Of a DNA stretch of 64,000 nt, positions 1 to 64,000 are shown one piece after another. Within the stretch, counting starts at the first letter, position 1, and each line of letters starts with the position of its first letter. The stretch lies in the sequence record KJ019086.1; one strand, given 5' to 3'. The notes under the pieces were generated by a model, which ran no database searches, was not told where the DNA came from, and saw only the letters and a program-made list of their open reading frames with translations. Position numbers and translations under genes: made by a program.

Positions 1-2
1 AC

Positions 3-281
3 CTTACAGTAGTTGTATTCACTGATGATCCAGAGTGGGCTAAAGAACAACCACTCTTTCCAGATGATAGGTTCTTTGTATCAGAGACAGACTGTCCCTA
101 TACAGACCTTGCTCTTATGAGTATGTGTGATTATCATATTATTGCCAACAGTTCATACTCTTGGTGGGGTGCATACTTATCTGATAGTAAGAAAGTAATT
201 GCTCCTAAACAGTGGTTTGGGGAACCACTTAAAACAAATAACCTGAAAGATCTTTATTGTGATGGGTGGGTGAAACTATGA
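3..281 (+). CDS. alpha-1,2-fucosyltransferase (GT11), 3' part, truncated by window edge
   Basis: Hand translation (not in ORF track): ...VFTDDPEWAKEQ...DLALMSMCDYHIIANSSYSWWGAYL...VIAPKQWFG...; FSDD/ANSSFSWW/APxxWF are GT11 C-terminal motifs. TGA stop overlaps the next ATG (ATGA). Confidence 0.85.
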   Translation, partial: LTVVVFTDDPEWAKEQPLFPDDRFFVSETDCPYTDLALMSMCDYHIIANSSYSWWGAYLSDSKKVIAPKQWFGEPLKTNNLKDLYCDGWVKL

Positions 282-901
282 GTAACTTTGCAAGTGCTAA
301 ACAGTTTATCAAGAATGGTATTGATACACAACAGGAGTCTATCTCTGGTGGTGGCAGCACTATGGCTTCCACAGTTGCCTTCAGATACTTCCTACCAAAG
401 TATATCAAACAGTATGGTATTGAGAGTATCTTAGACATTGGGTGTGGTGACTGGCATTGGATGTCTACTATCAGAGAAGAGTTTCCTGATGTAGACTATG
501 AGGGATGGGATGCCTCTGAGGATATGATTAATCCCATGACTGAGAAGTATGGAACAGAGAATACCAGGTTTGAGGTAAAGGATATCATTGATAACAAGTA
601 TCCCAAAGTGGATTTGGTTATCGCTCGTGATGTTCTATTCCACCTCAAAGAAGATTACCTAAAGAAGGTTCTCAAGAATATCAGTAAGGCAGGTGTGAAG
701 TATCTACTAGCAACTACCTTCCCAGGTTTACCTAAGAACGAAGAACTCACTCCTAAGAAATATGACGGTTGGGGATTCAGACCAATCAATCTGGATATCG
801 AGCCTTATAATATGAAAGATTATTGTATCAATGATTTCAAGGAAACCACAGCCCCCAACAGGGGGTATCATCGTCATGTGTATTTGTATGAGGTAAAATG
901 A
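278..901 (+). CDS. class I SAM-dependent methyltransferase
   Basis: SILDIGCGDWHW glycine-rich motif I, DLVIARDVLFHL motif. Start moved to ATG 278, which overlaps the upstream stop. Confidence 0.8.
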   Translation: MSNFASAKQFIKNGIDTQQESISGGGSTMASTVAFRYFLPKYIKQYGIESILDIGCGDWHWMSTIREEFPDVDYEGWDASEDMINPMTEKYGTENTRFEVKDIIDNKYPKVDLVIARDVLFHLKEDYLKKVLKNISKAGVKYLLATTFPGLPKNEELTPKKYDGWGFRPINLDIEPYNMKDYCINDFKETTAPNRGYHRHVYLYEVK

Positions 902-1050
902 AGATCGAAATTGAACTCTCTAAAGATGTAGAATACAAAGGAGAGAAACTAGGTGAGTATATCTGGAACCTAGAAGAGGGAATTAATCATGTTACTGGTT
1001 TTGGTGATTCACTTGAGGAATGTTTTAAGGAAATTGTGAGGTTTAGATGA
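898..1050 (+). CDS. small hypothetical protein (50 aa)
   Basis: Hand translation MKIEIELSKDVEYKGEKLGEYIWNLEEGINHVTGFGDSLEECFKEIVRFR; exactly fills the gap with ATGA overlaps at both ends. Confidence 0.7.
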   Translation: MKIEIELSKDVEYKGEKLGEYIWNLEEGINHVTGFGDSLEECFKEIVRFR

Positions 1051-1778
1051 AGAAAGTAGCTATTATCTTTATTGGAACAGGTAGATACCTAGAGTTTCTA
1101 CCAAAGTATTATGAACAGGCAGAAGCAAACCTCTTCCCTGACAGACCCAAACACTACTATGTGTTTACTGATGGTGACTTAGGTAATGAACTACCTGACA
1201 ATGTAACTGTATACGAACAGGAACATCTCCAATGGCCATATATCACCCTCTATCGTTTTGGTATTATCCAGAAACACTTAGAGGAGATTGAGAAAGAGTG
1301 TGGTTTCCTACTCTTTATGGACGCTGACACACAGGTAGTATCCCCTGTATCGTTCGATGAAGTATTCAAGAAGGGAAAACCCTATACAGGTGTTCACCAC
1401 CCCTGTCACGCCCTGAATATGCCACCACACAATGAGTTTCCTGGTAGTCTAGAAACTAATACAGCATCTAAGGCAGCATGTAAACCTGGTGATGACTTCT
1501 CTGTCTATTGGCAAGGTTGTGTCTGGGGTGGAAACATCAAGGGTGCTCGTAAGATTATCGATACTCTCCACCATAGAACTAAACAGGACGAGGAGAATGG
1601 TATTGTTGCTCTATGGCATGATGAAAGTCATATCAATAGATACTTCCTTGATAATAAAGATAAGGTGAATACCCTATCACCTAGTTTCGCATACCCAGAG
1701 TCCTTCACTGAGTATATGGAAGACTATGAACCTAAGATTGTACACCTAGCAAAAGAGAATTCTAAGTATCAGGTATGA
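1047..1778 (+). CDS. family 6 glycosyltransferase (ABO / alpha-1,3-Gal(NAc) transferase-like)
   Basis: IFIGTGRYLEF N-terminus, FMDAD (DxD), YWQGCVWGG, ALWHDESHINRYF - GT6 signature motifs. Confidence 0.88.
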   Translation: MKKVAIIFIGTGRYLEFLPKYYEQAEANLFPDRPKHYYVFTDGDLGNELPDNVTVYEQEHLQWPYITLYRFGIIQKHLEEIEKECGFLLFMDADTQVVSPVSFDEVFKKGKPYTGVHHPCHALNMPPHNEFPGSLETNTASKAACKPGDDFSVYWQGCVWGGNIKGARKIIDTLHHRTKQDEENGIVALWHDESHINRYFLDNKDKVNTLSPSFAYPESFTEYMEDYEPKIVHLAKENSKYQV

Positions 1779-2398
1779 GTTACTTCACAGATTATGACAA
1801 CGAATTCACAGTATTCGAGGCACCAAAGAACGGGGGAACTACTCTCCGTCTTTGGATATACTACGCAGGAACAGGGGAGTTAGTAAAGTCAGCGGAGTCT
1901 GAATACTACGCTGGCACTGGAGAAACATACAAACAACTCCAAGAGTGGGGTTATGTGAATGGGGAATACGAGAACCCCAAGACCCAGATGGTATGTATCA
2001 AGAGAGACCCTGTAGATAGGTTTGTAAGTGCCTTCTATGATAAGGTAATCAAAGAGGGGAGAATCAAAGTAACCATCGATGAGTTTCTCTCAAACTATGA
2101 AGAGATACTTGATAAGTCTACCCTCAAGATGAATGATGGTAAGACTAACTTCATGAAGTTTCACTTTGAGTCACAGACATATCACTTCGGTAAAGATAAA
2201 GATCTATATCATAAGGTCTTTGATATCTCAGAGGTTGGTACTGGTCTGAAGAAGTATCTGGAGGGTAAGTGGAATATAGAACTACCTGATGTCCATGCTA
2301 GAAATAGTGGTGGTGGTCGGAAGTTTGATCTCTCCAGGGGACAACTGAATAAGGTGAAGGAAATCTACACACAGGACTATTATAATGGCTGGTACTGA
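1775..2398 (+). CDS. sulfotransferase family 2 protein
   Basis: APKNGGTTLR (5'-PSB-like) and KRDPVDRFVSAF (3'-PB) motifs. Confidence 0.75.
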   Translation: MSYFTDYDNEFTVFEAPKNGGTTLRLWIYYAGTGELVKSAESEYYAGTGETYKQLQEWGYVNGEYENPKTQMVCIKRDPVDRFVSAFYDKVIKEGRIKVTIDEFLSNYEEILDKSTLKMNDGKTNFMKFHFESQTYHFGKDKDLYHKVFDISEVGTGLKKYLEGKWNIELPDVHARNSGGGRKFDLSRGQLNKVKEIYTQDYYNGWY

Positions 2399-3170
2399 AG
2401 GATATATCCTGATAGGTATTGGTGATAGGTATCTACAGATGACAGAGAACCTCACTAAAACTCTAAAGAAACATGGAGACAATAGAGGATCCCTAACTAT
2501 CACAAGATCAGATAATAGGGAACTCTATAGTGAGTGTAACACTGAGTTTGAGAGGAATGGAACTCTACCTAAGATTACCTTAGACAGATACTTACCTTTT
2601 GATCACAATATATTCCTAGATGCTGATATGTTATGTGTAGGTGATACCCAACATGTATGGGATCTATTCAGGAGTAGTGATCAGTTTGTTCAACAGGTAG
2701 GATGTACTCAGAGAGATCCTGCTTTCCACGCTCACCAGTATGAGAGTGAGTTGGGTTTTGAGATTCCTAGAGTCCATGGTGGTTGTATCTACATCAATAG
2801 AGAGAAACTAGACCCAGGGTTCTTTCCCTATATGAGAGAGTGTTTCCTAAACTATAAACAAATATTTCATAATAGTGGTCTAACCTATAAGAATAGTAGA
2901 CCAGATCAACCACTATACGCTCTAGCAAATGGTATGTGGGGATTCAAACCTGTGGATCTATACACTAACCCTATCATGACTATTGTGAATGATAGTACCC
3001 CACCCCCACTAGATAGTGTGTTCTTCAATAAGAAGAGGGGTCCTAAGTTAGATACTCCTGTTCCCTTTGTTCATGTATTCCGTGGAGAAGAGGGTATGTC
3101 TAAGGGTTATACTAGAGGTGACCAGAAGATGTTGTTGTCCCATTATGATTACTACCTGAACTATGAATAA
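2385..3170 (+). CDS. GT-A fold glycosyltransferase (GT8-like)
   Basis: IFLDADMLC DxD motif, DQPLYALA motif, glycan-cluster context. Confidence 0.6.
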   Translation: MAGTEGYILIGIGDRYLQMTENLTKTLKKHGDNRGSLTITRSDNRELYSECNTEFERNGTLPKITLDRYLPFDHNIFLDADMLCVGDTQHVWDLFRSSDQFVQQVGCTQRDPAFHAHQYESELGFEIPRVHGGCIYINREKLDPGFFPYMRECFLNYKQIFHNSGLTYKNSRPDQPLYALANGMWGFKPVDLYTNPIMTIVNDSTPPPLDSVFFNKKRGPKLDTPVPFVHVFRGEEGMSKGYTRGDQKMLLSHYDYYLNYE

Positions 3171-3951
3171 AACTATATGGATGTGTTGGTTCCAGGGTTG
3201 GGATAAGGCACCAGAGATTACAGAGAAGTGTTTAGAGTCCTGGAAACACTACAATAGTGATTGGGATATTGTTCTACTAGATGAATCCAACTACAAGGAT
3301 TACATCTCCATTGATAAAGAACTACCAGGACTGAAGACAAACTATATCTCACTGGGTGATATCCTTCGTCTCTTTCTACTAAAAGAGCATGGTGGAGTAT
3401 GGGCAGATGCAACTATCTTCTGCAACAAACCAGTGGATTGGGTTTTGGATTATGAGGATTCTTTCATCTTCACCAGGAAGGATAAGATGATTGCCTCTTG
3501 GTTTGTTGCTGCTCAGAAAGATTCCCATGTTGTAGATGTATGGTATAATAAGATGTTAGAGTTCTGGAAGTATCGTATGGAAAATACAGATACTTTCGAG
3601 CAACAATATGGTTGGATACACGCTTTGTTCCGTCAGTCCTACGCTCAGGATAAGGGGTTCAGGGATATTGTAGATAGTATGGATAAGATTGATTGCATGA
3701 GTGATGGTCAATCTAGAGGTAAGGGTCCGCACTTCTTTGCACCCTACAGTAAATACTTCTACAACCCTATCAGTGACACGATAAAGAATCGTATAGACTC
3801 TAAAGTTGATCCACTATATAAGTTGTCTTACAAGGCAAACACAGACTGGAGAAGTCCAGAGAACAGGGGTATCCACCCAGCAGACCAAAAGATTATGTTG
3901 GAATATCCAACTAATAGTGAACTACATTATCTACTCAACACATTAAAATGA
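3163..3951 (+). CDS. capsular polysaccharide synthesis protein (Caps_synth / GT32-like)
   Basis: IWMCWFQGWDKAPEI...CLESW, GDILRLFLLKEHGGVWADAT motifs. Confidence 0.8.
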   Translation: MNKTIWMCWFQGWDKAPEITEKCLESWKHYNSDWDIVLLDESNYKDYISIDKELPGLKTNYISLGDILRLFLLKEHGGVWADATIFCNKPVDWVLDYEDSFIFTRKDKMIASWFVAAQKDSHVVDVWYNKMLEFWKYRMENTDTFEQQYGWIHALFRQSYAQDKGFRDIVDSMDKIDCMSDGQSRGKGPHFFAPYSKYFYNPISDTIKNRIDSKVDPLYKLSYKANTDWRSPENRGIHPADQKIMLEYPTNSELHYLLNTLK

Positions 3952-4853
3952 CAAATAAATCATTGGTTACCGGTGGCGCGGGTTTCATCGGGTCACATAT
4001 TGTGGACCGACTTATTACACTAGGACATCAAGTCGTAGTGATTGACAATGAATCCTCTGATGGTCATGATGAATACCATTGGAACAGAAGCGGACAAGTA
4101 CAAAACCATAAGGCAGACATTCGTGACTACGATGCAATCAAACACTTGTTTGGTGGAGTCAATAATGTTTTTCACCTTGCCGCTAAAGCATCAGTACAGG
4201 CGTCAGTAGATAACCCCCTACCAACTATTGCCACACAGGTAATGGGAACCGCCAATGTATTGGAGGCAGCACGACAATCTGGTGTGAGTAAGTTTGTATA
4301 TTCCTCTACTAGTGCTTGTTATGGTAACAACAACCCCATTCCTAATGTAGAAACGATGAGAGAAGATCCTCTCAACGCCTATGCTATTGGTAAGTTATCT
4401 GGGGAACAACTAGTTCGTGCCTATCACTACCTCTATGGTATGAAGACGGTGGCATTCCGTTATACCAATGTATATGGGGAGAGGGCAAGACATGTTGGAC
4501 ATTACGCTCCTGCTGTTAGTAAGTTTCTAAAGATGAGAGCACAGGGAGAACCTCTAACTATCTTTGGTGATGGTGCCCAACGCCGAGACTTTATTCATGT
4601 ATCTGATGTAGTCAACGCTAACTGCTGTATTACCTATGAGGAACTAGAGCAGTGGGGTGAGACCTACAACATTGGTTATGGTAAGAACTGGAGTATCCAA
4701 GAGATTGCAGACTCTATCAGTCAGGAACAGATTCACCTATCTGCTCGTACTGGTGAGATGCGTGAGACGCTTGCTGATATTGGGAAGGCAAAGGCAGAGT
4801 TGATGTGGAAACCAAAGACTGACATCATGGATTGGATTAGGGTACAACTCTGA
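3948..4853 (+). CDS. NAD-dependent nucleotide-sugar epimerase/dehydratase
   Basis: LVTGGAGFIGSH, VFHLAA, YSSTSACYG, YAIGK (YxxxK), RDFIHVSD. Confidence 0.92.
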   Translation: MTNKSLVTGGAGFIGSHIVDRLITLGHQVVVIDNESSDGHDEYHWNRSGQVQNHKADIRDYDAIKHLFGGVNNVFHLAAKASVQASVDNPLPTIATQVMGTANVLEAARQSGVSKFVYSSTSACYGNNNPIPNVETMREDPLNAYAIGKLSGEQLVRAYHYLYGMKTVAFRYTNVYGERARHVGHYAPAVSKFLKMRAQGEPLTIFGDGAQRRDFIHVSDVVNANCCITYEELEQWGETYNIGYGKNWSIQEIADSISQEQIHLSARTGEMRETLADIGKAKAELMWKPKTDIMDWIRVQL

Positions 4854-5470
4854 TGCCAGTATTTCAGAAGGACAACAAGAAAGTTCTATTCATCCATGTT
4901 CCCAAGACTGCAGGAAGTTCTGTGAATAAACTCTTTGCGAATAATGGATATGAAATGTCCTACTATTCTGAGAGTTCTAAAGATCTATACAATGGATTAT
5001 GTGGACCACAACATCTGGACTCACTTCTATTGGAAGATGAGTTCCAAGATTTCTCTCAGTTTGATTATATCTTCTCTATCTTCAGAGACCCAGTAGACAG
5101 ACATCTATCTGAGTTCACCTGGGCACCCTGGGGACTAATGGGTAGAAACATCTACACACCAGAAAGATTTGATGAGTGGTGTCCTAAGATATTCAGAGCG
5201 TATCAGGACTCACCATATAGGATGGATAATCACATTAGACCTCAACATGAGTTCTATGTCAATGGATGTGATGTGTATGACTATGAAAATATCAATACAC
5301 TCACAGAGAAACTATGTGATAAAATAGGTCTAGATAATAAAGAGATGCCATATGAAAGGTCTTCACGATATGATAGTGAGGATTATGTCATCTATGAAGA
5401 TACTTACAATTGTATTACTGAATTTTACAAAGGAGACTATCAATGGCAAAAGGATTCAGTCCTGTTGTGA
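4853..5470 (+). CDS. sulfotransferase family 2 protein
   Basis: FIHVPKTAGSS and FRDPVDRHLSEF motifs, HIRPQ. Confidence 0.8.
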   Translation: MPVFQKDNKKVLFIHVPKTAGSSVNKLFANNGYEMSYYSESSKDLYNGLCGPQHLDSLLLEDEFQDFSQFDYIFSIFRDPVDRHLSEFTWAPWGLMGRNIYTPERFDEWCPKIFRAYQDSPYRMDNHIRPQHEFYVNGCDVYDYENINTLTEKLCDKIGLDNKEMPYERSSRYDSEDYVIYEDTYNCITEFYKGDYQWQKDSVLL

Positions 5471-6321
5471 CTAAGGATAAGAACAAGTCCCAGTTCAAAC
5501 TACAGGGTGTTCCTAGGATTTACTACATCAGTTTAGATGATCATGCTCATCGTCAAGACTATATGGAGTCCCAGTTTGAAGACTGGGGCATCACTAACTT
5601 CGAAAGAATCTCTGCTCATGATGGTAGAGGTGATAATGATCTGAGTGATATTCTCAAAGGATCTTATCCAAAGATGATGAGTTCTGGTGAGGTTGGTTGT
5701 GTAACCTCTCACCTAAAGGCACTAAAACACTGGTTAGATACTACAGAGGGTGAAGAGTTTCTCCTTATGATGGAGGATGATTGTGATATCTCCACTGCTG
5801 CCCACTGGGGTTTCTCCTGGAGGGAGTTTATTGGGAATATTCCATCCCATGTAGATTGTGTTCAGTTAGCAGTTATCAACCCATCAGAACTACATATCAA
5901 ACTCCATATCAGGTTTGTGAATGATTTCTCCACTGCCTCATACCTAATCCGTAGATCACACGCAGAGAAGTTAGTTAGACTCTATTGTAGGGGTGATAAG
6001 TATAAACTTGATAGTGATATCAAACCCAGAGCAGTTGCTGATGATCTTATCTACAACTCTGGTGTGACTCTTGCTATGCCTCTATTTGCCTTCAAGATTG
6101 CACTAGGTTCCAGTATCCATGATGTCCATATCAATACCTTCCACAAGAGTAGTCATGATGGTATCTGGGAGTTTTGGAAGAAAACAGCACCAACTATTGA
6201 GAACTGGAAACCATTCTTCAACTATGATGCCTATCTGGGAACCCTACCACCCAATGTTGTGGTTCAACAATGGCAGCAAAAACAGGAATCCAAAGCAAAA
6301 GATTCAGGGGCTTCGCAATAG
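5443..6321 (+). CDS. family 25 glycosyltransferase
   Basis: IYYISL...RQDYM, FERISAHDG, GEVGCVTSHL, MMEDD - GT25 motifs. Confidence 0.85.
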   Translation: MAKGFSPVVTKDKNKSQFKLQGVPRIYYISLDDHAHRQDYMESQFEDWGITNFERISAHDGRGDNDLSDILKGSYPKMMSSGEVGCVTSHLKALKHWLDTTEGEEFLLMMEDDCDISTAAHWGFSWREFIGNIPSHVDCVQLAVINPSELHIKLHIRFVNDFSTASYLIRRSHAEKLVRLYCRGDKYKLDSDIKPRAVADDLIYNSGVTLAMPLFAFKIALGSSIHDVHINTFHKSSHDGIWEFWKKTAPTIENWKPFFNYDAYLGTLPPNVVVQQWQQKQESKAKDSGASQ

Positions 6322-6365
6322 AACATATATATGTTATAATATTTACATTCACCCATGAGGTTATT

Positions 6366-6485
6366 ATGAAATTTGGTTTTACCCCCGAAGCAGAAATCCT
6401 AAACGCTCGTTTGGCAATGTTGGGATTCGTTATCGCCGTAGGCACTTACTTGACCACAGGTCAGATTATTCCAGGAGTTCTTTGA
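6366..6485 (+). CDS. hli: high-light-inducible protein (39 aa)
   Basis: [13 protein letters not shown] chlorophyll-binding motif. ATG at 6366 follows a GAGG RBS; the longer ORF in the track is an upstream extension. Confidence 0.92.
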
Positions 6486-6778
6486 TGGCGTTTTCTGTAA
6501 CACTTAGATCACCTACTGGTGAAGATAAAGTTGTAACAGTGGAGGGAGATCAATACATCCTAGATGCCGCAGAGGAAGCGGGTGTAGATCTCCCATATTC
6601 ATGTAGAGCTGGTGCTTGTTCATCCTGTGCAGGTAAGATTGTATCTGGAAAGGTGAATCAAGAAGACCAGTCATTCTTAGATGATGATCAGATCGAAGCA
6701 GGTTTCGCACTCTTATGTGTAGCTTATGCCGAATCTGATTGTGTGATTGAGACGGAAAAAGAGGAAACCCTTTACTGA
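6485..6778 (+). CDS. petF: plant-type [2Fe-2S] ferredoxin
   Basis: [16 protein letters not shown]...LLCVAY signature. Confidence 0.96.
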
Positions 6779-6783
6779 GACTG

Positions 6784-6933
6784 ATGTCTAATCCAAACGC
6801 TCTATATGAAGATATGGAGAAACTGAATGCCCTCTACGAAGAACTTTGTTGGGGGCATAACGATGAACTACAATTTTCCCATGACGGGGAGAGCATTATT
6901 ATTACCAATAAAACCCAGGAGAAACAAAAATGA
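6784..6933 (+). CDS. small hypothetical protein (49 aa)
   Basis: Hand translation MSNPNALYEDMEKLNALYEELCWGHNDELQFSHDGESIIITNKTQEKQK; fills petF-hli gap, ATGA overlap with hli. Confidence 0.7.
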   Translation: MSNPNALYEDMEKLNALYEELCWGHNDELQFSHDGESIIITNKTQEKQK

Positions 6934-7139
6934 CAGTAACAACTGAAGACGGCGGCCGCACAAACATGTACGCCACTGAACCCACTATGTTTATTGATCC
7001 TTCTTACACTGAGAAGTATGGTTTAGAAACACACGCGGAACGAGCTGAAACAGCAAACGGGCGTTGGGCAATGATTGGATTTGTTTCTGGTATTGTATCC
7101 TATGTTATTACTGGTAACTTCTTCTTTGGTGTTATCTAA
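6930..7139 (+). CDS. hli: high-light-inducible protein (69 aa)
   Basis: MTVTTEDGGRTNMYATEP N-terminus and AETANGRWAMIGF motif. Confidence 0.92.
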   Translation: MTVTTEDGGRTNMYATEPTMFIDPSYTEKYGLETHAERAETANGRWAMIGFVSGIVSYVITGNFFFGVI

Positions 7140-7145
7140 TATTAG

Positions 7146-7173
7146 AAGGAGGGTTTGATACCCTCCTTTTTTT
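7146..7173 (+). terminator. intrinsic terminator
   Basis: AAGGAGGGT-ttgat-ACCCTCCTT followed by a T run. Confidence 0.85.
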
Positions 7174-7180
7174 GTGCTCC

Positions 7181-7188
7181 TATAAATA
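7181..7188 (+). promoter_or_regulatory. T4-type late promoter
   Basis: Exact TATAAATA 32 nt upstream of the fibre gene ATG. Confidence 0.75.
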
Positions 7189-7220
7189 CCTTTTAGGCAC
7201 CCACACACCTTCGTATCAAA

Positions 7221-9536
7221 ATGGCATTTAAGATTAATGGCGTAGTACGCATTGATAATAGTGGCAACGGTTTTCTGGGAATTGTAACCGCTACCGACGC
7301 TAATATCACAGGAGTTCTCACTGCCACTGAGGTGGATGCGAAAGTATCATCTAAGGCAATAACTGAACAAACAGATGGAACCGTAGATGATGTAACTGGT
7401 GCAGATGAACTATTACTATTAGATGCCGAGACTGGTGGATTACTAAGAGTATCAATAGATGAGTTCGTGCAGGGTTCAGGCATTGGAACTCTAGTAACGG
7501 ACTTTGATAACTTAACTGTTACTGGTATCACAACCGTTGCCACCCTCAAAGGTATTGGATCTAATAACATCAGTGTAGGGAGCACACTTTCCTTTGCTGA
7601 TGGTACAGAGATCATCATGGGTGACTCTGGTGACTTCAGTATTCATCATGATGGTGACCATACTTACCTAGATGAGACGGGGCAGGGTAATCTAAAACTC
7701 CGTACAAATAACTTTAGAGTAACAAATATAGCAGAAACAAAACCAGCTATTACAGCACAGGTTACTTCTGGTGTTGAGTTGTATTTTGATGGTAATAAGA
7801 AGATAGAAACTACAAATACTGGTGTTCTTGTGAGTGGTATGCTCACTGCTGATAGATTAAGATCAGGTGATATTGCTGCTAGAAATGTAATCACACTGGG
7901 TATTACCACTATCCAAGATCATTTGGAAGTGAATGATAGTACTGGTTCTGGTACGGAATATAATCTTAATGTTAAGACTAATGGTAGTTCTACCTTTGGT
8001 GTCTTAGGTAATGGAAATATTCTACTTGGAAACAGTTCCGGTGCTCCATTCATGGCGACGAATGATCACCACGCAACTTCCAAGAAATATGTAGATGACG
8101 CCATCGCTGATGCTCCTAGCGGTGCTGCGGCTTGGGGTACTGTTGCCGCAAACAACAGTGGTGGTGCTAGTAGTATTACTTTACTGGGTGGGATGAATGT
8201 AGCAAGTGTCACAGCTGGCACATCAAATGCAAAAGGAAATTTCGTGGTTACATTTGCCACTCCAATGCCTGATGCAAACTATTCAGTAACCGCTAGTTAT
8301 AATAACGCTAATGTTAACACATATGGGGATATTAGTGTAGGTTCTAAAACAGCAAGTAGTTTTGAGGTTCAAACTTTTGAATCATCAAATCTGCCTGACT
8401 GGCAGGGGTTTGGATTTGTCGTCTTCGCAACCAATGCCTTCCCACCAACAGGCGGCACCGGCACAGATAGCTGGGCAGCTGTAGATCAAACTATTGTTAA
8501 TGGTGCTTGTAATGTACCGGCAAGTTTTAACGTTGCTTCAGTAACTAGAACTGGACTGGGCCTATATGACGTGGTGTTTACAACGCCGATGCCTACTGAT
8601 AAATACAGCGTTGTGGGTAGCATTACCCGAGACACATTTTCTAATTTCTGTACTTCTAATAGGTCGGCTACTGGCTTTACAGTAAAGAACACCTATCAGA
8701 ATCGCGATAACGGTGCTACTCAGTATGCAGACAACCCTTTCTCCTTCACCGTCAACGCCACCAACGCAACGCTACCTGAAACTATTACAACGGATCAGTT
8801 TACCTCTGCGTTTAATGCTCCTACCTTCAAAAACATTCTCATCAATGGAAATCTGACAATTAATCAACGTAATGTTAATATTACATCTGTTTCTGCCGGT
8901 GAATATGGTGAAGATCGTTGGAAAAAGACATTAGGTGGGATGACGCAGATTGTTGAAGATGGTAATTATCTACCAAGTTCTTCTTACACTTTATCTGGAA
9001 CAGGTATTACTACAACTACAGCAAACTCACCTGCTTCTGGTGACTGGGACATCTCAACAACCTTTGGTGATATTCCTATTACTGCTCGTTCTATCCAACT
9101 TGAATATGGCAACGTAGCCTCAGCGTTTGACTTGAGACCGGTTGGGGTGGAGCTGAGTTTGTGTCATCGTTATTTTTATAGAATAATAAGGTCCGTCAAC
9201 AGCACTCCTTTTACTATTAAATCTAACAGTAACTCAAACGACATTCCCGCTGTAGGCTCGATCGAGTGTTCTTACAGTGTAGTTTTTCCAGCCATAATGA
9301 GAACCCAACCTACTGGCTCAAATTACAGTAACAACGGAGCAAATAACTATTTGGCAATTCCAGGATATAGGGCTATTACTAACTCTTTTCTGGCAAGCGA
9401 TGTAAGTTTTTCATACGCATCCTCTGAAGCCGCAGTAATTTTAGTGGATACGACCTTAGGGAGCATCGGAGTAGTTCAAGGAGCTGCGTTCCCGCTAGAG
9501 GCGGCTTTTAGTTATGACATCGACGCCGAACTTTAA
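7221..9536 (+). CDS. tail fibre / virion adhesin-like protein (771 aa)
   Basis: GIVTAT/GITT fibre repeats, two tandem AW...NVASVT...G.(F/Y).V.F.TPMP...YSV domains, C-terminal KNILING...DRW...QLEYG...ELSLCHRYF domain typical of phage fibres; late promoter. Confidence 0.7.
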   Translation: MAFKINGVVRIDNSGNGFLGIVTATDANITGVLTATEVDAKVSSKAITEQTDGTVDDVTGADELLLLDAETGGLLRVSIDEFVQGSGIGTLVTDFDNLTVTGITTVATLKGIGSNNISVGSTLSFADGTEIIMGDSGDFSIHHDGDHTYLDETGQGNLKLRTNNFRVTNIAETKPAITAQVTSGVELYFDGNKKIETTNTGVLVSGMLTADRLRSGDIAARNVITLGITTIQDHLEVNDSTGSGTEYNLNVKTNGSSTFGVLGNGNILLGNSSGAPFMATNDHHATSKKYVDDAIADAPSGAAAWGTVAANNSGGASSITLLGGMNVASVTAGTSNAKGNFVVTFATPMPDANYSVTASYNNANVNTYGDISVGSKTASSFEVQTFESSNLPDWQGFGFVVFATNAFPPTGGTGTDSWAAVDQTIVNGACNVPASFNVASVTRTGLGLYDVVFTTPMPTDKYSVVGSITRDTFSNFCTSNRSATGFTVKNTYQNRDNGATQYADNPFSFTVNATNATLPETITTDQFTSAFNAPTFKNILINGNLTINQRNVNITSVSAGEYGEDRWKKTLGGMTQIVEDGNYLPSSSYTLSGTGITTTTANSPASGDWDISTTFGDIPITARSIQLEYGNVASAFDLRPVGVELSLCHRYFYRIIRSVNSTPFTIKSNSNSNDIPAVGSIECSYSVVFPAIMRTQPTGSNYSNNGANNYLAIPGYRAITNSFLASDVSFSYASSEAAVILVDTTLGSIGVVQGAAFPLEAAFSYDIDAEL

Positions 9537-9578
9537 ACTCCTTAATTCCTTACAATAGAACTATCACACTTTAAAACT

Positions 9579-9821
9579 ATGGCTTATACTTACGCATTTA
9601 CTGATGCTGATAACAACAGCATCAAACGCACTGATGAAGACGGTAACGTTGCATTCGTTCCAGTCGCAGAAGGCAATCGTGACTACGCAGAATATCTATC
9701 CTCTGGTATCACTGCCGATGCATACGTAGCACCACCGGAACCAGAACCCCTTACTCCAGAAGAGAAACTAGCCAACTCTGGACTGACAGTTGATGAGCTA
9801 AAGAGTTTGTTAGATCTATAG
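9579..9821 (+). CDS. small fibre-associated protein (80 aa)
   Basis: FVPVAEGNRDYAEYL and PEPEPLTPEEKL...GLTVDEL motifs; follows the fibre gene. Confidence 0.6.
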   Translation: MAYTYAFTDADNNSIKRTDEDGNVAFVPVAEGNRDYAEYLSSGITADAYVAPPEPEPLTPEEKLANSGLTVDELKSLLDL

Positions 9822-9823
9822 GT

Positions 9824-9880
9824 GTGACAGCCAGCAAACTGGCACAGGGGGTTGGCACCCTGGGGAATGTGTGTTATAAT
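9824..9880 (+). promoter_or_regulatory. sigma70-like promoter with upstream inverted repeat, driving PhotoRC-II/psbA
   Basis: TTGGCA(9852)-17 nt-TATAAT(9875) with extended TG; upstream GTGACAG-N8-CTGGCAC imperfect inverted repeat. Confidence 0.7.
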
Positions 9881-9926
9881 AAACACATAAATAAGATATG
9901 TAAAGTTCTTATTACAACACTTCCAT

Positions 9927-10025
9927 CTAACCGAGACCTACGGGGAAGTAAAATACGTCTCTAATACCTACACCGGAGGGTGGTGTAGGAATAATACTAT
10001 CGTCAGCTCCCCCTGGCACTACTTA
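9927..10025 (+). ncRNA. PhotoRC-II RNA motif (psbA 5' leader)
   Basis: Stems GAGAC/GTCTC and CCTACACC/GGTGTAGG with a GGAGGGT loop able to pair with the downstream CCCT loop; directly upstream of phage psbA, the known location of this motif. Confidence 0.75.
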
Positions 10026-10038
10026 CCCTTTTTACACA

Positions 10039-11118
10039 ATGGCTTCAACACTTACACGCCGTCAAGGCGCATCTATCTGGGATCAGTTTTGTTCCTGGGT
10101 CACATCAACCAACAATCGTCTTTACGTCGGTTGGTTCGGTGTTCTAATGATTCCTACATTGTTAGCCGCAACTGTATGTTTCATTATCGCTTTCGTGGGT
10201 GCTCCCCCAGTGGACATCGACGGAATCCGTGAACCAGTAGCTGGTTCACTCATGTATGGAAACAACATCATCTCTGGTGCAGTTGTTCCTAGTTCAAACG
10301 CAATCGGTCTACACTTCTACCCAATCTGGGAAGCAGCCACACTCGACGAATGGCTCTACAACGGTGGTCCTTTCCAACTAGTTGTCTTCCACTTCCTTAT
10401 TGGTATCTACGCCTATATGGGACGTGAGTGGGAACTCTCTTATCGTTTAGGTATGAGACCTTGGATCTGTGTAGCATACTCTGCACCAGTTGCAGCAGCT
10501 TCAGCAGTATTCCTAGTCTATCCTTTCGGTCAAGGTTCATTCTCAGACGCGATGCCCTTGGGTATCTCTGGAACATTCAACTACATGTTGGTCTTCCAAG
10601 CAGAACATAACATCTTGATGCACCCCTTCCACATGTTGGGAGTCGCAGGTGTCTTCGGTGGTTCATTGTTCTCAGCGATGCATGGTTCACTTGTTACATC
10701 TTCACTCGTAAGAGAGACAACTGAAACAGAATCCCAGAACTATGGTTACAAGTTTGGACAAGAAGAGGAGACCTACAACATCGTTGCAGCCCATGGCTAC
10801 TTCGGTCGTTTGATCTTCCAATACGCCTCATTCAACAACTCACGCTCACTCCACTTCTTCTTAGCCGCATGGCCAGTTGTGGGTATCTGGTTCACCGCAC
10901 TTGGTGTTTCCACAATGGCATTCAACCTCAATGGTTTCAACTTCAACCAGTCCGTCATTGATGGACAAGGTAGAGTTCTTAACACCTGGGCGGATGTATT
11001 GAACAGAGCTGGTCTAGGTATGGAGGTGATGCATGAGAGAAATGCACACAACTTCCCACTAGATTTGGCAGCAGCTGAGTCCACACCTGTGGCTCTAATT
11101 GCACCATCTGTTGGTTGA
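10039..11118 (+). CDS. psbA: photosystem II D1 protein
   Basis: [47 protein letters not shown]; uninterrupted 359 aa, no intron. Confidence 0.99.
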
Positions 11119-11140
11119 TCACTCAACCTGTGATATGATA

Positions 11141-11170
11141 AAAGGGGACTTCGGTCCCCTTTCTTTTTCT
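11141..11170 (+). terminator. intrinsic terminator after psbA
   Basis: AAAGGGGAC-TTCG-GTCCCCTTT plus T-rich tail. Confidence 0.9.
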
Positions 11171-11188
11171 TTTGTAATGTAAAGTTTT

Positions 11189-11419
11189 ATGTCTCACGAT
11201 CTAATCGAATTGCTCACTTACTATGTGATCGGTGGTGCCCTTATCATAGGACCACCCGCTATCTTTCTCATCATTGCTATGATGGCAGCACTCCAAAATA
11301 CGAAAGGTCGCATGGTTGGATACAAAGATCACAAAACTTATGGTGATTCATCTATCTACGATCCGGCACCAAAATTGCCAGTAGATCAAACAAAATTCTT
11401 CCTGGAACTTAACAACTGA
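11189..11419 (+). CDS. small membrane protein (76 aa) between psbA and psbD
   Basis: One hydrophobic segment (YYVIGGALIIGPPAIFLIIAMMAAL); fills the intergenic gap. Confidence 0.65.
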   Translation: MSHDLIELLTYYVIGGALIIGPPAIFLIIAMMAALQNTKGRMVGYKDHKTYGDSSIYDPAPKLPVDQTKFFLELNN

Positions 11420-11430
11420 GGTAAACAAAA

Positions 11431-12486
11431 ATGACGACAAGTACACTTACAACACCACAAAGGGGGTGGTATGATATTTTGGAGGATTGGCTTCAGAGAG
11501 ATAGGTTTATCTTTATTGGCTGGTCTGGATTACTACTTCTTCCCACTGCTTATCTTGCCATTGGCGGCTGGCTTACTGGCACAACTTTTGTCACGAGTTG
11601 GTACACCCATGGTCTTGCTTCTTCCTATCTTGAGGGTGCTAACTTTCTCACGGCGGCTGTCTCGACTCCTGCTGATGCTATGGGTCATTCTCTTCTTCTA
11701 CTTTGGGGTCCTGAATCTCAGGGCGACTTCCAGCGGTGGCTCCAACTTGGAGGGCTTTGGTCCTTTGTTGCTCTCCACGGTGCCTTCGCTTTAATTGGAT
11801 TCATGCTTCGTCAGTTTGAACTGTCACGACTCATTGGTATCCGTCCCTACAACGCTATTGCATTCAGTGGTCCTATCGCTGTATTTGTCAGTGTGTTTCT
11901 TCTATACCCACTAGGTCAATCTTCCTGGTTCTTTGCCCCCTCCTTTGGTGTGGCAGCAATCTTTAGATTCCTATTGTTTCTTCAGGGTTTCCACAACTGG
12001 ACACTGAACCCCTTCCATATGATGGGAGTTGCTGGTATACTAGGTGGAGCACTACTATCTGCAATCCATGGCGTTACTGTTGAAAATACCCTATATGAAG
12101 ATGGAGAACAGAATAACACCTTCACTGCGTTCGATTCCACCCAGGAGGAAGAGACCTATTCGATGGTTACTGCGAACCGCTTCTGGTCGCAAATCTTCGG
12201 GGTTGCGTTTAGTAATAAGCGTTGGCTTCACTTCTTTATGTTGTTTGTTCCTGTCATGGGTCTTTGGGTCTCAAGTATTGGGATCATTGGGCTTGCTCTT
12301 AATCTTCGTGCTTATGATTTTGTGAGCCAAGAGATTAGAGCAGCAGAAGATCCTGAGTTTGAAACTTTCTACACAAAGAACATCCTTCTTAACGAAGGAC
12401 TAAGAGCATGGATGGCACCTGTGGATCAACCACATGAGTCATTTGTATTCCCAGAAGAAGTTCTACCTAGAGGTAACGCATTGTGA
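11431..12486 (+). CDS. psbD: photosystem II D2 protein
   Basis: RDRF...[45 protein letters not shown]. Confidence 0.99.
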
Positions 12487-12728
12487 TTAACGCACTCTTC
12501 ACTTTTATATTTGCTGCGGTGATGTGGGTGCAAGTCCCACAGTGGCAGGATGATTGGTCTAAGTGCGCAGTAGATGTACCTGATGTTCAATGTCATTGGT
12601 ATATCACAGCACCCGATAGCACCATGGGTGAAGGATTTAGTTGGGCGAATGCCCCTTGGTTCAGTGCTGAAGGTCTCCTTGATATTGGAGAACTTCACAA
12701 CACAGTTCAATCACTTCAGGAGGCATGA
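12483..12728 (+). CDS. conserved cyanophage hypothetical protein (81 aa)
   Basis: Signal-like N-terminus, [14 protein letters not shown]...CHWY pattern; GTG start overlapping the psbD stop. Confidence 0.7.
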
Positions 12729-12940
12729 TGAATATATTATTTTTAGTATTATACTTCGTCTGTTTCTGTCTCATTGCAGGTGGTGCCGCAGCTATGATGT
12801 ATGCAAACATACAATCTATCTGGAACACACCACCCGCTCCACCTAAACCAATTCATCCTGAGGCACCTGTAGCAGGTGAAGAGGTTATGTATGTCGATCT
12901 AACAAGAGAAAAACTGGAAGATTTGTACCATGAACATTGA
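12725..12940 (+). CDS. small membrane protein, DUF2973-like
   Basis: TM helix, then KPIHPEAP...EEVMYVDL motif; family name from recall. Confidence 0.55.
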   Translation: MMNILFLVLYFVCFCLIAGGAAAMMYANIQSIWNTPPAPPKPIHPEAPVAGEEVMYVDLTREKLEDLYHEH

Positions 12941-13052
12941 ATACCTTTTAGGTTGGGTTGCTATTCTTGTTTTGTTTATAGCAACACAGAATACTGATGA
13001 TGACGATGATCCAGAAGGTGGCATGATGGTCCCTTCTACCCAATACTCATAA
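12930..13052 (+). CDS. small membrane protein (40 aa) with acidic tail
   Basis: Hand translation MNIEYLLGWVAILVLFIATQNTDDDDDPEGGMMVPSTQYS; ends just before a terminator. Confidence 0.65.
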   Translation: MNIEYLLGWVAILVLFIATQNTDDDDDPEGGMMVPSTQYS

Positions 13053-13061
13053 CAAAACTAC

Positions 13062-13090
13062 AAGGGGATTGTTAACAATCCTCTTTTTTT
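13062..13090 (+). terminator. intrinsic terminator
   Basis: AAGGGGATTG-ttaa-CAATCCTCTT plus T run. Confidence 0.8.
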
Positions 13091-13174
13091 GTATCGTTAT
13101 TTTGTTTGATTGTTATATATTGTGTGTATTCTCACACAAACCATATACATAGAGTGTAGAACAAGAGGAGTATT

Positions 13175-13375
13175 ATGTTATCACATAATCTTATTTCGCA
13201 TAACCAATTAGAAGGTTGGCGAGAATCTTTTCAGAAGATAGACAAATCTACCAATAGAACAACAGACGAACTAAACCTAATTAATGATTACTATGATTGT
13301 TTAATAGAGTGTGATGATAACCAATCAGCGTGTAAGCGTATCTGTAAACATGTATTGACATCTCCACCAATTTAA
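13175..13375 (+). CDS. small Cys-rich protein (66 aa)
   Basis: AGGAG RBS; DYYDCLIECDDNQSACKRIC (Cx3C-x6-Cx3C). Confidence 0.8.
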   Translation: MLSHNLISHNQLEGWRESFQKIDKSTNRTTDELNLINDYYDCLIECDDNQSACKRICKHVLTSPPI

Positions 13376-13387
13376 ATATGTTAGAAT

Positions 13388-13413
13388 GGAGGGTATAACA
13401 ACCCTCCTTTTTT
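13388..13413 (+). terminator. intrinsic terminator
   Basis: GGAGGGT-ataaca-ACCCTCC-TTTTTT. Confidence 0.8.
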
Positions 13414-13414
13414 A

Positions 13415-13588
13415 ATGCGATTCGATCTTTCAATAGAGGATTATACTATCATCCTCAATGCCCTACATTACTACAAAAAGAAGACAGTAGAGAAGCGGGG
13501 CAACTTCAAACAGTATAGCGAGGAGCGAGTCAACGATCTTAGGGACCGAATGGCTCACCAAATGGTCTGGGAACAGGGTGAAGAGTAG
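13415..13588 (+). CDS. small hypothetical protein (57 aa)
   Basis: Hand translation MRFDLSIEDYTIILNALHYYKKKTVEKRGNFKQYSEERVNDLRDRMAHQMVWEQGEE. Confidence 0.65.
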   Translation: MRFDLSIEDYTIILNALHYYKKKTVEKRGNFKQYSEERVNDLRDRMAHQMVWEQGEE

Positions 13589-13703
13589 CAAATACCACCA
13601 TTTTCAGGAACCTCTCACCAAACCTTCGGGAAACACTATGGGAAAACGGGTTGTTGATCGCCTATAATAAGGGGGTAGAACACAACTGGAGAGAAAATCC
13701 ACT

Positions 13704-14087
13704 ATGAAAATCCAACAATCAATGCTTCGTCGTCTCGCCGCTAAGAAGGGGAAGAAGCAGAACGGATTCACACTAATTGAACTGATGGTGGTTGTTGCTA
13801 TCGTTGGTGTATTGTCGGCTGTTGGTCTCCCTCAGCTATTGAAAGCACAAGACCGAGCAAAGATCTCAGTAGCACAACAGGAAGCAGTCAACTACGCTAA
13901 AGAGTGTTCTATCTCCATCCTTACAGGTGGTGATGGTCCTGTCGTTGCTAACTTTTCAACAGTTCCTGCCGACCAAACCTGTGCCGCTGGTACTGATGTA
14001 ACCGCTTTATCTGATACTGAGACAGTAGTAACCTGGACAGTAGAAATGGAAGGCGGCATCCCTGGCGTTCCTTCTTCCGATGAGTGA
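13704..14087 (+). CDS. pilA: type IV pilin-like protein (class III signal peptide)
   Basis: Basic leader KKGKKQNG|FTLIELMVVVAIVGVLSAVGLP with G-1, F+1, E+5; two Cys in the head. Confidence 0.88.
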   Translation: MKIQQSMLRRLAAKKGKKQNGFTLIELMVVVAIVGVLSAVGLPQLLKAQDRAKISVAQQEAVNYAKECSISILTGGDGPVVANFSTVPADQTCAAGTDVTALSDTETVVTWTVEMEGGIPGVPSSDE

Positions 14088-14093
14088 TCTATT

Positions 14094-14657
14094 ATGAACC
14101 TAATGTCCACCATGGTGGGACTTAGCATCATGGGGGCTTCTGCCCCCGCTATGATGAAAATGTCCATGGCACCATATGAAGCACAACTAAGAGCACAAAA
14201 CCTAGGTGTAGCCGAAACTGCTGCTGTAGTATTCGCCGCTACTTACGAAGGTAAGCTCGAACTCCCAGAAGATACAGACACCTGTGTATCAAAACTACGT
14301 GAAGGTACTGCAAACGCTTTTAGCGTTACCTGTACTGAAGGTGATGGTAGGTATGTTCAGTCTGTAACTCGTGCATTCCGTCTAGCTGTTCCCGATGAAG
14401 GACTAGACGGTGGTAATGCAACTGATACAAGTAGAGAGTTTGCATTTGAAACTCCTACTCGTTTCTCAGGACACCAATGTCCTGGTTATGATTCCTGGGG
14501 AGTCAACGGTTACAATGACAAAAACTACTCTGCCTTAGGTGGAGCTTGTATTCCTAACGATGGATGGAATCAAACTAATTATCAGTTCTCTGATCCAGAC
14601 GCTTGGCTTTATGACATCAACAACCGTAATGGTTGGGGAGCACATCCTGACTACTAA
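14094..14657 (+). CDS. pilin-associated / minor-pilin-like protein (187 aa)
   Basis: 6 nt after the pilin; hydrophobic N-terminal helix (MNLMSTMVGLSIMGASAP), then amphipathic helix and a Cys/Trp/Gly-rich head. Confidence 0.5.
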   Translation: MNLMSTMVGLSIMGASAPAMMKMSMAPYEAQLRAQNLGVAETAAVVFAATYEGKLELPEDTDTCVSKLREGTANAFSVTCTEGDGRYVQSVTRAFRLAVPDEGLDGGNATDTSREFAFETPTRFSGHQCPGYDSWGVNGYNDKNYSALGGACIPNDGWNQTNYQFSDPDAWLYDINNRNGWGAHPDY

Positions 14658-14839
14658 TGATTGAGTTACTCGCATCTAGCATTATCATTTACGGTAATGC
14701 CAACGGGGTGTGGTCTCCCTCACATCCCGATATTTATCCTTATTCGGAACCACCTACACGAGTAGAAAAACCTGAAACTCCAAAAACATCTACGACTAGC
14801 GGAAATGGAGATATCATTTTCCCTCAACTATTAGAATAA
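14657..14839 (+). CDS. small putatively exported protein (60 aa)
   Basis: Stop/start overlap with the previous gene; hydrophobic start, Pro/Thr-rich body. Confidence 0.55.
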   Translation: MIELLASSIIIYGNANGVWSPSHPDIYPYSEPPTRVEKPETPKTSTTSGNGDIIFPQLLE

Positions 14840-14860
14840 CTAAAACTAGGAAACACACAC

Positions 14861-14893
14861 AGGAGGGCAACCCTCCTTTTTTTGTGCTATAAT
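14861..14893 (+). terminator. intrinsic terminator fused to an extended -10 promoter
   Basis: AGGAGGG-caa-CCCTCCT-T run continuing directly into TGTGC-TATAAT. Confidence 0.8.
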
Positions 14894-14898
14894 TACTA

Positions 14899-15198
14899 GT
14901 GAGTTGTGAGACTACTATGGATGAAAGAATAAGAACTTTATATGTCTTTCAGTCGGATGATCGTCTTATAACTCATGACGGGCATGTCCAACTAGGTTGT
15001 CATAACATGACCATGGAAAAGTTTATGTCTTTCGATAGGGAGAATATCCGATACATCGAAACCTACTGGTTGCCTGATGTATTTGGAAATAGGTATAAGC
15101 GTTCTAACTTCCAAGCACACCAGAGGGTATCTGGGGAGAAGGGTGTATTAGAACTATCTAATAACCAACCAGGAAACAGACTTGATAGGTCTGTATAA
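14899..15198 (+). CDS. hypothetical protein (99 aa)
   Basis: ORF track; start could be ATG 14917. Confidence 0.6.
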   Translation: MSCETTMDERIRTLYVFQSDDRLITHDGHVQLGCHNMTMEKFMSFDRENIRYIETYWLPDVFGNRYKRSNFQAHQRVSGEKGVLELSNNQPGNRLDRSV

Positions 15199-15226
15199 GG
15201 CACCTATATACACAAAAAGGATTCCT

Positions 15227-15436
15227 ATGGGACCTATAATTGTATTTGCTTGTTTTCTACCTATAGTTGCTATATTCATTGTAATAAAACTAGCTGTTTG
15301 GGTAGAAGCTGTTAACTCCGAAACAAACTATGTCAGAGAAGAACCTTCAAGACAACGAGGACCTTGGGTGGAAAACCCATATGAGGATATTGATGTTGAG
15401 GAAGAGGAGTATGGAGATCGCACAGACTATCGATGA
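15227..15436 (+). CDS. small membrane protein
   Basis: TM helix PIIVFACFLPIVAIFIVIKLAVW then an acidic tail; ATG after AAGGA RBS. Confidence 0.6.
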   Translation: MGPIIVFACFLPIVAIFIVIKLAVWVEAVNSETNYVREEPSRQRGPWVENPYEDIDVEEEEYGDRTDYR

Positions 15437-15563
15437 AGCGATTAACGACTATTATTCGCTTCATGGACTCCCTGTTCCCGATTGGAAACTGAAAAAGAAT
15501 CCAGACTGGTGGATTGAATACTTACTTTCTCTTGGATTAACTGATAACAATGAACCCCTTTAA
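15411..15563 (+). CDS. small hypothetical protein (50 aa)
   Basis: MEIAQTIDEAINDYYSLHGLPVPDWKLKKNPDWWIEYL; ATG after GAGGAG RBS. Confidence 0.65.
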   Translation: MEIAQTIDEAINDYYSLHGLPVPDWKLKKNPDWWIEYLLSLGLTDNNEPL

Positions 15564-15720
15564 GATACTCGGACCTTTCCTGAACCTATTGGTGGTGTAT
15601 AGTCTATGGTATTCTGACTTATACAGTAGGAATCGATACTACGCATATGGTATTGTACTACTACACATTCTCGTACTGGCATCAATTCCAACCATACCCG
15701 CAATTCTATATTGGTATTAA
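15550..15720 (+). CDS. small two-TM membrane protein (56 aa)
   Basis: Hand translation MNPFKILGPFLNLLVVYSLWYSDLYSRNRYYAYGIVLLHILVLASIPTIPAILYWY; fills the gap before talC. Confidence 0.5.
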   Translation: MNPFKILGPFLNLLVVYSLWYSDLYSRNRYYAYGIVLLHILVLASIPTIPAILYWY

Positions 15721-15722
15721 TT

Positions 15723-16373
15723 ATGAAGATCTTTTTAGACACCGCTGACCTGAATGAAATCAAAGAGGCATCATCCACTGGTTTGATTGATGGGGTGACT
15801 ACCAACCCAACACTCATCCTAAGAAGTGGAAACACTCTGTACTCCACTGCAAAACTATTACAACTAGAATACCCCACATTTGAGAGTATCTCCACTGAGG
15901 TGGTTGCAGATACCGCAGAGGAGATGGTAGAACAGGCACGTCAGTACCTTGATATTGGACCTACAATCACTGTTAAGGTTCCTTGTACTGTAGAGGGTCT
16001 TAAGGCGTGCAGAACACTCTCAGAGGAGGGTGTGAAGACCAATGTGACCCTTGTGTTCTCTGTATCCCAGGCTATCCTGGCAGCTAAGTCAGGAGCCACC
16101 TATGTGTCTCCCTTTGTTGGTAGGGTGAATGATAACTCCTTCAGTGGGGTTGCACTTATCCAAGCTATCTCAGAGACCTTCTCCCTACACAGGGTGAAGA
16201 CAGAGGTATTGGCAGCTTCAGTTCGTGAAGCAAACCAAGTAGGACGTTGTTTTGCAGCTGGTGCTGACATTTGTACCATCCCAACCAAAGTATTCTGGAA
16301 GATGTACGAGCACATTCTCACAGAGAAAGGTTTAGAACTCTTCCAAAAGGACTGGGAGAACTCAACGAAGTGA
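15723..16373 (+). CDS. talC: transaldolase (TalC/MipB family)
   Basis: MKIFLDTAD, GVTTNPTL, VKVP (Schiff-base Lys), YVSPFVGR, LAASVR. Confidence 0.96.
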   Translation: MKIFLDTADLNEIKEASSTGLIDGVTTNPTLILRSGNTLYSTAKLLQLEYPTFESISTEVVADTAEEMVEQARQYLDIGPTITVKVPCTVEGLKACRTLSEEGVKTNVTLVFSVSQAILAAKSGATYVSPFVGRVNDNSFSGVALIQAISETFSLHRVKTEVLAASVREANQVGRCFAAGADICTIPTKVFWKMYEHILTEKGLELFQKDWENSTK

Positions 16374-16436
16374 TGTGTGAATACTAACACTTTGAGTATT
16401 ATATAAATATTAAAGAATACATATTTCTTTGCATAA

Positions 16437-16643
16437 ATGAAACGTCCAGCCTTTTATTTGGTTGCGAGTGTTGTTATTGTTCAGATGTTAATGGCGGCGG
16501 GGGTATTATTTGGTTGTTTTGCACGACCGGATCCCCGTTGTACCGGAGATAAGGCATCTGATTTACTGAATAATATTATTGTACAAACTTTCGCACTCTA
16601 TGCGGCTGAGAAAGTTTCCCATAAAGATGATAAACAAGTATAG
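16437..16643 (+). CDS. small membrane protein under a late promoter (68 aa)
   Basis: TATAAATA at 16402-16409; hydrophobic N-terminus ending in LFGC, second hydrophobic segment. Confidence 0.6.
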   Translation: MKRPAFYLVASVVIVQMLMAAGVLFGCFARPDPRCTGDKASDLLNNIIVQTFALYAAEKVSHKDDKQV

Positions 16644-16682
16644 TGTGGTAGAATAGGGGAGAACACCTCCACCTATTTTTTT

Positions 16683-17171
16683 ATGCCTATCAATAAAGAG
16701 TATTATGATAAATGGTATGGGATATGGAGTTCCCAATCAGAAGATGTATTGGAAGTTACTGCCTTAGTTAGAGCTATTGAATGTACTAATGGGTGTATTC
16801 AGTGGGCGTTTAGGGACGATGATGACAGGTCACTACCCATTGAGAAGACCAGAGAGGCTATGAAACTCTCCATGGGTGTGATGAAGAATAAGGTTTTACC
16901 ATTCCCTGATGGTGGGAAGTTTGTTATCCCAGAGGATGTAGTTCCCCTCATGGATAAGTCCAGAGATATTTACATTAGAGGATTCAAACAAGGTGATGAG
17001 GATGCCTACCAAGAGTTTATGGCACTATCCAAGTCACACTTTGTTGTAATGGGTAGAGAGAGGATGGATAGAAACTTCCAGAAGGTGAAGGATCATTTCA
17101 TAGATGTGTTTAGTGACTACTGGATTGAGATGGGTAGGGGATATGTTTATGCCCTTGGGGAGTATGTATAA
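16683..17171 (+). CDS. hypothetical protein (162 aa)
   Basis: ORF track; plausible composition. Confidence 0.75.
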   Translation: MPINKEYYDKWYGIWSSQSEDVLEVTALVRAIECTNGCIQWAFRDDDDRSLPIEKTREAMKLSMGVMKNKVLPFPDGGKFVIPEDVVPLMDKSRDIYIRGFKQGDEDAYQEFMALSKSHFVVMGRERMDRNFQKVKDHFIDVFSDYWIEMGRGYVYALGEYV

Positions 17172-17195
17172 ATATCTGGTATCGCTTCTCCTCCA

Positions 17196-17387
17196 ATGGA
17201 CGAAAATAGTGCATCACGTATTTTAGATTCAGCAGGAAAAGGTGGGCATGTTAATCCTACCGCCCTGGCTGTTACCATACGTGCCGCAGTGAAGGAATGT
17301 CTAGACCATAATGGTATGGTTAGTATGTCATCCCTCTACGAACTCAGTTGTCAGTTGGAAAAGAAGGGAAAAGAGTGGTATGATTAG
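17196..17387 (+). CDS. hypothetical protein (63 aa)
   Basis: ORF track; TATAAATA at 17167-17174. Confidence 0.55.
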   Translation: MDENSASRILDSAGKGGHVNPTALAVTIRAAVKECLDHNGMVSMSSLYELSCQLEKKGKEWYD

Positions 17388-17407
17388 TAAACTTATTTGG
17401 TGATGTC

Positions 17408-17608
17408 ATGAGTGAAAAACTTTGGGTGAAGATGGCGGAAGTATTCTACAATAAGGATGCCGAGACCGCAGAGCGAATGGGAGTTGAGAACTTCTTCAAT
17501 AAAGCAGCATCTAGAATGATTGCAGTTGTTGCTGAGAGTATTGATGGGGAGGAGAGACTATACCTAGAAGAGCAATCCAAAATAGCAGAGGCTGAGCAAC
17601 GAGTATGA
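17408..17608 (+). CDS. hypothetical protein (66 aa)
   Basis: ORF track; ATGA overlap with the next gene. Confidence 0.6.
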   Translation: MSEKLWVKMAEVFYNKDAETAERMGVENFFNKAASRMIAVVAESIDGEERLYLEEQSKIAEAEQRV

Positions 17609-17832
17609 ACACTTACTATGTGATAGTATACACACTAGTATTCTTTGTTGGTGTGTGTATTATTGAACCCAACCTACTCAAGTGGATAGAACTCCAGTTT
17701 AAGTGGGCAGGTATAAACGTTAGAAGAGCTATACTTATCGTTCAATTTCATCCACGTAACTTTGTTACCAACTGGATAATTCGTAGGAAGTTTCAGAAGA
17801 TTATCAGAGAACATAGTCAACCTAAAGAGTAG
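17605..17832 (+). CDS. membrane protein (75 aa)
   Basis: N-terminal TM helix, basic C-terminus. Confidence 0.6.
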   Translation: MNTYYVIVYTLVFFVGVCIIEPNLLKWIELQFKWAGINVRRAILIVQFHPRNFVTNWIIRRKFQKIIREHSQPKE

Positions 17833-17841
17833 GAGTTAGTT

Positions 17842-18018
17842 GTGATTGAGACTTTGGCATTTGTTTTCCTTTCATGCCAAGATGCACGTCAGGTTGCAGA
17901 TCGTGCAATGAATACTGAGAGTATTACCAAAGAAGTAGCCATAGAAGTTATTATTGAACTTGATATAGCTTCTGGCGGCAAATGTAACTTACCTGGAATA
18001 ACTGATGGGCATGTTTGA
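17842..18018 (+). CDS. small hypothetical protein (58 aa)
   Basis: Hand translation from GTG after AGGAG RBS: MIETLAFVFLSCQDARQVADRAMNTESITKEVAIEVIIELDIASGGKCNLPGITDGHV. Confidence 0.6.
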   Translation: MIETLAFVFLSCQDARQVADRAMNTESITKEVAIEVIIELDIASGGKCNLPGITDGHV

Positions 18019-18394
18019 TACTATAAGATGCTCCTATGATATTGGAGAACTAACTGATGTAGAATGTCAGTCTAAGAATATAGATGATTGGGGAGGCACT
18101 ATGTCTTTCTATTGGGTAGATCCTAATGGGAGGTTGTGGTCTCCCAGTTATGCTGGAACCTATGACTTTGTTCCTGAAGAGGGACCCTTCCCTGAGCTCG
18201 GAAAGGGGAAGCTTAGTCATGTACAATATTTGGGTACTACACCTAATGGAACTCATGGGAAGTATCAGTTCGTATCTATGACAAGATGTATAGAGATATA
18301 TGATACAAAAACACATGCAGATGGGTATGTAGAGTTTGTGACATGTTATTTGTCATTCTACCAAGGACTACTGAGAGATTACTTTTATAAATAA
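18005..18394 (+). CDS. hypothetical protein (129 aa)
   Basis: ORF track; MGMFDTIRC...QSK...YWVDPNGRLW pattern. Confidence 0.7.
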   Translation: MGMFDTIRCSYDIGELTDVECQSKNIDDWGGTMSFYWVDPNGRLWSPSYAGTYDFVPEEGPFPELGKGKLSHVQYLGTTPNGTHGKYQFVSMTRCIEIYDTKTHADGYVEFVTCYLSFYQGLLRDYFYK

Positions 18395-18419
18395 GTCCAT
18401 ATAGAGTTGTTTTTAACCA

Positions 18420-19910
18420 ATGGATCTCCAATCATATATCCAACTTAAAGAGGCGTATACCAACGTCCACTCCCCAAAGGTAGAAGTCACTACAGAGGAA
18501 GTTGATGCTTTCATTGATGCCTTATTGGAAGAAGGATACGATCTAAGTGAGTTTACTTGGGAAGAAGTCCGTGATGCTTACCTAGAAGAGGGTATTGCTA
18601 ATAATCCTCGTTATGGAGTTATTGGTCAAGGTGCAAGACTTCTTCAGAAAGGTTTTGGTAACAAACAACAGGGAGATGCTGCTAGGGATTATGAGACATC
18701 TGTAAATAATATTAATAGTCGTAGAAATCAAAATTCTAGTACATCAACTGCAACTGCTAACGAGATTGCAGCAGAAACCAAAGGTAGGAAAGCTCAGACA
18801 GGTGGTGGATCTAGTTCTAGTGGATCAGGTGGATCAGGTGGATCAGGTGGATCAAGTCTCTCTGATTCTGTTGCTAGAAAACAGAAAGAGGCTGATGCCA
18901 AACGCGCAAGACAAAGGGAGACTGGTGGAACTGGAGCCACCGACAATAAGCCCGCTGGTGGTTCTGGCGGTTCTGGCGGTTCTGGTGGCTCCGGTGGCTC
19001 CGGTGGCTCTGGTGGATCCGGTGGCGGCAGTAATAGACCAGTAGCAAAGGCTAAGCCAGTACAGACAGCACAACAGAAGGCAGACTCTTCTACTAACGCA
19101 CAGTATGACAAGTTGAGGAAGTCTGATCCAGCTGCCGCTAAGAAGTTTGGTATGGCTGCATCACAGAAGAAGTTTGGTAATCAACTAAAGCCAAAGACTC
19201 CAAATCCATTGATGAGGGGTATGAATACTGCTTCTACTAAGCCAGCAACTACTCCCAAACCAGCAACTACTCCTAAGCCAACAACTCCAGTAGCAGACTC
19301 ATCTCCTGTTAGGGCAATGAGTAAGACTACCCCCACACCAGCTGCCTCCAAGCCAAAGGCAACACCTATCAAGTCAAGTCGCCTAAACAAGGCACTATCC
19401 AGTGTTGGTGAAGCAGTGGAATTTGATTCCTTTGATATCATCCTAGAATACCTAGTTGATTCTGGTTTCCCACAACAGGAAGCTCTCGTCATCATGGCGG
19501 AAATGCCTGAAGAGAAACGCGAAGAGATTCTCGAAGCTATGAAGCATCGTGACGCCAAGACTGGTGAAGTCACAGACAAGCCTGAAATTGGCAAGACATA
19601 CTACCCCCATGGTGAGCGTCAGAAGTCTTCTGTAGCTCTTCGCAAAGAGAAGGAGAGGGCAGATGCTAAAAAGAAATCAGTGAAGGAGGATAGAGCTTCC
19701 CTCGCAGATGCCTATCGGGCAGTTTATTCTGAGGAAGCTTCCGATACTAAAAAGGATAAGCACCTAGAGCGTGGTGGTCACTCTGCTAAGACTGACTATA
19801 GTAAGCCACCTTCTACTGGTAACACCTTCGGTAAGAAGCCATCTATGAGTGAGGAAGATCGTAGTGAGGCTATGGCTAAGATTGTGGCTAGAATGAAAGG
19901 TAAGAAATAA
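18420..19910 (+). CDS. low-complexity late (probably virion) protein (496 aa)
   Basis: TATAAATA at 18386-18393; (GGS)n tracts, PATTPK repeats, EEGYDLSEFTWEE and FDIILEYLVDSG helical motifs. Confidence 0.75.
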   Translation: MDLQSYIQLKEAYTNVHSPKVEVTTEEVDAFIDALLEEGYDLSEFTWEEVRDAYLEEGIANNPRYGVIGQGARLLQKGFGNKQQGDAARDYETSVNNINSRRNQNSSTSTATANEIAAETKGRKAQTGGGSSSSGSGGSGGSGGSSLSDSVARKQKEADAKRARQRETGGTGATDNKPAGGSGGSGGSGGSGGSGGSGGSGGGSNRPVAKAKPVQTAQQKADSSTNAQYDKLRKSDPAAAKKFGMAASQKKFGNQLKPKTPNPLMRGMNTASTKPATTPKPATTPKPTTPVADSSPVRAMSKTTPTPAASKPKATPIKSSRLNKALSSVGEAVEFDSFDIILEYLVDSGFPQQEALVIMAEMPEEKREEILEAMKHRDAKTGEVTDKPEIGKTYYPHGERQKSSVALRKEKERADAKKKSVKEDRASLADAYRAVYSEEASDTKKDKHLERGGHSAKTDYSKPPSTGNTFGKKPSMSEEDRSEAMAKIVARMKGKK

Positions 19911-19988
19911 TAGTGTTATAATAACCCCATAGGTCCATTCCCATGGGGTTTTTTGTTATGAATACATAAAACTAGATGGACTTACTCC

Positions 19989-20363
19989 ATGAATACATAT
20001 GGTTCTCCCGAAGGTTATCTCTTTAACCTTCATACCTGCTCAGCATCAGAAGCGAAGCGAATGTGGAAAGAATCTATAAAGAATGATTGGAAACATAAAT
20101 GTGCTTATTGTGGATCGGAACATGAAATTACTTTAGATCATATAGTACCCAAAGCGAAAGGGGGTACTAGTCATACAACCAATGTCGTAGCTTGTTGTCG
20201 TTCTTGTAACGGGAGTAAGGCATATGAGGATTGGATTATCTGGTATATTCAACAGCCATTCTTCACTGAAGAGAGGAGGGAGGCTATTGAAAAGTGGATG
20301 GAGAAGGGCCTCCTCAACAATAACTTAGTTGCATATCCACCCAGAAGAAATGTCGTTTATTGA
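19989..20363 (+). CDS. HNH endonuclease
   Basis: CAYCG...LDHIVPKAKGG...NVVACCRSCNGSK. Confidence 0.9.
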   Translation: MNTYGSPEGYLFNLHTCSASEAKRMWKESIKNDWKHKCAYCGSEHEITLDHIVPKAKGGTSHTTNVVACCRSCNGSKAYEDWIIWYIQQPFFTEERREAIEKWMEKGLLNNNLVAYPPRRNVVY

Positions 20364-20369
20364 GTCTTT

Positions 20370-20498
20370 ATGGATTCCTATCACCCGTCTAGGGCAGATC
20401 AAGAACTAGAACTAGAACAGCAAGAACTAAAAACAATCATAGGAGGATCTATACTATCCTTCTTCACTGTACTTATACCTTTTATTATACTTCTCTAA
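20370..20498 (+). CDS. small membrane protein (42 aa)
   Basis: Hand translation MDSYHPSRADQELELEQQELKTIIGGSILSFFTVLIPFIILL. Confidence 0.45.
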   Translation: MDSYHPSRADQELELEQQELKTIIGGSILSFFTVLIPFIILL

Positions 20499-20517
20499 AA
20501 CCTTTCAGTTCAGGCGA

Positions 20518-20525
20518 TATAAATA
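20518..20525 (+). promoter_or_regulatory. T4-type late promoter for the giant structural gene
   Basis: Exact TATAAATA. Confidence 0.75.
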
Positions 20526-20579
20526 AACCTAAGAAGAGTATATGCGTTCTTCGTCGGATAGCCTGAATCGACAAAAGAG

Positions 20580-23500
20580 ATGATCTCAACAGCGACTAAG
20601 ATTAAATTTAAAAGGTCTGGTGTAGCCGGACGTAGACCCTCCTTAGCTGATCTTCAGTTAGGTGAATTGGGGATCAATTATAACGATGGTAAACTATTTT
20701 TCCGACAGGAAAATGAAGTAGTTGGCTCTCGTATCATTGAACCTGGACAGGGTGATGTAATCGGTAAGACTATTTTCGTATCCACAAAGGGTAACGATAA
20801 CAATAGTGGTCTTAACGAAAGAGATGCCAAGAGAACTGTTAAAGCGGCCGCCGCAGTAGCAGAACCTGGTGACTCCATCAAACTGTATCCAGGTCAGTAC
20901 ATCGAAGATAACCCTATCGTATTTAAGGATAGGGTATCTGTAGAGGGTATGGAGCTTCGTAACGTTCTCGTTACTCCAGCCAACCCCAGTAAAGACTTGT
21001 ATCAAGTTGGTGAGGCGTTCCACGCTACCAACCATTCCTTTGTGTCCAATAGGGATTCAACAGATGGTGCCTCTATTATCACCTATCGTCCTCTAGAGGG
21101 AACTGCGTCTGACAGGTATTTTGACGCGGCTAGACTCATCAGGGACAATCTTAGCTTCATTGCTAACGAGACAGTAGGTTTCCTAACCAGTGGATATTCA
21201 GGCTTTGCCGCTGGTCAGAGATCACAGGACGCTGCTCGTGCTCTAGAACTAAACAAGAACTTCATAGTAGAAGAAGCATTTCAATATATCAACTCTCCTG
21301 ATTATACAGGAGCCACATACTTCAACCCAGACCCAGCACAGTGTAAGAGAGACCTAGGAAATATCATTGATGGTTGGAGATATGATCTCATCTCTGATGG
21401 TAACACCAGATCTACTGGTCTTGGTCTAACCTACTACGCACCTATTCCCTTTGTGAATAGTGCTAATGTTGCTGACCTTGTATACAACAGAAATAACGGT
21501 GATGTTCTAATTGAAACCGACGTAGATACACAGGTTTCAGTTGGTGAGAAGATCAAACTACAGGATATCAGACTAGAGTGTGGTTCCTACAATAACGACT
21601 TCTTTATCACTGGTTTCAAGTATGATAACACCAGTGGTATTGGAACAGTTAATCTACCCTTTATCCATAACGTCAAGGTTGGAGACCTTGTTAAGTTTGA
21701 TGGTTTAGAGTTTGATTGTCCTGCCTATGGTGCCATTGAGTATGGTATCCAGGACTTCAAGTATAATGAAACTACTGGTGGAAGTGTTGTCACACTCACC
21801 AGAGATCACGATCTAAAGATTGGTGACACCATTGAACTAAGAGATCTTCAGTTCGATTGTCCCGCCTATGGTGGTGACTTCACTAATATCATCAACCTAG
21901 AATACAATAAGACCAGTGGTCAGGGTGTTATCACCTATGACAAACCCGCTGATCTCAAGTCTGGTGACGTTGTTATCCTCTATGACCTCACACTAACTTG
22001 TGATGCTTATGGTAACGCTATCTCAGTTACTGATTTCTCTTATGATAACTTCACTGGTATCACTGAAGTAGAAGTAAATAGACCCCACAACCTCCGTCCC
22101 GGAGACCTAATCAAACTAGAGAACCTTAAGTTCTCTTGTGATTCCTACCTTAATGAAACATACAAGGTCTCTAACTTTGTATATAATGAGAGCACTGGTG
22201 ATAGTGTCCTCACCCTAACTGAACCACATAGTTTAGTTGCTGGTAAGAACGTCAGACTTGCTGACCTAGTTTTCTCCTGTAACTCCTATGTTCCAACCGC
22301 TAAAGCAATCTCTGATTTCCAGTATGATGAAGTAGTTGGTATCTCTACTATTACTCTAGCATCTCCACACAACTTATCAGTTGGTGAGCAGTTCAGACTA
22401 GAGGATTTAGTATTCTCCTGTAACTCATATTCCTTCACTGATATTCCTATCATTGATGCACCATATGATAATGTAACTGGTTATGTAACCCTATCGTTCT
22501 CTGGTGACCACGGACAACAGGTTGGTGAGAGAGTAAGACTCAGAGATATTGAGTACTCCTGCCCTGGTGGTTCAGGTATCACTACAACCTTGTTCCCCGA
22601 TGGAACCTTTGGTTATGAGTTTGAAATCCTAAGTGTTCCAAACACTAAGAAGATGATTCTTAATGTTGGCACCTCCACTATTGAACACTCCTATGTGAGT
22701 GGTGGTACTGCTACCGTTGGTATTACAACTACTATCTTCCCTGATGGAACACAAGGTTTCGACTTCAATGTATCCAGTGTTAATAGTTCCACTGTTATCG
22801 AAGCAAGTGTTGGTATTTCTACCATCGCTCACAACTATGTTTCTGGTGGATCATTATTCGTTGGTTTCACTACCACAGTATTCCCCGATGGAACACAAGG
22901 TGATACCTTCAGAGTTAATTCTATTCCTTCTAGCACTCAAATCAGTGTTAATGTTGGTGTATCTTCTATCGCCCATACTTTCGTATCCGGTGGTACAGCA
23001 ACTGACCTAGACTCTTTCATCCCTGTATCTGGTTTCACCTACAATGAAGGTGACGGAACTGGACTAGTATCCCTAGACAAGGCACACAACCTAGTGGTTG
23101 GTGACTCTTTTGTTCTAGAGGATCTTAAGTTCAACTGTAACTCCTACAGAACAGGTGGTACTTCTACTATTGATATCACTAACTTTGAGTATGATAAGGT
23201 AACCGGACTATCTACAGTCACACTATCTTCTTCACACAACCTACATGTTAATGATACCGTAGCACTATATGATATCAAGTTCTCTTGTCCTGGTGGTTCA
23301 GGTATTACAACTAATATCTTCCCCGATGGAACCAGAGACAACTTCTATGATGTAGTTGCTGACCTAAACCCCAACCAGATTATTGTTCGTGTTGGTAAGT
23401 CTGACATTACTCACACATACGCTAGTGGTGGTAGTCTATCCGTTGGTATCACTACTAACATCTTCCCTGATGGAACTAGACCTTCTGGTGACTTCTTCCA

Positions 23501-26500
23501 GGTCATCTCTGTCCCTTCTACCAAGTCTGTTCTAACTCAGGTTGGTCTATCCTCTATCGCCCACTCATACGCAAGTGGTGGTAAGTTCTACACTGGTATC
23601 ACTACTAATGTATTCCCACAGGTATTCACTGACCCCAACATCAAGGTAACCAACGCTGTATATGATGAAGTATCTGGTGTTATCACCATTACTACTAACA
23701 AGGCACACGGACTCACTGCTACGGCACCTGTTCTACTACAAGACCTAAACTTCTCTTGCCTCTCTGGTGGTGTAGGAAACACCCCAGGCAACCTTGTGTT
23801 CCCCAGGAACCAGGAAGTTTATGATGTTGTGTCCGTTCTATCTACTACACAATATACGATCAATGTAGGTCCTTCTGACTTCGCTCACGCATATGTTGAT
23901 GGTGGTACTTCTACCACACAGAACATCACTAAGGCATCCTACAACAAAGGAACTGGTGATCTAACAGTAACCCTAGACAAGCAACACGGTTATTCAGTTG
24001 GTGATCGTGCTAGTGTGGTTGATCTCCTCTTCTCCTGTCAGTCTGGTGGTCCTAACAACCAACCTGGAACACTTCTATTCCCTCGTCCTACTGATGAGTA
24101 TGAAGTTCTATCCGCAAGTGGTAAGACACTCACAGTTAATGTTGGAGCGTTCCCATCACTAGTTCATACCTATAAGAATGGTGGATCACTAACCTATAGT
24201 TCTACTGTACTTCCTGTAAGTAACGCAGTTTATGATCAATCAACTGGAGTTCTAACACTTACCACATCAATTGCACTAGGGGCACCTGTTGGTTCTACCA
24301 TTAAGATGCAGGGTCTAAACTTCTCCTGTGCCTCTGGTGGTCCTGGTAATGACGCTGGTGCTATTGTATTCCCAAGACTAGACACCCCTACCTTCAAGGT
24401 GAAGGAAGTCAAGAGTGGTGTATCCTATGTTATCAATGTAGGAACCTCCACACTCTCACACACCTATACTTCTGGTGGTTTCTCATCACTCAAGAAGTTG
24501 AAGAACGACCCCAATATTTTCAAAGTTATCGACACCCCAACACCTAGTAAGGTTATTACTAATGTCGGTGTATCCTCTATCGCCCATGACTATGTGAGTG
24601 GTGGTAATATGTTCGTGGGTATCACCACTAATGTATTCCCTGATGGAACTCGCCCTGATGGAAGTAGGTTCGAAGTTATCTCCGCCCTATCACCCAACCA
24701 GGCACTCATCAACATCGGTGTTTCTACTATCACCCACAACTACGATAGTGGTGGTAGGATGCAGTATGGCACTACCAATGAGAGACCTGTTCTAGACTTC
24801 CTATATGATGGTCAGACTGGTATTTCCACTGTAACCATCAGAGGAACCCATGGTTTGTCACAGGGTGACCTAGTGAAACTCAAAGGTCTTGAGTTCTCTT
24901 GCACCAACTCACCTGGTATTACAACTACTATCTTCCCAGATGGAACTGCCGCTGGTCTCAATATCTACAAGGTTACTGAGATTATTAGTAACAGTACCTT
25001 CAAGACAAATGTAGGTAGAGTTGGATTCGATCATACTTACATCCAAGGTGGTTCCGCTTTCGTTGGTATCACTACTAACATCTTCCCAGATGGAACACAA
25101 GGTTACAACTATACAGTTGCCGCCATTCCTAATAAGAATCAGGTAACAGTTGATGTGGGTATCTCCAGTATCCAACATGATTATATTCGTGGTGGATCAC
25201 TATTCTCTGGTAAGACTAACGAGAGAGATATTGCAGACTTCAAGTATGATCACATCTCTGGTGATGCGGTTCTTACCTTCAGAAAGGCACAGAACTTATT
25301 CACACAAGATCTAGTAAAACTTAAGAACCTTCAGTTTGATTGTCCAAACTCTACTGGTATCACTACTACTCTCTTCCCAGACGGAACCAGAAGTAACCTC
25401 TTCCTAATCAAGGAGAGACTAAACCCAACACAGTTCAAACTCAATGTTGGCACTTCACCATTCGGTCATGACTATGTGAGAGGAACAGGTCAGGCATTCG
25501 TTGGTATCACTACTAACATCTTCCCTGATACCAAGACACAACCAAGTAAGTTATTCAAGGTTGTTGATGTTCCAACTCCTACTACTATCTCCGCCAAGAT
25601 TGGTGTATCCACTATCTCCCACTCATATGTTAAGGGTGGTAAGGTATTCGTTGGTATTAACACTGATATCTTCCCTGGAGATGAGCAAGTATCACCACTA
25701 GGTGACACATATACAGTTCAGAGTATCACTAAAGATGGTGAGTTGGTTATCAATGTTGGACTATCTTCTATCAGTCACTCCTATGGTGGCGGTGGTAAGG
25801 TTCTATATGGACAGAGTTCTGGTAACAACCTACAACATATCACTGGTCCTGGTGTCCTAGATGCAACCATCGCCGCTGTGGACTTCGAGAAACAGGTAGC
25901 AATCAACGCACTAAACAACAGACCTTGGGGTTCATTCGTTCCTGAAGAGACTGCTGTTGTGGAGGCGTTCGCCTATGATAACCAGACTGGTTTCGGAACA
26001 GTAACTGCTAGAGGAATCAACGTCAACACTGGTGACACCATCAGAATGAGTGACATTCAGTTTGTTTGTTCTGAGGAATACGCAGGTGTAACCACTACCT
26101 TCTTCCCTGATAATACTAGACCAGAGGGTCAGTACTTTAGAGTAGAAAGAAGAATCAACATCGATGAGTTTGAAGTTAATATTGGTGTTTCTACTATCAA
26201 ACACGTATTCAACTACGAAACAGGTGGTAACGTATATCGTTACAGACAGTCTATTCTAGATGTTAACTACGATAGATCCAGTGGTATCACTAGTATCCGA
26301 GCAACCAAGCATGGTTACAAGGCGAAAGATATCGTGGAACTAGGTGATATCGAGTTCGATTGTCCCGTATTCAAACCTCAATATGATATTGAGAACTTTG
26401 TTTATGATAACACAACTGGTCTATCCACAGTTACTACTACTGTAGATAACACTATCAAGGTAGGTGACAATGTAAAACTAGCAGACATCAAACTAGAGTG

Positions 26501-29500
26501 TCCTCCATATGGTAACCAGAGAGTTATTGATAACTTTGTTTATGATAACAAGAGTGGTCTTTCCACCATATCACTAACAGCAGCACACGGACTCAACCTA
26601 AGACCTAGACCTTCTGTTTCTATCTCTACCGCCCTCTATGATAACCAGACTGGTATCCTAACCGTTACCACCAATGCTGACATCAACTTCACCGATAGAA
26701 GTGGTCAGGGTGTTCAACTCAGTGGTCTAAGGTTCTCCTGTGACTCCGCTGGTTTCCCTGGAACTCTCACCTATCCTGAAGAGAATCTAGTTTATGATAT
26801 CCTAGAGATTCAGTCTCCTAGTAAGTTTAAGATTAATGTTGGTCTCTCCACTATCGCTCACGAGTATGTGAATGGTGGTGCCGCTACTAAGGTTGATAGA
26901 TTCGATGTGAAACTACAGGGTATCAAGTTTGATTGTCCCGCCTATGGAAACACAATCGATGTTACTAACTTCCTATACGATCAGAGAAGTGGTAACTCAC
27001 TAGTTACCGTAGATAAGGCACACAAACTATCTGTTGGTGATAACATCAAACTAGCGGATCTCAAGTTCCAATGTGCTCCATATGGTAACGATTACAATGT
27101 TCTAAACGCAGATTACGACAACACAACTGGTATTATTACAGTAACCACTAACCAAAACATCAACGGTGTTGGTGTTGGTGATACTATTCGCCTCTCCAGA
27201 CTACAGTTTGATTGTGTAGGTAGTGGTCCTGAGTATAATATCACTAACGTATTCTTCAATACTGGTAACAGATCAGTTATTCTCACAGTTCCTGAAAGAC
27301 CAATTGGTCTAAACCCAGGTGATGACATTAAACTAACCAATATGTCATACCTAGAAGGTGGTAGTGGTAATGTAGTTGCGTATCCAGACGGAAGAGATTC
27401 GAGTCTAAACATCTTCCGTATCAATGATGTTCAACCTAACTCCATTCTCCCTGGATACTTCGATGTAACCACAGCGTTCCCCAATGTTAAGGATCCTTTC
27501 GCGATCTTCAACAATACTGGTAGACTAACCACTGGTATTACTACTAACATCTACCCTGAGAATGTAGGTGCTGAAGGTGGTTTCTATGAAGTTATCCGCC
27601 TAAGACAAGATAACCAGTTTGAGATTCAGGTAGGAACCTCTACTATCACTCACAACTATGTGAGACAAGGACAGATGTTTACTGGTGTAACCACCAACTT
27701 CTTCCCTGGTAACCTACAGAACTCACCTAGAGGAAACATCTTTGAGATTGTGGAAGTTCCCACAGCAACACAGGTGAGAATCAATGTAGGTGTATCTTCT
27801 ATCTCTCATAGTTATGATAGTGGTGGTCAGATGTTTGTTGGTATTACTACTAACATCTTCCCTGATGGAACCAGAGGTAACCTATTCCCAGTTGTTGGAG
27901 TGGCAAATACTCTCACCCTAAGAATCGACGCTGGTGTATCCAGTATTCCTCACAACTATGTTTCTGGTGGAGAACTATTCGTAGGTATTACAACTAATAT
28001 CTTCCCTGGTAACTCACAGAACTCACCAAGAGGTAGTATCTTCAAGGTTCTATCTAAGGATAACGAGTGTGGTGCTGATAGATTCACTATCAATGTTGGT
28101 GTATCTTCCATCACTCACGGTTATGTTGAGGGTGGAACAGTCACCACTGGTGTTACAACTAACAAGTTCCCTGATGGAACACACGGATTCAAGTTCCCTG
28201 TTATCGATGTTCTAGATGACAACTACTTCACCGTGAATGTTGGTACTTCTACTATCACTCACAACTATATCTCTGGTGGTTTCACTAGAAGACTTGAAGT
28301 TCCTATCAATAGTTTCGTATATGATAGAGTTTCTGGTCTATCCACAGTGGGTATCCAAAGTCACAGAATGAATATCGGTGACCTTGTGAAACTTCGTGAT
28401 GTGAAGTTCAACTGTGATCCATATGGTGGAGAAAAGACTATCTCTGGTGTTGTTTATGATAATACCTCTGGTAGAATGACCGTCAACACCACTGGTTCCC
28501 ATAGTCTAAACATCAATGATGTTGTGAAACTCTCCAATATTCAGTTGGATTGTTCCCCATATGGTAACGAGAGAACTATTACCGCCGCCACCTACAACAG
28601 AAACAATGGAAACCTAAGTGTTCAGGTATCTGAACCTCACAACCTCAAGATTAGTGAGAATGTGAAACTTAAAGGTTTAGAGTTCTCCTGTTCCTCAGAA
28701 CACGCAGGTGTGACAACAACAATCTTCCCAGATTCAACCGCACCTTCTCTAAACATCTACGCCATCCAGAGTATCACCAACTCCACAACCTTCATGGTTA
28801 ATGTTGGAACCTCTACTATCAGTCACAACTATGTTTCTGGTGGTTCCGCTTTCGTAGGTATCACAACTAACATCTTCCCAGGTGATAGCCAGAACTCCCC
28901 CAGAGGTTCTTTCCTCAGTGTGGTAGATATCCCAGCATCAGACGCCTTCGTGGTGAATGTAGGGGTTTCTACTATCTCTCACGGGTATGTTAGAGGTGGA
29001 TTGGTTCAGACAGGTATTACAACTGATGTATTCCCTGATGGAACACAGAGTGATTTCTTCAAGATTGAAGATGTCCCTAGTAATAATACAGTTGTAATCA
29101 ACGCAGGTATCTCTTCTATCATCCATAGATACAACTCTGGTGGTTTCGCCGCCAAGTATGTTACCTATCAGTCCAATAACTCACAACTACTTGATAGTTC
29201 TGTTATTAGAGTGAGTGGTGATTGTATGGCAGTTGGTGAGAGAGTTGAAGAACTCGCAGGTATTGTTACCTCCATCATCAAGAATGGTCCTTCAATCGCA
29301 CCTGGTGGTATTCCAGTAGATGTGGTAAGTGCATCCTACGACCAGTCTGGTGGAGCACTATCAGTCACAGTCAAAGACGCAATTGACCTCACACCAACTA
29401 ACATAGTTAGAATCGAAGGTCTTATCTTCGAGTGTGAGTCCTCTGGTGTAACAAACACTCGTGTATATCCTGACAATAAGGTATTCAACTATGAGGTTCT

Positions 29501-32483
29501 ATCAGTTCAGTCTCCAACAACCTTCACTATCAATGTAGGTTCTCAGGCAGATATCCCACACACATATGTGAATGGTGGAACTGTAAGACCAGGTAACAAG
29601 TTTGATGTGGCAACCGCAACCTACAATACTGAAAATGGTATTGTTAGAGTTACTACCACTGAAGATAACTACTTGGTTCTTGGTAGAGGAGTTAACCTAC
29701 AGGGTCTAAACTTCTCCTGTACCTCTGGTGGTCCTAACAACAAACCTGGAACACTAACCTTCCCCGACAAAACACCAACCAATGTAACCGCCGCCACATA
29801 TGATAGTGTGACTGGTGTATTACGTATCACAACCAACAGACCTCACCAAGCATACAAGGACGCGTTTGTATCCCTAAACGGACTAACCTTCACTTGTGAT
29901 CCAGGTGGTCCTCTAGTATTCCCTAGAAACCCTGATACTAAGTCCTTCAGAGTTACTAAGAGAGTTGATGACTACACATATGAGTGTCAGTTGGCACCGA
30001 CCAATAAGGTTCATACTTATCTAAGTGGTGGTACTTCCTCCACAGGAAACGGAAACTTCAGAGTTTCTCGTCTCATTGATACAAAGACCTTCGAAGTCAC
30101 AATGGTTCCTCTAGATCTACCACATACCTATGTAAATGGTGGTTCCGCCGCTAGTGTATTCACTAGACAGATCATTGATGGAATCAACATCAACACTAGG
30201 AAGTGTGCTAGAGACGTTAGACGTATCTACCTCGCAGTGGCACACGATATCACTCGTGGTGGTAACTGGAAGTGTGTTGAAGGAGCGAAACTCTACTACG
30301 ATAACGTGGGTCAAACCAAGTTTATCTCTGGTGGTGAAGTAAATCAAACCGTTGAGGCACTTGACTTCTCCCTAAACATTGTTAGATGTTTAATCAACAA
30401 CGTAACATGGGGTGGAGTTCCAAGAGGATATCTCACTAAGGGTGAGAGAAGTGAACTAAGAATTCCATCTTCAGCTAAGACTTCAGTGGTTGGTTTCAGA
30501 CAACAACTACTTTCCAACCAATACACTACTCAGAAGAAGAGTATTTCTGGTATGGTATACGATAACCTTACGGGTATCGCAACCGTCACCACTAAACTCT
30601 CACATGAACTCATCAAGTATGATGGTATTCAACTCTCAGATATTGAGATGAGATGTACTGGTAGTCCAAGGATTACCACCAATGTATTCCCTGATGGAAC
30701 ACAAGGTGAGATCTTTGAGGTTATGGAAACTCTAGATGATAGAGTAGCATACATCGTAACTGACGCGTCATACACCAACACCACTGGTAAGTTGGTAGTA
30801 ACAACAACAGGAAACAATGATATTCCTGTTGGATCAAGAGCAAAACTAGATGGTTTACTCTGGACTTGTTCATACGATCCTTCAAAACAACTTAAGTTCC
30901 CAGAGAACAGGAAGTTCCGTTATGAGGTTATCGCAAAACCAGATGGTACAACACTAGAGTTCAATGTTGGTATCTCTACGATTCCACACACATTTGTTCC
31001 AGCTCCTATAGATGTTGAATACACAGTCAAGGAGGATCCAGTTAAGTTTAAGGTTCATGTTGGTACAGTTTCCTTCCCACACACCTACTTCGGTGGTGGA
31101 ACAGTATGGCACAAACTACCATTCACTCCACCTTTCACCCAAACACAGATCAAGGACGTATCACAACAGAAAGATCCAGTCCAGTTCTCTAACAATACTC
31201 CTAACGGATGTGCTAATGTATTCTCCGCTATCAGTAATTGTATTGGTGTTGTTACTAGTATCGTAGCAAATGGATTAGAAGGATCAGGTATCTCCACAAC
31301 TTATCCAGGTAATGATGGTAAAGGTGTTCCAACTATGGATGAGATGCCTTCACAGGGTGTTGGTAACATTATCAAAGGTCCATACATCAGAAACTGTACG
31401 AACTTCGTTCCCAAGTCTATTGGTATGAGAATGGATGGTTTCGACGCGGAACCTGGTGATGAAATCTCCAATGGTGTTCAAGGTTCATCTAACGTTGACT
31501 CCTTCACCCAGTTCAACCCTGGTGGTGTTGGTTGTTCCATCTCTAACGGAACCTACCAACAGTTGGTTTCTATCTTCACTATCTGTTGTGACGAAGCAAT
31601 CGTATGTGACTCTGGAGCACAACTCGACCTCACTAACTCCAACTCTTCCTTCGGTAGATTGGGTCTAGTCGCAAGAGGTATTGGTGACAAACTCTCCAAG
31701 TGTATCGACAGATATACTGGTATCGTCGCCAAAGAGGCATCAATCGAAGATGACCTAGTTGTTGTGAAGGGTATTGGTGATAAGAGACCCTACGATGGTC
31801 AGGGTATTTTCTTCGGAGAACTCTTCAGGGATGTGGTTAGTATCGAAGTTCTGGACGGTGGTTCAGGTTACAACGATGATATTCCACCTAACGCGTTTGT
31901 CGCAGAACCTACTGGTCCCGCTGGTATTAAGGCGGAAGTTTCACCAACAGTCAGAGATGGTGTTGTTGTTTCTATCGAGGTTATCGCAAATGGTAACCAA
32001 TACAGAGAGAAATTCCCTGAGGTTGTAATATCACCTCCTAAGAGTCCTCTTGGTAGAACCGCAAAAGCAAGGGCAATTACCGAACCTCTCTACTATAATG
32101 TAGAAAGTTCTTCCCCACCTGAAGAGGGTACAACTAGTATCATCTTCAAACAGCGTCTAAATAATACCGTATCGGTAGGCACAACTGTATTCTTCTCTAG
32201 ATTAAGTCTACAGATTGCCTCCTCTCACTCCTTCGAATACATTGGTGCTGGTAACAGCATTAACGGAGCAAGACCTTCTGAAGGTGGAGTTCCAATTAAG
32301 GAAAATGAGATCGTGAAGGAAGACGGTGGTTCAATTGTCTATACCTCCACTGACCAGGCAGGTAACTTTAACATTGGTGACGATTTCGTTATCAACCAGT
32401 TCACTGGTACTATCACTGGTAGATCGTTCGATCAATCAGTCCTAAATAAAGTTACTCCACTCATCATCGCCCTAGACAGTTAA
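20580..32483 (+). CDS. giant virion structural protein (3967 aa): fibre-type N-terminus, split beta-helix, helical modules and 31 nested beta-domains
   Basis: TKIKFKRSGVAGRRP...GELGINYNDGKLF start; IFVSTKGND beta-helix cap; recurring Y(D/N)xxTG...HxL..GD.V.L..L.F.C and GITTxxFPDGT...VNVG.S.I.H.YVSGG half-modules; late promoter. Confidence 0.9.
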   Translation: MISTATKIKFKRSGVAGRRPSLADLQLGELGINYNDGKLFFRQENEVVGSRIIEPGQGDVIGKTIFVSTKGNDNNSGLNERDAKRTVKAAAAVAEPGDSIKLYPGQYIEDNPIVFKDRVSVEGMELRNVLVTPANPSKDLYQVGEAFHATNHSFVSNRDSTDGASIITYRPLEGTASDRYFDAARLIRDNLSFIANETVGFLTSGYSGFAAGQRSQDAARALELNKNFIVEEAFQYINSPDYTGATYFNPDPAQCKRDLGNIIDGWRYDLISDGNTRSTGLGLTYYAPIPFVNSANVADLVYNRNNGDVLIETDVDTQVSVGEKIKLQDIRLECGSYNNDFFITGFKYDNTSGIGTVNLPFIHNVKVGDLVKFDGLEFDCPAYGAIEYGIQDFKYNETTGGSVVTLTRDHDLKIGDTIELRDLQFDCPAYGGDFTNIINLEYNKTSGQGVITYDKPADLKSGDVVILYDLTLTCDAYGNAISVTDFSYDNFTGITEVEVNRPHNLRPGDLIKLENLKFSCDSYLNETYKVSNFVYNESTGDSVLTLTEPHSLVAGKNVRLADLVFSCNSYVPTAKAISDFQYDEVVGISTITLASPHNLSVGEQFRLEDLVFSCNSYSFTDIPIIDAPYDNVTGYVTLSFSGDHGQQVGERVRLRDIEYSCPGGSGITTTLFPDGTFGYEFEILSVPNTKKMILNVGTSTIEHSYVSGGTATVGITTTIFPDGTQGFDFNVSSVNSSTVIEASVGISTIAHNYVSGGSLFVGFTTTVFPDGTQGDTFRVNSIPSSTQISVNVGVSSIAHTFVSGGTATDLDSFIPVSGFTYNEGDGTGLVSLDKAHNLVVGDSFVLEDLKFNCNSYRTGGTSTIDITNFEYDKVTGLSTVTLSSSHNLHVNDTVALYDIKFSCPGGSGITTNIFPDGTRDNFYDVVADLNPNQIIVRVGKSDITHTYASGGSLSVGITTNIFPDGTRPSGDFFQVISVPSTKSVLTQVGLSSIAHSYASGGKFYTGITTNVFPQVFTDPNIKVTNAVYDEVSGVITITTNKAHGLTATAPVLLQDLNFSCLSGGVGNTPGNLVFPRNQEVYDVVSVLSTTQYTINVGPSDFAHAYVDGGTSTTQNITKASYNKGTGDLTVTLDKQHGYSVGDRASVVDLLFSCQSGGPNNQPGTLLFPRPTDEYEVLSASGKTLTVNVGAFPSLVHTYKNGGSLTYSSTVLPVSNAVYDQSTGVLTLTTSIALGAPVGSTIKMQGLNFSCASGGPGNDAGAIVFPRLDTPTFKVKEVKSGVSYVINVGTSTLSHTYTSGGFSSLKKLKNDPNIFKVIDTPTPSKVITNVGVSSIAHDYVSGGNMFVGITTNVFPDGTRPDGSRFEVISALSPNQALINIGVSTITHNYDSGGRMQYGTTNERPVLDFLYDGQTGISTVTIRGTHGLSQGDLVKLKGLEFSCTNSPGITTTIFPDGTAAGLNIYKVTEIISNSTFKTNVGRVGFDHTYIQGGSAFVGITTNIFPDGTQGYNYTVAAIPNKNQVTVDVGISSIQHDYIRGGSLFSGKTNERDIADFKYDHISGDAVLTFRKAQNLFTQDLVKLKNLQFDCPNSTGITTTLFPDGTRSNLFLIKERLNPTQFKLNVGTSPFGHDYVRGTGQAFVGITTNIFPDTKTQPSKLFKVVDVPTPTTISAKIGVSTISHSYVKGGKVFVGINTDIFPGDEQVSPLGDTYTVQSITKDGELVINVGLSSISHSYGGGGKVLYGQSSGNNLQHITGPGVLDATIAAVDFEKQVAINALNNRPWGSFVPEETAVVEAFAYDNQTGFGTVTARGINVNTGDTIRMSDIQFVCSEEYAGVTTTFFPDNTRPEGQYFRVERRINIDEFEVNIGVSTIKHVFNYETGGNVYRYRQSILDVNYDRSSGITSIRATKHGYKAKDIVELGDIEFDCPVFKPQYDIENFVYDNTTGLSTVTTTVDNTIKVGDNVKLADIKLECPPYGNQRVIDNFVYDNKSGLSTISLTAAHGLNLRPRPSVSISTALYDNQTGILTVTTNADINFTDRSGQGVQLSGLRFSCDSAGFPGTLTYPEENLVYDILEIQSPSKFKINVGLSTIAHEYVNGGAATKVDRFDVKLQGIKFDCPAYGNTIDVTNFLYDQRSGNSLVTVDKAHKLSVGDNIKLADLKFQCAPYGNDYNVLNADYDNTTGIITVTTNQNINGVGVGDTIRLSRLQFDCVGSGPEYNITNVFFNTGNRSVILTVPERPIGLNPGDDIKLTNMSYLEGGSGNVVAYPDGRDSSLNIFRINDVQPNSILPGYFDVTTAFPNVKDPFAIFNNTGRLTTGITTNIYPENVGAEGGFYEVIRLRQDNQFEIQVGTSTITHNYVRQGQMFTGVTTNFFPGNLQNSPRGNIFEIVEVPTATQVRINVGVSSISHSYDSGGQMFVGITTNIFPDGTRGNLFPVVGVANTLTLRIDAGVSSIPHNYVSGGELFVGITTNIFPGNSQNSPRGSIFKVLSKDNECGADRFTINVGVSSITHGYVEGGTVTTGVTTNKFPDGTHGFKFPVIDVLDDNYFTVNVGTSTITHNYISGGFTRRLEVPINSFVYDRVSGLSTVGIQSHRMNIGDLVKLRDVKFNCDPYGGEKTISGVVYDNTSGRMTVNTTGSHSLNINDVVKLSNIQLDCSPYGNERTITAATYNRNNGNLSVQVSEPHNLKISENVKLKGLEFSCSSEHAGVTTTIFPDSTAPSLNIYAIQSITNSTTFMVNVGTSTISHNYVSGGSAFVGITTNIFPGDSQNSPRGSFLSVVDIPASDAFVVNVGVSTISHGYVRGGLVQTGITTDVFPDGTQSDFFKIEDVPSNNTVVINAGISSIIHRYNSGGFAAKYVTYQSNNSQLLDSSVIRVSGDCMAVGERVEELAGIVTSIIKNGPSIAPGGIPVDVVSASYDQSGGALSVTVKDAIDLTPTNIVRIEGLIFECESSGVTNTRVYPDNKVFNYEVLSVQSPTTFTINVGSQADIPHTYVNGGTVRPGNKFDVATATYNTENGIVRVTTTEDNYLVLGRGVNLQGLNFSCTSGGPNNKPGTLTFPDKTPTNVTAATYDSVTGVLRITTNRPHQAYKDAFVSLNGLTFTCDPGGPLVFPRNPDTKSFRVTKRVDDYTYECQLAPTNKVHTYLSGGTSSTGNGNFRVSRLIDTKTFEVTMVPLDLPHTYVNGGSAASVFTRQIIDGININTRKCARDVRRIYLAVAHDITRGGNWKCVEGAKLYYDNVGQTKFISGGEVNQTVEALDFSLNIVRCLINNVTWGGVPRGYLTKGERSELRIPSSAKTSVVGFRQQLLSNQYTTQKKSISGMVYDNLTGIATVTTKLSHELIKYDGIQLSDIEMRCTGSPRITTNVFPDGTQGEIFEVMETLDDRVAYIVTDASYTNTTGKLVVTTTGNNDIPVGSRAKLDGLLWTCSYDPSKQLKFPENRKFRYEVIAKPDGTTLEFNVGISTIPHTFVPAPIDVEYTVKEDPVKFKVHVGTVSFPHTYFGGGTVWHKLPFTPPFTQTQIKDVSQQKDPVQFSNNTPNGCANVFSAISNCIGVVTSIVANGLEGSGISTTYPGNDGKGVPTMDEMPSQGVGNIIKGPYIRNCTNFVPKSIGMRMDGFDAEPGDEISNGVQGSSNVDSFTQFNPGGVGCSISNGTYQQLVSIFTICCDEAIVCDSGAQLDLTNSNSSFGRLGLVARGIGDKLSKCIDRYTGIVAKEASIEDDLVVVKGIGDKRPYDGQGIFFGELFRDVVSIEVLDGGSGYNDDIPPNAFVAEPTGPAGIKAEVSPTVRDGVVVSIEVIANGNQYREKFPEVVISPPKSPLGRTAKARAITEPLYYNVESSSPPEEGTTSIIFKQRLNNTVSVGTTVFFSRLSLQIASSHSFEYIGAGNSINGARPSEGGVPIKENEIVKEDGGSIVYTSTDQAGNFNIGDDFVINQFTGTITGRSFDQSVLNKVTPLIIALDS

Positions 32484-32487
32484 GATC

Positions 32488-32838
32488 ATGGCAGCAGTTG
32501 CTTTAAATACGTTCAAAACGGTCAGGCATTTAGTTTCTGATTCCAATGTGGGGATTTATACATCCCCCATTGGTGTTGCCTCTATTGTCCTATACGCTCA
32601 GGCGACACACGTTGCGAACGATGAAAGTGTATATTTCATTAACTTTTCACATGCTCGTCCCGACGAGGATCCTGTGCAGTTTGAAATCATTAAGGATGGT
32701 CCAGTTATCCCTAATGACGCACTAAACCTATTAACAGGTAGATTAGTTCTCGAAACTGGAGACGAACTTAGAGTATCAGGAAATACGACCGGAGATGTGA
32801 AGGTTGTTGTTTCTATTCTAGAGACTGCAAAGTCTTAA
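32488..32838 (+). CDS. small beta-sandwich structural protein (116 aa)
   Basis: Directly after the giant gene; KLV/RLVLETGDELRV-type pattern. Confidence 0.65.
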   Translation: MAAVALNTFKTVRHLVSDSNVGIYTSPIGVASIVLYAQATHVANDESVYFINFSHARPDEDPVQFEIIKDGPVIPNDALNLLTGRLVLETGDELRVSGNTTGDVKVVVSILETAKS

Positions 32839-32870
32839 TAGCATAACACACACACCCAAAGCGTAGACCA

Positions 32871-35800
32871 ATGCCTCTAAATTATCTTACCGGAAGAGTA
32901 AGTAGATTACAAGTTGGATTTCCAGGGTTTTCAACAGCAAAGGACCTTACAGTTGATGTAGCAGGTGCCATTGGTATTGATACCCAAAACCCAAGAGCAG
33001 CTGCCGACTTCCCAGATGTCAGTATCCGTGGTGATATTGTTGACTCTGTTGGATTTACCGGTGGTATTGGGTATTTTCTAGCGCAAGATGTTCAGGGTGT
33101 TCGGTGGGTAGAGGCTCCACCTATCAACTCTAACGCTATCTTAGTGTTAGACAATGGAGTTATCGTTGGTGCTGGATCATTCATTGGTCTAAACTTTGAC
33201 TCTGGTAAGGATGAGGACTTCCTCTCGGTTGTTCCTGACCCACTAAACCCACAGATTGCAAAGATTGCATATGATGTTCGTTGGGTAAGATATAATTACG
33301 GTAATAATAAAGGTATCTCCACAGGTTTTGGAGATAATGGTGACTACTCCTCTATCCCTGGTTATGGAACCACAGAGGCAGTTGGTGTTACCTCAGTTGG
33401 TATTGGTACTAACCAACCACTAGATGACTTCCAAGTTGGTATTGGATCTACTGGTGTTACTATCAACGGACCTCTAGGTCTAGTTGATGCAGAAATTATT
33501 AAAGCAAAATCAATCTCGGTTGAAGGAAACCTAGAGGTTGAATCACTTATTGTTAGACCTGGTGTTGCCACTCTAACCACTCTAGATGTATTGAACGAGG
33601 CGTTCATACCAGTAGAGTATGTTGGTTTCTCCAGCATTCAAGATGCAAATATTGATGCTCTCTTTGCTAATCAGTTACTAGCAGGTATTACTACCCTAGG
33701 TTTCGGTGGTGAAGATGTATTCATCCTCAACGACTTATATGTTCAGGGTGGTTTAGGTACCTTCGATGGCGACGTATTCGTTGGTGGAGACCTAACTGTT
33801 AAGGGTGAGACGTTCTTCAACCAGATTAACGCAGTCAACTTATCAGTATCTGGTATTGCCACTATCGTCCAAGCGGAGATAGCTGTTGGTTTAGTTACCG
33901 ATCTAAAAGTATCTGGTTTCTCTACACTATCAGATTTCTCATTCAACATTGGTGTTGGTACATACCTAGAACTAGAAGATCTAGATGTATCTGGTGTTGG
34001 TAGTTTTGGTGTTGTCAACTCTGGTGATATTAATGTTAGTGGTGGTTTAACCGCTAGTGAGATTGATGCAGATAAGGGATACATTGGTATTCTCACAGCA
34101 GACTCTATTGTATCTGGTGCAGGTACTATTGGTTCTATCGAGTCTGATGGGAACCTAACAACACTTAATGATATTATTGTTGGTGGTGCTTCAACCTTCG
34201 TTGGTTTGGGTACTTTCCAAGACGATCTCTTTGTTGGTGGTGACCTCTTTGTTAGAGGTGATGTTACCTTTAAGAATATTAATGGTGAACAACTACTAAT
34301 CAGTGGTATTGGTACCATCAAGGAACTAGTCTTTGATAGTGGTATTGGAACCTCACTAGAAGTGAGAGATCAGATTACGACTGGTATATCTACGATCAAT
34401 GAAGCAGATATTCAAGATGCCGCTGTTGAGAGACTCACTGTTGGTGATGCAGAGATCATCGGTATCGCAACTATTACCGAGATTGATGTAGATAGAGGTA
34501 GAGTTGGTATCCTAACTGGTACAGACCTCTCCTATGCTGGTATCGGTACTATCACGGAGATTGATGTTGACCAGGGTAGAGTTGGTCTAGTCACTGGTGA
34601 CACACTACTATACTACGAACAGTCTAGGATCAATAGAGTTACCTTCTTTGATAACTACCTATCAGTTAATCAGAGTCTAAGAGTTTCTGGTCTCTCCACC
34701 TTTGTTGGAACAGGTACATTCTTTAATGACCTCTATGTTGGTGGTGACCTATATGTTGCTGGTGAACTAAACTTCAAACAACTCAATGGTGAGAACCTAT
34801 ACCTAACTGGTGTTGGTACCATCTATGATTTACGTAACACTGTTGGCTTCATTACTAACCTCTACGTAGAAGAGTCTGTAACTGGTTTAGCAACCATCAG
34901 TAGTCTAGTTGGTTCTTCCGCCACTATCACAGACTTCACTGGTGAGTCACTACTCATCCAGAATCCATTCAACCCAATGCCTCTGGACCCAACTGGGATC
35001 CCAGGACAGGGTGTTATTGATAGTCTCCTAGTTAGAAACCTAACTTCCTCTAACAACATTCTAGCCAATGACATTGATGCCAACTTCGTTGACACCGATG
35101 ATCTAAAGGCTGGTGTTGGTACTATCACTGACCTAGAGTGGACTACCGCTGTTGGTGATGACACTACTACCAATACTCTACAGGTTACTGATACAGCAAC
35201 CATTAACATCATCGATGCCAACCAGATCGATGCCGAAGATGCTAATATTGGAGTTGCCACCCTCTCTAGTCTCCTAGTAACTGGTGTCACTACCTTCAAG
35301 GGTCAGGTTGATATTGAGGATATTGAGTTCGTTGACCAGAGTGTCACCGGTATTTCCTCCATCAACATTCTCAAGTTTAATGTTGGTTATGGAACTTACC
35401 TAGAGGTCACTGACTCAGTAACTGGTGTTGGAACTATTGGTCTTGCCAGTATCACAACCGCTCAGGTATCCTTCCTAGATGTAAGAGATGAGGTAGTTGG
35501 AGCATCCACTATTGGTGTTCTATCAGTAACTGAAGGATTTGCAGTATCTGGTTTCTCCACCTTTGTTGGTTTCACTACCTATAAAGGAGATGTATTTGTT
35601 GATGGTAACTTAACTGTTACTGGTTTCGTTAGTTTCACACAACTAAACGCTGATCAATCACAGATTGGTATCCTAACTGTATTCGATGCGTTAGACGCTA
35701 GAACGGGTGTTGGTACATTCAAACACCTAGAGACAGTAGATAGTGCAGTTCTATCAGGTGTATCTACCATTGGACTCACAACCTTCAAGAATGGTGATGT

Positions 35801-38477
35801 TAATATCAACCGCAACTTAACAGTTGGTGGTATCACTACCTTCATTGGTAATGTTTTCATTGAGGATACTGAGTTTGTAGAACTAAGTGTTACCAATCAG
35901 GCTAACATTAACAAACTATTTGTAAACTCTGGTGTTGCAACTCAGTTTAGTATTGGTGTTGCTACTATCACCCAGTCACTAACAGGTATCGCCACTATTG
36001 GTGACCTCAATGTAACTGGTCTTTCTACCTTCGTTGGTCTCGCTACCTTCCAGGGTGATGTTTATGTTGATAGTTACCTAGAAGTATCTAAGGATGTTGT
36101 AGTTGGTTCAGCACTAACAGTTCCTAACCTTACATTCACTGATGGTGATGGACAGTTCCTCAATATTCAGGAAGAGGTTGTTGGTGTATCCACTATTGGT
36201 TTTGCTAGTATTACAGATGAGATAGTAGGAACTTCCACTATCTTTAGATCCAATATTCGTGACCTAGCAGTATCCGGTCTCTCCACCTTTATTGGTGATG
36301 TGTTGATGGGTTCCAACCTAGATGTGGTTGGTGATATATCTGGAACTAATATATCAATTGCACAATCAGTAACCTCCGACACCCTATTCACTAGGTTTGC
36401 TGATATTGAGGGATCCAATACTGGTGTTGCTACTATTGGTTTCGCCACTATAACCGAACTCTTCACTGAGGATCTAACGGTTGTAGGAACCTCCACCTTC
36501 GTTGGTTTCACAACGATGACGGGAGACCTAAACATTGAGGGTAACCTTAATGTAACTGGTGTTGTTACCTTCCAACAGTTAGACGCAACTCAGTCACAGA
36601 TTGGTATCCTAACGGTATTCAACTACCTAGACAACCAAGGAGACCTAAGAGTAGTTGGTTTCTCCACACTCGGTGACTTCTCAGCCAACTCCGGTATCCT
36701 TACCAGTATTGAATCTGGTGAGATTGATGTAACCGGTGATGTTTCTATCGGTGGAACACTAGGTGTTGCTGGTGAAGTTGGTTTCTCTAGTAACTTCTAT
36801 ACCGTTGGTATTACTACCCTCGCTTCTGGAACTGGTATTGTTACTACTGGTGGTGACCTCTATGTTGGTGGTAACCTATTCGTATATAACGATATTGTAT
36901 ATGATGAAATCATTGGTCGTAACCTAGACATCAGTGGTATTGGTACTATCGCAGACCTCAGAGTGGGTCTTGGTAGTATCGCAGACCTTAGAGGTACAAC
37001 ACTCAGGTATCAGACTGGTATTATTACTTCACTCAGAGCAGAAGATTCTGAAGTTGGAAGACACATTGGTACCTCAGTTGTTGTAGAGAACATAACTGCT
37101 ACTGGTCCTTCTACTTTCGTTGGTGTTGTTACTACTACTAACGAACTCTTTGTTGGAACTAACCTATTCGTAGGTAACAACGCAGATATCCAAGGTGATA
37201 TCTTCGGTAGAAACCTAACACTCGAACTAAACGCCTCTGGTACTACACTAGACTTTGATTCAGGTCAGATCGATGACCTTATCTCACAGTATATACTCTC
37301 TGATGACTTGTTTGTCACTGGTATTACTACTTCAGTTGCGGCACAAATCAACTTCCTGAATGTATCTGGTGTAACTACTTCACCTATCATTAACTCCACA
37401 CTACTAACCAACTCTGGTTTAGTTACAACTGGTAGTCTATATGTTCAGGGTCTAGCACAGGTAGAAACAACTCTACTTGTAGATGGTAACTCCATCTTCA
37501 ATGGTCCAGCACTCTTCAATGATACAGTTACAGTCAATGACGACATTAATGTAACAGGTGATATCACCTTCAACGATATCAGTGGTATTAATGGTAACTT
37601 CGCTGGTATTGTTACCGCAACGAAACTCAAGTCCAACTTCCTAGAGGTTAATGGTCAAACAGCCATTACTGGTTTGGCTACCTTCTTCAGTGGATTGAAT
37701 GTAAGAGGTGGTCCTCTAGTAGTAGATAATCAGATCTTCGCTAACTCTGGTTTCGTTACTACCATTCAGGGTACTGACTTAACATATACTGATGGTATTT
37801 TCTTAGGTGATCTACAGGTCAATAAGGATACAACCATCAACCAGAACCTAAGAGTTGTTGGTATCACTACCTCAACCAACTTAGATGTATCAGCACAAAC
37901 TGAAACCTCACTACTAAGTGTAACGGGTGTAGGTACCATTCCAATCTTATACTCCACCAATGGTGAGTTTAAGACTTCACTCAAGACGGATCAACTCTTC
38001 TTTAATACTGGTTTAGGTACATACCTCAGTGTTACTGATCTAAATGTTGTTGGTGTTGCTACTATCCCAACACTAGACATTGAATTCCTAGAAGCTGACA
38101 GAGCTGAAATTGGTATTCTAACCGTCACAAATAGAACTGATATCAGTGATACTTCCAGTATCTTTAGTTACAGACTAACTACATCTGGATCAGCCACCAA
38201 CGTAACTCTCTACGACTCCTCAGTTTATAGAAGTTTCGAGGCAAATATCCAAGTATCCACTGGTAGTAGTTTCCAATCTAGTAAGATGCATGGTTTGAGT
38301 GATGATAACTCTACACCAAATGTACTCTTCAATGAAACTTCTTACCTCTCTAATGGTGGTGAGTTGGCTGAGTTTGATGTATCAGGTTCCGCTGGTAACA
38401 ATGTTATCCTAACAGTTACTCCATATACAGTTGGAATTACAACCTATATACTTTCAGTAACCGCGGTAAGGGTCTAA
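32871..38477 (+). CDS. long fibre-like protein (1868 aa) with G(I/V/F)(A/T/S)T beta repeats
   Basis: Dozens of VSGxxT(F/I) repeats; C-terminal globular domain; no S74 chaperone. Confidence 0.85.
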   Translation: MPLNYLTGRVSRLQVGFPGFSTAKDLTVDVAGAIGIDTQNPRAAADFPDVSIRGDIVDSVGFTGGIGYFLAQDVQGVRWVEAPPINSNAILVLDNGVIVGAGSFIGLNFDSGKDEDFLSVVPDPLNPQIAKIAYDVRWVRYNYGNNKGISTGFGDNGDYSSIPGYGTTEAVGVTSVGIGTNQPLDDFQVGIGSTGVTINGPLGLVDAEIIKAKSISVEGNLEVESLIVRPGVATLTTLDVLNEAFIPVEYVGFSSIQDANIDALFANQLLAGITTLGFGGEDVFILNDLYVQGGLGTFDGDVFVGGDLTVKGETFFNQINAVNLSVSGIATIVQAEIAVGLVTDLKVSGFSTLSDFSFNIGVGTYLELEDLDVSGVGSFGVVNSGDINVSGGLTASEIDADKGYIGILTADSIVSGAGTIGSIESDGNLTTLNDIIVGGASTFVGLGTFQDDLFVGGDLFVRGDVTFKNINGEQLLISGIGTIKELVFDSGIGTSLEVRDQITTGISTINEADIQDAAVERLTVGDAEIIGIATITEIDVDRGRVGILTGTDLSYAGIGTITEIDVDQGRVGLVTGDTLLYYEQSRINRVTFFDNYLSVNQSLRVSGLSTFVGTGTFFNDLYVGGDLYVAGELNFKQLNGENLYLTGVGTIYDLRNTVGFITNLYVEESVTGLATISSLVGSSATITDFTGESLLIQNPFNPMPLDPTGIPGQGVIDSLLVRNLTSSNNILANDIDANFVDTDDLKAGVGTITDLEWTTAVGDDTTTNTLQVTDTATINIIDANQIDAEDANIGVATLSSLLVTGVTTFKGQVDIEDIEFVDQSVTGISSINILKFNVGYGTYLEVTDSVTGVGTIGLASITTAQVSFLDVRDEVVGASTIGVLSVTEGFAVSGFSTFVGFTTYKGDVFVDGNLTVTGFVSFTQLNADQSQIGILTVFDALDARTGVGTFKHLETVDSAVLSGVSTIGLTTFKNGDVNINRNLTVGGITTFIGNVFIEDTEFVELSVTNQANINKLFVNSGVATQFSIGVATITQSLTGIATIGDLNVTGLSTFVGLATFQGDVYVDSYLEVSKDVVVGSALTVPNLTFTDGDGQFLNIQEEVVGVSTIGFASITDEIVGTSTIFRSNIRDLAVSGLSTFIGDVLMGSNLDVVGDISGTNISIAQSVTSDTLFTRFADIEGSNTGVATIGFATITELFTEDLTVVGTSTFVGFTTMTGDLNIEGNLNVTGVVTFQQLDATQSQIGILTVFNYLDNQGDLRVVGFSTLGDFSANSGILTSIESGEIDVTGDVSIGGTLGVAGEVGFSSNFYTVGITTLASGTGIVTTGGDLYVGGNLFVYNDIVYDEIIGRNLDISGIGTIADLRVGLGSIADLRGTTLRYQTGIITSLRAEDSEVGRHIGTSVVVENITATGPSTFVGVVTTTNELFVGTNLFVGNNADIQGDIFGRNLTLELNASGTTLDFDSGQIDDLISQYILSDDLFVTGITTSVAAQINFLNVSGVTTSPIINSTLLTNSGLVTTGSLYVQGLAQVETTLLVDGNSIFNGPALFNDTVTVNDDINVTGDITFNDISGINGNFAGIVTATKLKSNFLEVNGQTAITGLATFFSGLNVRGGPLVVDNQIFANSGFVTTIQGTDLTYTDGIFLGDLQVNKDTTINQNLRVVGITTSTNLDVSAQTETSLLSVTGVGTIPILYSTNGEFKTSLKTDQLFFNTGLGTYLSVTDLNVVGVATIPTLDIEFLEADRAEIGILTVTNRTDISDTSSIFSYRLTTSGSATNVTLYDSSVYRSFEANIQVSTGSSFQSSKMHGLSDDNSTPNVLFNETSYLSNGGELAEFDVSGSAGNNVILTVTPYTVGITTYILSVTAVRV

Positions 38478-38497
38478 AACACCTCTCCCACTCCCTC

Positions 38498-38505
38498 TAT
38501 AAATA
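38498..38505 (+). promoter_or_regulatory. T4-type late promoter
   Basis: Exact TATAAATA upstream of the GTG at 38549. Confidence 0.75.
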
Positions 38506-38548
38506 TCTGTATATCTAACACTGCAGATTATAGGGGGAATGTGAACCC

Positions 38549-39208
38549 GTGGCGAATCAGAATTTTCGTGTCAAAAAAGGTATAGAAGTTGGCTTAGGTG
38601 CCACTTTTCTATACGCAGACGACAGTGGAGTTGGCATTAATAGTGCTAGCCCACGATCAAACCTAGACGTTCGAGGTAGATCCCAAACAGAGGAACTACT
38701 GGTAGACAACTATGCAGAGGTGCAAGGACCCTCTACATTCGTTGGACTAGGTACCTTTGGGGGTGATCTATATGTTGGGAATGATCTATATGTAAAGGGC
38801 AACCTATCATTCACCAGTTTTGAATCTGAGACTGGTAATGTAACAGGTGTTCTTACCACAAGAGACTTTAATGTAACCGGATTATCTACGTTTGCGGGAG
38901 ACGCCACCTTCCAAAGTGACGTAAATATCTCTGGTGCTTCTTCAATTACTGGAAACTTAGTAGTTTCTGGTGCCTCTACGCTCACAGGTATCGTCACAAC
39001 TGGCGATGACCTCTATGTGGGTGGTAGTTTATATGTATTCAATGATATCTTCTATGATGAGATTACTGCTCTACGCTCACAGGTATCGTCACAACTGGCG
39101 ATGACCTCTATGTGGGTGGTAGTTTATATGTATTCAATGATATCTTCTATGATGAGATTACTGGTAGAAACCTCAGTATCTCTGGTATTGCCACACTCAG
39201 ACAGTTAG
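38549..39208 (+). CDS. 5' fragment of a frameshifted tail fibre gene
   Basis: MANQNFRVKKGIEVG fibre start; goes out of frame inside the 95-bp duplication. Confidence 0.75.
   Translation: MANQNFRVKKGIEVGLGATFLYADDSGVGINSASPRSNLDVRGRSQTEELLVDNYAEVQGPSTFVGLGTFGGDLYVGNDLYVKGNLSFTSFESETGNVTGVLTTRDFNVTGLSTFAGDATFQSDVNISGASSITGNLVVSGASTLTGIVTTGDDLYVGGSLYVFNDIFYDEITALRSQVSSQLAMTSMWVVVYMYSMISSMMRLLVETSVSLVLPHSDS
38974..39163 (+). repeat. perfect 95-bp tandem duplication (38974-39068 = 39069-39163)
   Basis: Direct base-by-base reading; 95 is not a multiple of 3, so it shifts the frame. Confidence 0.95.
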
Positions 39209-42200
39209 AAATCCAACAGGACCTAGAAGTTGCAGGTCTCTCCACATTTGTTGGTTTAGTATCGTTCAGAGATGCAGTAGGTACAAACCTCACAGTTTAT
39301 AATCTTTCCGCCAATACTGGTAACTTCGTAGAGATTAACGTCGATGGTGGAGGAGGCGGCGGTGGCGGTACTGGTATCGATAGTACCTCCGTCAATACCG
39401 AGTTCTTAAACGTCACTGGTGTTGCAACATTTAACAATGGTATTGCCACCAACTTCAGTGCAGAGTTTATTGACGCTGGTGTAACCACAACTACCGACCT
39501 CCACTTCACTAATGGTTACGGTGTCAATCTCAATATGAGTGGCATCACAACTGTTGGTATTCTAACAGTCTATGAGAATATCTATGACTCTAGAAACCAA
39601 GTTGGCTATGGTGACTCACTACTAGTCACACAGGGTGGGAAACTAGTATGGACTAGACCTGATATTGCAGGTATTGCCACTTCATTCCAACCAGGTTCTA
39701 CCTTCTATGTAAGTGAGAATGGTAGTAATACCAATGATGGTAGAAGTCCAGAGAAAGCATGGAGTTCTATTGCATATGCCGTATCACAGATTGGAGATAC
39801 TTCTCACGATATTCTAGAGGTTACTGCTGGTGAATACACAGAAACCTTCCCTATCACAGTCCCTAAAGGTCTAACCATTTCTGGTGCTGGACAAAGGGCA
39901 ACCATTGTTAGACCGTCACAGGCAACAGAAACCAATGATGGTTTCCTACTAAACGATAGATCCACCATCCATAACATCACAGTTACTGGATTCTACAAAC
40001 CACAAGGTTCTATCAACTACGCCTTCAAGTTTAGTGTTGGAGCAGCAATCACCAGTAGAAGTCCTTATGTTGATAAGGTCACGGTCATCAACAAAGGTAC
40101 TCAGACAAGTGCCAGTGACCCATATGGTTATGGTTCAGCCGACTCCTACCCAACCACAGCACCTGGTGGTGCTGGTGTTTTAGTTGATGGTAGTGTAGTT
40201 GCAACCAACTCACTAGAAGCAGCAATTCTCCTCAATGAGGTTACACTATTCACTGCTGGCAACCAAGGTATTAAGATTACCAATGGTGGTAGAGTAGAGT
40301 GGTTGAATGGTTTCATCTACTTCGCTTCTGAAGCACTTGTAGGTCTTAGTGATAAGACTAATGGTTTAGCGGGTGCTGGTAAGGCAAGACTAACCCTAGA
40401 GAACGCCTCTGGTGGATTGGTTGGTGGTAATACCGTTCAATACTATGATAGTGATGGAACCACAGTTCTTGCTTCTGGTACCATTGATAATGTATCTGGT
40501 AGTTATGTAACACTAACCAACGCTGGTGTTGGTACATTCACAACTCCTAGAAATAGAACAGCCAAGAAGGTTGACTTTGTTAATGGAGCACAACTATCCA
40601 CAGCACAGGCAAGGTTCGGTACATCCTCACTAGATGTAACTGGTGCCGGAACTGATAACATCACAGTTGATTCCACTTCAGACTTTGGGTTTGGAACTGG
40701 AGACTTCACCGTTGAATTCTGGATATACAGAACTGGTAATATTAATGGTAAGGTAATCTGTGACTTCAGAGATACCGCCGCTACAGATCAGGCAATTACT
40801 ATCCAAGGTGATGGTGGTAATGAGACTGATGTTTATATTGGTACTACATCCGTTGTCACTGGTACAGTTCCTACCACACTGAATGCTTGGAACCATATCG
40901 CTGTTTGTAGAGTTGGTTCTACCATCACTCAGTATATTGATGGTGCTGTTTCTGGTAGTGGAACTGCTGCTACTGATCTAGGTGTTGCTAGACAACTAAC
41001 CTTTGGTGATAGGTACGACAATAGTAACAACGGTCCTACAGCATACCTAGATGAACTTCGTGTCACTAAGGGAGCAGCAAAATACACAGGAGCATTCACT
41101 TCACCTTCAGTAGCACTCACAGGTGATAAGGATACTTCTATCCTACTACACTTTGATGGTATCAATGGAGCAACCTCCACTACAGATGATATCATTGTCC
41201 TCCAGGATATCCGTATCACTGGTGGTAACACAGCAGATAAAGTTACCCTAGCAGACTACAGTCAGTTTGGTGCTGACCTAAGGTCTATCGCTTGTGCCAT
41301 TGAATATGGTAACCAGGGTATGATTGGTGATGGTGATGGAGTAACTCTCCGTGCTATCTCTATTAACTTCAACCATGTAGGTGCTCTTGGTGATATCACT
41401 AACGATCCTAACCTAGCGATTCAATCGAACGAGGTTATCGAACTCAATGGTGGTCAAGTATCCTATGTAAGTATTGACCAGAAGGGTGACTTCAGAGTTG
41501 GTGAAGCATTCTATGTGAATCAGGAGACTGGTGAAGTATCCTTTACAGATACTGTAACAGACCTAACTGCTTTATCCTCACTCACTATTACTGATGGTAC
41601 TAATAGTAGTATCATTACTCCTACTTCTGGTAGGTTTGGTAATGTTCTTATCAGTGGTCAGAGTGTAGAGAGTGTAACCGGAGACCTCAACATTAAGACT
41701 GGTGGTTCCGGTGAGATCAATATCTTTGGTAACACCAATGTTATTGGTATTCTAACCGCTCAGATCATTGAGATTAATGCTATTCAGAAGGGCGATACAG
41801 CAATCGCTCTAGATGATACTGGAACTGATGGGACTATCCGTTTCATCACAGACGGACAAGAAGCACAACGCATTACAAACCAACAGAGAGTTGGTATTAA
41901 CACCACCACCCCAGTTACTCAGTTAGAAGTTAAGGGTGGAACACAACTAGAGAACTTAAATGTAACTGGTATTGCCACACTTAATGGTGTTGGTATTGCT
42001 ACTATCGGTGGTGATCCTGACTTCAGGAACTTAAATATCACTGGACTATCGACGTTCGCTGGTGTTGGTACTTTCCTCAGTGATTTGTATGTTGGTGGTA
42101 ACCTCAGTGTCCTAGGTGATATCAAGTTTGATGAAGTTGATGCGAGAAACGCCAACATCACTGGTATTGCCACAGTTGGTTTCGCCTCTATCACAGATGC

Positions 42201-45200
42201 CAGAGTTGGAAGTGCCCTCACTAACTTGGGTCACACTCAACTCAATACTCTGAATGTAAGTGGAGTATCTACACTATCACTACTAGAAGTCAGTGGTAAC
42301 TCAGTATTTACTGGTATCTCTACCTTCAATAACAATGTAACTATCAATGGTGACCTCACCATTAATGGTTCTCAGAATGTAGATAGTTTTGGAACTGGTG
42401 ATTTAATAGTTAGTGGTATTGCTAGTATCAACCAGGCGAAGATCGCCACTGGTATTGTTACCACACTAACTGCCACTAGAACAGAGTCAGCAGAACTAAA
42501 AGTAACTGGTCTCTCCACCTTTGTTGGTGTTGCTACCTTTGCTAACGATGTATTCGTGGCAGGTAACCTCAATGTTCTAGGAGATATTGCATATGATGAA
42601 GTCACTGGTAGAAACCTAAACATCTCCGGTATCGCAACCATCGGGTTCGCCTCTATCACAGACGCCAAGATTGGTGTCGCCACTATTACAAAACTTGATG
42701 TCACTGAGATCAATGTAGATGGTGGAACAGGTATTGATGATAACTCAGTAACTACAGAGAACCTAGTTGTTAGTGGTATCGCTACCATCAACTCAGGTAT
42801 CCTCACAACCCTCCAGGCGGAGGTAGGAAGTATCACAAACCTCACCGCTGGTGTTTCTACCTTTACTGGTATTGTAACCACTACAGAGGATCTATACGTT
42901 GGTGGAAACCTCTACGTATTCAATGATATCTTCTATGATGAAATCACTGGTAGGAACCTTTCTATCTCTGGAGTATCTACATTAGGTTTCGCTTCTGTTA
43001 GAGATCTAAGAGTATCTGGTGTCGCTACATTCCTTGGTGATGTGGAGATCAGTGGATCACAGATTGTTGACTCACTAATAACTGGTGACTTGGAAGTTAC
43101 TGGTGTTACTACAACTAAGGAACTAAGATTTACAGACGCTGTTGGTGTAGGACTCACACTCACCAATCTAGTTGTAACTGGTAACGCGGAACTCAATGGT
43201 TCTGGTATTGTTACCGCTGGTCAAGACATCAACTTCAGAAACCTAGAAGTTGCTGGTCTATCAACCTTTGTTGGTCTCCAGTCCTTCAGGTCAGCAGTTG
43301 GAACGGCACTCACAGTTTATAACCTAAGAGTTCCTGAAAATGGTATTGTTTCACTACCTGGTATTCCTGTTCAGGGTGGGGACGCTGAGTTTAGAAACGT
43401 CAATGTAACTGGTGTATCTTCCTTCAGTGGAGTATCAACTTTCGGTAGTGACCTCTATGTGGATGGAAACCTATTTGTTTCTGGTCTAGACTTCAGAGAG
43501 ACACTTGCTGGTGAGAACCTATTAGTTGCTGGTGTTGGTACTGTTAATAATCTCAATAGTAATATTGGTATTATCACTCATCTACAGGCAGGTATATCAA
43601 CCTTCACTGGTATCACCACCTTCCAGAGTGATGCCTCCTTCTTGAGTGATGTATATGTAGATGGAAACCTTAATGTTACGGGTGACATTAGATATGATGA
43701 GGTGAATGGTAGGAACTTGAATATCAGTGGTATCGCTACCATTGGTTACTCCTCTATCACAGACGCCAAGATTGGTGTTGCTACTATCTCCACACTATCC
43801 TTTGGTGATGGTGTTGGAACAGCACTCACACTTACAGACCTCACGGTAACAGGTGACGCCAACCTCAATGGTTCTGGTATTGTAACCGCTGGTTCTGATG
43901 TAGCGTTTAGAAATCTAGAAGTAACTGGACTATCTACCTTCACTGGTGTTGGTACTTTCCTCAGTGACTTGTATGTTGGTGGTGACCTCTTTGTATTCAA
44001 TGATATCAAGTATGATGAGATTAATGGTAGAAACCTAAACATCTCTGGTATCTCCACACTTGGTTTCACTTCTATCTCCGACATCAGAGTATCTGGTGGT
44101 TCTACCTTCTTAGGTAATGTAGAGATTGATGGAAACCTAGATGTAACTGGTGACCTAACCTTTGATGAGTTTGATGCCACTAACGCTAACATCACTGGTA
44201 TTGCCACTATTGGTAACCTACTAGCGGGTGTGGGAACTATCACCACACTATCATCTACTGATGGTGAGATTACAACACTAACCTCTACTGATACTGTTGT
44301 TGGTACTCTAACCGCCACTGATGCCACTATCACTACACTAGGTGTTACTGATAGTATAGTTGGAACCTCTACCATTACAACACTCAGTGTTACTGATAGT
44401 GTAGTTGGAACTTCTACTATCACAACACTCAACTTCACTGATGGTGTTGGAGTAGCACTCACACTCACTGACCTCAATGTTCTAGGTGAAGCTAACCTCA
44501 ATGGTTCTGGTATCGCAACCGCTGGTTCTGATATAGAGTTTAGGAACCTCAGTATTACTGGTCTCTCCACCTTTGTTGGTGTAGCAACCTTCCAAGATGA
44601 CTTGTATGTGGCAGGTAACCTGAATGTATTGGGTGACCTAACCTATGATGAAGTGAATGGTAGAAACCTTAACATCTCTGGTATCGCTACCATTGGTTTC
44701 GCCTCTATCACAGACCTAAGAGTATCTGGTGTAACTACCTTCCTCGGTCCTGTTAATATCGATGGTGGTCAGCAAACCGACTTCATTCAAACCACAGACT
44801 TGATTGTCACTGGTGTTGCCACTATTGGTTACGCAACTGTCACTAAGTTGATCGCTGATCACAGTGATATGAGGAACCTGAATGTATCAGGTATCGCCAC
44901 TATTGGTAGTCTCGTATCAGATGGTAATGGTGGAATCATTGTAGATGGTGCTGTATCCATTAGTGGTATTGTTACTATTGGTGAAAACTCTATCATTCTC
45001 GATGGTAGAAAGGATGTAGAAGCAATCTACTTGGGTGATACAGGAAGAGCAATCGTCTCTGGTATCTCTACTGATAATAAGAGAACCTACGTCAAGTTTG
45101 ATGATGGTAGATTTGATAGACTAAATGTATCTGGTATCTCTACCTTCAATGATGTAGTATCCACATCATCTACTATCACTAACCTAGATGTAACCACAGC

Positions 45201-46200
45201 AACTGTTGGTTTCCTAACCGCAACTCAGGGTTATGTTGGAGTTCTAACTGTAGGAACATTCACCAATGATGGTGGTGGTTCTGTTATTGGTGACGATATC
45301 ACAACCAGAAACCTGAATGTAACTGGTGTATCTACCTTCGCAGGTATTGTTACTACTACTGGTGACCTCTATGTGGGTGGTGACCTCTTTGTATTCAATG
45401 ATATCTTCTATGATGAGATCAATGGTAGAAACCTGAATATCACGGGTGTCGCCACTATCGGTTACTCCTCTATCACTGATGTTAGAGTATCTGGTGTAGC
45501 AACATTCCTAGGTGATGTGAATATCTCTGGTGTTACTTCTGTAACCACACTGGAGGCAACTGGCATTGATGCCTATCGGGTTACTACTCAGAGATTGATC
45601 GTACCTGATGATGGTTTCGTACAACTACCTGGTATCCCAGTTAGTGGTGGTTCCGCTGAGTTCTCAGAACTATTAATAACTGGTATATCTAGTTTCGTTG
45701 GAGTCGCCACCTTCAAGGATGATGTGTATATCGATGGTGACTTTATTGTTGGTGGATCTCAGGTTATTGATAATGTTGCTACTGAGAACATTATCATCAG
45801 TGGTATTGCTACAATAAGAACAGGTGAGATCACTGAACTAAATGTAGGAATTGCTACAGTTGGATTCCTCACAGCCACTGATGGATACATTGGAGTTCTA
45901 ACAGCTCAGAACTACACTTCACTCTCTGATGAGAGACTCAAGTCTAACATTGAAACTATTGATGATGCTCTAGCGGGTGTTCTCAGACTCGATGGTGTAA
46001 TGTTCCAGTGGAATAATACTGGCAAAACTGATATGGGTGTTATCGCCCAACAGGTGGAGGCGGTATTCCCCGAGATCGTACATGGGGATGATACAAAGGG
46101 AGTCAATTATAACGGTCTTATTGGTGTACTGATCGAAGCAGTCAAGGAACTCAAAGTAGAAAACGATAGTCTCAGAGAGAGACTAGACAGACTGGAGTGA
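39112..46200 (+). CDS. main part of tail fibre (about 2518 aa when joined): beta-helix with inserted LamG-like domain, fibre repeats, C-terminal peptidase S74 chaperone
   Basis: FYVSENG...beta-helix; FGFGTGDFTVEFW...WNHIAV LamG motif; SDERLKSNI...MGVIAQQV...NYNGLIGVLIEAVKEL S74 motif. Confidence 0.88.
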   Translation: MGGSLYVFNDIFYDEITGRNLSISGIATLRQLEIQQDLEVAGLSTFVGLVSFRDAVGTNLTVYNLSANTGNFVEINVDGGGGGGGGTGIDSTSVNTEFLNVTGVATFNNGIATNFSAEFIDAGVTTTTDLHFTNGYGVNLNMSGITTVGILTVYENIYDSRNQVGYGDSLLVTQGGKLVWTRPDIAGIATSFQPGSTFYVSENGSNTNDGRSPEKAWSSIAYAVSQIGDTSHDILEVTAGEYTETFPITVPKGLTISGAGQRATIVRPSQATETNDGFLLNDRSTIHNITVTGFYKPQGSINYAFKFSVGAAITSRSPYVDKVTVINKGTQTSASDPYGYGSADSYPTTAPGGAGVLVDGSVVATNSLEAAILLNEVTLFTAGNQGIKITNGGRVEWLNGFIYFASEALVGLSDKTNGLAGAGKARLTLENASGGLVGGNTVQYYDSDGTTVLASGTIDNVSGSYVTLTNAGVGTFTTPRNRTAKKVDFVNGAQLSTAQARFGTSSLDVTGAGTDNITVDSTSDFGFGTGDFTVEFWIYRTGNINGKVICDFRDTAATDQAITIQGDGGNETDVYIGTTSVVTGTVPTTLNAWNHIAVCRVGSTITQYIDGAVSGSGTAATDLGVARQLTFGDRYDNSNNGPTAYLDELRVTKGAAKYTGAFTSPSVALTGDKDTSILLHFDGINGATSTTDDIIVLQDIRITGGNTADKVTLADYSQFGADLRSIACAIEYGNQGMIGDGDGVTLRAISINFNHVGALGDITNDPNLAIQSNEVIELNGGQVSYVSIDQKGDFRVGEAFYVNQETGEVSFTDTVTDLTALSSLTITDGTNSSIITPTSGRFGNVLISGQSVESVTGDLNIKTGGSGEINIFGNTNVIGILTAQIIEINAIQKGDTAIALDDTGTDGTIRFITDGQEAQRITNQQRVGINTTTPVTQLEVKGGTQLENLNVTGIATLNGVGIATIGGDPDFRNLNITGLSTFAGVGTFLSDLYVGGNLSVLGDIKFDEVDARNANITGIATVGFASITDARVGSALTNLGHTQLNTLNVSGVSTLSLLEVSGNSVFTGISTFNNNVTINGDLTINGSQNVDSFGTGDLIVSGIASINQAKIATGIVTTLTATRTESAELKVTGLSTFVGVATFANDVFVAGNLNVLGDIAYDEVTGRNLNISGIATIGFASITDAKIGVATITKLDVTEINVDGGTGIDDNSVTTENLVVSGIATINSGILTTLQAEVGSITNLTAGVSTFTGIVTTTEDLYVGGNLYVFNDIFYDEITGRNLSISGVSTLGFASVRDLRVSGVATFLGDVEISGSQIVDSLITGDLEVTGVTTTKELRFTDAVGVGLTLTNLVVTGNAELNGSGIVTAGQDINFRNLEVAGLSTFVGLQSFRSAVGTALTVYNLRVPENGIVSLPGIPVQGGDAEFRNVNVTGVSSFSGVSTFGSDLYVDGNLFVSGLDFRETLAGENLLVAGVGTVNNLNSNIGIITHLQAGISTFTGITTFQSDASFLSDVYVDGNLNVTGDIRYDEVNGRNLNISGIATIGYSSITDAKIGVATISTLSFGDGVGTALTLTDLTVTGDANLNGSGIVTAGSDVAFRNLEVTGLSTFTGVGTFLSDLYVGGDLFVFNDIKYDEINGRNLNISGISTLGFTSISDIRVSGGSTFLGNVEIDGNLDVTGDLTFDEFDATNANITGIATIGNLLAGVGTITTLSSTDGEITTLTSTDTVVGTLTATDATITTLGVTDSIVGTSTITTLSVTDSVVGTSTITTLNFTDGVGVALTLTDLNVLGEANLNGSGIATAGSDIEFRNLSITGLSTFVGVATFQDDLYVAGNLNVLGDLTYDEVNGRNLNISGIATIGFASITDLRVSGVTTFLGPVNIDGGQQTDFIQTTDLIVTGVATIGYATVTKLIADHSDMRNLNVSGIATIGSLVSDGNGGIIVDGAVSISGIVTIGENSIILDGRKDVEAIYLGDTGRAIVSGISTDNKRTYVKFDDGRFDRLNVSGISTFNDVVSTSSTITNLDVTTATVGFLTATQGYVGVLTVGTFTNDGGGSVIGDDITTRNLNVTGVSTFAGIVTTTGDLYVGGDLFVFNDIFYDEINGRNLNITGVATIGYSSITDVRVSGVATFLGDVNISGVTSVTTLEATGIDAYRVTTQRLIVPDDGFVQLPGIPVSGGSAEFSELLITGISSFVGVATFKDDVYIDGDFIVGGSQVIDNVATENIIISGIATIRTGEITELNVGIATVGFLTATDGYIGVLTAQNYTSLSDERLKSNIETIDDALAGVLRLDGVMFQWNNTGKTDMGVIAQQVEAVFPEIVHGDDTKGVNYNGLIGVLIEAVKELKVENDSLRERLDRLE

Positions 46201-46258
46201 TAAATACAAATACGGCTCAATGAGCCCTTTTGTACGTACACAAAGGAGAAAAACCTAA

Positions 46259-49200
46259 ATGGCATATTTACTTTCTAATGGGGGCGTTATTATTAACGAC
46301 TCCAGAGAAATCGTAAATGCTGGGGTTGTAACTGCTACTGCGTTCTTTGGGGACGGTTCTGGTTTATCTGGAATCGCAACCATTTCTGATGGGGGAATCT
46401 CCATCGGCGACGCAAACATCACTGGAAACTTAAATGTTTCTGGTATTTCTACCGTAGAATTCTTAAACGCTTCTGACATTAATGTCGGCGGTGCTTTAAC
46501 AGTCACAGGTGATCTATCTGTCGGTGGTGATTTATCTTTTGATGAGGTTTCTGGTAGAAACCTAAACATCACTGGTATTTCCACACTCGGAACAGTTAAG
46601 ATTTCAAATGGCATTGTAACCGCCACTAGTGGCGTTGTTACATATTACGGTGATGGTAGCAATCTAACCGGCATTGACATCACAGATAGTGATGTAAGAC
46701 TCAGAAACCTTTCGGTTACTGGTGTCTCTACATTCACAGGTGATGTATCTTTTGGAGCAAACGCTTCTCTAGTAGGCGACCTAACTTCTGGTCGTAACGC
46801 AAACCTTTCAGGTATTGCGACAGTAAATGATATTTATATTGATAACTTACTTTATGATTCCAACGGTAGCGTTGGAGCAGCTGGTTCAATTCTTGTAACC
46901 GCAGGTGGAAAGTTACAGTGGCTACCACCCGATCAAGCGGGTATTGCTACAGTATTCCAACCAGGAAATACATTCTTTGTTTCTAAGAATGGTGATGATA
47001 GTAGTGATGGTCTCTCCATGGAGAAATCATTTGCTACCATTTCCTACGCTCTGTCTCAGATTTCATCAGGGACAAACAACGTTCTCTTAATCACCGCTGG
47101 TGATTATGAAGAAGTATTCCCACTATCAGTTCCCGATGGACTGACTGTTAAGGGTGTTGGACAACGTGCGGTTCTAGTTAGACCCACTTCAGCTACAGAA
47201 ACCAACGATGGTTTCCAACTTGGTAACGCATCCACAGTTGAAGATTTGACCATTGGTCAGATGTTTAAACCTCAAGGTGCTTCCAATAATAACTACGCTT
47301 TCACATATAGAAGTGGTGCTACCATTTCATCTCGTGGACCTTATGTTTCTAGAGTTACGGTTCTAAACAAAGGTAGCGTAACTTCTACCTCTGACCCATT
47401 TGGATATGGTTCAGCTGATGCTTATCCAACGACTGCCCCTGGTGGTGCTGGTGTATTGGCTGATGGTAGTGTTCTTAACTCCGCCTCACTAGAAGCCTCA
47501 TTCCTACTTAACGAAGTCACCACCTTCACTGCCGGTAACATCGGTATTGATATGGTCAACGGTGCTCGTGTTGAGTGGTTGAATGGTTTCTCCTACTTCG
47601 CATCCGAGGGTGTTAAAGGTAGAGCTGACCAGTCAACTGGTTTGTATGGTGCAGGTAAGACGAGACTAAGAGTTGAGAACGCCTCTGGTGGTCTAGTCAA
47701 TGGTAATACCATTGAACTCTATGATATTGATGGCACGACTAGCCTTGCTAGTGGTACTATTGACGGCACCAGTGGTGCATACACGACCCTGACTACTGGT
47801 GGTACTGGTACCTTCGCTATTGCAGGAAGTCGTAAGGCGAAAGCTGCCTCATTCGTTGATACAGCCTCTCTATCTACAACACAAGCCAAATTCGGGAATG
47901 CTTCACTAGATGTAACTGGTCAGTCTACTGATTGTATCAATGTTGATCCAAGCAGTGACTTCGGTTTCGGTACTGGTGACTTTACAGCTGAATTCTGGTT
48001 GTATAGAACATCAGCTACTGCTGGTGCTACTATTCTCGATATGAGAGATGCAGCTGATACTGATTCAGCTCTATCTATTAGAGAGAACACTAGTGATGTT
48101 ATTGAAGTTCTTGTCGGCAACTCTGTTGTTCTAACTTCATCCACAAGTGCTATTGGTAATGCCGCTTGGTATCACATTGCTGTTGCCCGTTTGGGTAGCA
48201 CAATGGAACTATTCATTAATGGTGCCCAGGAAGCTTCAGCATCCAATTCATCTGACTTAGGTCTAAGCCAGTCACTCACCTTTGGTGCTGACTATGCTAA
48301 CGCCAATGGTACTATTGCGTTCTTAGATGAACTCCGTATCGAGAAGGGTGCTGCTAAGTACACGAATCCGTTTACTCCTTCCACTGTGCCCCTTGAGGGT
48401 GACCGTGGTACATCTATCCTACTCCACTTTGATGGATCAAATGGAGCAACTGAAGCTCCTGATGATATTCAGATATTCCAGGATATCCGTATCAGTGGTG
48501 GTAACACAGCTGACAGATTATCACTTGCTGACTACAGTCAGTTTGGTGCTGAGTTGCGTTCCTCTGGTTGTGCTGTTGAGTATGGTAACAAAGGTGTCGT
48601 CGGAGACGGTGCTGGTGTTGCTCTAAGACTCATCGGTATTAACTTCAGTTTCGTAGGTGCCCTAGGTGATCTAACTAACGATCCAAACCTAGCCGTTCAG
48701 GCTAATGAAGTTACAGAAACCAACAATGCTGAGGTATCTTTCACCAGTATTGATCAAGGTGGTGACTTCCGTGTTGGTGAATCCTTCTATGTTAACCAGG
48801 AAACTGGTGATGTATCATTCAACAACACAACAACTGATCTAACCTCACTATCTAGTCTAACCATCACTGATGGTACTAACAACTCACTTATCACTCCTAC
48901 CTCTGGTAGATTTGGTAATGTTCAGATCTCTGGACAGCAAGTTGCTTCTGTATCTGGTGACCTAGACCTAGTAACCGCTGGTGGTGGTGAAGTTAACATC
49001 TACGGTAATACTAACGTTGTTGGTATTCTAACCGCACAGGTTGTTGAGATCAACGCTATCCAGAAGGGTGATACTTCTATCGCTCTAGATGATACCGGTA
49101 CTGATGGTACTATCCGGTTTAACACCGATGGTTCTGAGGCAGGTAGATTCACTAAGGATAACGACCTTGCAGTAACACACAACTTCCGCGTTGGTGGAAT

Positions 49201-52129
49201 TGGTACTATTCCAAACTTGGTAAGTACTACTGCAACCATCACAACTCTAAATGTTGAGAACCTTGTCAGTAGTGGTAGCACTAGTGGCGGTGGCGGAACT
49301 GGTATCGGTTCTACCGCTATCAATTCACCTAACCTTAATATTTCTGGTCAGGCAAACTTCAACAACGTCAACGTTTCTGGTGTTGCCACGGTTCCTGATC
49401 TAACTGTAACCAACTCCTTTACTAATACTGGTTATTCAACCATCACTGGTGACGCCGAAGTTGGTGGAAATCTATGGTTGAAGGGTGACCTCAATGTTAT
49501 CGGTTCCCAGAATGTTAGCGAGTTCTTCGCTACCAATATGGAGATCTCTGGTATCGCTACCTTCGGTACCGTAAAGGTCAACAGTAATGTCCATTGTGAC
49601 GATACTGTATTTGTTGGCGGTGCTGTAACAATCACTGGTCCAATCACAGCAGTGGATATCTTTGCCACTGGTATTGGAACCATTCCTGTAGCAGATGTTG
49701 GACATGCCGATGTTGATTCTATCAACGTCACTGGCGTATCTACCATTGCTCAGGTTGATATCGGTAAGATTACCGTAGGTGACTTCACTGTAACTGGATT
49801 TGCAACTGTCACTGACGGACTTGAAGTTATCGGTCCTGTCTCATTTGGTGGTTCTATCACACAACTACCTCTACCAACTGGTCAAGGTGGTGTTTGGTTT
49901 GACAACTCTGTTGTGGGTGTCGGCACACTACTCGCCACTAATGCATCAATTAGCGGACTCCTCGGAGTTGGTAATTCATTGGGTGTTGCTGGTGATGCCT
50001 ACATCGATGGAAACATCATTGGTTCTGGTGGTACTATCTCTAATTACAACGAGATTATTACACCTCTCCTAACCGCAACTGATATCGATGCAGCTACACT
50101 CGATGTTAGTGGTAACGTAACCATTGATGGAAACGTAGACCTTGGTGACACATCTGCCGACTTCGTTAGAATCAACGGTAGAGTAAGTACTTCCTTTATT
50201 CCTTCTACTGATAGTGCAACTGACTTAGGTAGCAATGGTCTCAGGTGGAAAGAACTCTTCGTTGATAAACTCACCCTCACAGATGATGCTGCTATTGGTG
50301 GTGATCTATCTGTTGGTGGTAGTGTATCTGCCGATTATGTAGATACTACTGAACTCAATGTCAGTGGTGTTGCAACCTTCGCTCAGATTTCAATTGGTGG
50401 TGGCGGCGGTGGTATTAGTACCAACGGCGTTATTATTAACAATGTTACTGTTACTGACCAGAGTACTCTTAACAACCTCATTGTTTCTGGTGTATCAACC
50501 TTCGTTGGTGTTTCTACCTTCAAGGGTGATGTCTATATCGATGGTAACCTAATCATTGATGGTGATAACAGTCAGGATCTAATCAGTGGTACTAACCTAC
50601 TCGTCAGTGGTATTGCTACCATCGGCACACTAGGTGTAACTACAAACTTAACTGTTGGTGGTGATGTACTTGTCAGTGGTGCTATGACCGCTGGTTCATA
50701 CAATGGTGATGGTTCTCAGTTAGATAATCTACCTGCAGCATCAATCACAACCTCCATAACACCTACAACTAGGGTGAATGGTGATACACTACAGACTGGT
50801 GATCTATGGTATGACTCTTCTGAGTTACGCCAGTATACTTACTATGATGATGGTGGATCCGTTCAGTGGGTACCTTCAGCCCCAGAACCTACTATTCCTG
50901 ATTTTACCTACGCAGGTAACACAGGTATTGGTACTCTATCCTTAGGGGATGATACTTTCTCTGTTGTTGGTGATGGTACAAACGTAGTCACTACTGCAAG
51001 TGGTGTAACTACTACCGTAACCATTTCACTATCCGATAGTGTGGCAATCGCCGGTTCTATGACCGCTGGTAGCTTCCTTGGTGAGAACCTCAATGTTTCT
51101 GGTGTATCAACCTTCGTTGGCGTTACAACCTTCAGAGGTGATGTCTTCATCGAAGGTAACCTAATCATTGATGGTGATGAGAGTCAGGATCTAGTCAGTG
51201 GTACTAACCTAATTATTACTGGTATTGCTACCATTGGTACATTAGGAGTAACTACTACTACTACCAATACTCTCACCGTACTCGATACCTTCACTCTAGA
51301 TAACCCAGTCAATTCTATCGGAATTAGTTCTGATCTAGGTGGTGCCGGTGCTGCTCACACAGCTCTTGCTTCCCAGTTAGCAATCAAACAATACATTGAT
51401 GCTAATAACTCAGATCAAAACCTAAACTTCACTGGTGATACTGGTTCTGGCTCGATTGGTCTTGGTACTGAATTCCTAGAGGTTCGTGGTACAGCACAAC
51501 AGGTTACAACCATTGGTGTTGGTAACAGTGTTGTTATTGGACTACCTAACACAGTAAGAGTACCACAGAGACTATATGTTGGTGGTGGTGCCTTTACTCA
51601 GGTTATGGATGCCAACTCCGCTTCTGGTGTGGTATTTGCCAATAAGATTGTTACGATCAACAAAGGTCTAACCCTCAGTAGTAGTGACCTAACCGGAGTT
51701 CGTAACCTAGTTCAGACTGGTATTGCAACTCTTGGTACAGTTAACTTCTCTGGTGTAACAACCACTGTAGGTAACGCATTCGTTGGTAATGACTTAAGTG
51801 TCTTAGGCACAGTCAACGCTAATGACTTCAACTCTACTTCTGACGCTACTAGAAAAGAAGACGTAGTTGAGATTGAAGATGCACTCGCTAAGGTCCTAGA
51901 CCTACGTGGTGTAACATTCAACTGGAAGAATGGTGAAGGATCATCTGCTGGTGTTCTTGCACAAGAAGTTCAGATGGTTCTACCTGAGATTGTTAAGGGT
52001 GACGTAGGCAATATGTCCGTTCAGTATAACGGTATTATAGCACTTCTCGTCCAAGCAGTCAAGGAACTCTCTTCTGAAGTTGAAGAACTCAAGAGAACCA
52101 AAAGTGACAAGAGAAGGAAGAAATCCTGA
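46259..52129 (+). CDS. tail fibre paralogue (1956 aa) with beta-helix/LamG block and peptidase S74 chaperone
   Basis: Same central block as the previous gene; SDATRKEDV...AGVLAQEV...QYNGIIALLVQAVKEL. Confidence 0.88.
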   Translation: MAYLLSNGGVIINDSREIVNAGVVTATAFFGDGSGLSGIATISDGGISIGDANITGNLNVSGISTVEFLNASDINVGGALTVTGDLSVGGDLSFDEVSGRNLNITGISTLGTVKISNGIVTATSGVVTYYGDGSNLTGIDITDSDVRLRNLSVTGVSTFTGDVSFGANASLVGDLTSGRNANLSGIATVNDIYIDNLLYDSNGSVGAAGSILVTAGGKLQWLPPDQAGIATVFQPGNTFFVSKNGDDSSDGLSMEKSFATISYALSQISSGTNNVLLITAGDYEEVFPLSVPDGLTVKGVGQRAVLVRPTSATETNDGFQLGNASTVEDLTIGQMFKPQGASNNNYAFTYRSGATISSRGPYVSRVTVLNKGSVTSTSDPFGYGSADAYPTTAPGGAGVLADGSVLNSASLEASFLLNEVTTFTAGNIGIDMVNGARVEWLNGFSYFASEGVKGRADQSTGLYGAGKTRLRVENASGGLVNGNTIELYDIDGTTSLASGTIDGTSGAYTTLTTGGTGTFAIAGSRKAKAASFVDTASLSTTQAKFGNASLDVTGQSTDCINVDPSSDFGFGTGDFTAEFWLYRTSATAGATILDMRDAADTDSALSIRENTSDVIEVLVGNSVVLTSSTSAIGNAAWYHIAVARLGSTMELFINGAQEASASNSSDLGLSQSLTFGADYANANGTIAFLDELRIEKGAAKYTNPFTPSTVPLEGDRGTSILLHFDGSNGATEAPDDIQIFQDIRISGGNTADRLSLADYSQFGAELRSSGCAVEYGNKGVVGDGAGVALRLIGINFSFVGALGDLTNDPNLAVQANEVTETNNAEVSFTSIDQGGDFRVGESFYVNQETGDVSFNNTTTDLTSLSSLTITDGTNNSLITPTSGRFGNVQISGQQVASVSGDLDLVTAGGGEVNIYGNTNVVGILTAQVVEINAIQKGDTSIALDDTGTDGTIRFNTDGSEAGRFTKDNDLAVTHNFRVGGIGTIPNLVSTTATITTLNVENLVSSGSTSGGGGTGIGSTAINSPNLNISGQANFNNVNVSGVATVPDLTVTNSFTNTGYSTITGDAEVGGNLWLKGDLNVIGSQNVSEFFATNMEISGIATFGTVKVNSNVHCDDTVFVGGAVTITGPITAVDIFATGIGTIPVADVGHADVDSINVTGVSTIAQVDIGKITVGDFTVTGFATVTDGLEVIGPVSFGGSITQLPLPTGQGGVWFDNSVVGVGTLLATNASISGLLGVGNSLGVAGDAYIDGNIIGSGGTISNYNEIITPLLTATDIDAATLDVSGNVTIDGNVDLGDTSADFVRINGRVSTSFIPSTDSATDLGSNGLRWKELFVDKLTLTDDAAIGGDLSVGGSVSADYVDTTELNVSGVATFAQISIGGGGGGISTNGVIINNVTVTDQSTLNNLIVSGVSTFVGVSTFKGDVYIDGNLIIDGDNSQDLISGTNLLVSGIATIGTLGVTTNLTVGGDVLVSGAMTAGSYNGDGSQLDNLPAASITTSITPTTRVNGDTLQTGDLWYDSSELRQYTYYDDGGSVQWVPSAPEPTIPDFTYAGNTGIGTLSLGDDTFSVVGDGTNVVTTASGVTTTVTISLSDSVAIAGSMTAGSFLGENLNVSGVSTFVGVTTFRGDVFIEGNLIIDGDESQDLVSGTNLIITGIATIGTLGVTTTTTNTLTVLDTFTLDNPVNSIGISSDLGGAGAAHTALASQLAIKQYIDANNSDQNLNFTGDTGSGSIGLGTEFLEVRGTAQQVTTIGVGNSVVIGLPNTVRVPQRLYVGGGAFTQVMDANSASGVVFANKIVTINKGLTLSSSDLTGVRNLVQTGIATLGTVNFSGVTTTVGNAFVGNDLSVLGTVNANDFNSTSDATRKEDVVEIEDALAKVLDLRGVTFNWKNGEGSSAGVLAQEVQMVLPEIVKGDVGNMSVQYNGIIALLVQAVKELSSEVEELKRTKSDKRRKKS

Positions 52130-52133
52130 TAAC

Positions 52134-52162
52134 TTGCCATACTCCTTCTGATCCTGTATAAT
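52134..52162 (+). promoter_or_regulatory. sigma70-like promoter whose -10 box is enclosed by an 11-bp inverted repeat
   Basis: TTGCCA(52134)-17 nt-TATAAT(52157); CTTCTGATCCT (52145-55) / AGGATCAGAAG (52173-83). Confidence 0.7.
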
Positions 52163-52197
52163 ACCTTTGTGGAGGATCAGAAGTTGGCTCTAAGCTT

Positions 52198-52220
52198 AGA
52201 CCCCTTATGGGGTCTTTTCT
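52198..52220 (+). terminator. intrinsic terminator
   Basis: AGACCCC-TTAT-GGGGTCT-TTTCT. Confidence 0.75.
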
Positions 52221-52260
52221 TATGCCATAATAAATAGAAGTGATAACTCCATGAAGACAC

Positions 52261-52629
52261 ATGTCTCTTTCAATTAATACTGCCACTACTACACATGATG
52301 GTGTAGTTACTGATGTACAATGGGCTTATACTACATCTGAAGGTATTATCTCAGGTGGTCACACAATGCAAGGAACACCTGGTAGTGTTACATTAGAAAA
52401 TGTTAATGAATCTGTTATATCTGGTTGGTTAGAAGAACAGATGGATACCTCACACTTTGATAGACTTTGTTCTGAAAGAGGTTTTCCAACAGAAGAGGAA
52501 GAAGAAGACAGAACCTTCAACTTCTCAGAAACAGGTACAATGGAAGAAGTAGTTGCACCTGAGCCTGAGCCTGAACCTGAAGATAATGTTGGTATTGCAA
52601 CCGATGGTTCATCTGGTATTTCAACTTAG
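52261..52629 (+). CDS. acidic fibre-associated protein (122 aa)
   Basis: VTDVQWAY...VISGWL pattern, PEPEPE tail; late-like AATAAATA upstream. Confidence 0.65.
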   Translation: MSLSINTATTTHDGVVTDVQWAYTTSEGIISGGHTMQGTPGSVTLENVNESVISGWLEEQMDTSHFDRLCSERGFPTEEEEEDRTFNFSETGTMEEVVAPEPEPEPEDNVGIATDGSSGIST

Positions 52630-52665
52630 AAACTTTTAATCTTCCAAAAGAACAAAATTATTCTA

Positions 52666-53340
52666 ATGTCTCAAATCAATTTCCCAAATATCCCATCAGA
52701 TGGTGATGAGTTTTTGGCACCCAATGGTACAACTTACCAATATGATTCCGACACAGGTCAGTGGAAGATTCTATTAGGTCCTGGTGCCGATGGTCCCAAG
52801 GGTCCTATAGGTCCTGAAGGTGCTACTGGATCCACAGGTCCCGATGGTCCTACTGGTGCTACTGGAACGGATGCTACAAGAATAACTGGTGAGATTATTG
52901 CATTTGGTGGAACTACTGTTCCATCTGGTTGGCTTGAATGTAATGGTCAAGCTGCTCCTAGTGCTCTTGCTGCTGTATTAGGTATATCTAATGTACCAGA
53001 CTTACGTGGTGAGTTTATAAGAGGATTTGATAACGGTAGAGGTGTTGATAGTGGCCGTGCCATTCTCACCGCTCAGGGTGATGAATTTGAGAGTCACACA
53101 CACATTCAAAATTCCCATAACCATACACAAAATCCACACACTCACCAAGCAAATTACACACCCTTAACCTATGTGGCGGGGCAACCACAAGCAAATGGAT
53201 TGGTTACCGCGGTAACAGCTCTAACAAACATTTCCACAAACACAGCAACTAATATTGCAAACACAGCAACCAACCAAAGCACAGGTGGTACTGAAACCCG
53301 TCCACGCAACATATCTCTGATGTACATCATTAAAACCTAA
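52666..53340 (+). CDS. short fibre with tail collar domain (224 aa)
   Basis: Shared MSQINFP N-module, Gly-X-Y triplets, GEIIAFGG...GWLECNGQ...VPDLRGEFIRG collar, TRPRNISLMYIIK end. Confidence 0.85.
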   Translation: MSQINFPNIPSDGDEFLAPNGTTYQYDSDTGQWKILLGPGADGPKGPIGPEGATGSTGPDGPTGATGTDATRITGEIIAFGGTTVPSGWLECNGQAAPSALAAVLGISNVPDLRGEFIRGFDNGRGVDSGRAILTAQGDEFESHTHIQNSHNHTQNPHTHQANYTPLTYVAGQPQANGLVTAVTALTNISTNTATNIANTATNQSTGGTETRPRNISLMYIIKT

Positions 53341-53344
53341 ACCC

Positions 53345-53992
53345 ATGTCTCAAATTAATTTCCCAAATAGCCCATCCGATGGTGAAGAGTTTCTAGCATC
53401 TAATGGAACTACGTATCGATACGATAGTTCTACGGGTCAGTGGAAGATTCTATCAGGTCCTGGTGTTCAGGGACCCGCTGGTAATACAGGTCCTACTGGA
53501 TCTATTATTATGTGGGGAACTTCAACACTACCAGAGGGATATATCGAATGTAATGGTCAATCTACTTCTGGATATACAGCTTTAGCTGCGTTATATGGTT
53601 CCAATGTCCCAGATCTTCGTGGTGAGTTTGTAAGGGGTTGGGATAACGGTAAGGGTACTGATAGTGGTCGGGCTCTATTGGGTAGTCAAGGCGAATCGTT
53701 TAAAAGCCACACACACACTCAGAATTCACACAATCACAGTCAGAATTCACACAATCACACACAGAATCCCCACAAACACACGCAACAACTGGGTGGAACT
53801 ATTTCATCTGACCTTTTGCAATCCGGGAGCTATCGGATTGGTAACGCAAATTCTGCATCAGTTAGTAATACCACAGCAACCAATAAATCTACTACAGCAA
53901 CCAATAATGCTGCTACAGCAACCAACCAAAGCACAGGTGATACTGAAACCCGTCCACGCAACATATCTTTGATGTATATTATTAAGACCTAG
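53345..53992 (+). CDS. short fibre with tail collar domain, paralogue (215 aa)
   Basis: Same N-module and collar (GSIIMWG...GYIECNGQ...VPDLRGEFVRG), same C-terminus. Confidence 0.85.
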   Translation: MSQINFPNSPSDGEEFLASNGTTYRYDSSTGQWKILSGPGVQGPAGNTGPTGSIIMWGTSTLPEGYIECNGQSTSGYTALAALYGSNVPDLRGEFVRGWDNGKGTDSGRALLGSQGESFKSHTHTQNSHNHSQNSHNHTQNPHKHTQQLGGTISSDLLQSGSYRIGNANSASVSNTTATNKSTTATNNAATATNQSTGDTETRPRNISLMYIIKT

Positions 53993-54028
53993 TGTGATAT
54001 AATAAATACACTGTAAGAATACTATATT

Positions 54029-54262
54029 ATGTACACCCTATACTCCAAACTAAACTGTTCTCATTGTAAAGCAATTGAGAATGTATTTGATCTAAAGAAC
54101 ATTCCATACACCAAGAAAACACTAGGTCTAGACTTCACTAAGGTGGAGTTTATGGAACAATTTGGTAGAACTACTTTCCCCAGAGTAGTCAGTAATGAAG
54201 GAGTGGTATTGGGTGGTGCTAGTGAAACTGTTAAAATCCTAAAAGAACAAGGTATCCTTTAA
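54029..54262 (+). CDS. glutaredoxin-like protein
   Basis: YSKLNCSHC (CxxC), TFPRV cis-Pro motif, LGG. Confidence 0.85.
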   Translation: MYTLYSKLNCSHCKAIENVFDLKNIPYTKKTLGLDFTKVEFMEQFGRTTFPRVVSNEGVVLGGASETVKILKEQGIL

Positions 54263-54474
54263 TGTCTCAAATTAATTTTCCAGATAGTCCATCCAATGGT
54301 GATGAGTTTTTAGCCGGTAATGGCACAACATATAAATATGATTCCGCTACAGGTCAGTGGAAGATTCTATCAGGTCCTGGATCTCAAGGTCCTATAGGTC
54401 CTGCAGGTCCTCTTGGATCTACAGGTGCTACTGGACCTACCATTGATATTGGTGCCCTACCAGAACTTAGTTGA
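54262..54474 (+). CDS. mini-fibre (70 aa) carrying only the shared N-module plus collagen-like triplets
   Basis: MSQINFPDSPSNGDEF...GQWKILSGPG, GPI-GPA-GPL-GST-GAT-GPT, ends IDIGALPELS. Confidence 0.75.
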   Translation: MSQINFPDSPSNGDEFLAGNGTTYKYDSATGQWKILSGPGSQGPIGPAGPLGSTGATGPTIDIGALPELS

Positions 54475-54508
54475 TATGTTATAATGTATCATAGTAACTC
54501 TATGATAT

Positions 54509-55267
54509 ATGGCTGCCCCTGTTGTTAAGATTTTGACTCCTGCATATATGGGTCAAGTGACCACACAATATATGCATAGTCTTATTGAATTTATACCATA
54601 TGCTATGAGTAATGGTATAAATGTAACCTTTGAGACAATGCCCAACTGTTCTCTCATCAGTTTGGGTAGGAATGTGATGCAGTCTAGAGCACTCAGAGAT
54701 CCCACATGGACTCATCTAATGTGGATTGATTCTGATATTAGATTTCCAAAGGAAGCTATTATCAGTATGTTATTTAATGATAAACCTATTATGGGTGGTT
54801 TCTATCCAAAGAAGTCACTACCCATTGACATGGCAAGTTCTCCCATGCCTGGTGGTGAAGAAACTGAGCAACTATTTGAAACTGATTATGTTGCCACTGG
54901 TTTCATGTTAATTAAACGTGAAGTCATTGAGAAGATGCAAGATTCATACCCCGAACGTAAGTTTTTCTATCAGGGTAGTGACGAATATTATGATTTATAT
55001 GCACCTTACATCGATGAAGATTCACCTAATAGATTATTTCTCACTGAAGACTACGCCTTCTGTCGTCTAGCACGTAAGATAGGTTATAAGTCATACATGT
55101 CCAAGAGATTTACTCTAGGTCATATTGGTGTCTATGAGTTTAATTGGAATACAGAAAAGAATCTATCACAAGCATATATTCAGAAGTATGCACAACCAAA
55201 ACAAAAACTAGAAAAGGTTGAAGGTGATAGTGAAGATTACAATAAACTAGATGATCTTCCACAATAA
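54509..55267 (+). CDS. GT-A fold glycosyltransferase-like protein
   Basis: SLISLGRN, THLMWIDSDIRF (DxD), VATGFMLIKR, LTEDYAFC. Confidence 0.75.
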   Translation: MAAPVVKILTPAYMGQVTTQYMHSLIEFIPYAMSNGINVTFETMPNCSLISLGRNVMQSRALRDPTWTHLMWIDSDIRFPKEAIISMLFNDKPIMGGFYPKKSLPIDMASSPMPGGEETEQLFETDYVATGFMLIKREVIEKMQDSYPERKFFYQGSDEYYDLYAPYIDEDSPNRLFLTEDYAFCRLARKIGYKSYMSKRFTLGHIGVYEFNWNTEKNLSQAYIQKYAQPKQKLEKVEGDSEDYNKLDDLPQ

Positions 55268-55295
55268 ATACTAACACTAGAACTACCACAAACAA

Positions 55296-56450
55296 ATGTC
55301 TATAAGAACTGCTTATTACTTAATGCAAAGAAGTGGCGTTAATTATAAGGTTTCGGGATTAGATCTTATAAACAGAGACACTTCTATACTTAATGCTGGT
55401 GATGTATTTTTGGTTGAAAGGAGTGGAACTGCATACAAATTTACAGTATCACTTGATGCAGGAGGGGATGTAGATACATCTAGCATTCAAGATGATGATC
55501 TGTTTGTTTGTTTTATTGATGGATCTGAAAAGAAAATTAATGGATTAGAGTTTAGTGCTCTAGTTAGTCCGAACGTATGGGAAACCAAAGACAGTTGGAC
55601 TCATATTATTACAGATATAGAATACGAATGGCAAAGCGTATATGGTTATGATCATGATGGTGTCTATCGATTAGATGGAACATTAATAGCTGCTGCTGCT
55701 TCCAGCACCGAGCTCACGACTGAATCAGAATTTGTGATCACTGGTAATAGTTCTACTGTGAGTGCAGGCGGCATTGATGTTAGAGTAGCGTGGCTTAGTA
55801 ACATAGGCACAAGAACAGACTTAAGTCGTGCGTTCGAAGATCTACCCGATCTGACTTTATTTGATGGGTATTGGGATACGACCAACGTTACAAACATGGC
55901 ACAGATGTTCTACAACGTTGGACCTTTTACAGCTGACGTTAGTAGTTGGAATACATCTAATGTGACTAATATGTCGGATATGTTCTATCGCTCGGGTTGG
56001 GGTGATTACACCTTCAATGTTACAGGGCTTTCTTCCTGGGATACAACGAATGTCACATGTATGTCGTTTATGTTTGAAGGCATTGATCTAACTGAAGATA
56101 TTACTGGTTGGGATGTTTCTAATGTAACTAATATGGCGGGTATGTTCGAGTTCGGTATCTTCAACCAAAACATTGGTGGTTGGGATGTTTCTAATGTAAC
56201 TAATATGAGTTATATGTTCCACGAGAGTAACACCTTCAATCAAAACATTGGTGGTTGGGATGTTGCTAATGTAACTAATATGGATGCTATGTTCTATTAC
56301 TATAGTGGTGGACAATTTGCTGGACAATTCAACCAAAACCTAAGTGGATGGTGTGTAACTAACATTGGATCTAAACCTAATGACTTCGATACTAATTCTG
56401 GTTTCGCAGGTCAGACCGCCCTACAACCACAGTGGGGTACTTGCCCATAA
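55296..56450 (+). CDS. BspA/DUF285-type leucine-rich repeat protein (384 aa)
   Basis: Six (W)D(V/T)(S/T)NVTNMxxMF repeats of 24-28 aa and a WCVTNI cap. Confidence 0.85.
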   Translation: MSIRTAYYLMQRSGVNYKVSGLDLINRDTSILNAGDVFLVERSGTAYKFTVSLDAGGDVDTSSIQDDDLFVCFIDGSEKKINGLEFSALVSPNVWETKDSWTHIITDIEYEWQSVYGYDHDGVYRLDGTLIAAAASSTELTTESEFVITGNSSTVSAGGIDVRVAWLSNIGTRTDLSRAFEDLPDLTLFDGYWDTTNVTNMAQMFYNVGPFTADVSSWNTSNVTNMSDMFYRSGWGDYTFNVTGLSSWDTTNVTCMSFMFEGIDLTEDITGWDVSNVTNMAGMFEFGIFNQNIGGWDVSNVTNMSYMFHESNTFNQNIGGWDVANVTNMDAMFYYYSGGQFAGQFNQNLSGWCVTNIGSKPNDFDTNSGFAGQTALQPQWGTCP

Positions 56451-57067
56451 TGAGTAAGGTTGATATTGTTATTCCTTGTCATGAGTTATATGAAATTCTT
56501 GGAGAATGTATTGAATCAGTTTTAGAAACCAAATCTCACAATCCAAATACCTTCGGTCAAGTTATTCTAGTTGATGATGACTCCTCATCAGAGGGAACAC
56601 TAGAAGAATACTTCAGTGACAAATATCCTGATGTTAAATACGTCAGGAATCCAAACAGGATGTATTTTAGTGGAACTGTTAATCATGGTTCTGACTATGT
56701 TACATCCAAATACTTTATGATGCTAAATTCTGATACTCTAATTGAAACTCCAAATTGGTTGGAGGTTATGGTAGAGGAATATAACTCTGATGATAAGATT
56801 AAGATTATTAGTGCAAACTTTAATGATCGCAAACCATACTTTTCTGGAGGACCATTTGTGTGTGGTGTTTGTCTTATGATGGAGATTGATTTGTTCAGAC
56901 AAATAGGAAAGTTAAAATCTGATGGTAAATTCATTCACTGGCATAGTGATAAGAAATTACAGAATGATGTACGTCGTATGGGATATTTGAATGCTTTATC
57001 CACTGCTAAGATAAAACATTTGGGAGGCAGATCCCGCGGATATATTCCTACTGAATTGGAAAGATGA
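56450..57067 (+). CDS. family 2 glycosyltransferase
   Basis: VDIVIPC, VILVDDDS, MMLNSDT; ATG overlaps the previous stop. Confidence 0.8.
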   Translation: MSKVDIVIPCHELYEILGECIESVLETKSHNPNTFGQVILVDDDSSSEGTLEEYFSDKYPDVKYVRNPNRMYFSGTVNHGSDYVTSKYFMMLNSDTLIETPNWLEVMVEEYNSDDKIKIISANFNDRKPYFSGGPFVCGVCLMMEIDLFRQIGKLKSDGKFIHWHSDKKLQNDVRRMGYLNALSTAKIKHLGGRSRGYIPTELER

Positions 57068-58056
57068 AAAGAGTTCTTGTGACAGGTGGTGCTGGTTTCA
57101 TCGCTCACCATCTAATCTTAATGATATTAGAAACTACAGACTGGGAGATTATTAGTTTAGATAGATTAGACTTCAGTGGTAATTTGAATAGGTTATATGA
57201 TATTCTATTAGAATCTCCTCATAAGTCTAGAGTTAAGATAGTATATCATGACCTAAAGGCACCTATCAATCCATTGGTGTCATCAGATATTGGGAAGGTA
57301 GATTATATTCTACACCTTGCTGCTGGATCACATGTTGATCGTAGTATTGAGTATCCTTTAGAGTTTGTTATGGATAATGTTGTGGGAACCTGCAACATAT
57401 TAGACTTTGCTAGAACACAGGATCTGATTCGGTTTATCTACTTTGGAACTGATGAAGTGTTCGGTCCCGCTCCTACAGGTGTAAGTTATAAGGAGAATGA
57501 TAGATACAACTCAACCAATCCATATAGTGCCAGTAAGGCAGGTGGTGAGGAACTAGCAGTATCATTTCAAAATACCTATGGTGTTCCAGTGTATATCACA
57601 CACACTATGAATGTATTTGGACAGAGACAACACCCAGAGAAGTTCATACCTATGTGTATTAAACGCATCAGGGACGGTCAAGTTGTAACTATTCATAGTG
57701 ATGAGACTAAAACCATACCAGGATCTAGACACTACATTCATGCGGAGGATGTATCTGATGCTATTATGTTCCTCCTATCCTATGAGAGTGATGAGAAGTG
57801 TCCCAAGTTTAATATTGTAGGAACAGAAGAGTTGAATAACCTACAACTAGCACAGATCATTGCTGAAATTCAAGGAAAGGAATTAAACTATGAGATGGTT
57901 GATTTCCACACATCAAGACCGGGACATGATCTTCGATACTCATTGTGTGGGGAGAAAATGAAGTCATTGGGTTGGGAACCAAAGAATATAAGAGATAGGA
58001 TTGAAGAAGTTGTTGATTGGACACTTGATAATGAACGTTGGATTAGTGTGTTATAA
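57064..58056 (+). CDS. NDP-glucose 4,6-dehydratase (RfbB/RmlB-like)
   Basis: VTGGAGFI, HLAAGSHVDRSI, TDEVFG, NPYSASKA, QHPEKFIP, RPGHDLRY. Confidence 0.88.
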   Translation: MKRVLVTGGAGFIAHHLILMILETTDWEIISLDRLDFSGNLNRLYDILLESPHKSRVKIVYHDLKAPINPLVSSDIGKVDYILHLAAGSHVDRSIEYPLEFVMDNVVGTCNILDFARTQDLIRFIYFGTDEVFGPAPTGVSYKENDRYNSTNPYSASKAGGEELAVSFQNTYGVPVYITHTMNVFGQRQHPEKFIPMCIKRIRDGQVVTIHSDETKTIPGSRHYIHAEDVSDAIMFLLSYESDEKCPKFNIVGTEELNNLQLAQIIAEIQGKELNYEMVDFHTSRPGHDLRYSLCGEKMKSLGWEPKNIRDRIEEVVDWTLDNERWISVL

Positions 58057-58071
58057 TAATGAGGTTAGGGG

Positions 58072-58079
58072 TATAAATA
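58072..58079 (+). promoter_or_regulatory. T4-type late promoter
   Basis: Exact TATAAATA. Confidence 0.7.
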
Positions 58080-58102
58080 ACTAAAAATAGGAGGCTATTA
58101 AG

Positions 58103-58333
58103 ATGCTTACCGTATCAATTGTGTTTGGGGTTATCCTACTCCAAATGTTCCTCCTCCTAGGTGGTGTTATCGGGTACCTAGCTTATGGGTACCTATCAAT
58201 ACAAGCCTCCCAGCTACCCAATCATCCTGAATTCTACGATGAAGAAGGAAACGTACTACCAGATGAAATTCTTGCTATTCGTTTTGAGCATAGCTATGGT
58301 CAGGATGGAGAGTGGATTGGTGAAGAGGATTAA
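58103..58333 (+). CDS. conserved cyanomyovirus membrane protein (76 aa)
   Basis: AGGAGG RBS; TM helix, then HPEFYDEEGNVLPDEILAIRFE. Confidence 0.75.
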   Translation: MLTVSIVFGVILLQMFLLLGGVIGYLAYGYLSIQASQLPNHPEFYDEEGNVLPDEILAIRFEHSYGQDGEWIGEED

Positions 58334-58356
58334 ACTATTACTTTTTGGAAAACATT

Positions 58357-58962
58357 ATGACAGAAGCGACAGAAACCAAGAAACCGCGTAGCGCACGAAA
58401 GGCACGCAAACCAGCGGCACCCAAAGTCCCTACCTCCCTACCAAACAATCCTTTGATGTTTGAGATTCTTGACATGGCATCTCGTACTAGGGGTACTGAA
58501 AAGAAGGTAGATGTTCTCAAGAGGTATGGGTGTGGTGCTCTAAAGGCACTATTCATCTGGAACTTTGATGAAACTGTAGAGTCTGCTCTACCACCAGGTG
58601 AGGTTCCCTACTCTGGATATGAAGAACAGCATGTATACAGTGGAACACTAACTGATAAGATTGAAGAGTCTTCACGTCAGATGTATGAGAATGGAAGTTT
58701 CTCATTGGGTTCTACCGATGCCAACGCTAAGACTACACTAAGGGCACAATGGAAGAACCTCTATCACTTTGTTGAGGGTGGTAATGGTGGTCTATCTAAA
58801 ACACGTCGTGAGATGATGTTTATCAACCTCCTAGAATCTGTTCATCCCCTGGAAGCAGAGATCCTCATCCTAGTCAAGGATAAGGAACTTGACACCAAGT
58901 ATAAGGTTCCCTTTGAGGTTGTAGAAGAAGCATTCCCCGAGATCCAATGGGGAGGACGTTGA
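58357..58962 (+). CDS. conserved cyanomyovirus core hypothetical protein
   Basis: LPNNPLMFEIL, FIWNFDE, LPPGEVPY, REMMFINLLESVHPLEAE. Confidence 0.8.
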   Translation: MTEATETKKPRSARKARKPAAPKVPTSLPNNPLMFEILDMASRTRGTEKKVDVLKRYGCGALKALFIWNFDETVESALPPGEVPYSGYEEQHVYSGTLTDKIEESSRQMYENGSFSLGSTDANAKTTLRAQWKNLYHFVEGGNGGLSKTRREMMFINLLESVHPLEAEILILVKDKELDTKYKVPFEVVEEAFPEIQWGGR

Positions 58963-58988
58963 CATAAATACAAAGGATATGTTATAAT
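58959..58988 (+). promoter_or_regulatory. consensus sigma70 promoter
   Basis: TTGACA-18 nt-TATAAT with extended TG. Confidence 0.85.
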
Positions 58989-58995
58989 ATCCACA

Positions 58996-59081
58996 CGTTC
59001 AACCCACTTCGGTGGGTCGCAAGTAAGTCGCGGAACGGATTCGTTCATCCAGGAAACTGGACGCAAACGACTGAAGGAACG
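58996..59081 (+). ncRNA. tandem glutamine riboswitch (glnA / Downstream-peptide class)
   Basis: Two units each closed by CGTTC...GAACG, with internal hairpins CCCAC-TTCG-GTGGG and TCCAG-GAAA-CTGGA; AGTCG/CGACT cross-pairing; upstream of a DUF4278-type ORF. Confidence 0.8.
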
Positions 59082-59115
59082 GGTTTTAACTAACCTCAAC
59101 TTCAGGAGTACTACT

Positions 59116-59283
59116 ATGAACACTCTCGCACTCATCAAAAAGCAGATTAACAAAGCTGCCGCACTTCACAACGCTCAGATTTCTCACACCGCCTATCGTG
59201 GTGTTGAGTATGATGTTAGTTGTGATCAGTCTTCCGAGACACACGGCACTTTCTGCTACCGCGGACGCACTTATAACAAGTGA
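59116..59283 (+). CDS. DUF4278-family small protein (55 aa)
   Basis: Hand translation MNTLALIKKQINKAAALHNAQISHTAYRGVEYDVSCDQSSETHGTFCYRGRTYNK; twin YRG motifs; AGGAG RBS. Confidence 0.85.
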   Translation: MNTLALIKKQINKAAALHNAQISHTAYRGVEYDVSCDQSSETHGTFCYRGRTYNK

Positions 59284-59304
59284 GTCCTAACTGAATAGTG
59301 TAGG

Positions 59305-59335
59305 AAAGGGAAGGACTTGTTTCTTCCCTTTTTTT
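59305..59335 (+). terminator. intrinsic terminator (tail runs into TGTGC-TATAAT)
   Basis: AAAGGGAAG...CTTCCCTTT plus T run. Confidence 0.8.
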
Positions 59336-59366
59336 GTGCTATAATATAAACAAGTATTCTATCATC

Positions 59367-59546
59367 ATGGACACAGACAAAGTAAAGTTTCTCATTCAAT
59401 CCATAGAGGTTCTCATTGATGAACTAAAATCAGAAGTATATGCTGAGGGTGAAACTTTTAAAGTAAGTGAAACCCAGTACTCAGAGGAATCAGAAATTCC
59501 AACGACTATAACAAACTTTTATCCTGAAGTGACGGACGATCTATGA
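59367..59546 (+). CDS. conserved hypothetical protein (59 aa)
   Basis: MDTDKVKFLIQSIEVLIDELKSEVY; ATGA overlap with thyX. Confidence 0.7.
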   Translation: MDTDKVKFLIQSIEVLIDELKSEVYAEGETFKVSETQYSEESEIPTTITNFYPEVTDDL

Positions 59547-60295
59547 AACCAGTCAAGGCAGATACACTCCTCAAACTAGATCCTCACCAGAAGGTTGAGA
59601 TGATCCGTTGTACTCCCAACCCACAGCAACTTGTGTTTATGGGTGGTAAGAATGACTATAGTGAGTTACCTATTGAAGACACAGACATTCCTCAAGAGAA
59701 GGAGTGTGGTGAGTGGGTTATTGAGCAACTCTTAGCGAACGAGAGAGGACACTGGGGACCCCTAGAACACCCCTCTATCACCTTCTCCTGTAGTGGGTTC
59801 GTTCATAATGTTATCGTTCAGGCAAGAACCCATAGAGTAGGTATTAGTTTTGATGTACAATCACAACGATATACCTGCAAGAGAATCATAAAAGTAGCAG
59901 AGGGGAAACTATCACCCCAGTCAGTATTCTATGTGAGACCTCCTGGTTTCTATACTAATAGGAAGGGGAAGAAGTACGAATGGATAGACGCAGACTATCA
60001 AACTCAGTTAGGTCTCTGTCAGGCTGCATCTGAACGATTTGCTCGTCAGTTTGAGAATGGTGTATCTGAAGAACACGCTCGTGATTATCTACCACAGAAT
60101 ATTCGTCAGAACTTTGTAGTCACCTTTAGTCTTCGTTCTCTCCTACACTTCCTAGATCTTCGAGCTAAACTAGATGCTCAGTTGGAAATCCAAGCTCTAT
60201 GTGAGGCTATGATTGAACCTACTAAGACCTGGATTCCTGAAATCTTTGAATACTACTCAGAGAAAAGACTACACAGGGCAAGACTTGCCCCCTAA
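59543..60295 (+). CDS. thyX: FAD-dependent thymidylate synthase
   Basis: GHWGPLEH, RTHRVGISFDVQSQRY (ThyX motif), EHARDYLP, DLRAKLDAQLEI. Confidence 0.93.
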   Translation: MKPVKADTLLKLDPHQKVEMIRCTPNPQQLVFMGGKNDYSELPIEDTDIPQEKECGEWVIEQLLANERGHWGPLEHPSITFSCSGFVHNVIVQARTHRVGISFDVQSQRYTCKRIIKVAEGKLSPQSVFYVRPPGFYTNRKGKKYEWIDADYQTQLGLCQAASERFARQFENGVSEEHARDYLPQNIRQNFVVTFSLRSLLHFLDLRAKLDAQLEIQALCEAMIEPTKTWIPEIFEYYSEKRLHRARLAP

Positions 60296-60323
60296 ATATT
60301 TTTATGTCTAATGGAGGACTATT

Positions 60324-60566
60324 TTGGCGAAATTTGATGTGATCAATAAAGACACTGGGGAGACTAAAATCATTGATGTTAGTGTCCATGAAATCACCCA
60401 GTGGTATGAAGATAATAAACCTTGGGTTCGTGACTGGTCACAGGGATGTGCTGGCGGGGGTGAGATTGGTGATTGGAGAGACACTCTAAGAAAGAAAGCA
60501 CCAGGTTGGAATGATGTATTGGGTGTAGCCGCCTCACAGAGAGGCTCCCGAGTCAAGAAGCTCTGA
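60324..60566 (+). CDS. conserved T4-like hypothetical protein (80 aa)
   Basis: TTG start 6 nt after GGAGG; WVRDWSQG...GEIGDW...PGWNDVL. Confidence 0.75.
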   Translation: MAKFDVINKDTGETKIIDVSVHEITQWYEDNKPWVRDWSQGCAGGGEIGDWRDTLRKKAPGWNDVLGVAASQRGSRVKKL

Positions 60567-60591
60567 TTTTTAGTATTATTGTATAGTTATT

Positions 60592-61359
60592 ATGGCCGCT
60601 AGAAAGAAAAGAACATCTGCGAACTCCAACATTGGGGTAGGACTTACTACCAAGCAGATGAAGAGGAAGAAACCAATCAATAGTGACTTCCTCACCAGAA
60701 TTGAACCCATGACGGATAACCAGAAGTTGTTATTCGATGAGTATGATAAGGGACAACACATTGTTGCCTATGGTTCTGCTGGTACTGGTAAGACCTTTGT
60801 AACCCTCTACAAGGCGTTGAAAGAAGTATTAGATGAAAGGACACCTTATGAGAAAGTATATCTCGTCAGGTCTCTTGTAGCAACCAGAGAGATTGGTTTC
60901 CTTCCTGGTGACCATGATGATAAGGTAGCTATCTATCAGATTCCATATAAGAATATGGTGAAGTATATGTTTGCAATGCAGACAGACTCTGACTTTGAAA
61001 TGTTATATGGAAACCTAAAGTCACAAGAGACTCTAAGTTTCTGGAGTACCTCATTCCTTCGTGGTACTACACTAGACAAGGCAGTTATCATCGTAGATGA
61101 GTTCCAGAACCTCAACGCACACGAACTTGATTCCATCATGACTCGTGTTGGTGAGGATACTAAGATTCATTTCTGTGGTGATGCAACTCAGTCTGACCTT
61201 ACCAAGGCGTCAGAAAGAACAGGTATCATGGACTTCATGGCTATTCTAGAAAGAATGCCCTCTATCAGTAAGATTGAGTTTGGTCTAGATGATATTGTTA
61301 GATCTGGTTTGGTTAAAGAATACCTAACTGCTAAGGCAGAGTCTGGTATTGAGATCTGA
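60592..61359 (+). CDS. phoH: PhoH-like ATPase
   Basis: GSAGTGKT Walker A, IGFLPGD, FLRGTTL, IVDEFQN, TRVGE, GDATQSD, IVRSGLV. Confidence 0.95.
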   Translation: MAARKKRTSANSNIGVGLTTKQMKRKKPINSDFLTRIEPMTDNQKLLFDEYDKGQHIVAYGSAGTGKTFVTLYKALKEVLDERTPYEKVYLVRSLVATREIGFLPGDHDDKVAIYQIPYKNMVKYMFAMQTDSDFEMLYGNLKSQETLSFWSTSFLRGTTLDKAVIIVDEFQNLNAHELDSIMTRVGEDTKIHFCGDATQSDLTKASERTGIMDFMAILERMPSISKIEFGLDDIVRSGLVKEYLTAKAESGIEI

Positions 61360-61389
61360 TGTGGTATAATAGTATTGTCTTTACTATAG

Positions 61390-62070
61390 ATGATGCCATT
61401 TATTCACAGCCCTATTGATCTACCAAACCTTGAGAGGTACCCTATCAACGGGGTTCGGTATTATAAAGTACCAGATGGAGATACACTACACACTCTAGTG
61501 TCAGTAACCTCTGTAACTTCACACTGGAAGGCAGACTTCTTCCGTAAGTGGAGAGCAAAGGTTGGTGAAGAGGAAGCTAATCGTATAACAAATAGAGCAA
61601 CAACTAGGGGTACAGACATGCACCTACTAACTGAACACTATTTGAGGAACGAGACTCTACCAAAGGCAAAGGTTCCTATTGCCGATCTCCTATTCAAAAT
61701 AGCCAAACCAGAGTTAGATAGGATCAATAACATCATTGTTCAAGAACAGGCAATGTATAGTTTGAAACTCGGTATTGCTGGTACTCCTGATTGTATTGCC
61801 GACTACAACGGAGAGTTATCTATTATTGACTTTAAGACATCTGTTAAACCCAAACCCAGAGCGTGGATTGAAGGTTACTTTGTTCAGGCATCAGCATACG
61901 CTTGTATGTTGTATGAACTCACAGGACTAAAGGCTAAGAACCTAGTTATTATTATGGCGTGTGAAGATGGTGAGTGTGTGGTATATGAAGAGCGTGATAT
62001 AATGAAGTACGCAAGACTACTTCACCAATACATTACCAAATTTGTAAACGACAAACTAGAGGAACTATGA
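61390..62070 (+). CDS. PD-(D/E)XK exonuclease (cyanomyovirus exonuclease A-type)
   Basis: SVTSVT, RGTDMH, AGTPDCIA...IIDFKTS, YFVQASAY. Confidence 0.85.
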   Translation: MMPFIHSPIDLPNLERYPINGVRYYKVPDGDTLHTLVSVTSVTSHWKADFFRKWRAKVGEEEANRITNRATTRGTDMHLLTEHYLRNETLPKAKVPIADLLFKIAKPELDRINNIIVQEQAMYSLKLGIAGTPDCIADYNGELSIIDFKTSVKPKPRAWIEGYFVQASAYACMLYELTGLKAKNLVIIMACEDGECVVYEERDIMKYARLLHQYITKFVNDKLEEL

Positions 62071-62330
62071 GCAAAGAAGAGTTTAATAAAGTATTGGAGG
62101 AGAAGTTTATCACCCCCATTCATTTCTCCTATGAGGTGGAGAAGATTGTATTGAAGGAAAAGGTTAACTATATTGATGGTATCCTCCTCTATTGTGAGAG
62201 GGAAAGTATTGAAGTAGAAGCTATTCCCAAACTGATGACTAAACCCCTCAAGGAGAAGCTGAAAATTGATGCCAATCGCTTGAACTTTATGAAGTCCAGA
62301 AACTTCTCTATGGCAAAGTTACCACTCTGA
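62067..62330 (+). CDS. gp33: late promoter transcription accessory protein gp33
   Basis: FSYEVEKIV...NYIDGILLYCE...PLKEKLKIDA; synteny before gp59. Confidence 0.85.
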   Translation: MSKEEFNKVLEEKFITPIHFSYEVEKIVLKEKVNYIDGILLYCERESIEVEAIPKLMTKPLKEKLKIDANRLNFMKSRNFSMAKLPL

Positions 62331-62370
62331 TCTTTATTATTATATGATGTACATTCGAGGAACAGGTACA

Positions 62371-62958
62371 GTGAAACCATTTGAAGTTTATACAACATAC
62401 CTGGCTCTGAAACGCCATTTTAGTAGTTCCTACGATTATTTTAAGTATAGGGGAAAAACAAGGTGTTCTGAATCTTCCTTCTACTCCCGCAAAGACCGAT
62501 ACTTCTTCGAGCGCATGAGTAGGAAGCTTAGCGACGAAGAAGTAAAACTCTACTTCCTCTCTTGTTTCTTAGCAACTGATAACCCCTCTTCTATTTGGGT
62601 TGGTGAGATCATGAGAACCGGGGAGAATAACTTTAGAGAACTAGTCAAGAGGCATCAAAGTATGTCTTACATATTCACACAGGAGTGTGAGTCAATTTTT
62701 TCGGAACATAAGCTCCCAGAGGCATTCGACGCCACAATGGGTCACCCCCCAATTTTGAAGGGATATCTACGGGGAGAGGTGAGTATTGAGACTTTAGTGA
62801 TACTCGAAATGATCTTTGGGTTCTCCAAGAACTTAGATCGTAAACTAAAAGATCCTGTATGGGACATAGTGTGTATGAAAATGAAGAAATACCGCCCGTT
62901 CCTGAATATAGCGTTAGATAAGTATAAGAAGATTCTAAGAAACATAGTGTATGTCTGA
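62371..62958 (+). CDS. gp59: loader of DNA helicase gp59
   Basis: PFEVYTTYLALKRHF..YDYFKYRGK, RKDRYFFE, SIETLVIL, KYRPFL; GTG start after GAGG. Confidence 0.9.
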   Translation: MKPFEVYTTYLALKRHFSSSYDYFKYRGKTRCSESSFYSRKDRYFFERMSRKLSDEEVKLYFLSCFLATDNPSSIWVGEIMRTGENNFRELVKRHQSMSYIFTQECESIFSEHKLPEAFDATMGHPPILKGYLRGEVSIETLVILEMIFGFSKNLDRKLKDPVWDIVCMKMKKYRPFLNIALDKYKKILRNIVYV

Positions 62959-63561
62959 GAACAACAGAGCTATACTAAGTGATATAGATATGTTATAATA
63001 GAAATAACTATACTCTTACTATGTGGTATGTGTATCTATATCTAAGAGAAGATAGAACCCCTTACTATGTGGGTAAGGGGATCAGAAATAGGTGCCATGC
63101 CAAAAACAGAATCTGTGAGGTTCCCCCCGACGATAGGATTACTATCGTAAAGTATTTCCAAGATGAAGATGAAAGTTATGCGTATGAAGAATGGCTGATA
63201 AGATTATACGGAATAAAAAGAACTGGTGGAATATTAGAAAATAAAACAATAGGTAGGAGTGGTAGTAAAACTCTACATAGAACCGAAGTGGAACTAAAAG
63301 AAAGAAGAAAGGAGGTTTCTAAGAAATATAGACAAAGTGATAAGGGGAAGGAAACAAGACAAAATAATATGGAAAATATCAGAGCGAGGAAGAAAAGATA
63401 TGCGAAGAAGAACAGAGAGAAACTAAGAGAATACCAGAGAGAGTGGAGAGAGAAAAATAAAGAGAAGTATAACGAATACCAAAAGAATCTAATGAGAAAG
63501 AGGAAAGGTGTGTTATAATGTATAATAAATATCAGGTAAAGCAATATAGTGTATGTCTGAG
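62944..63561 (+). mobile_element. 602-bp insertion bounded by a 16-bp direct repeat, carrying the endonuclease
   Basis: ATAGTGTATGTCTGAG at 62944-62959 and 63546-63561. Confidence 0.65.
63021..63518 (+). CDS. GIY-YIG-like (Seg/LEM-3-type) homing endonuclease
   Basis: YVYLYLREDRTPYYVGKG...R, EEWLI..YG, GILENK; basic K/R/E-rich C-terminal tail. Confidence 0.8.
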   Translation: MWYVYLYLREDRTPYYVGKGIRNRCHAKNRICEVPPDDRITIVKYFQDEDESYAYEEWLIRLYGIKRTGGILENKTIGRSGSKTLHRTEVELKERRKEVSKKYRQSDKGKETRQNNMENIRARKKRYAKKNREKLREYQREWREKNKEKYNEYQKNLMRKRKGVL

Positions 63562-63921
63562 TTTTTCGATTCCGAACAAGTACAGAAAGCTCTAAGCGAA
63601 ATAGCTTTCCTACAGAATAAGGTGATGGCATTCACAGTTGTTGCTGCCTTCGCTGATGAAGAAGAACAGAGAGAGAATATCATGACACTCAGATTACTTC
63701 TGAGCAAACAGGAAAACATGTATAACAGATGTGCTCTGAGCGATAGTGAAGAAGCTAAAGAGTTAATGATAGAAGTGATGAAACACTTCTCTGAGCATGA
63801 TATTCCTACAAATCAACCAATGGGTGAAGTATTCAAAGCAATCCGTGAAAGGGTTGATGATATTGAAAACGATCTCAACCGGTTCATAGAAGAAGGGGAA
63901 ACAGATCCCTGGTTCTTCTAA
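63553..63921 (+). CDS. DUF1825-family protein
   Basis: MSEFFDSEQVQ...LLSKQENMYNRCALSDSEEA; usual position between gp59 and gp32 in cyanomyoviruses (recall). Confidence 0.75.
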   Translation: MSEFFDSEQVQKALSEIAFLQNKVMAFTVVAAFADEEEQRENIMTLRLLLSKQENMYNRCALSDSEEAKELMIEVMKHFSEHDIPTNQPMGEVFKAIRERVDDIENDLNRFIEEGETDPWFF

Positions 63922-63931
63922 CACCAGTGGC

Positions 63932-63960
63932 TTGGCATCCAACCTATTATCCTGTATAAT
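63932..63960 (+). promoter_or_regulatory. sigma70-like promoter for the next gene (probably gp32, outside window)
   Basis: TTGGCA-17 nt-TATAAT followed by an AATCC-repeat leader. Confidence 0.65.
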
Positions 63961-64000
63961 AAACAAGTTCAGCCGTTATCCAACGAATCCAAACAATCCT

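What the first reader, a model, noticed from the sequence alone, without database searches (positions are those of the whole stretch)
21455..31115. A tree-shaped protein: 31 beta-domains nested like balanced parentheses
Seen: the roughly 95-aa module has an A half (Y(D/N)xxTG..T.T....H.L..GD.V.L..L.F.C) and a B half (GITTxxFPDGT...F.V......VNVG.S.I.H.YVSGG). They are not simply alternated. From 21455 to 25810 the order is A1-A8, B B B, A A B B, start of a B, three complete AB units, rest of that B, B, AB, B, AB, B, B: 15 A and 15 B halves, with depth returning exactly to zero. The chain then resumes the helical module it interrupted (...GLTYY / HITG...DATIAAVDF). From 25960 to 29160 the order is AB, AAA(with one AB inserted mid-A)AA AB BBBBB, AAA BBB, again balanced. 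Two smaller balanced nests follow (about 29315-30165 and 30535-31115). A halves that open a nest almost always end CxxY(G) (CPAYG, CDAYG, CNSY, CPPYG, CDPYG), whereas those closed at once end CPGGS, CTNSP, CxSGG etc. Inference: recursive domain insertion into the same loop, up to 8 deep with side branches, so one polypeptide folds as a hairpin-like or dendritic arm whose two strands run out and back. That would be a branched virion appendage rather than a bead-on-string repeat. I know of no description of this architecture, but could not search.
Basis: partly seen in the sequence, partly recalled or inferred. Interest (0 to 1): 0.88.

Follow-up and report, generated by a model that had tools for sequence, protein, structure and literature searches.

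The report
Nested beta-barrel domains in cyanophage fibre
One 3,967-residue fibre-like protein of a marine Synechococcus phage is built from 31 small beta-barrel domains, most inserted one inside another up to eight deep; this plan is known so far from cyanobacterial RNA polymerase but not, as far as I could find, from a virus particle protein.

Summary
The window is Synechococcus phage ACG-2014f (isolate Syn7803US17). The finding lies in one ORF, 20580-32483, annotated 'hypothetical protein'. They form five balanced groups, up to 8 levels deep.

The nesting reading is well supported but not proven, because no model coordinates were available.
- A/B order obeys a bracket grammar in 66 of 69 diverged relatives (24 expected by chance).
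- A-run and B-run lengths match far more often than chance.
- Four halves are themselves split by complete AB units.
- The sequences flanking groups 1 and 4 are directly adjacent in relatives that lack those groups.
- In AlphaFold models, deleting the last B of an AAABBB nest removes only the third strand of the first A.

Against a strict requirement for balance, one isolate (US26) carries an in-frame deletion that leaves five A halves unpaired.

Recursive self-insertion of a small beta domain is already described for the Si3 insertion of cyanobacterial RNA polymerase beta' (6 levels). This is therefore a new, deeper variant in a new domain family, not a new principle. Presence in the virion and a branched shape remain inferred.

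The parts
20580..32483 (+). Whole gene (3967 aa plus stop): fibre-like giant protein, Syn7803US17_263
   Evidence: Single ORF. 100% identical to KJ019086.1. PHROG tail-fibre families 17885 and 5342 match. No Pfam family.
20580..21464 (+). N-terminal scaffold (aa 1-295). It ends in the first part of helical module 1.
   Evidence: Conserved in shorter relatives of 822-1736 aa. Aa 209-272 give a weak Pfam Phycobilisome match of 16 bits.
21465..25808 (+). Group 1: tree of 15 AB domains (aa 296-1743), 8 levels deep. Domains 2, 3 and 5 carry branches, and one B half is split by three AB units.
   Evidence: The flanks are adjacent in S-SCSM1 and L022.
25809..25955 (+). Spacer 1 (aa 1744-1792): the remainder of helical module 1, which group 1 interrupts
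   Evidence: It aligns immediately after the N-terminal part in relatives that lack group 1.
25956..26240 (+). Single contiguous AB domain (aa 1793-1887)
26250..28292 (+). Group 2: tree of 7 AB domains (aa 1891-2571), 6 levels deep. One A half is split by an AB unit, and the innermost unit is degenerate (no Cys, no His).
   Evidence: In S-CAM7 the unit inserted in the split A is AABB instead of AB.
28302..29156 (+). Group 3: AAABBB nest (aa 2575-2859). This is the fragment that was modelled.
   Evidence: AlphaFold models with and without the last B.
29157..29318 (+). Spacer 2 (aa 2860-2913): first part of helical module 2
   Evidence: Adjacent to spacer 3 in L013 and L061.
29319..30155 (+). 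Group 4: an AB, then an A plus a B split by an AB (aa 2914-3192)
   Evidence: It sits between two scaffold pieces that are contiguous in relatives.
30156..30539 (+). Spacer 3 (aa 3193-3320): helical module 2, an intact paralogue of module 1
   Evidence: hhalign of A6 against A7: probability 98%, E 1e-13.
30540..31112 (+). Group 5: an A plus a B split by an AB (aa 3321-3511)
31113..32480 (+). C-terminal scaffold (aa 3512-3967)
   Evidence: 47-81% identical in relatives of 822-4172 aa. phrog_5342 'tail fiber protein' matches. No Pfam or PDB sequence match.
32488..32838 (+). 116-aa ORF that follows the AB-fibre gene here and in relatives
   Evidence: phrog_1276. It holds the same position in US26, S-CAM9 and S-8S56.

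Best explanation
The gene encodes a giant fibre-like structural protein of a T4-like cyanophage.

Scaffold and domains. A conserved scaffold of about 980 aa carries 31 copies of one small all-beta domain. The scaffold is the N-terminal region, two homologous helical modules and the C-terminal region. Each domain is made of an A half (three strands) and a B half (three strands), probably forming a six-stranded barrel.

Insertion. New copies have repeatedly been inserted into loops of existing copies. Most went into the A|B junction, three into the first loop of B, and one into a loop of A. As a result, 18 of the 31 domains are discontinuous in sequence, and their two halves lie up to about 1,400 residues apart.

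Shape. The chain therefore runs out along the A halves and back along the B halves. Each nest has both ends at its base on the scaffold. Neighbouring domains are joined by two covalent links. Groups 1 and 2 are branched.

What is shown: the repeat order, its grammar in relatives, the insertion sites, and the adjacency of flanks in relatives.

What is inferred: that nested partners form one barrel, that inner domains must fold before outer ones, that the arms are stiff rods of perhaps 20-25 nm, and that they sit on the virion and serve host contact.
For: 1. Exact balance in five separate groups. All three long non-repeat spacers fall where depth is zero.
2. In 69 representatives that are at most 50% identical to each other, with at least 100 aa flanking the array on both sides, 66 never place a B before its A. 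Order shuffles predict 24.1 (P about 8e-31). 42 are exactly balanced, and 32 of those reach depth 2 or more. Of 56 arrays with depth 2 or more, 32 are balanced, against 8.7 +/- 2.5 (maximum 20 in 5000) when run lengths are reshuffled.
3. Differences from relatives are balanced subtrees. In S-CAM7, AB becomes AABB at two places. P0067 has a 5-deep version of group 1.
4. Complete AB units split four of the halves, and other relatives carry 350-560 aa of unrelated sequence between an A and its B.
5. The flanks of groups 1 and 4 are contiguous in S-SCSM1, L022, L013 and L061.
6. A halves that are followed by an insert carry C-x-x-Y in 12 of 14 cases, against 0 of 14 for the others.
7. The AlphaFold model of AAABBB is all-beta with 3 strands per half (pLDDT 78). 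The model of AAABB keeps every strand except the third strand of the first A. That strand therefore had its hydrogen-bond partner in the deleted last B.
8. An independent BFVD model of the paralogous A6-A8+BBB region superposes over 296 columns, with a TM-score normalised to the query length of 0.61.
9. Nested, non-contiguous partners score above permuted partners under couplings learnt from contiguous pairs: window z 1.7-3.2, S-CAM7 z 2.1-2.8.
Against: - No coordinates, contact map or solved structure were available. Pairing is read indirectly from DSSP strings of two models of moderate confidence (pTM 0.53-0.54).
- The pLDDT of the orphaned A half did not fall when its presumed partner was deleted.
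- The covariation signal is modest and negative in some small arrays.
- Isolate Syn7803US26 carries an in-frame deletion that leaves 9 A against 4 B, so a balanced array is not required for propagation of that isolate.
- Contig L025 reads AA BBBB where its relatives have AAABBB or AAAABBBB. L016 stops after A8 BBB.
- Many distant relatives show A halves without a detectable B. I take this to be a divergent B type, but I did not show it.
- Virion location is not shown for this protein.
Confidence: 0.75

Rival explanations
1. The A-run and the returning B-run form one continuous two-layer antiparallel rod, a long beta hairpin of half-units, not a chain of discrete barrels. The topology is the same: out and back, with A(i) beside B(n+1-i). 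But there would be no separable domains.
For: Last strands of A and first strands of the next A are long (10-11 residues), and A-A and B-B linkers are very short, 0-9 residues. The pLDDT of an orphan A stays high. pTM is only 0.53.
Against: 13 contiguous AB units exist as free-standing modules, and single AB units occur alone in many relatives. Foreign sequence can sit between A and B. The best fold matches are to a compact six-stranded barrel.
Confidence: 0.12
2. A and B are independent repeat types. A-runs stack on themselves as one solenoid and B-runs as another, and equal numbers are a by-product of how the array was duplicated.
For: US26 and L025 tolerate unequal numbers. Some distant relatives show A halves with no detectable B. 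Orphan A keeps a high pLDDT.
Against: - Run lengths match far beyond chance across diverged proteins.
- B never precedes its A in 66 of 69.
- Halves split by whole AB units are not expected of solenoids.
- Removing the last B abolishes a strand in the first A, about 210 residues away, and none in its neighbour B.
Confidence: 0.07
3. The halves pair between chains. In an oligomeric fibre an A half of one subunit is completed by a B half of another (domain swapping), so the sequence grammar reflects assembly, not intramolecular nesting.
For: Tail fibres are usually trimers. Recursively inserted domains of RNA polymerase Si3 are reported to exchange secondary-structure elements (PMC11515920).
Against: A monomer model already satisfies all strands. 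This protein has no trimerisation chaperone domain, unlike its neighbours. Contiguous AB units need no partner chain.
Confidence: 0.05

Closest known systems
Si3 insertion of cyanobacterial RNA polymerase beta' (RpoC2): recursively inserted HABAS / sandwich-barrel hybrid domains
   Same: Copies of one small beta domain are inserted into other copies of the same family. This gives discontinuous outer domains, bifurcating nodes and an elongated arm whose two ends sit at one insertion point in a host domain. Nine extra domains and a 6-level nesting are reported (PMC11515920; PMC13114784).
   Different: - Different protein class: enzyme against virus structural protein.
- Different domain family: no RNA polymerase chain scored among the top Foldseek hits (the only one was rank 49, probability 0.06), and there is no sequence match.
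- Here there are 31 domains in five trees and 8 levels.
- Three kinds of insertion site are used.
- The plan is widespread in a family of at least 602 protein clusters.
FCCH domain of ubiquitin-activating enzyme E1 and FCCH-like decoration domains on siphophage tail tubes
   Same: A six-stranded antiparallel beta-barrel of about 100 aa. It is itself an inserted domain in E1 and faces outward on phage tails (PMC13576161). It gives the best PDB fold matches: Uba1/Uba6, and 2v31 with a TM-score normalised to the target length of 0.55. One BFVD hit carries that name.
   Different: Matches are weak (E at least 1.4e-3). There is no sequence similarity. No self-nesting has been described for FCCH domains.
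Beads-on-a-string repeat fibres and decoration proteins (Ig-like, FN3 and BIG2 repeats in phage structural proteins)
   Same: Many copies of a small beta domain on a virion protein, probably serving reach and weak adhesion (my own background knowledge).
   Different: In those proteins every repeat is contiguous and joined to its neighbour by one linker. Here 18 of 31 domains are discontinuous and neighbours are joined by two links.
Nested domains of the pneumococcal pilus adhesin RrgA, and the out-and-back chain path in the T4 gp37 fibre tip (recalled from memory, not tested here)
   Same: Domain-in-domain nesting of 2-3 levels (RrgA). A fibre whose chains run to the tip and return (gp37).
   Different: Those involve different folds and shallow nesting. 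The domains are unrelated to one another, not copies of one family. No comparison was run.

Membership tests
Recursive same-family domain insertion (type case: RNA polymerase beta' Si3) | A domain's sequence is interrupted by one or more complete copies of the same family | tested here: met
   Balanced A/B order. Four halves are split by whole AB units. The same grammar holds in relatives.
Recursive same-family domain insertion (type case: RNA polymerase beta' Si3) | The flanks of an insert are contiguous in homologues lacking it | tested here: met
   Group 1 flanks lie at aa 324/326 of S-SCSM1 and L022. Group 4 flanks are adjacent in L013 and L061. AB against AABB in S-CAM7.
Recursive same-family domain insertion (type case: RNA polymerase beta' Si3) | The two separated halves form one compact domain in three dimensions | tested here: inconclusive
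   Only DSSP strings were available. The third strand of the first A is lost when the last B is deleted. There was no contact map.
Recursive same-family domain insertion (type case: RNA polymerase beta' Si3) | The domain belongs to the HABAS / sandwich-barrel hybrid fold | tested here: not met
   The only RNA polymerase chain in the top 50 Foldseek PDB hits is at rank 49 with probability 0.06. There is no sequence hit. So this works like Si3 but is not a member of that domain family.
E1 FCCH-like beta-barrel | Six-stranded closed antiparallel barrel of about 100 aa | tested here: inconclusive
   3+3 strands per AB unit. Foldseek to Uba1/Uba6/2v31 gives probability 1.0 but E at least 1.4e-3 and a target-normalised TM-score of 0.55 at best.
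E1 FCCH-like beta-barrel | Sequence-profile match | tested here: not met
   No Pfam, NCBIfam or PDB sequence match.
Tail fibre or baseplate-associated structural protein of T4-like cyanophages | Match to phage tail-fibre families and location in the fibre gene cluster | tested here: met
   phrog_17885 and phrog_5342. The neighbours are giant 'baseplate wedge' proteins with LamG and Peptidase_S74 domains, and tail-collar proteins.
Tail fibre or baseplate-associated structural protein of T4-like cyanophages | Presence in the virion | not testable with these tools
   The only support is a depositor's note, 'virion protein', on the S-SCSM1 relative.
Phycobiliprotein (Pfam PF00502), for the helical scaffold module | Score above Pfam's gathering threshold | tested here: not met
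   16.0 bits against a cut-off of 22.2 in this protein. Two relatives reach 22.7 and 25.8 bits.
Phycobiliprotein (Pfam PF00502), for the helical scaffold module | Significant profile match to solved phycobiliproteins, with the conserved Cys aligned | tested here: inconclusive
   7 of the 11 listed PDB hits are C-phycocyanin alpha chains, but E is 0.038-0.57. The conserved Cys aligns with the Cys region of the chain.
Tandem beads-on-a-string repeat protein | Every repeat unit is contiguous in sequence | tested here: not met
   Only 13 of the 31 units are contiguous AB.

The most novel reading that the evidence does not exclude
The helical scaffold modules from which the nested arms sprout may be diverged phycobiliprotein-like (globin-fold) domains that still carry a bilin on their conserved cysteine. 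In that case this cyanophage would display a pigment-binding module, related to its host's light-harvesting proteins, at the core of a dendritic single-chain fibre. The evidence is only weak and recurrent: Pfam PF00502 at 16-26 bits, and C-phycocyanin alpha chains at the top of a profile search with E 0.04-0.6.
Probability: 0.07. Interest if true: 0.9.

Novelty: new variant of a known kind. Interest (0 to 1): 0.7.

Why it matters
If the nesting is real, this is the deepest and largest recursive domain insertion I could find described: 8 levels and 31 domains, against 6 levels in RNA polymerase Si3. It would also be the first in a virus structural protein.

Folding. The outermost domain cannot close until about 1,400 intervening residues have been made and folded, so order of folding and chaperone need become concrete questions.

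Evolution. A nest has both ends at its base, so whole arms can be gained, lost or swapped by recombination without disturbing the scaffold. The S-CAM7, P0067 and US26 comparisons show exactly this.

Annotation. The work defines an unannotated domain family: at least 602 clusters at 50% identity, no Pfam model, mostly 'hypothetical protein' or misnamed 'baseplate wedge initiator' in marine cyanophages. It also gives a simple bracket-parsing rule for reading these giant genes.

Tried and rejected
- Pfam, NCBIfam and PDB sequence searches of the AB unit, the N-terminal part and the C-terminal part gave nothing usable.
- The search for related loci with the AB alignment failed for lack of a conserved stretch. 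A BBB alignment worked.
The alignment was rebuilt from window paralogues and database fragments.
- Model coordinates are not exposed, so the planned contact-map test was replaced by comparing DSSP strings of AAABBB and AAABB.
- A whole-word balance test is weak. Fisher P is 0.014 against order shuffles on 21 complete ORFs, and combining discrete P values gave 0.086. I replaced it with counts and a run-length null.
- Splitting arrays at gaps of 25 aa or more produced many false 'unbalanced' blocks, because degenerate halves and foreign inserts break nests. I rejected that measure.
- Cys (A) and His (B) are lost together in 3 contiguous pairs but never in nested pairs, so this says nothing about nesting.
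- The idea that the domain is the RNA polymerase hybrid-barrel fold found no support.
- Literature searches for nested domains in tail fibres returned nothing.

Only tool alignments are cited.
Full report
**Identity and context.** The window is the last 64 kb of KJ019086.1, Synechococcus phage ACG-2014f isolate Syn7803US17. This is a T4-like cyanomyovirus (Kyanoviridae, Atlauavirus). The finding lies within one ORF, 20580-32483 (+), 3967 aa, annotated 'hypothetical protein'. Forty-three records of this phage carry the full-length gene at 98.9-100% nucleotide identity. The gene has no Pfam family. It matches the PHROG 'tail fiber protein' families 17885 (16 stretches) and 5342.

Its neighbours are as follows:
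- upstream, an HNH endonuclease;
- downstream, a 116-aa ORF (phrog_1276);
- three further giants of 1868, 2362 and 1956 aa, named 'baseplate wedge subunit/initiator' in PHROGs, two of which carry LamG and Peptidase_S74 chaperone domains;
- two tail-collar proteins.

So the gene sits in the fibre cluster.

**The observation.** I started from one AB unit of the protein and iterated two HMMs (A, 43 positions; B, 48 positions). They give 32 significant A hits and 32 significant B hits, most with domain E-values of 1e-10 to 1e-23. Nothing else in the six-frame translation of the window matches.
- Group 1 (aa 296-1743) has 15 A and 15 B and parses as an 8-level tree. Domains 2 and 3 carry a second child. 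Domain 5 carries two children in its A|B junction and three more inside its B half.
- After a 49-aa spacer come a single AB, a 6-level tree of 7 domains whose third A half is split by an AB unit, and an AAABBB nest.
- After a 54-aa spacer come an AB, then an A whose B is split by an AB.
- After a 128-aa spacer comes another A whose B is split by an AB.

This makes 31 domains, 13 contiguous and 18 discontinuous. All three long spacers fall where the running depth is zero. A halves followed by another A end C-x-x-Y in 12 of 14 cases. A halves followed by B never do, 0 of 14.

**Is the grammar general?** tblastn found the modules in 82 phage records, almost all Synechococcus or Prochlorococcus myoviruses. 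They occur in proteins named tail fibre, long tail fibre, baseplate wedge, gp7 or hypothetical.

Parsing fetched loci gave these orders:

| Relative | Order of halves |
|---|---|
| S-CAM7 orthologue | same tree, but AABB where ours has AB at two places |
| S-CAM9 | AABB AABB |
| S-8S56 | AABB AB |
| S-SCSM1 | AB AAABBB AB |
| S-T4 gp7-position giant | AAAB AB b AABB b |

Seventy-nine IMG/VR loci added many more forms. Examples are AABB (12 loci), AB AB AAABBB, AAB AAABBB B, AAB AABB B and AAAAB AB b [AABB] B AB.

An exhaustive HMMER search of 1.84 billion representatives found 602 proteins at E up to 1e-3. I then took 69 representatives that are at most 50% identical to each other and have at least 100 aa on both sides of the array.
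- 66 never place a B before its A. Shuffling the order predicts 24.1 (Poisson-binomial P about 8e-31).
- 42 are exactly balanced. Of these, 32 reach depth 2 or more and 11 reach depth 3 or more.
- Among 56 arrays with depth 2 or more, 32 are balanced. Reshuffling run lengths gives 8.7 +/- 2.5, with a maximum of 20 in 5000 trials.

P0067, a complete 3090-aa relative, has a 5-deep version of group 1: AAAAA BB AB B AB B B. Differences between relatives are thus mostly whole balanced subtrees.

**Insertions into a scaffold.** In S-SCSM1 and L022, our aa 2-286 and aa 1748-1784 align to positions 8-324 and 326-362. The two sides of group 1 are therefore directly adjacent where the group is absent. 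Spacers 2 and 3, which flank group 4, are likewise adjacent in L013 and L061. The interrupted N-terminal helical module and the spacer 2+3 module are homologous to each other (hhalign probability 98%, E 1e-13). In other relatives, 350-560 aa of unrelated sequence lie between an A and its B. So the A|B junction is a general insertion site.

**Structure.** An AlphaFold2 model of aa 2575-2859 (AAABBB; 18-row alignment) has mean pLDDT 78 and pTM 0.53 and is all-beta. It shows three strands per A half and three or more strand segments per B half (five in the first B). Confidence is low only in the first loop of each B, which is the loop that hosts insertions elsewhere. Coordinates are not exposed.

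I therefore modelled the same fragment without its last B. Every strand is retained except residues 28-38, the third strand of the first A. Its pLDDT hardly changes. DSSP calls a strand only when it has a hydrogen-bonded partner. In the full model, then, the first A was bonded to the last B, about 210 residues away, and not to the neighbouring A. That is what nesting predicts, or at least an out-and-back hairpin.

Fold comparisons:
- Foldseek against the PDB gives only weak matches. The best are the six-stranded FCCH barrel of Uba1/Uba6 (E at least 1.4e-3; 2v31 with a target-normalised TM-score of 0.55).
- FCCH-like barrels are known as outward-facing decorations on siphophage tail tubes (PMC13576161).
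- Against BFVD the hits are cyanophage fibre proteins. They include an independent model of the paralogous A6-A8+BBB region that superposes over 296 columns with a query-normalised TM-score of 0.61.

**Covariation.** Among 123 non-contiguous nested pairs, summed mutual information is 537 for the nested mapping. It is 503-519 for shifted or reversed mappings and 484 +/- 5.7 for random within-protein permutations. I also scored pairs with couplings learnt only from contiguous AB pairs. The nested mapping beats permutations in the window (z 1.7-3.2), S-CAM7 (z 2.1-2.8) and L060 (z 1.2-2.6). It does not in several small arrays. I rate this as modest support.

**Exceptions.** Isolate Syn7803US26 has a 1365-aa allele that equals aa 1-779 plus aa 3366-3967 of ours at 99.5-99.7% identity. 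The two parts are joined within a 16-aa stretch shared by the starts of two B halves. This is an in-frame, repeat-mediated deletion that leaves 9 A and 4 B, with five A halves unpaired. Contig L025 reads AA BBBB where its relatives read AAABBB or AAAABBBB. L016 ends after A8 BBB, close to the end of its contig. These cases show that balance is not needed for propagation of an isolate, or that some metagenome assemblies are collapsed. They are recent events, not conserved states. Distant relatives with A halves spaced by about 45 unassigned residues probably carry a divergent B type. I did not test this.

**Comparison with what is known.** Recursive insertion of one small beta domain into itself is documented for the Si3 insertion of cyanobacterial RNA polymerase beta'. 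That case has nine extra HABAS domains inserted into each other, sometimes exchanging strands, in a 6-level architecture with bifurcating nodes (PMC11515920; PMC13114784). The present protein works like Si3 but is not a member of that domain family. It is deeper (8 levels) and larger (31 domains in five trees), and it uses three kinds of insertion site. It belongs to a sizeable virus protein family without a Pfam model. Literature searches found no description of nested domains in tail fibres or of this protein.

**Side lead.** A profile of the helical scaffold module puts C-phycocyanin alpha chains at the top of a PDB search (7 of the 11 listed hits, E 0.038-0.57), with its conserved Cys aligned to the Cys region of the chain. 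Pfam Phycobilisome scores 16 bits in this protein and 22.7 and 25.8 bits in two relatives, against a cut-off of 22.2. This is not significant and is reported only as a lead.

**Verdict.** The nesting interpretation is the best-supported explanation (about 0.75) but still lacks a contact map or solved structure. The 'branched virion appendage' is inferred. The principle has a published precedent, so I rate this a new variant of a known kind, of considerable interest to structural and phage biologists.

Noticed in passing
L004 14050-18147 (NC_047714.1 / KJ019091.1, isolate Syn7803US26): A natural in-frame deletion allele of the gene: 1365 aa, equal to aa 1-779 plus aa 3366-3967 of the window protein. 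The join lies within a 16-aa stretch shared by two B halves. It leaves five A halves without partners. That genome is also about 20-30 kb smaller than its relatives.
   Followed up: yes
window 21030-21464 and 30156-30539; alignments A6 and A7: The two helical scaffold modules are paralogues (hhalign 98%). They give recurrent but non-significant matches to phycobiliproteins: Pfam PF00502 at 16 bits here and 22.7/25.8 bits in P0089 and P0113, and C-phycocyanin alpha chains at the top of the PDB profile hits (E 0.038-0.57). A conserved Cys aligns with the Cys region of the chain.
   Followed up: partly
window 32488-32838: A 116-aa ORF (phrog_1276) directly follows the AB-fibre gene here and also in US26, S-CAM9 and S-8S56. 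The same PHROG profile also matches AB modules inside the giant protein, so in some phages the two may be fused. It could be an assembly factor or adaptor.
   Followed up: no
all AB units, e.g. window aa 661 (Cys) and the His of each B half: Each A half has one nearly invariant Cys (97.8% of 554) and each B half one nearly invariant His (96.2% of 422). The only unit of this protein lacking the Cys (aa 2220-2261) is joined to the only B lacking the His. Three contiguous pairs in relatives have lost both. This may indicate a shared site, such as a metal site or a hydrogen bond.
   Followed up: partly
P0018-P0063 (marine metagenome proteins of about 480 aa): A compact, apparently complete protein family of about 480 aa carries about three A-like and B-like modules (A, partial B, partial A, B, A). 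It is abundant in ENA, JGI and Tara assemblies and its genomic context is unknown.
   Followed up: no
P0081 aa 664-1021, P0083 aa 1140-1490, P0089 aa 765-1320: In some relatives, 350-560 aa of unrelated sequence sit between an A half and its B half. In P0089 this stretch includes the weak phycobilisome-like match. So the A|B junction also hosts foreign domains.
   Followed up: partly
P0074, P0110, P0121 (giants of 3800-4800 aa): These arrays have A halves spaced by about 45 unassigned residues and no detectable B. They probably carry a divergent B type that my profile misses.
   Followed up: no
KJ019146.1 182588-194586: One ACG-2014f record matches the gene in two pieces over a span about 95 nt longer, and is annotated as two hypothetical proteins. 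The gene may be broken there, or the record may hold an assembly error. Not examined.
   Followed up: no
window 19989-20363: An HNH endonuclease gene lies immediately upstream of the giant gene here, in US26 and in S-CAM7. A homing endonuclease next to a highly repetitive, recombining fibre gene may not be a coincidence.
   Followed up: no
window 32871-52129: Three further giant genes follow (1868, 2362 and 1956 aa). They share PHROG 'baseplate wedge' families with one another. Two end in LamG plus the Peptidase_S74 intramolecular chaperone. None contains A or B halves.
   Followed up: partly
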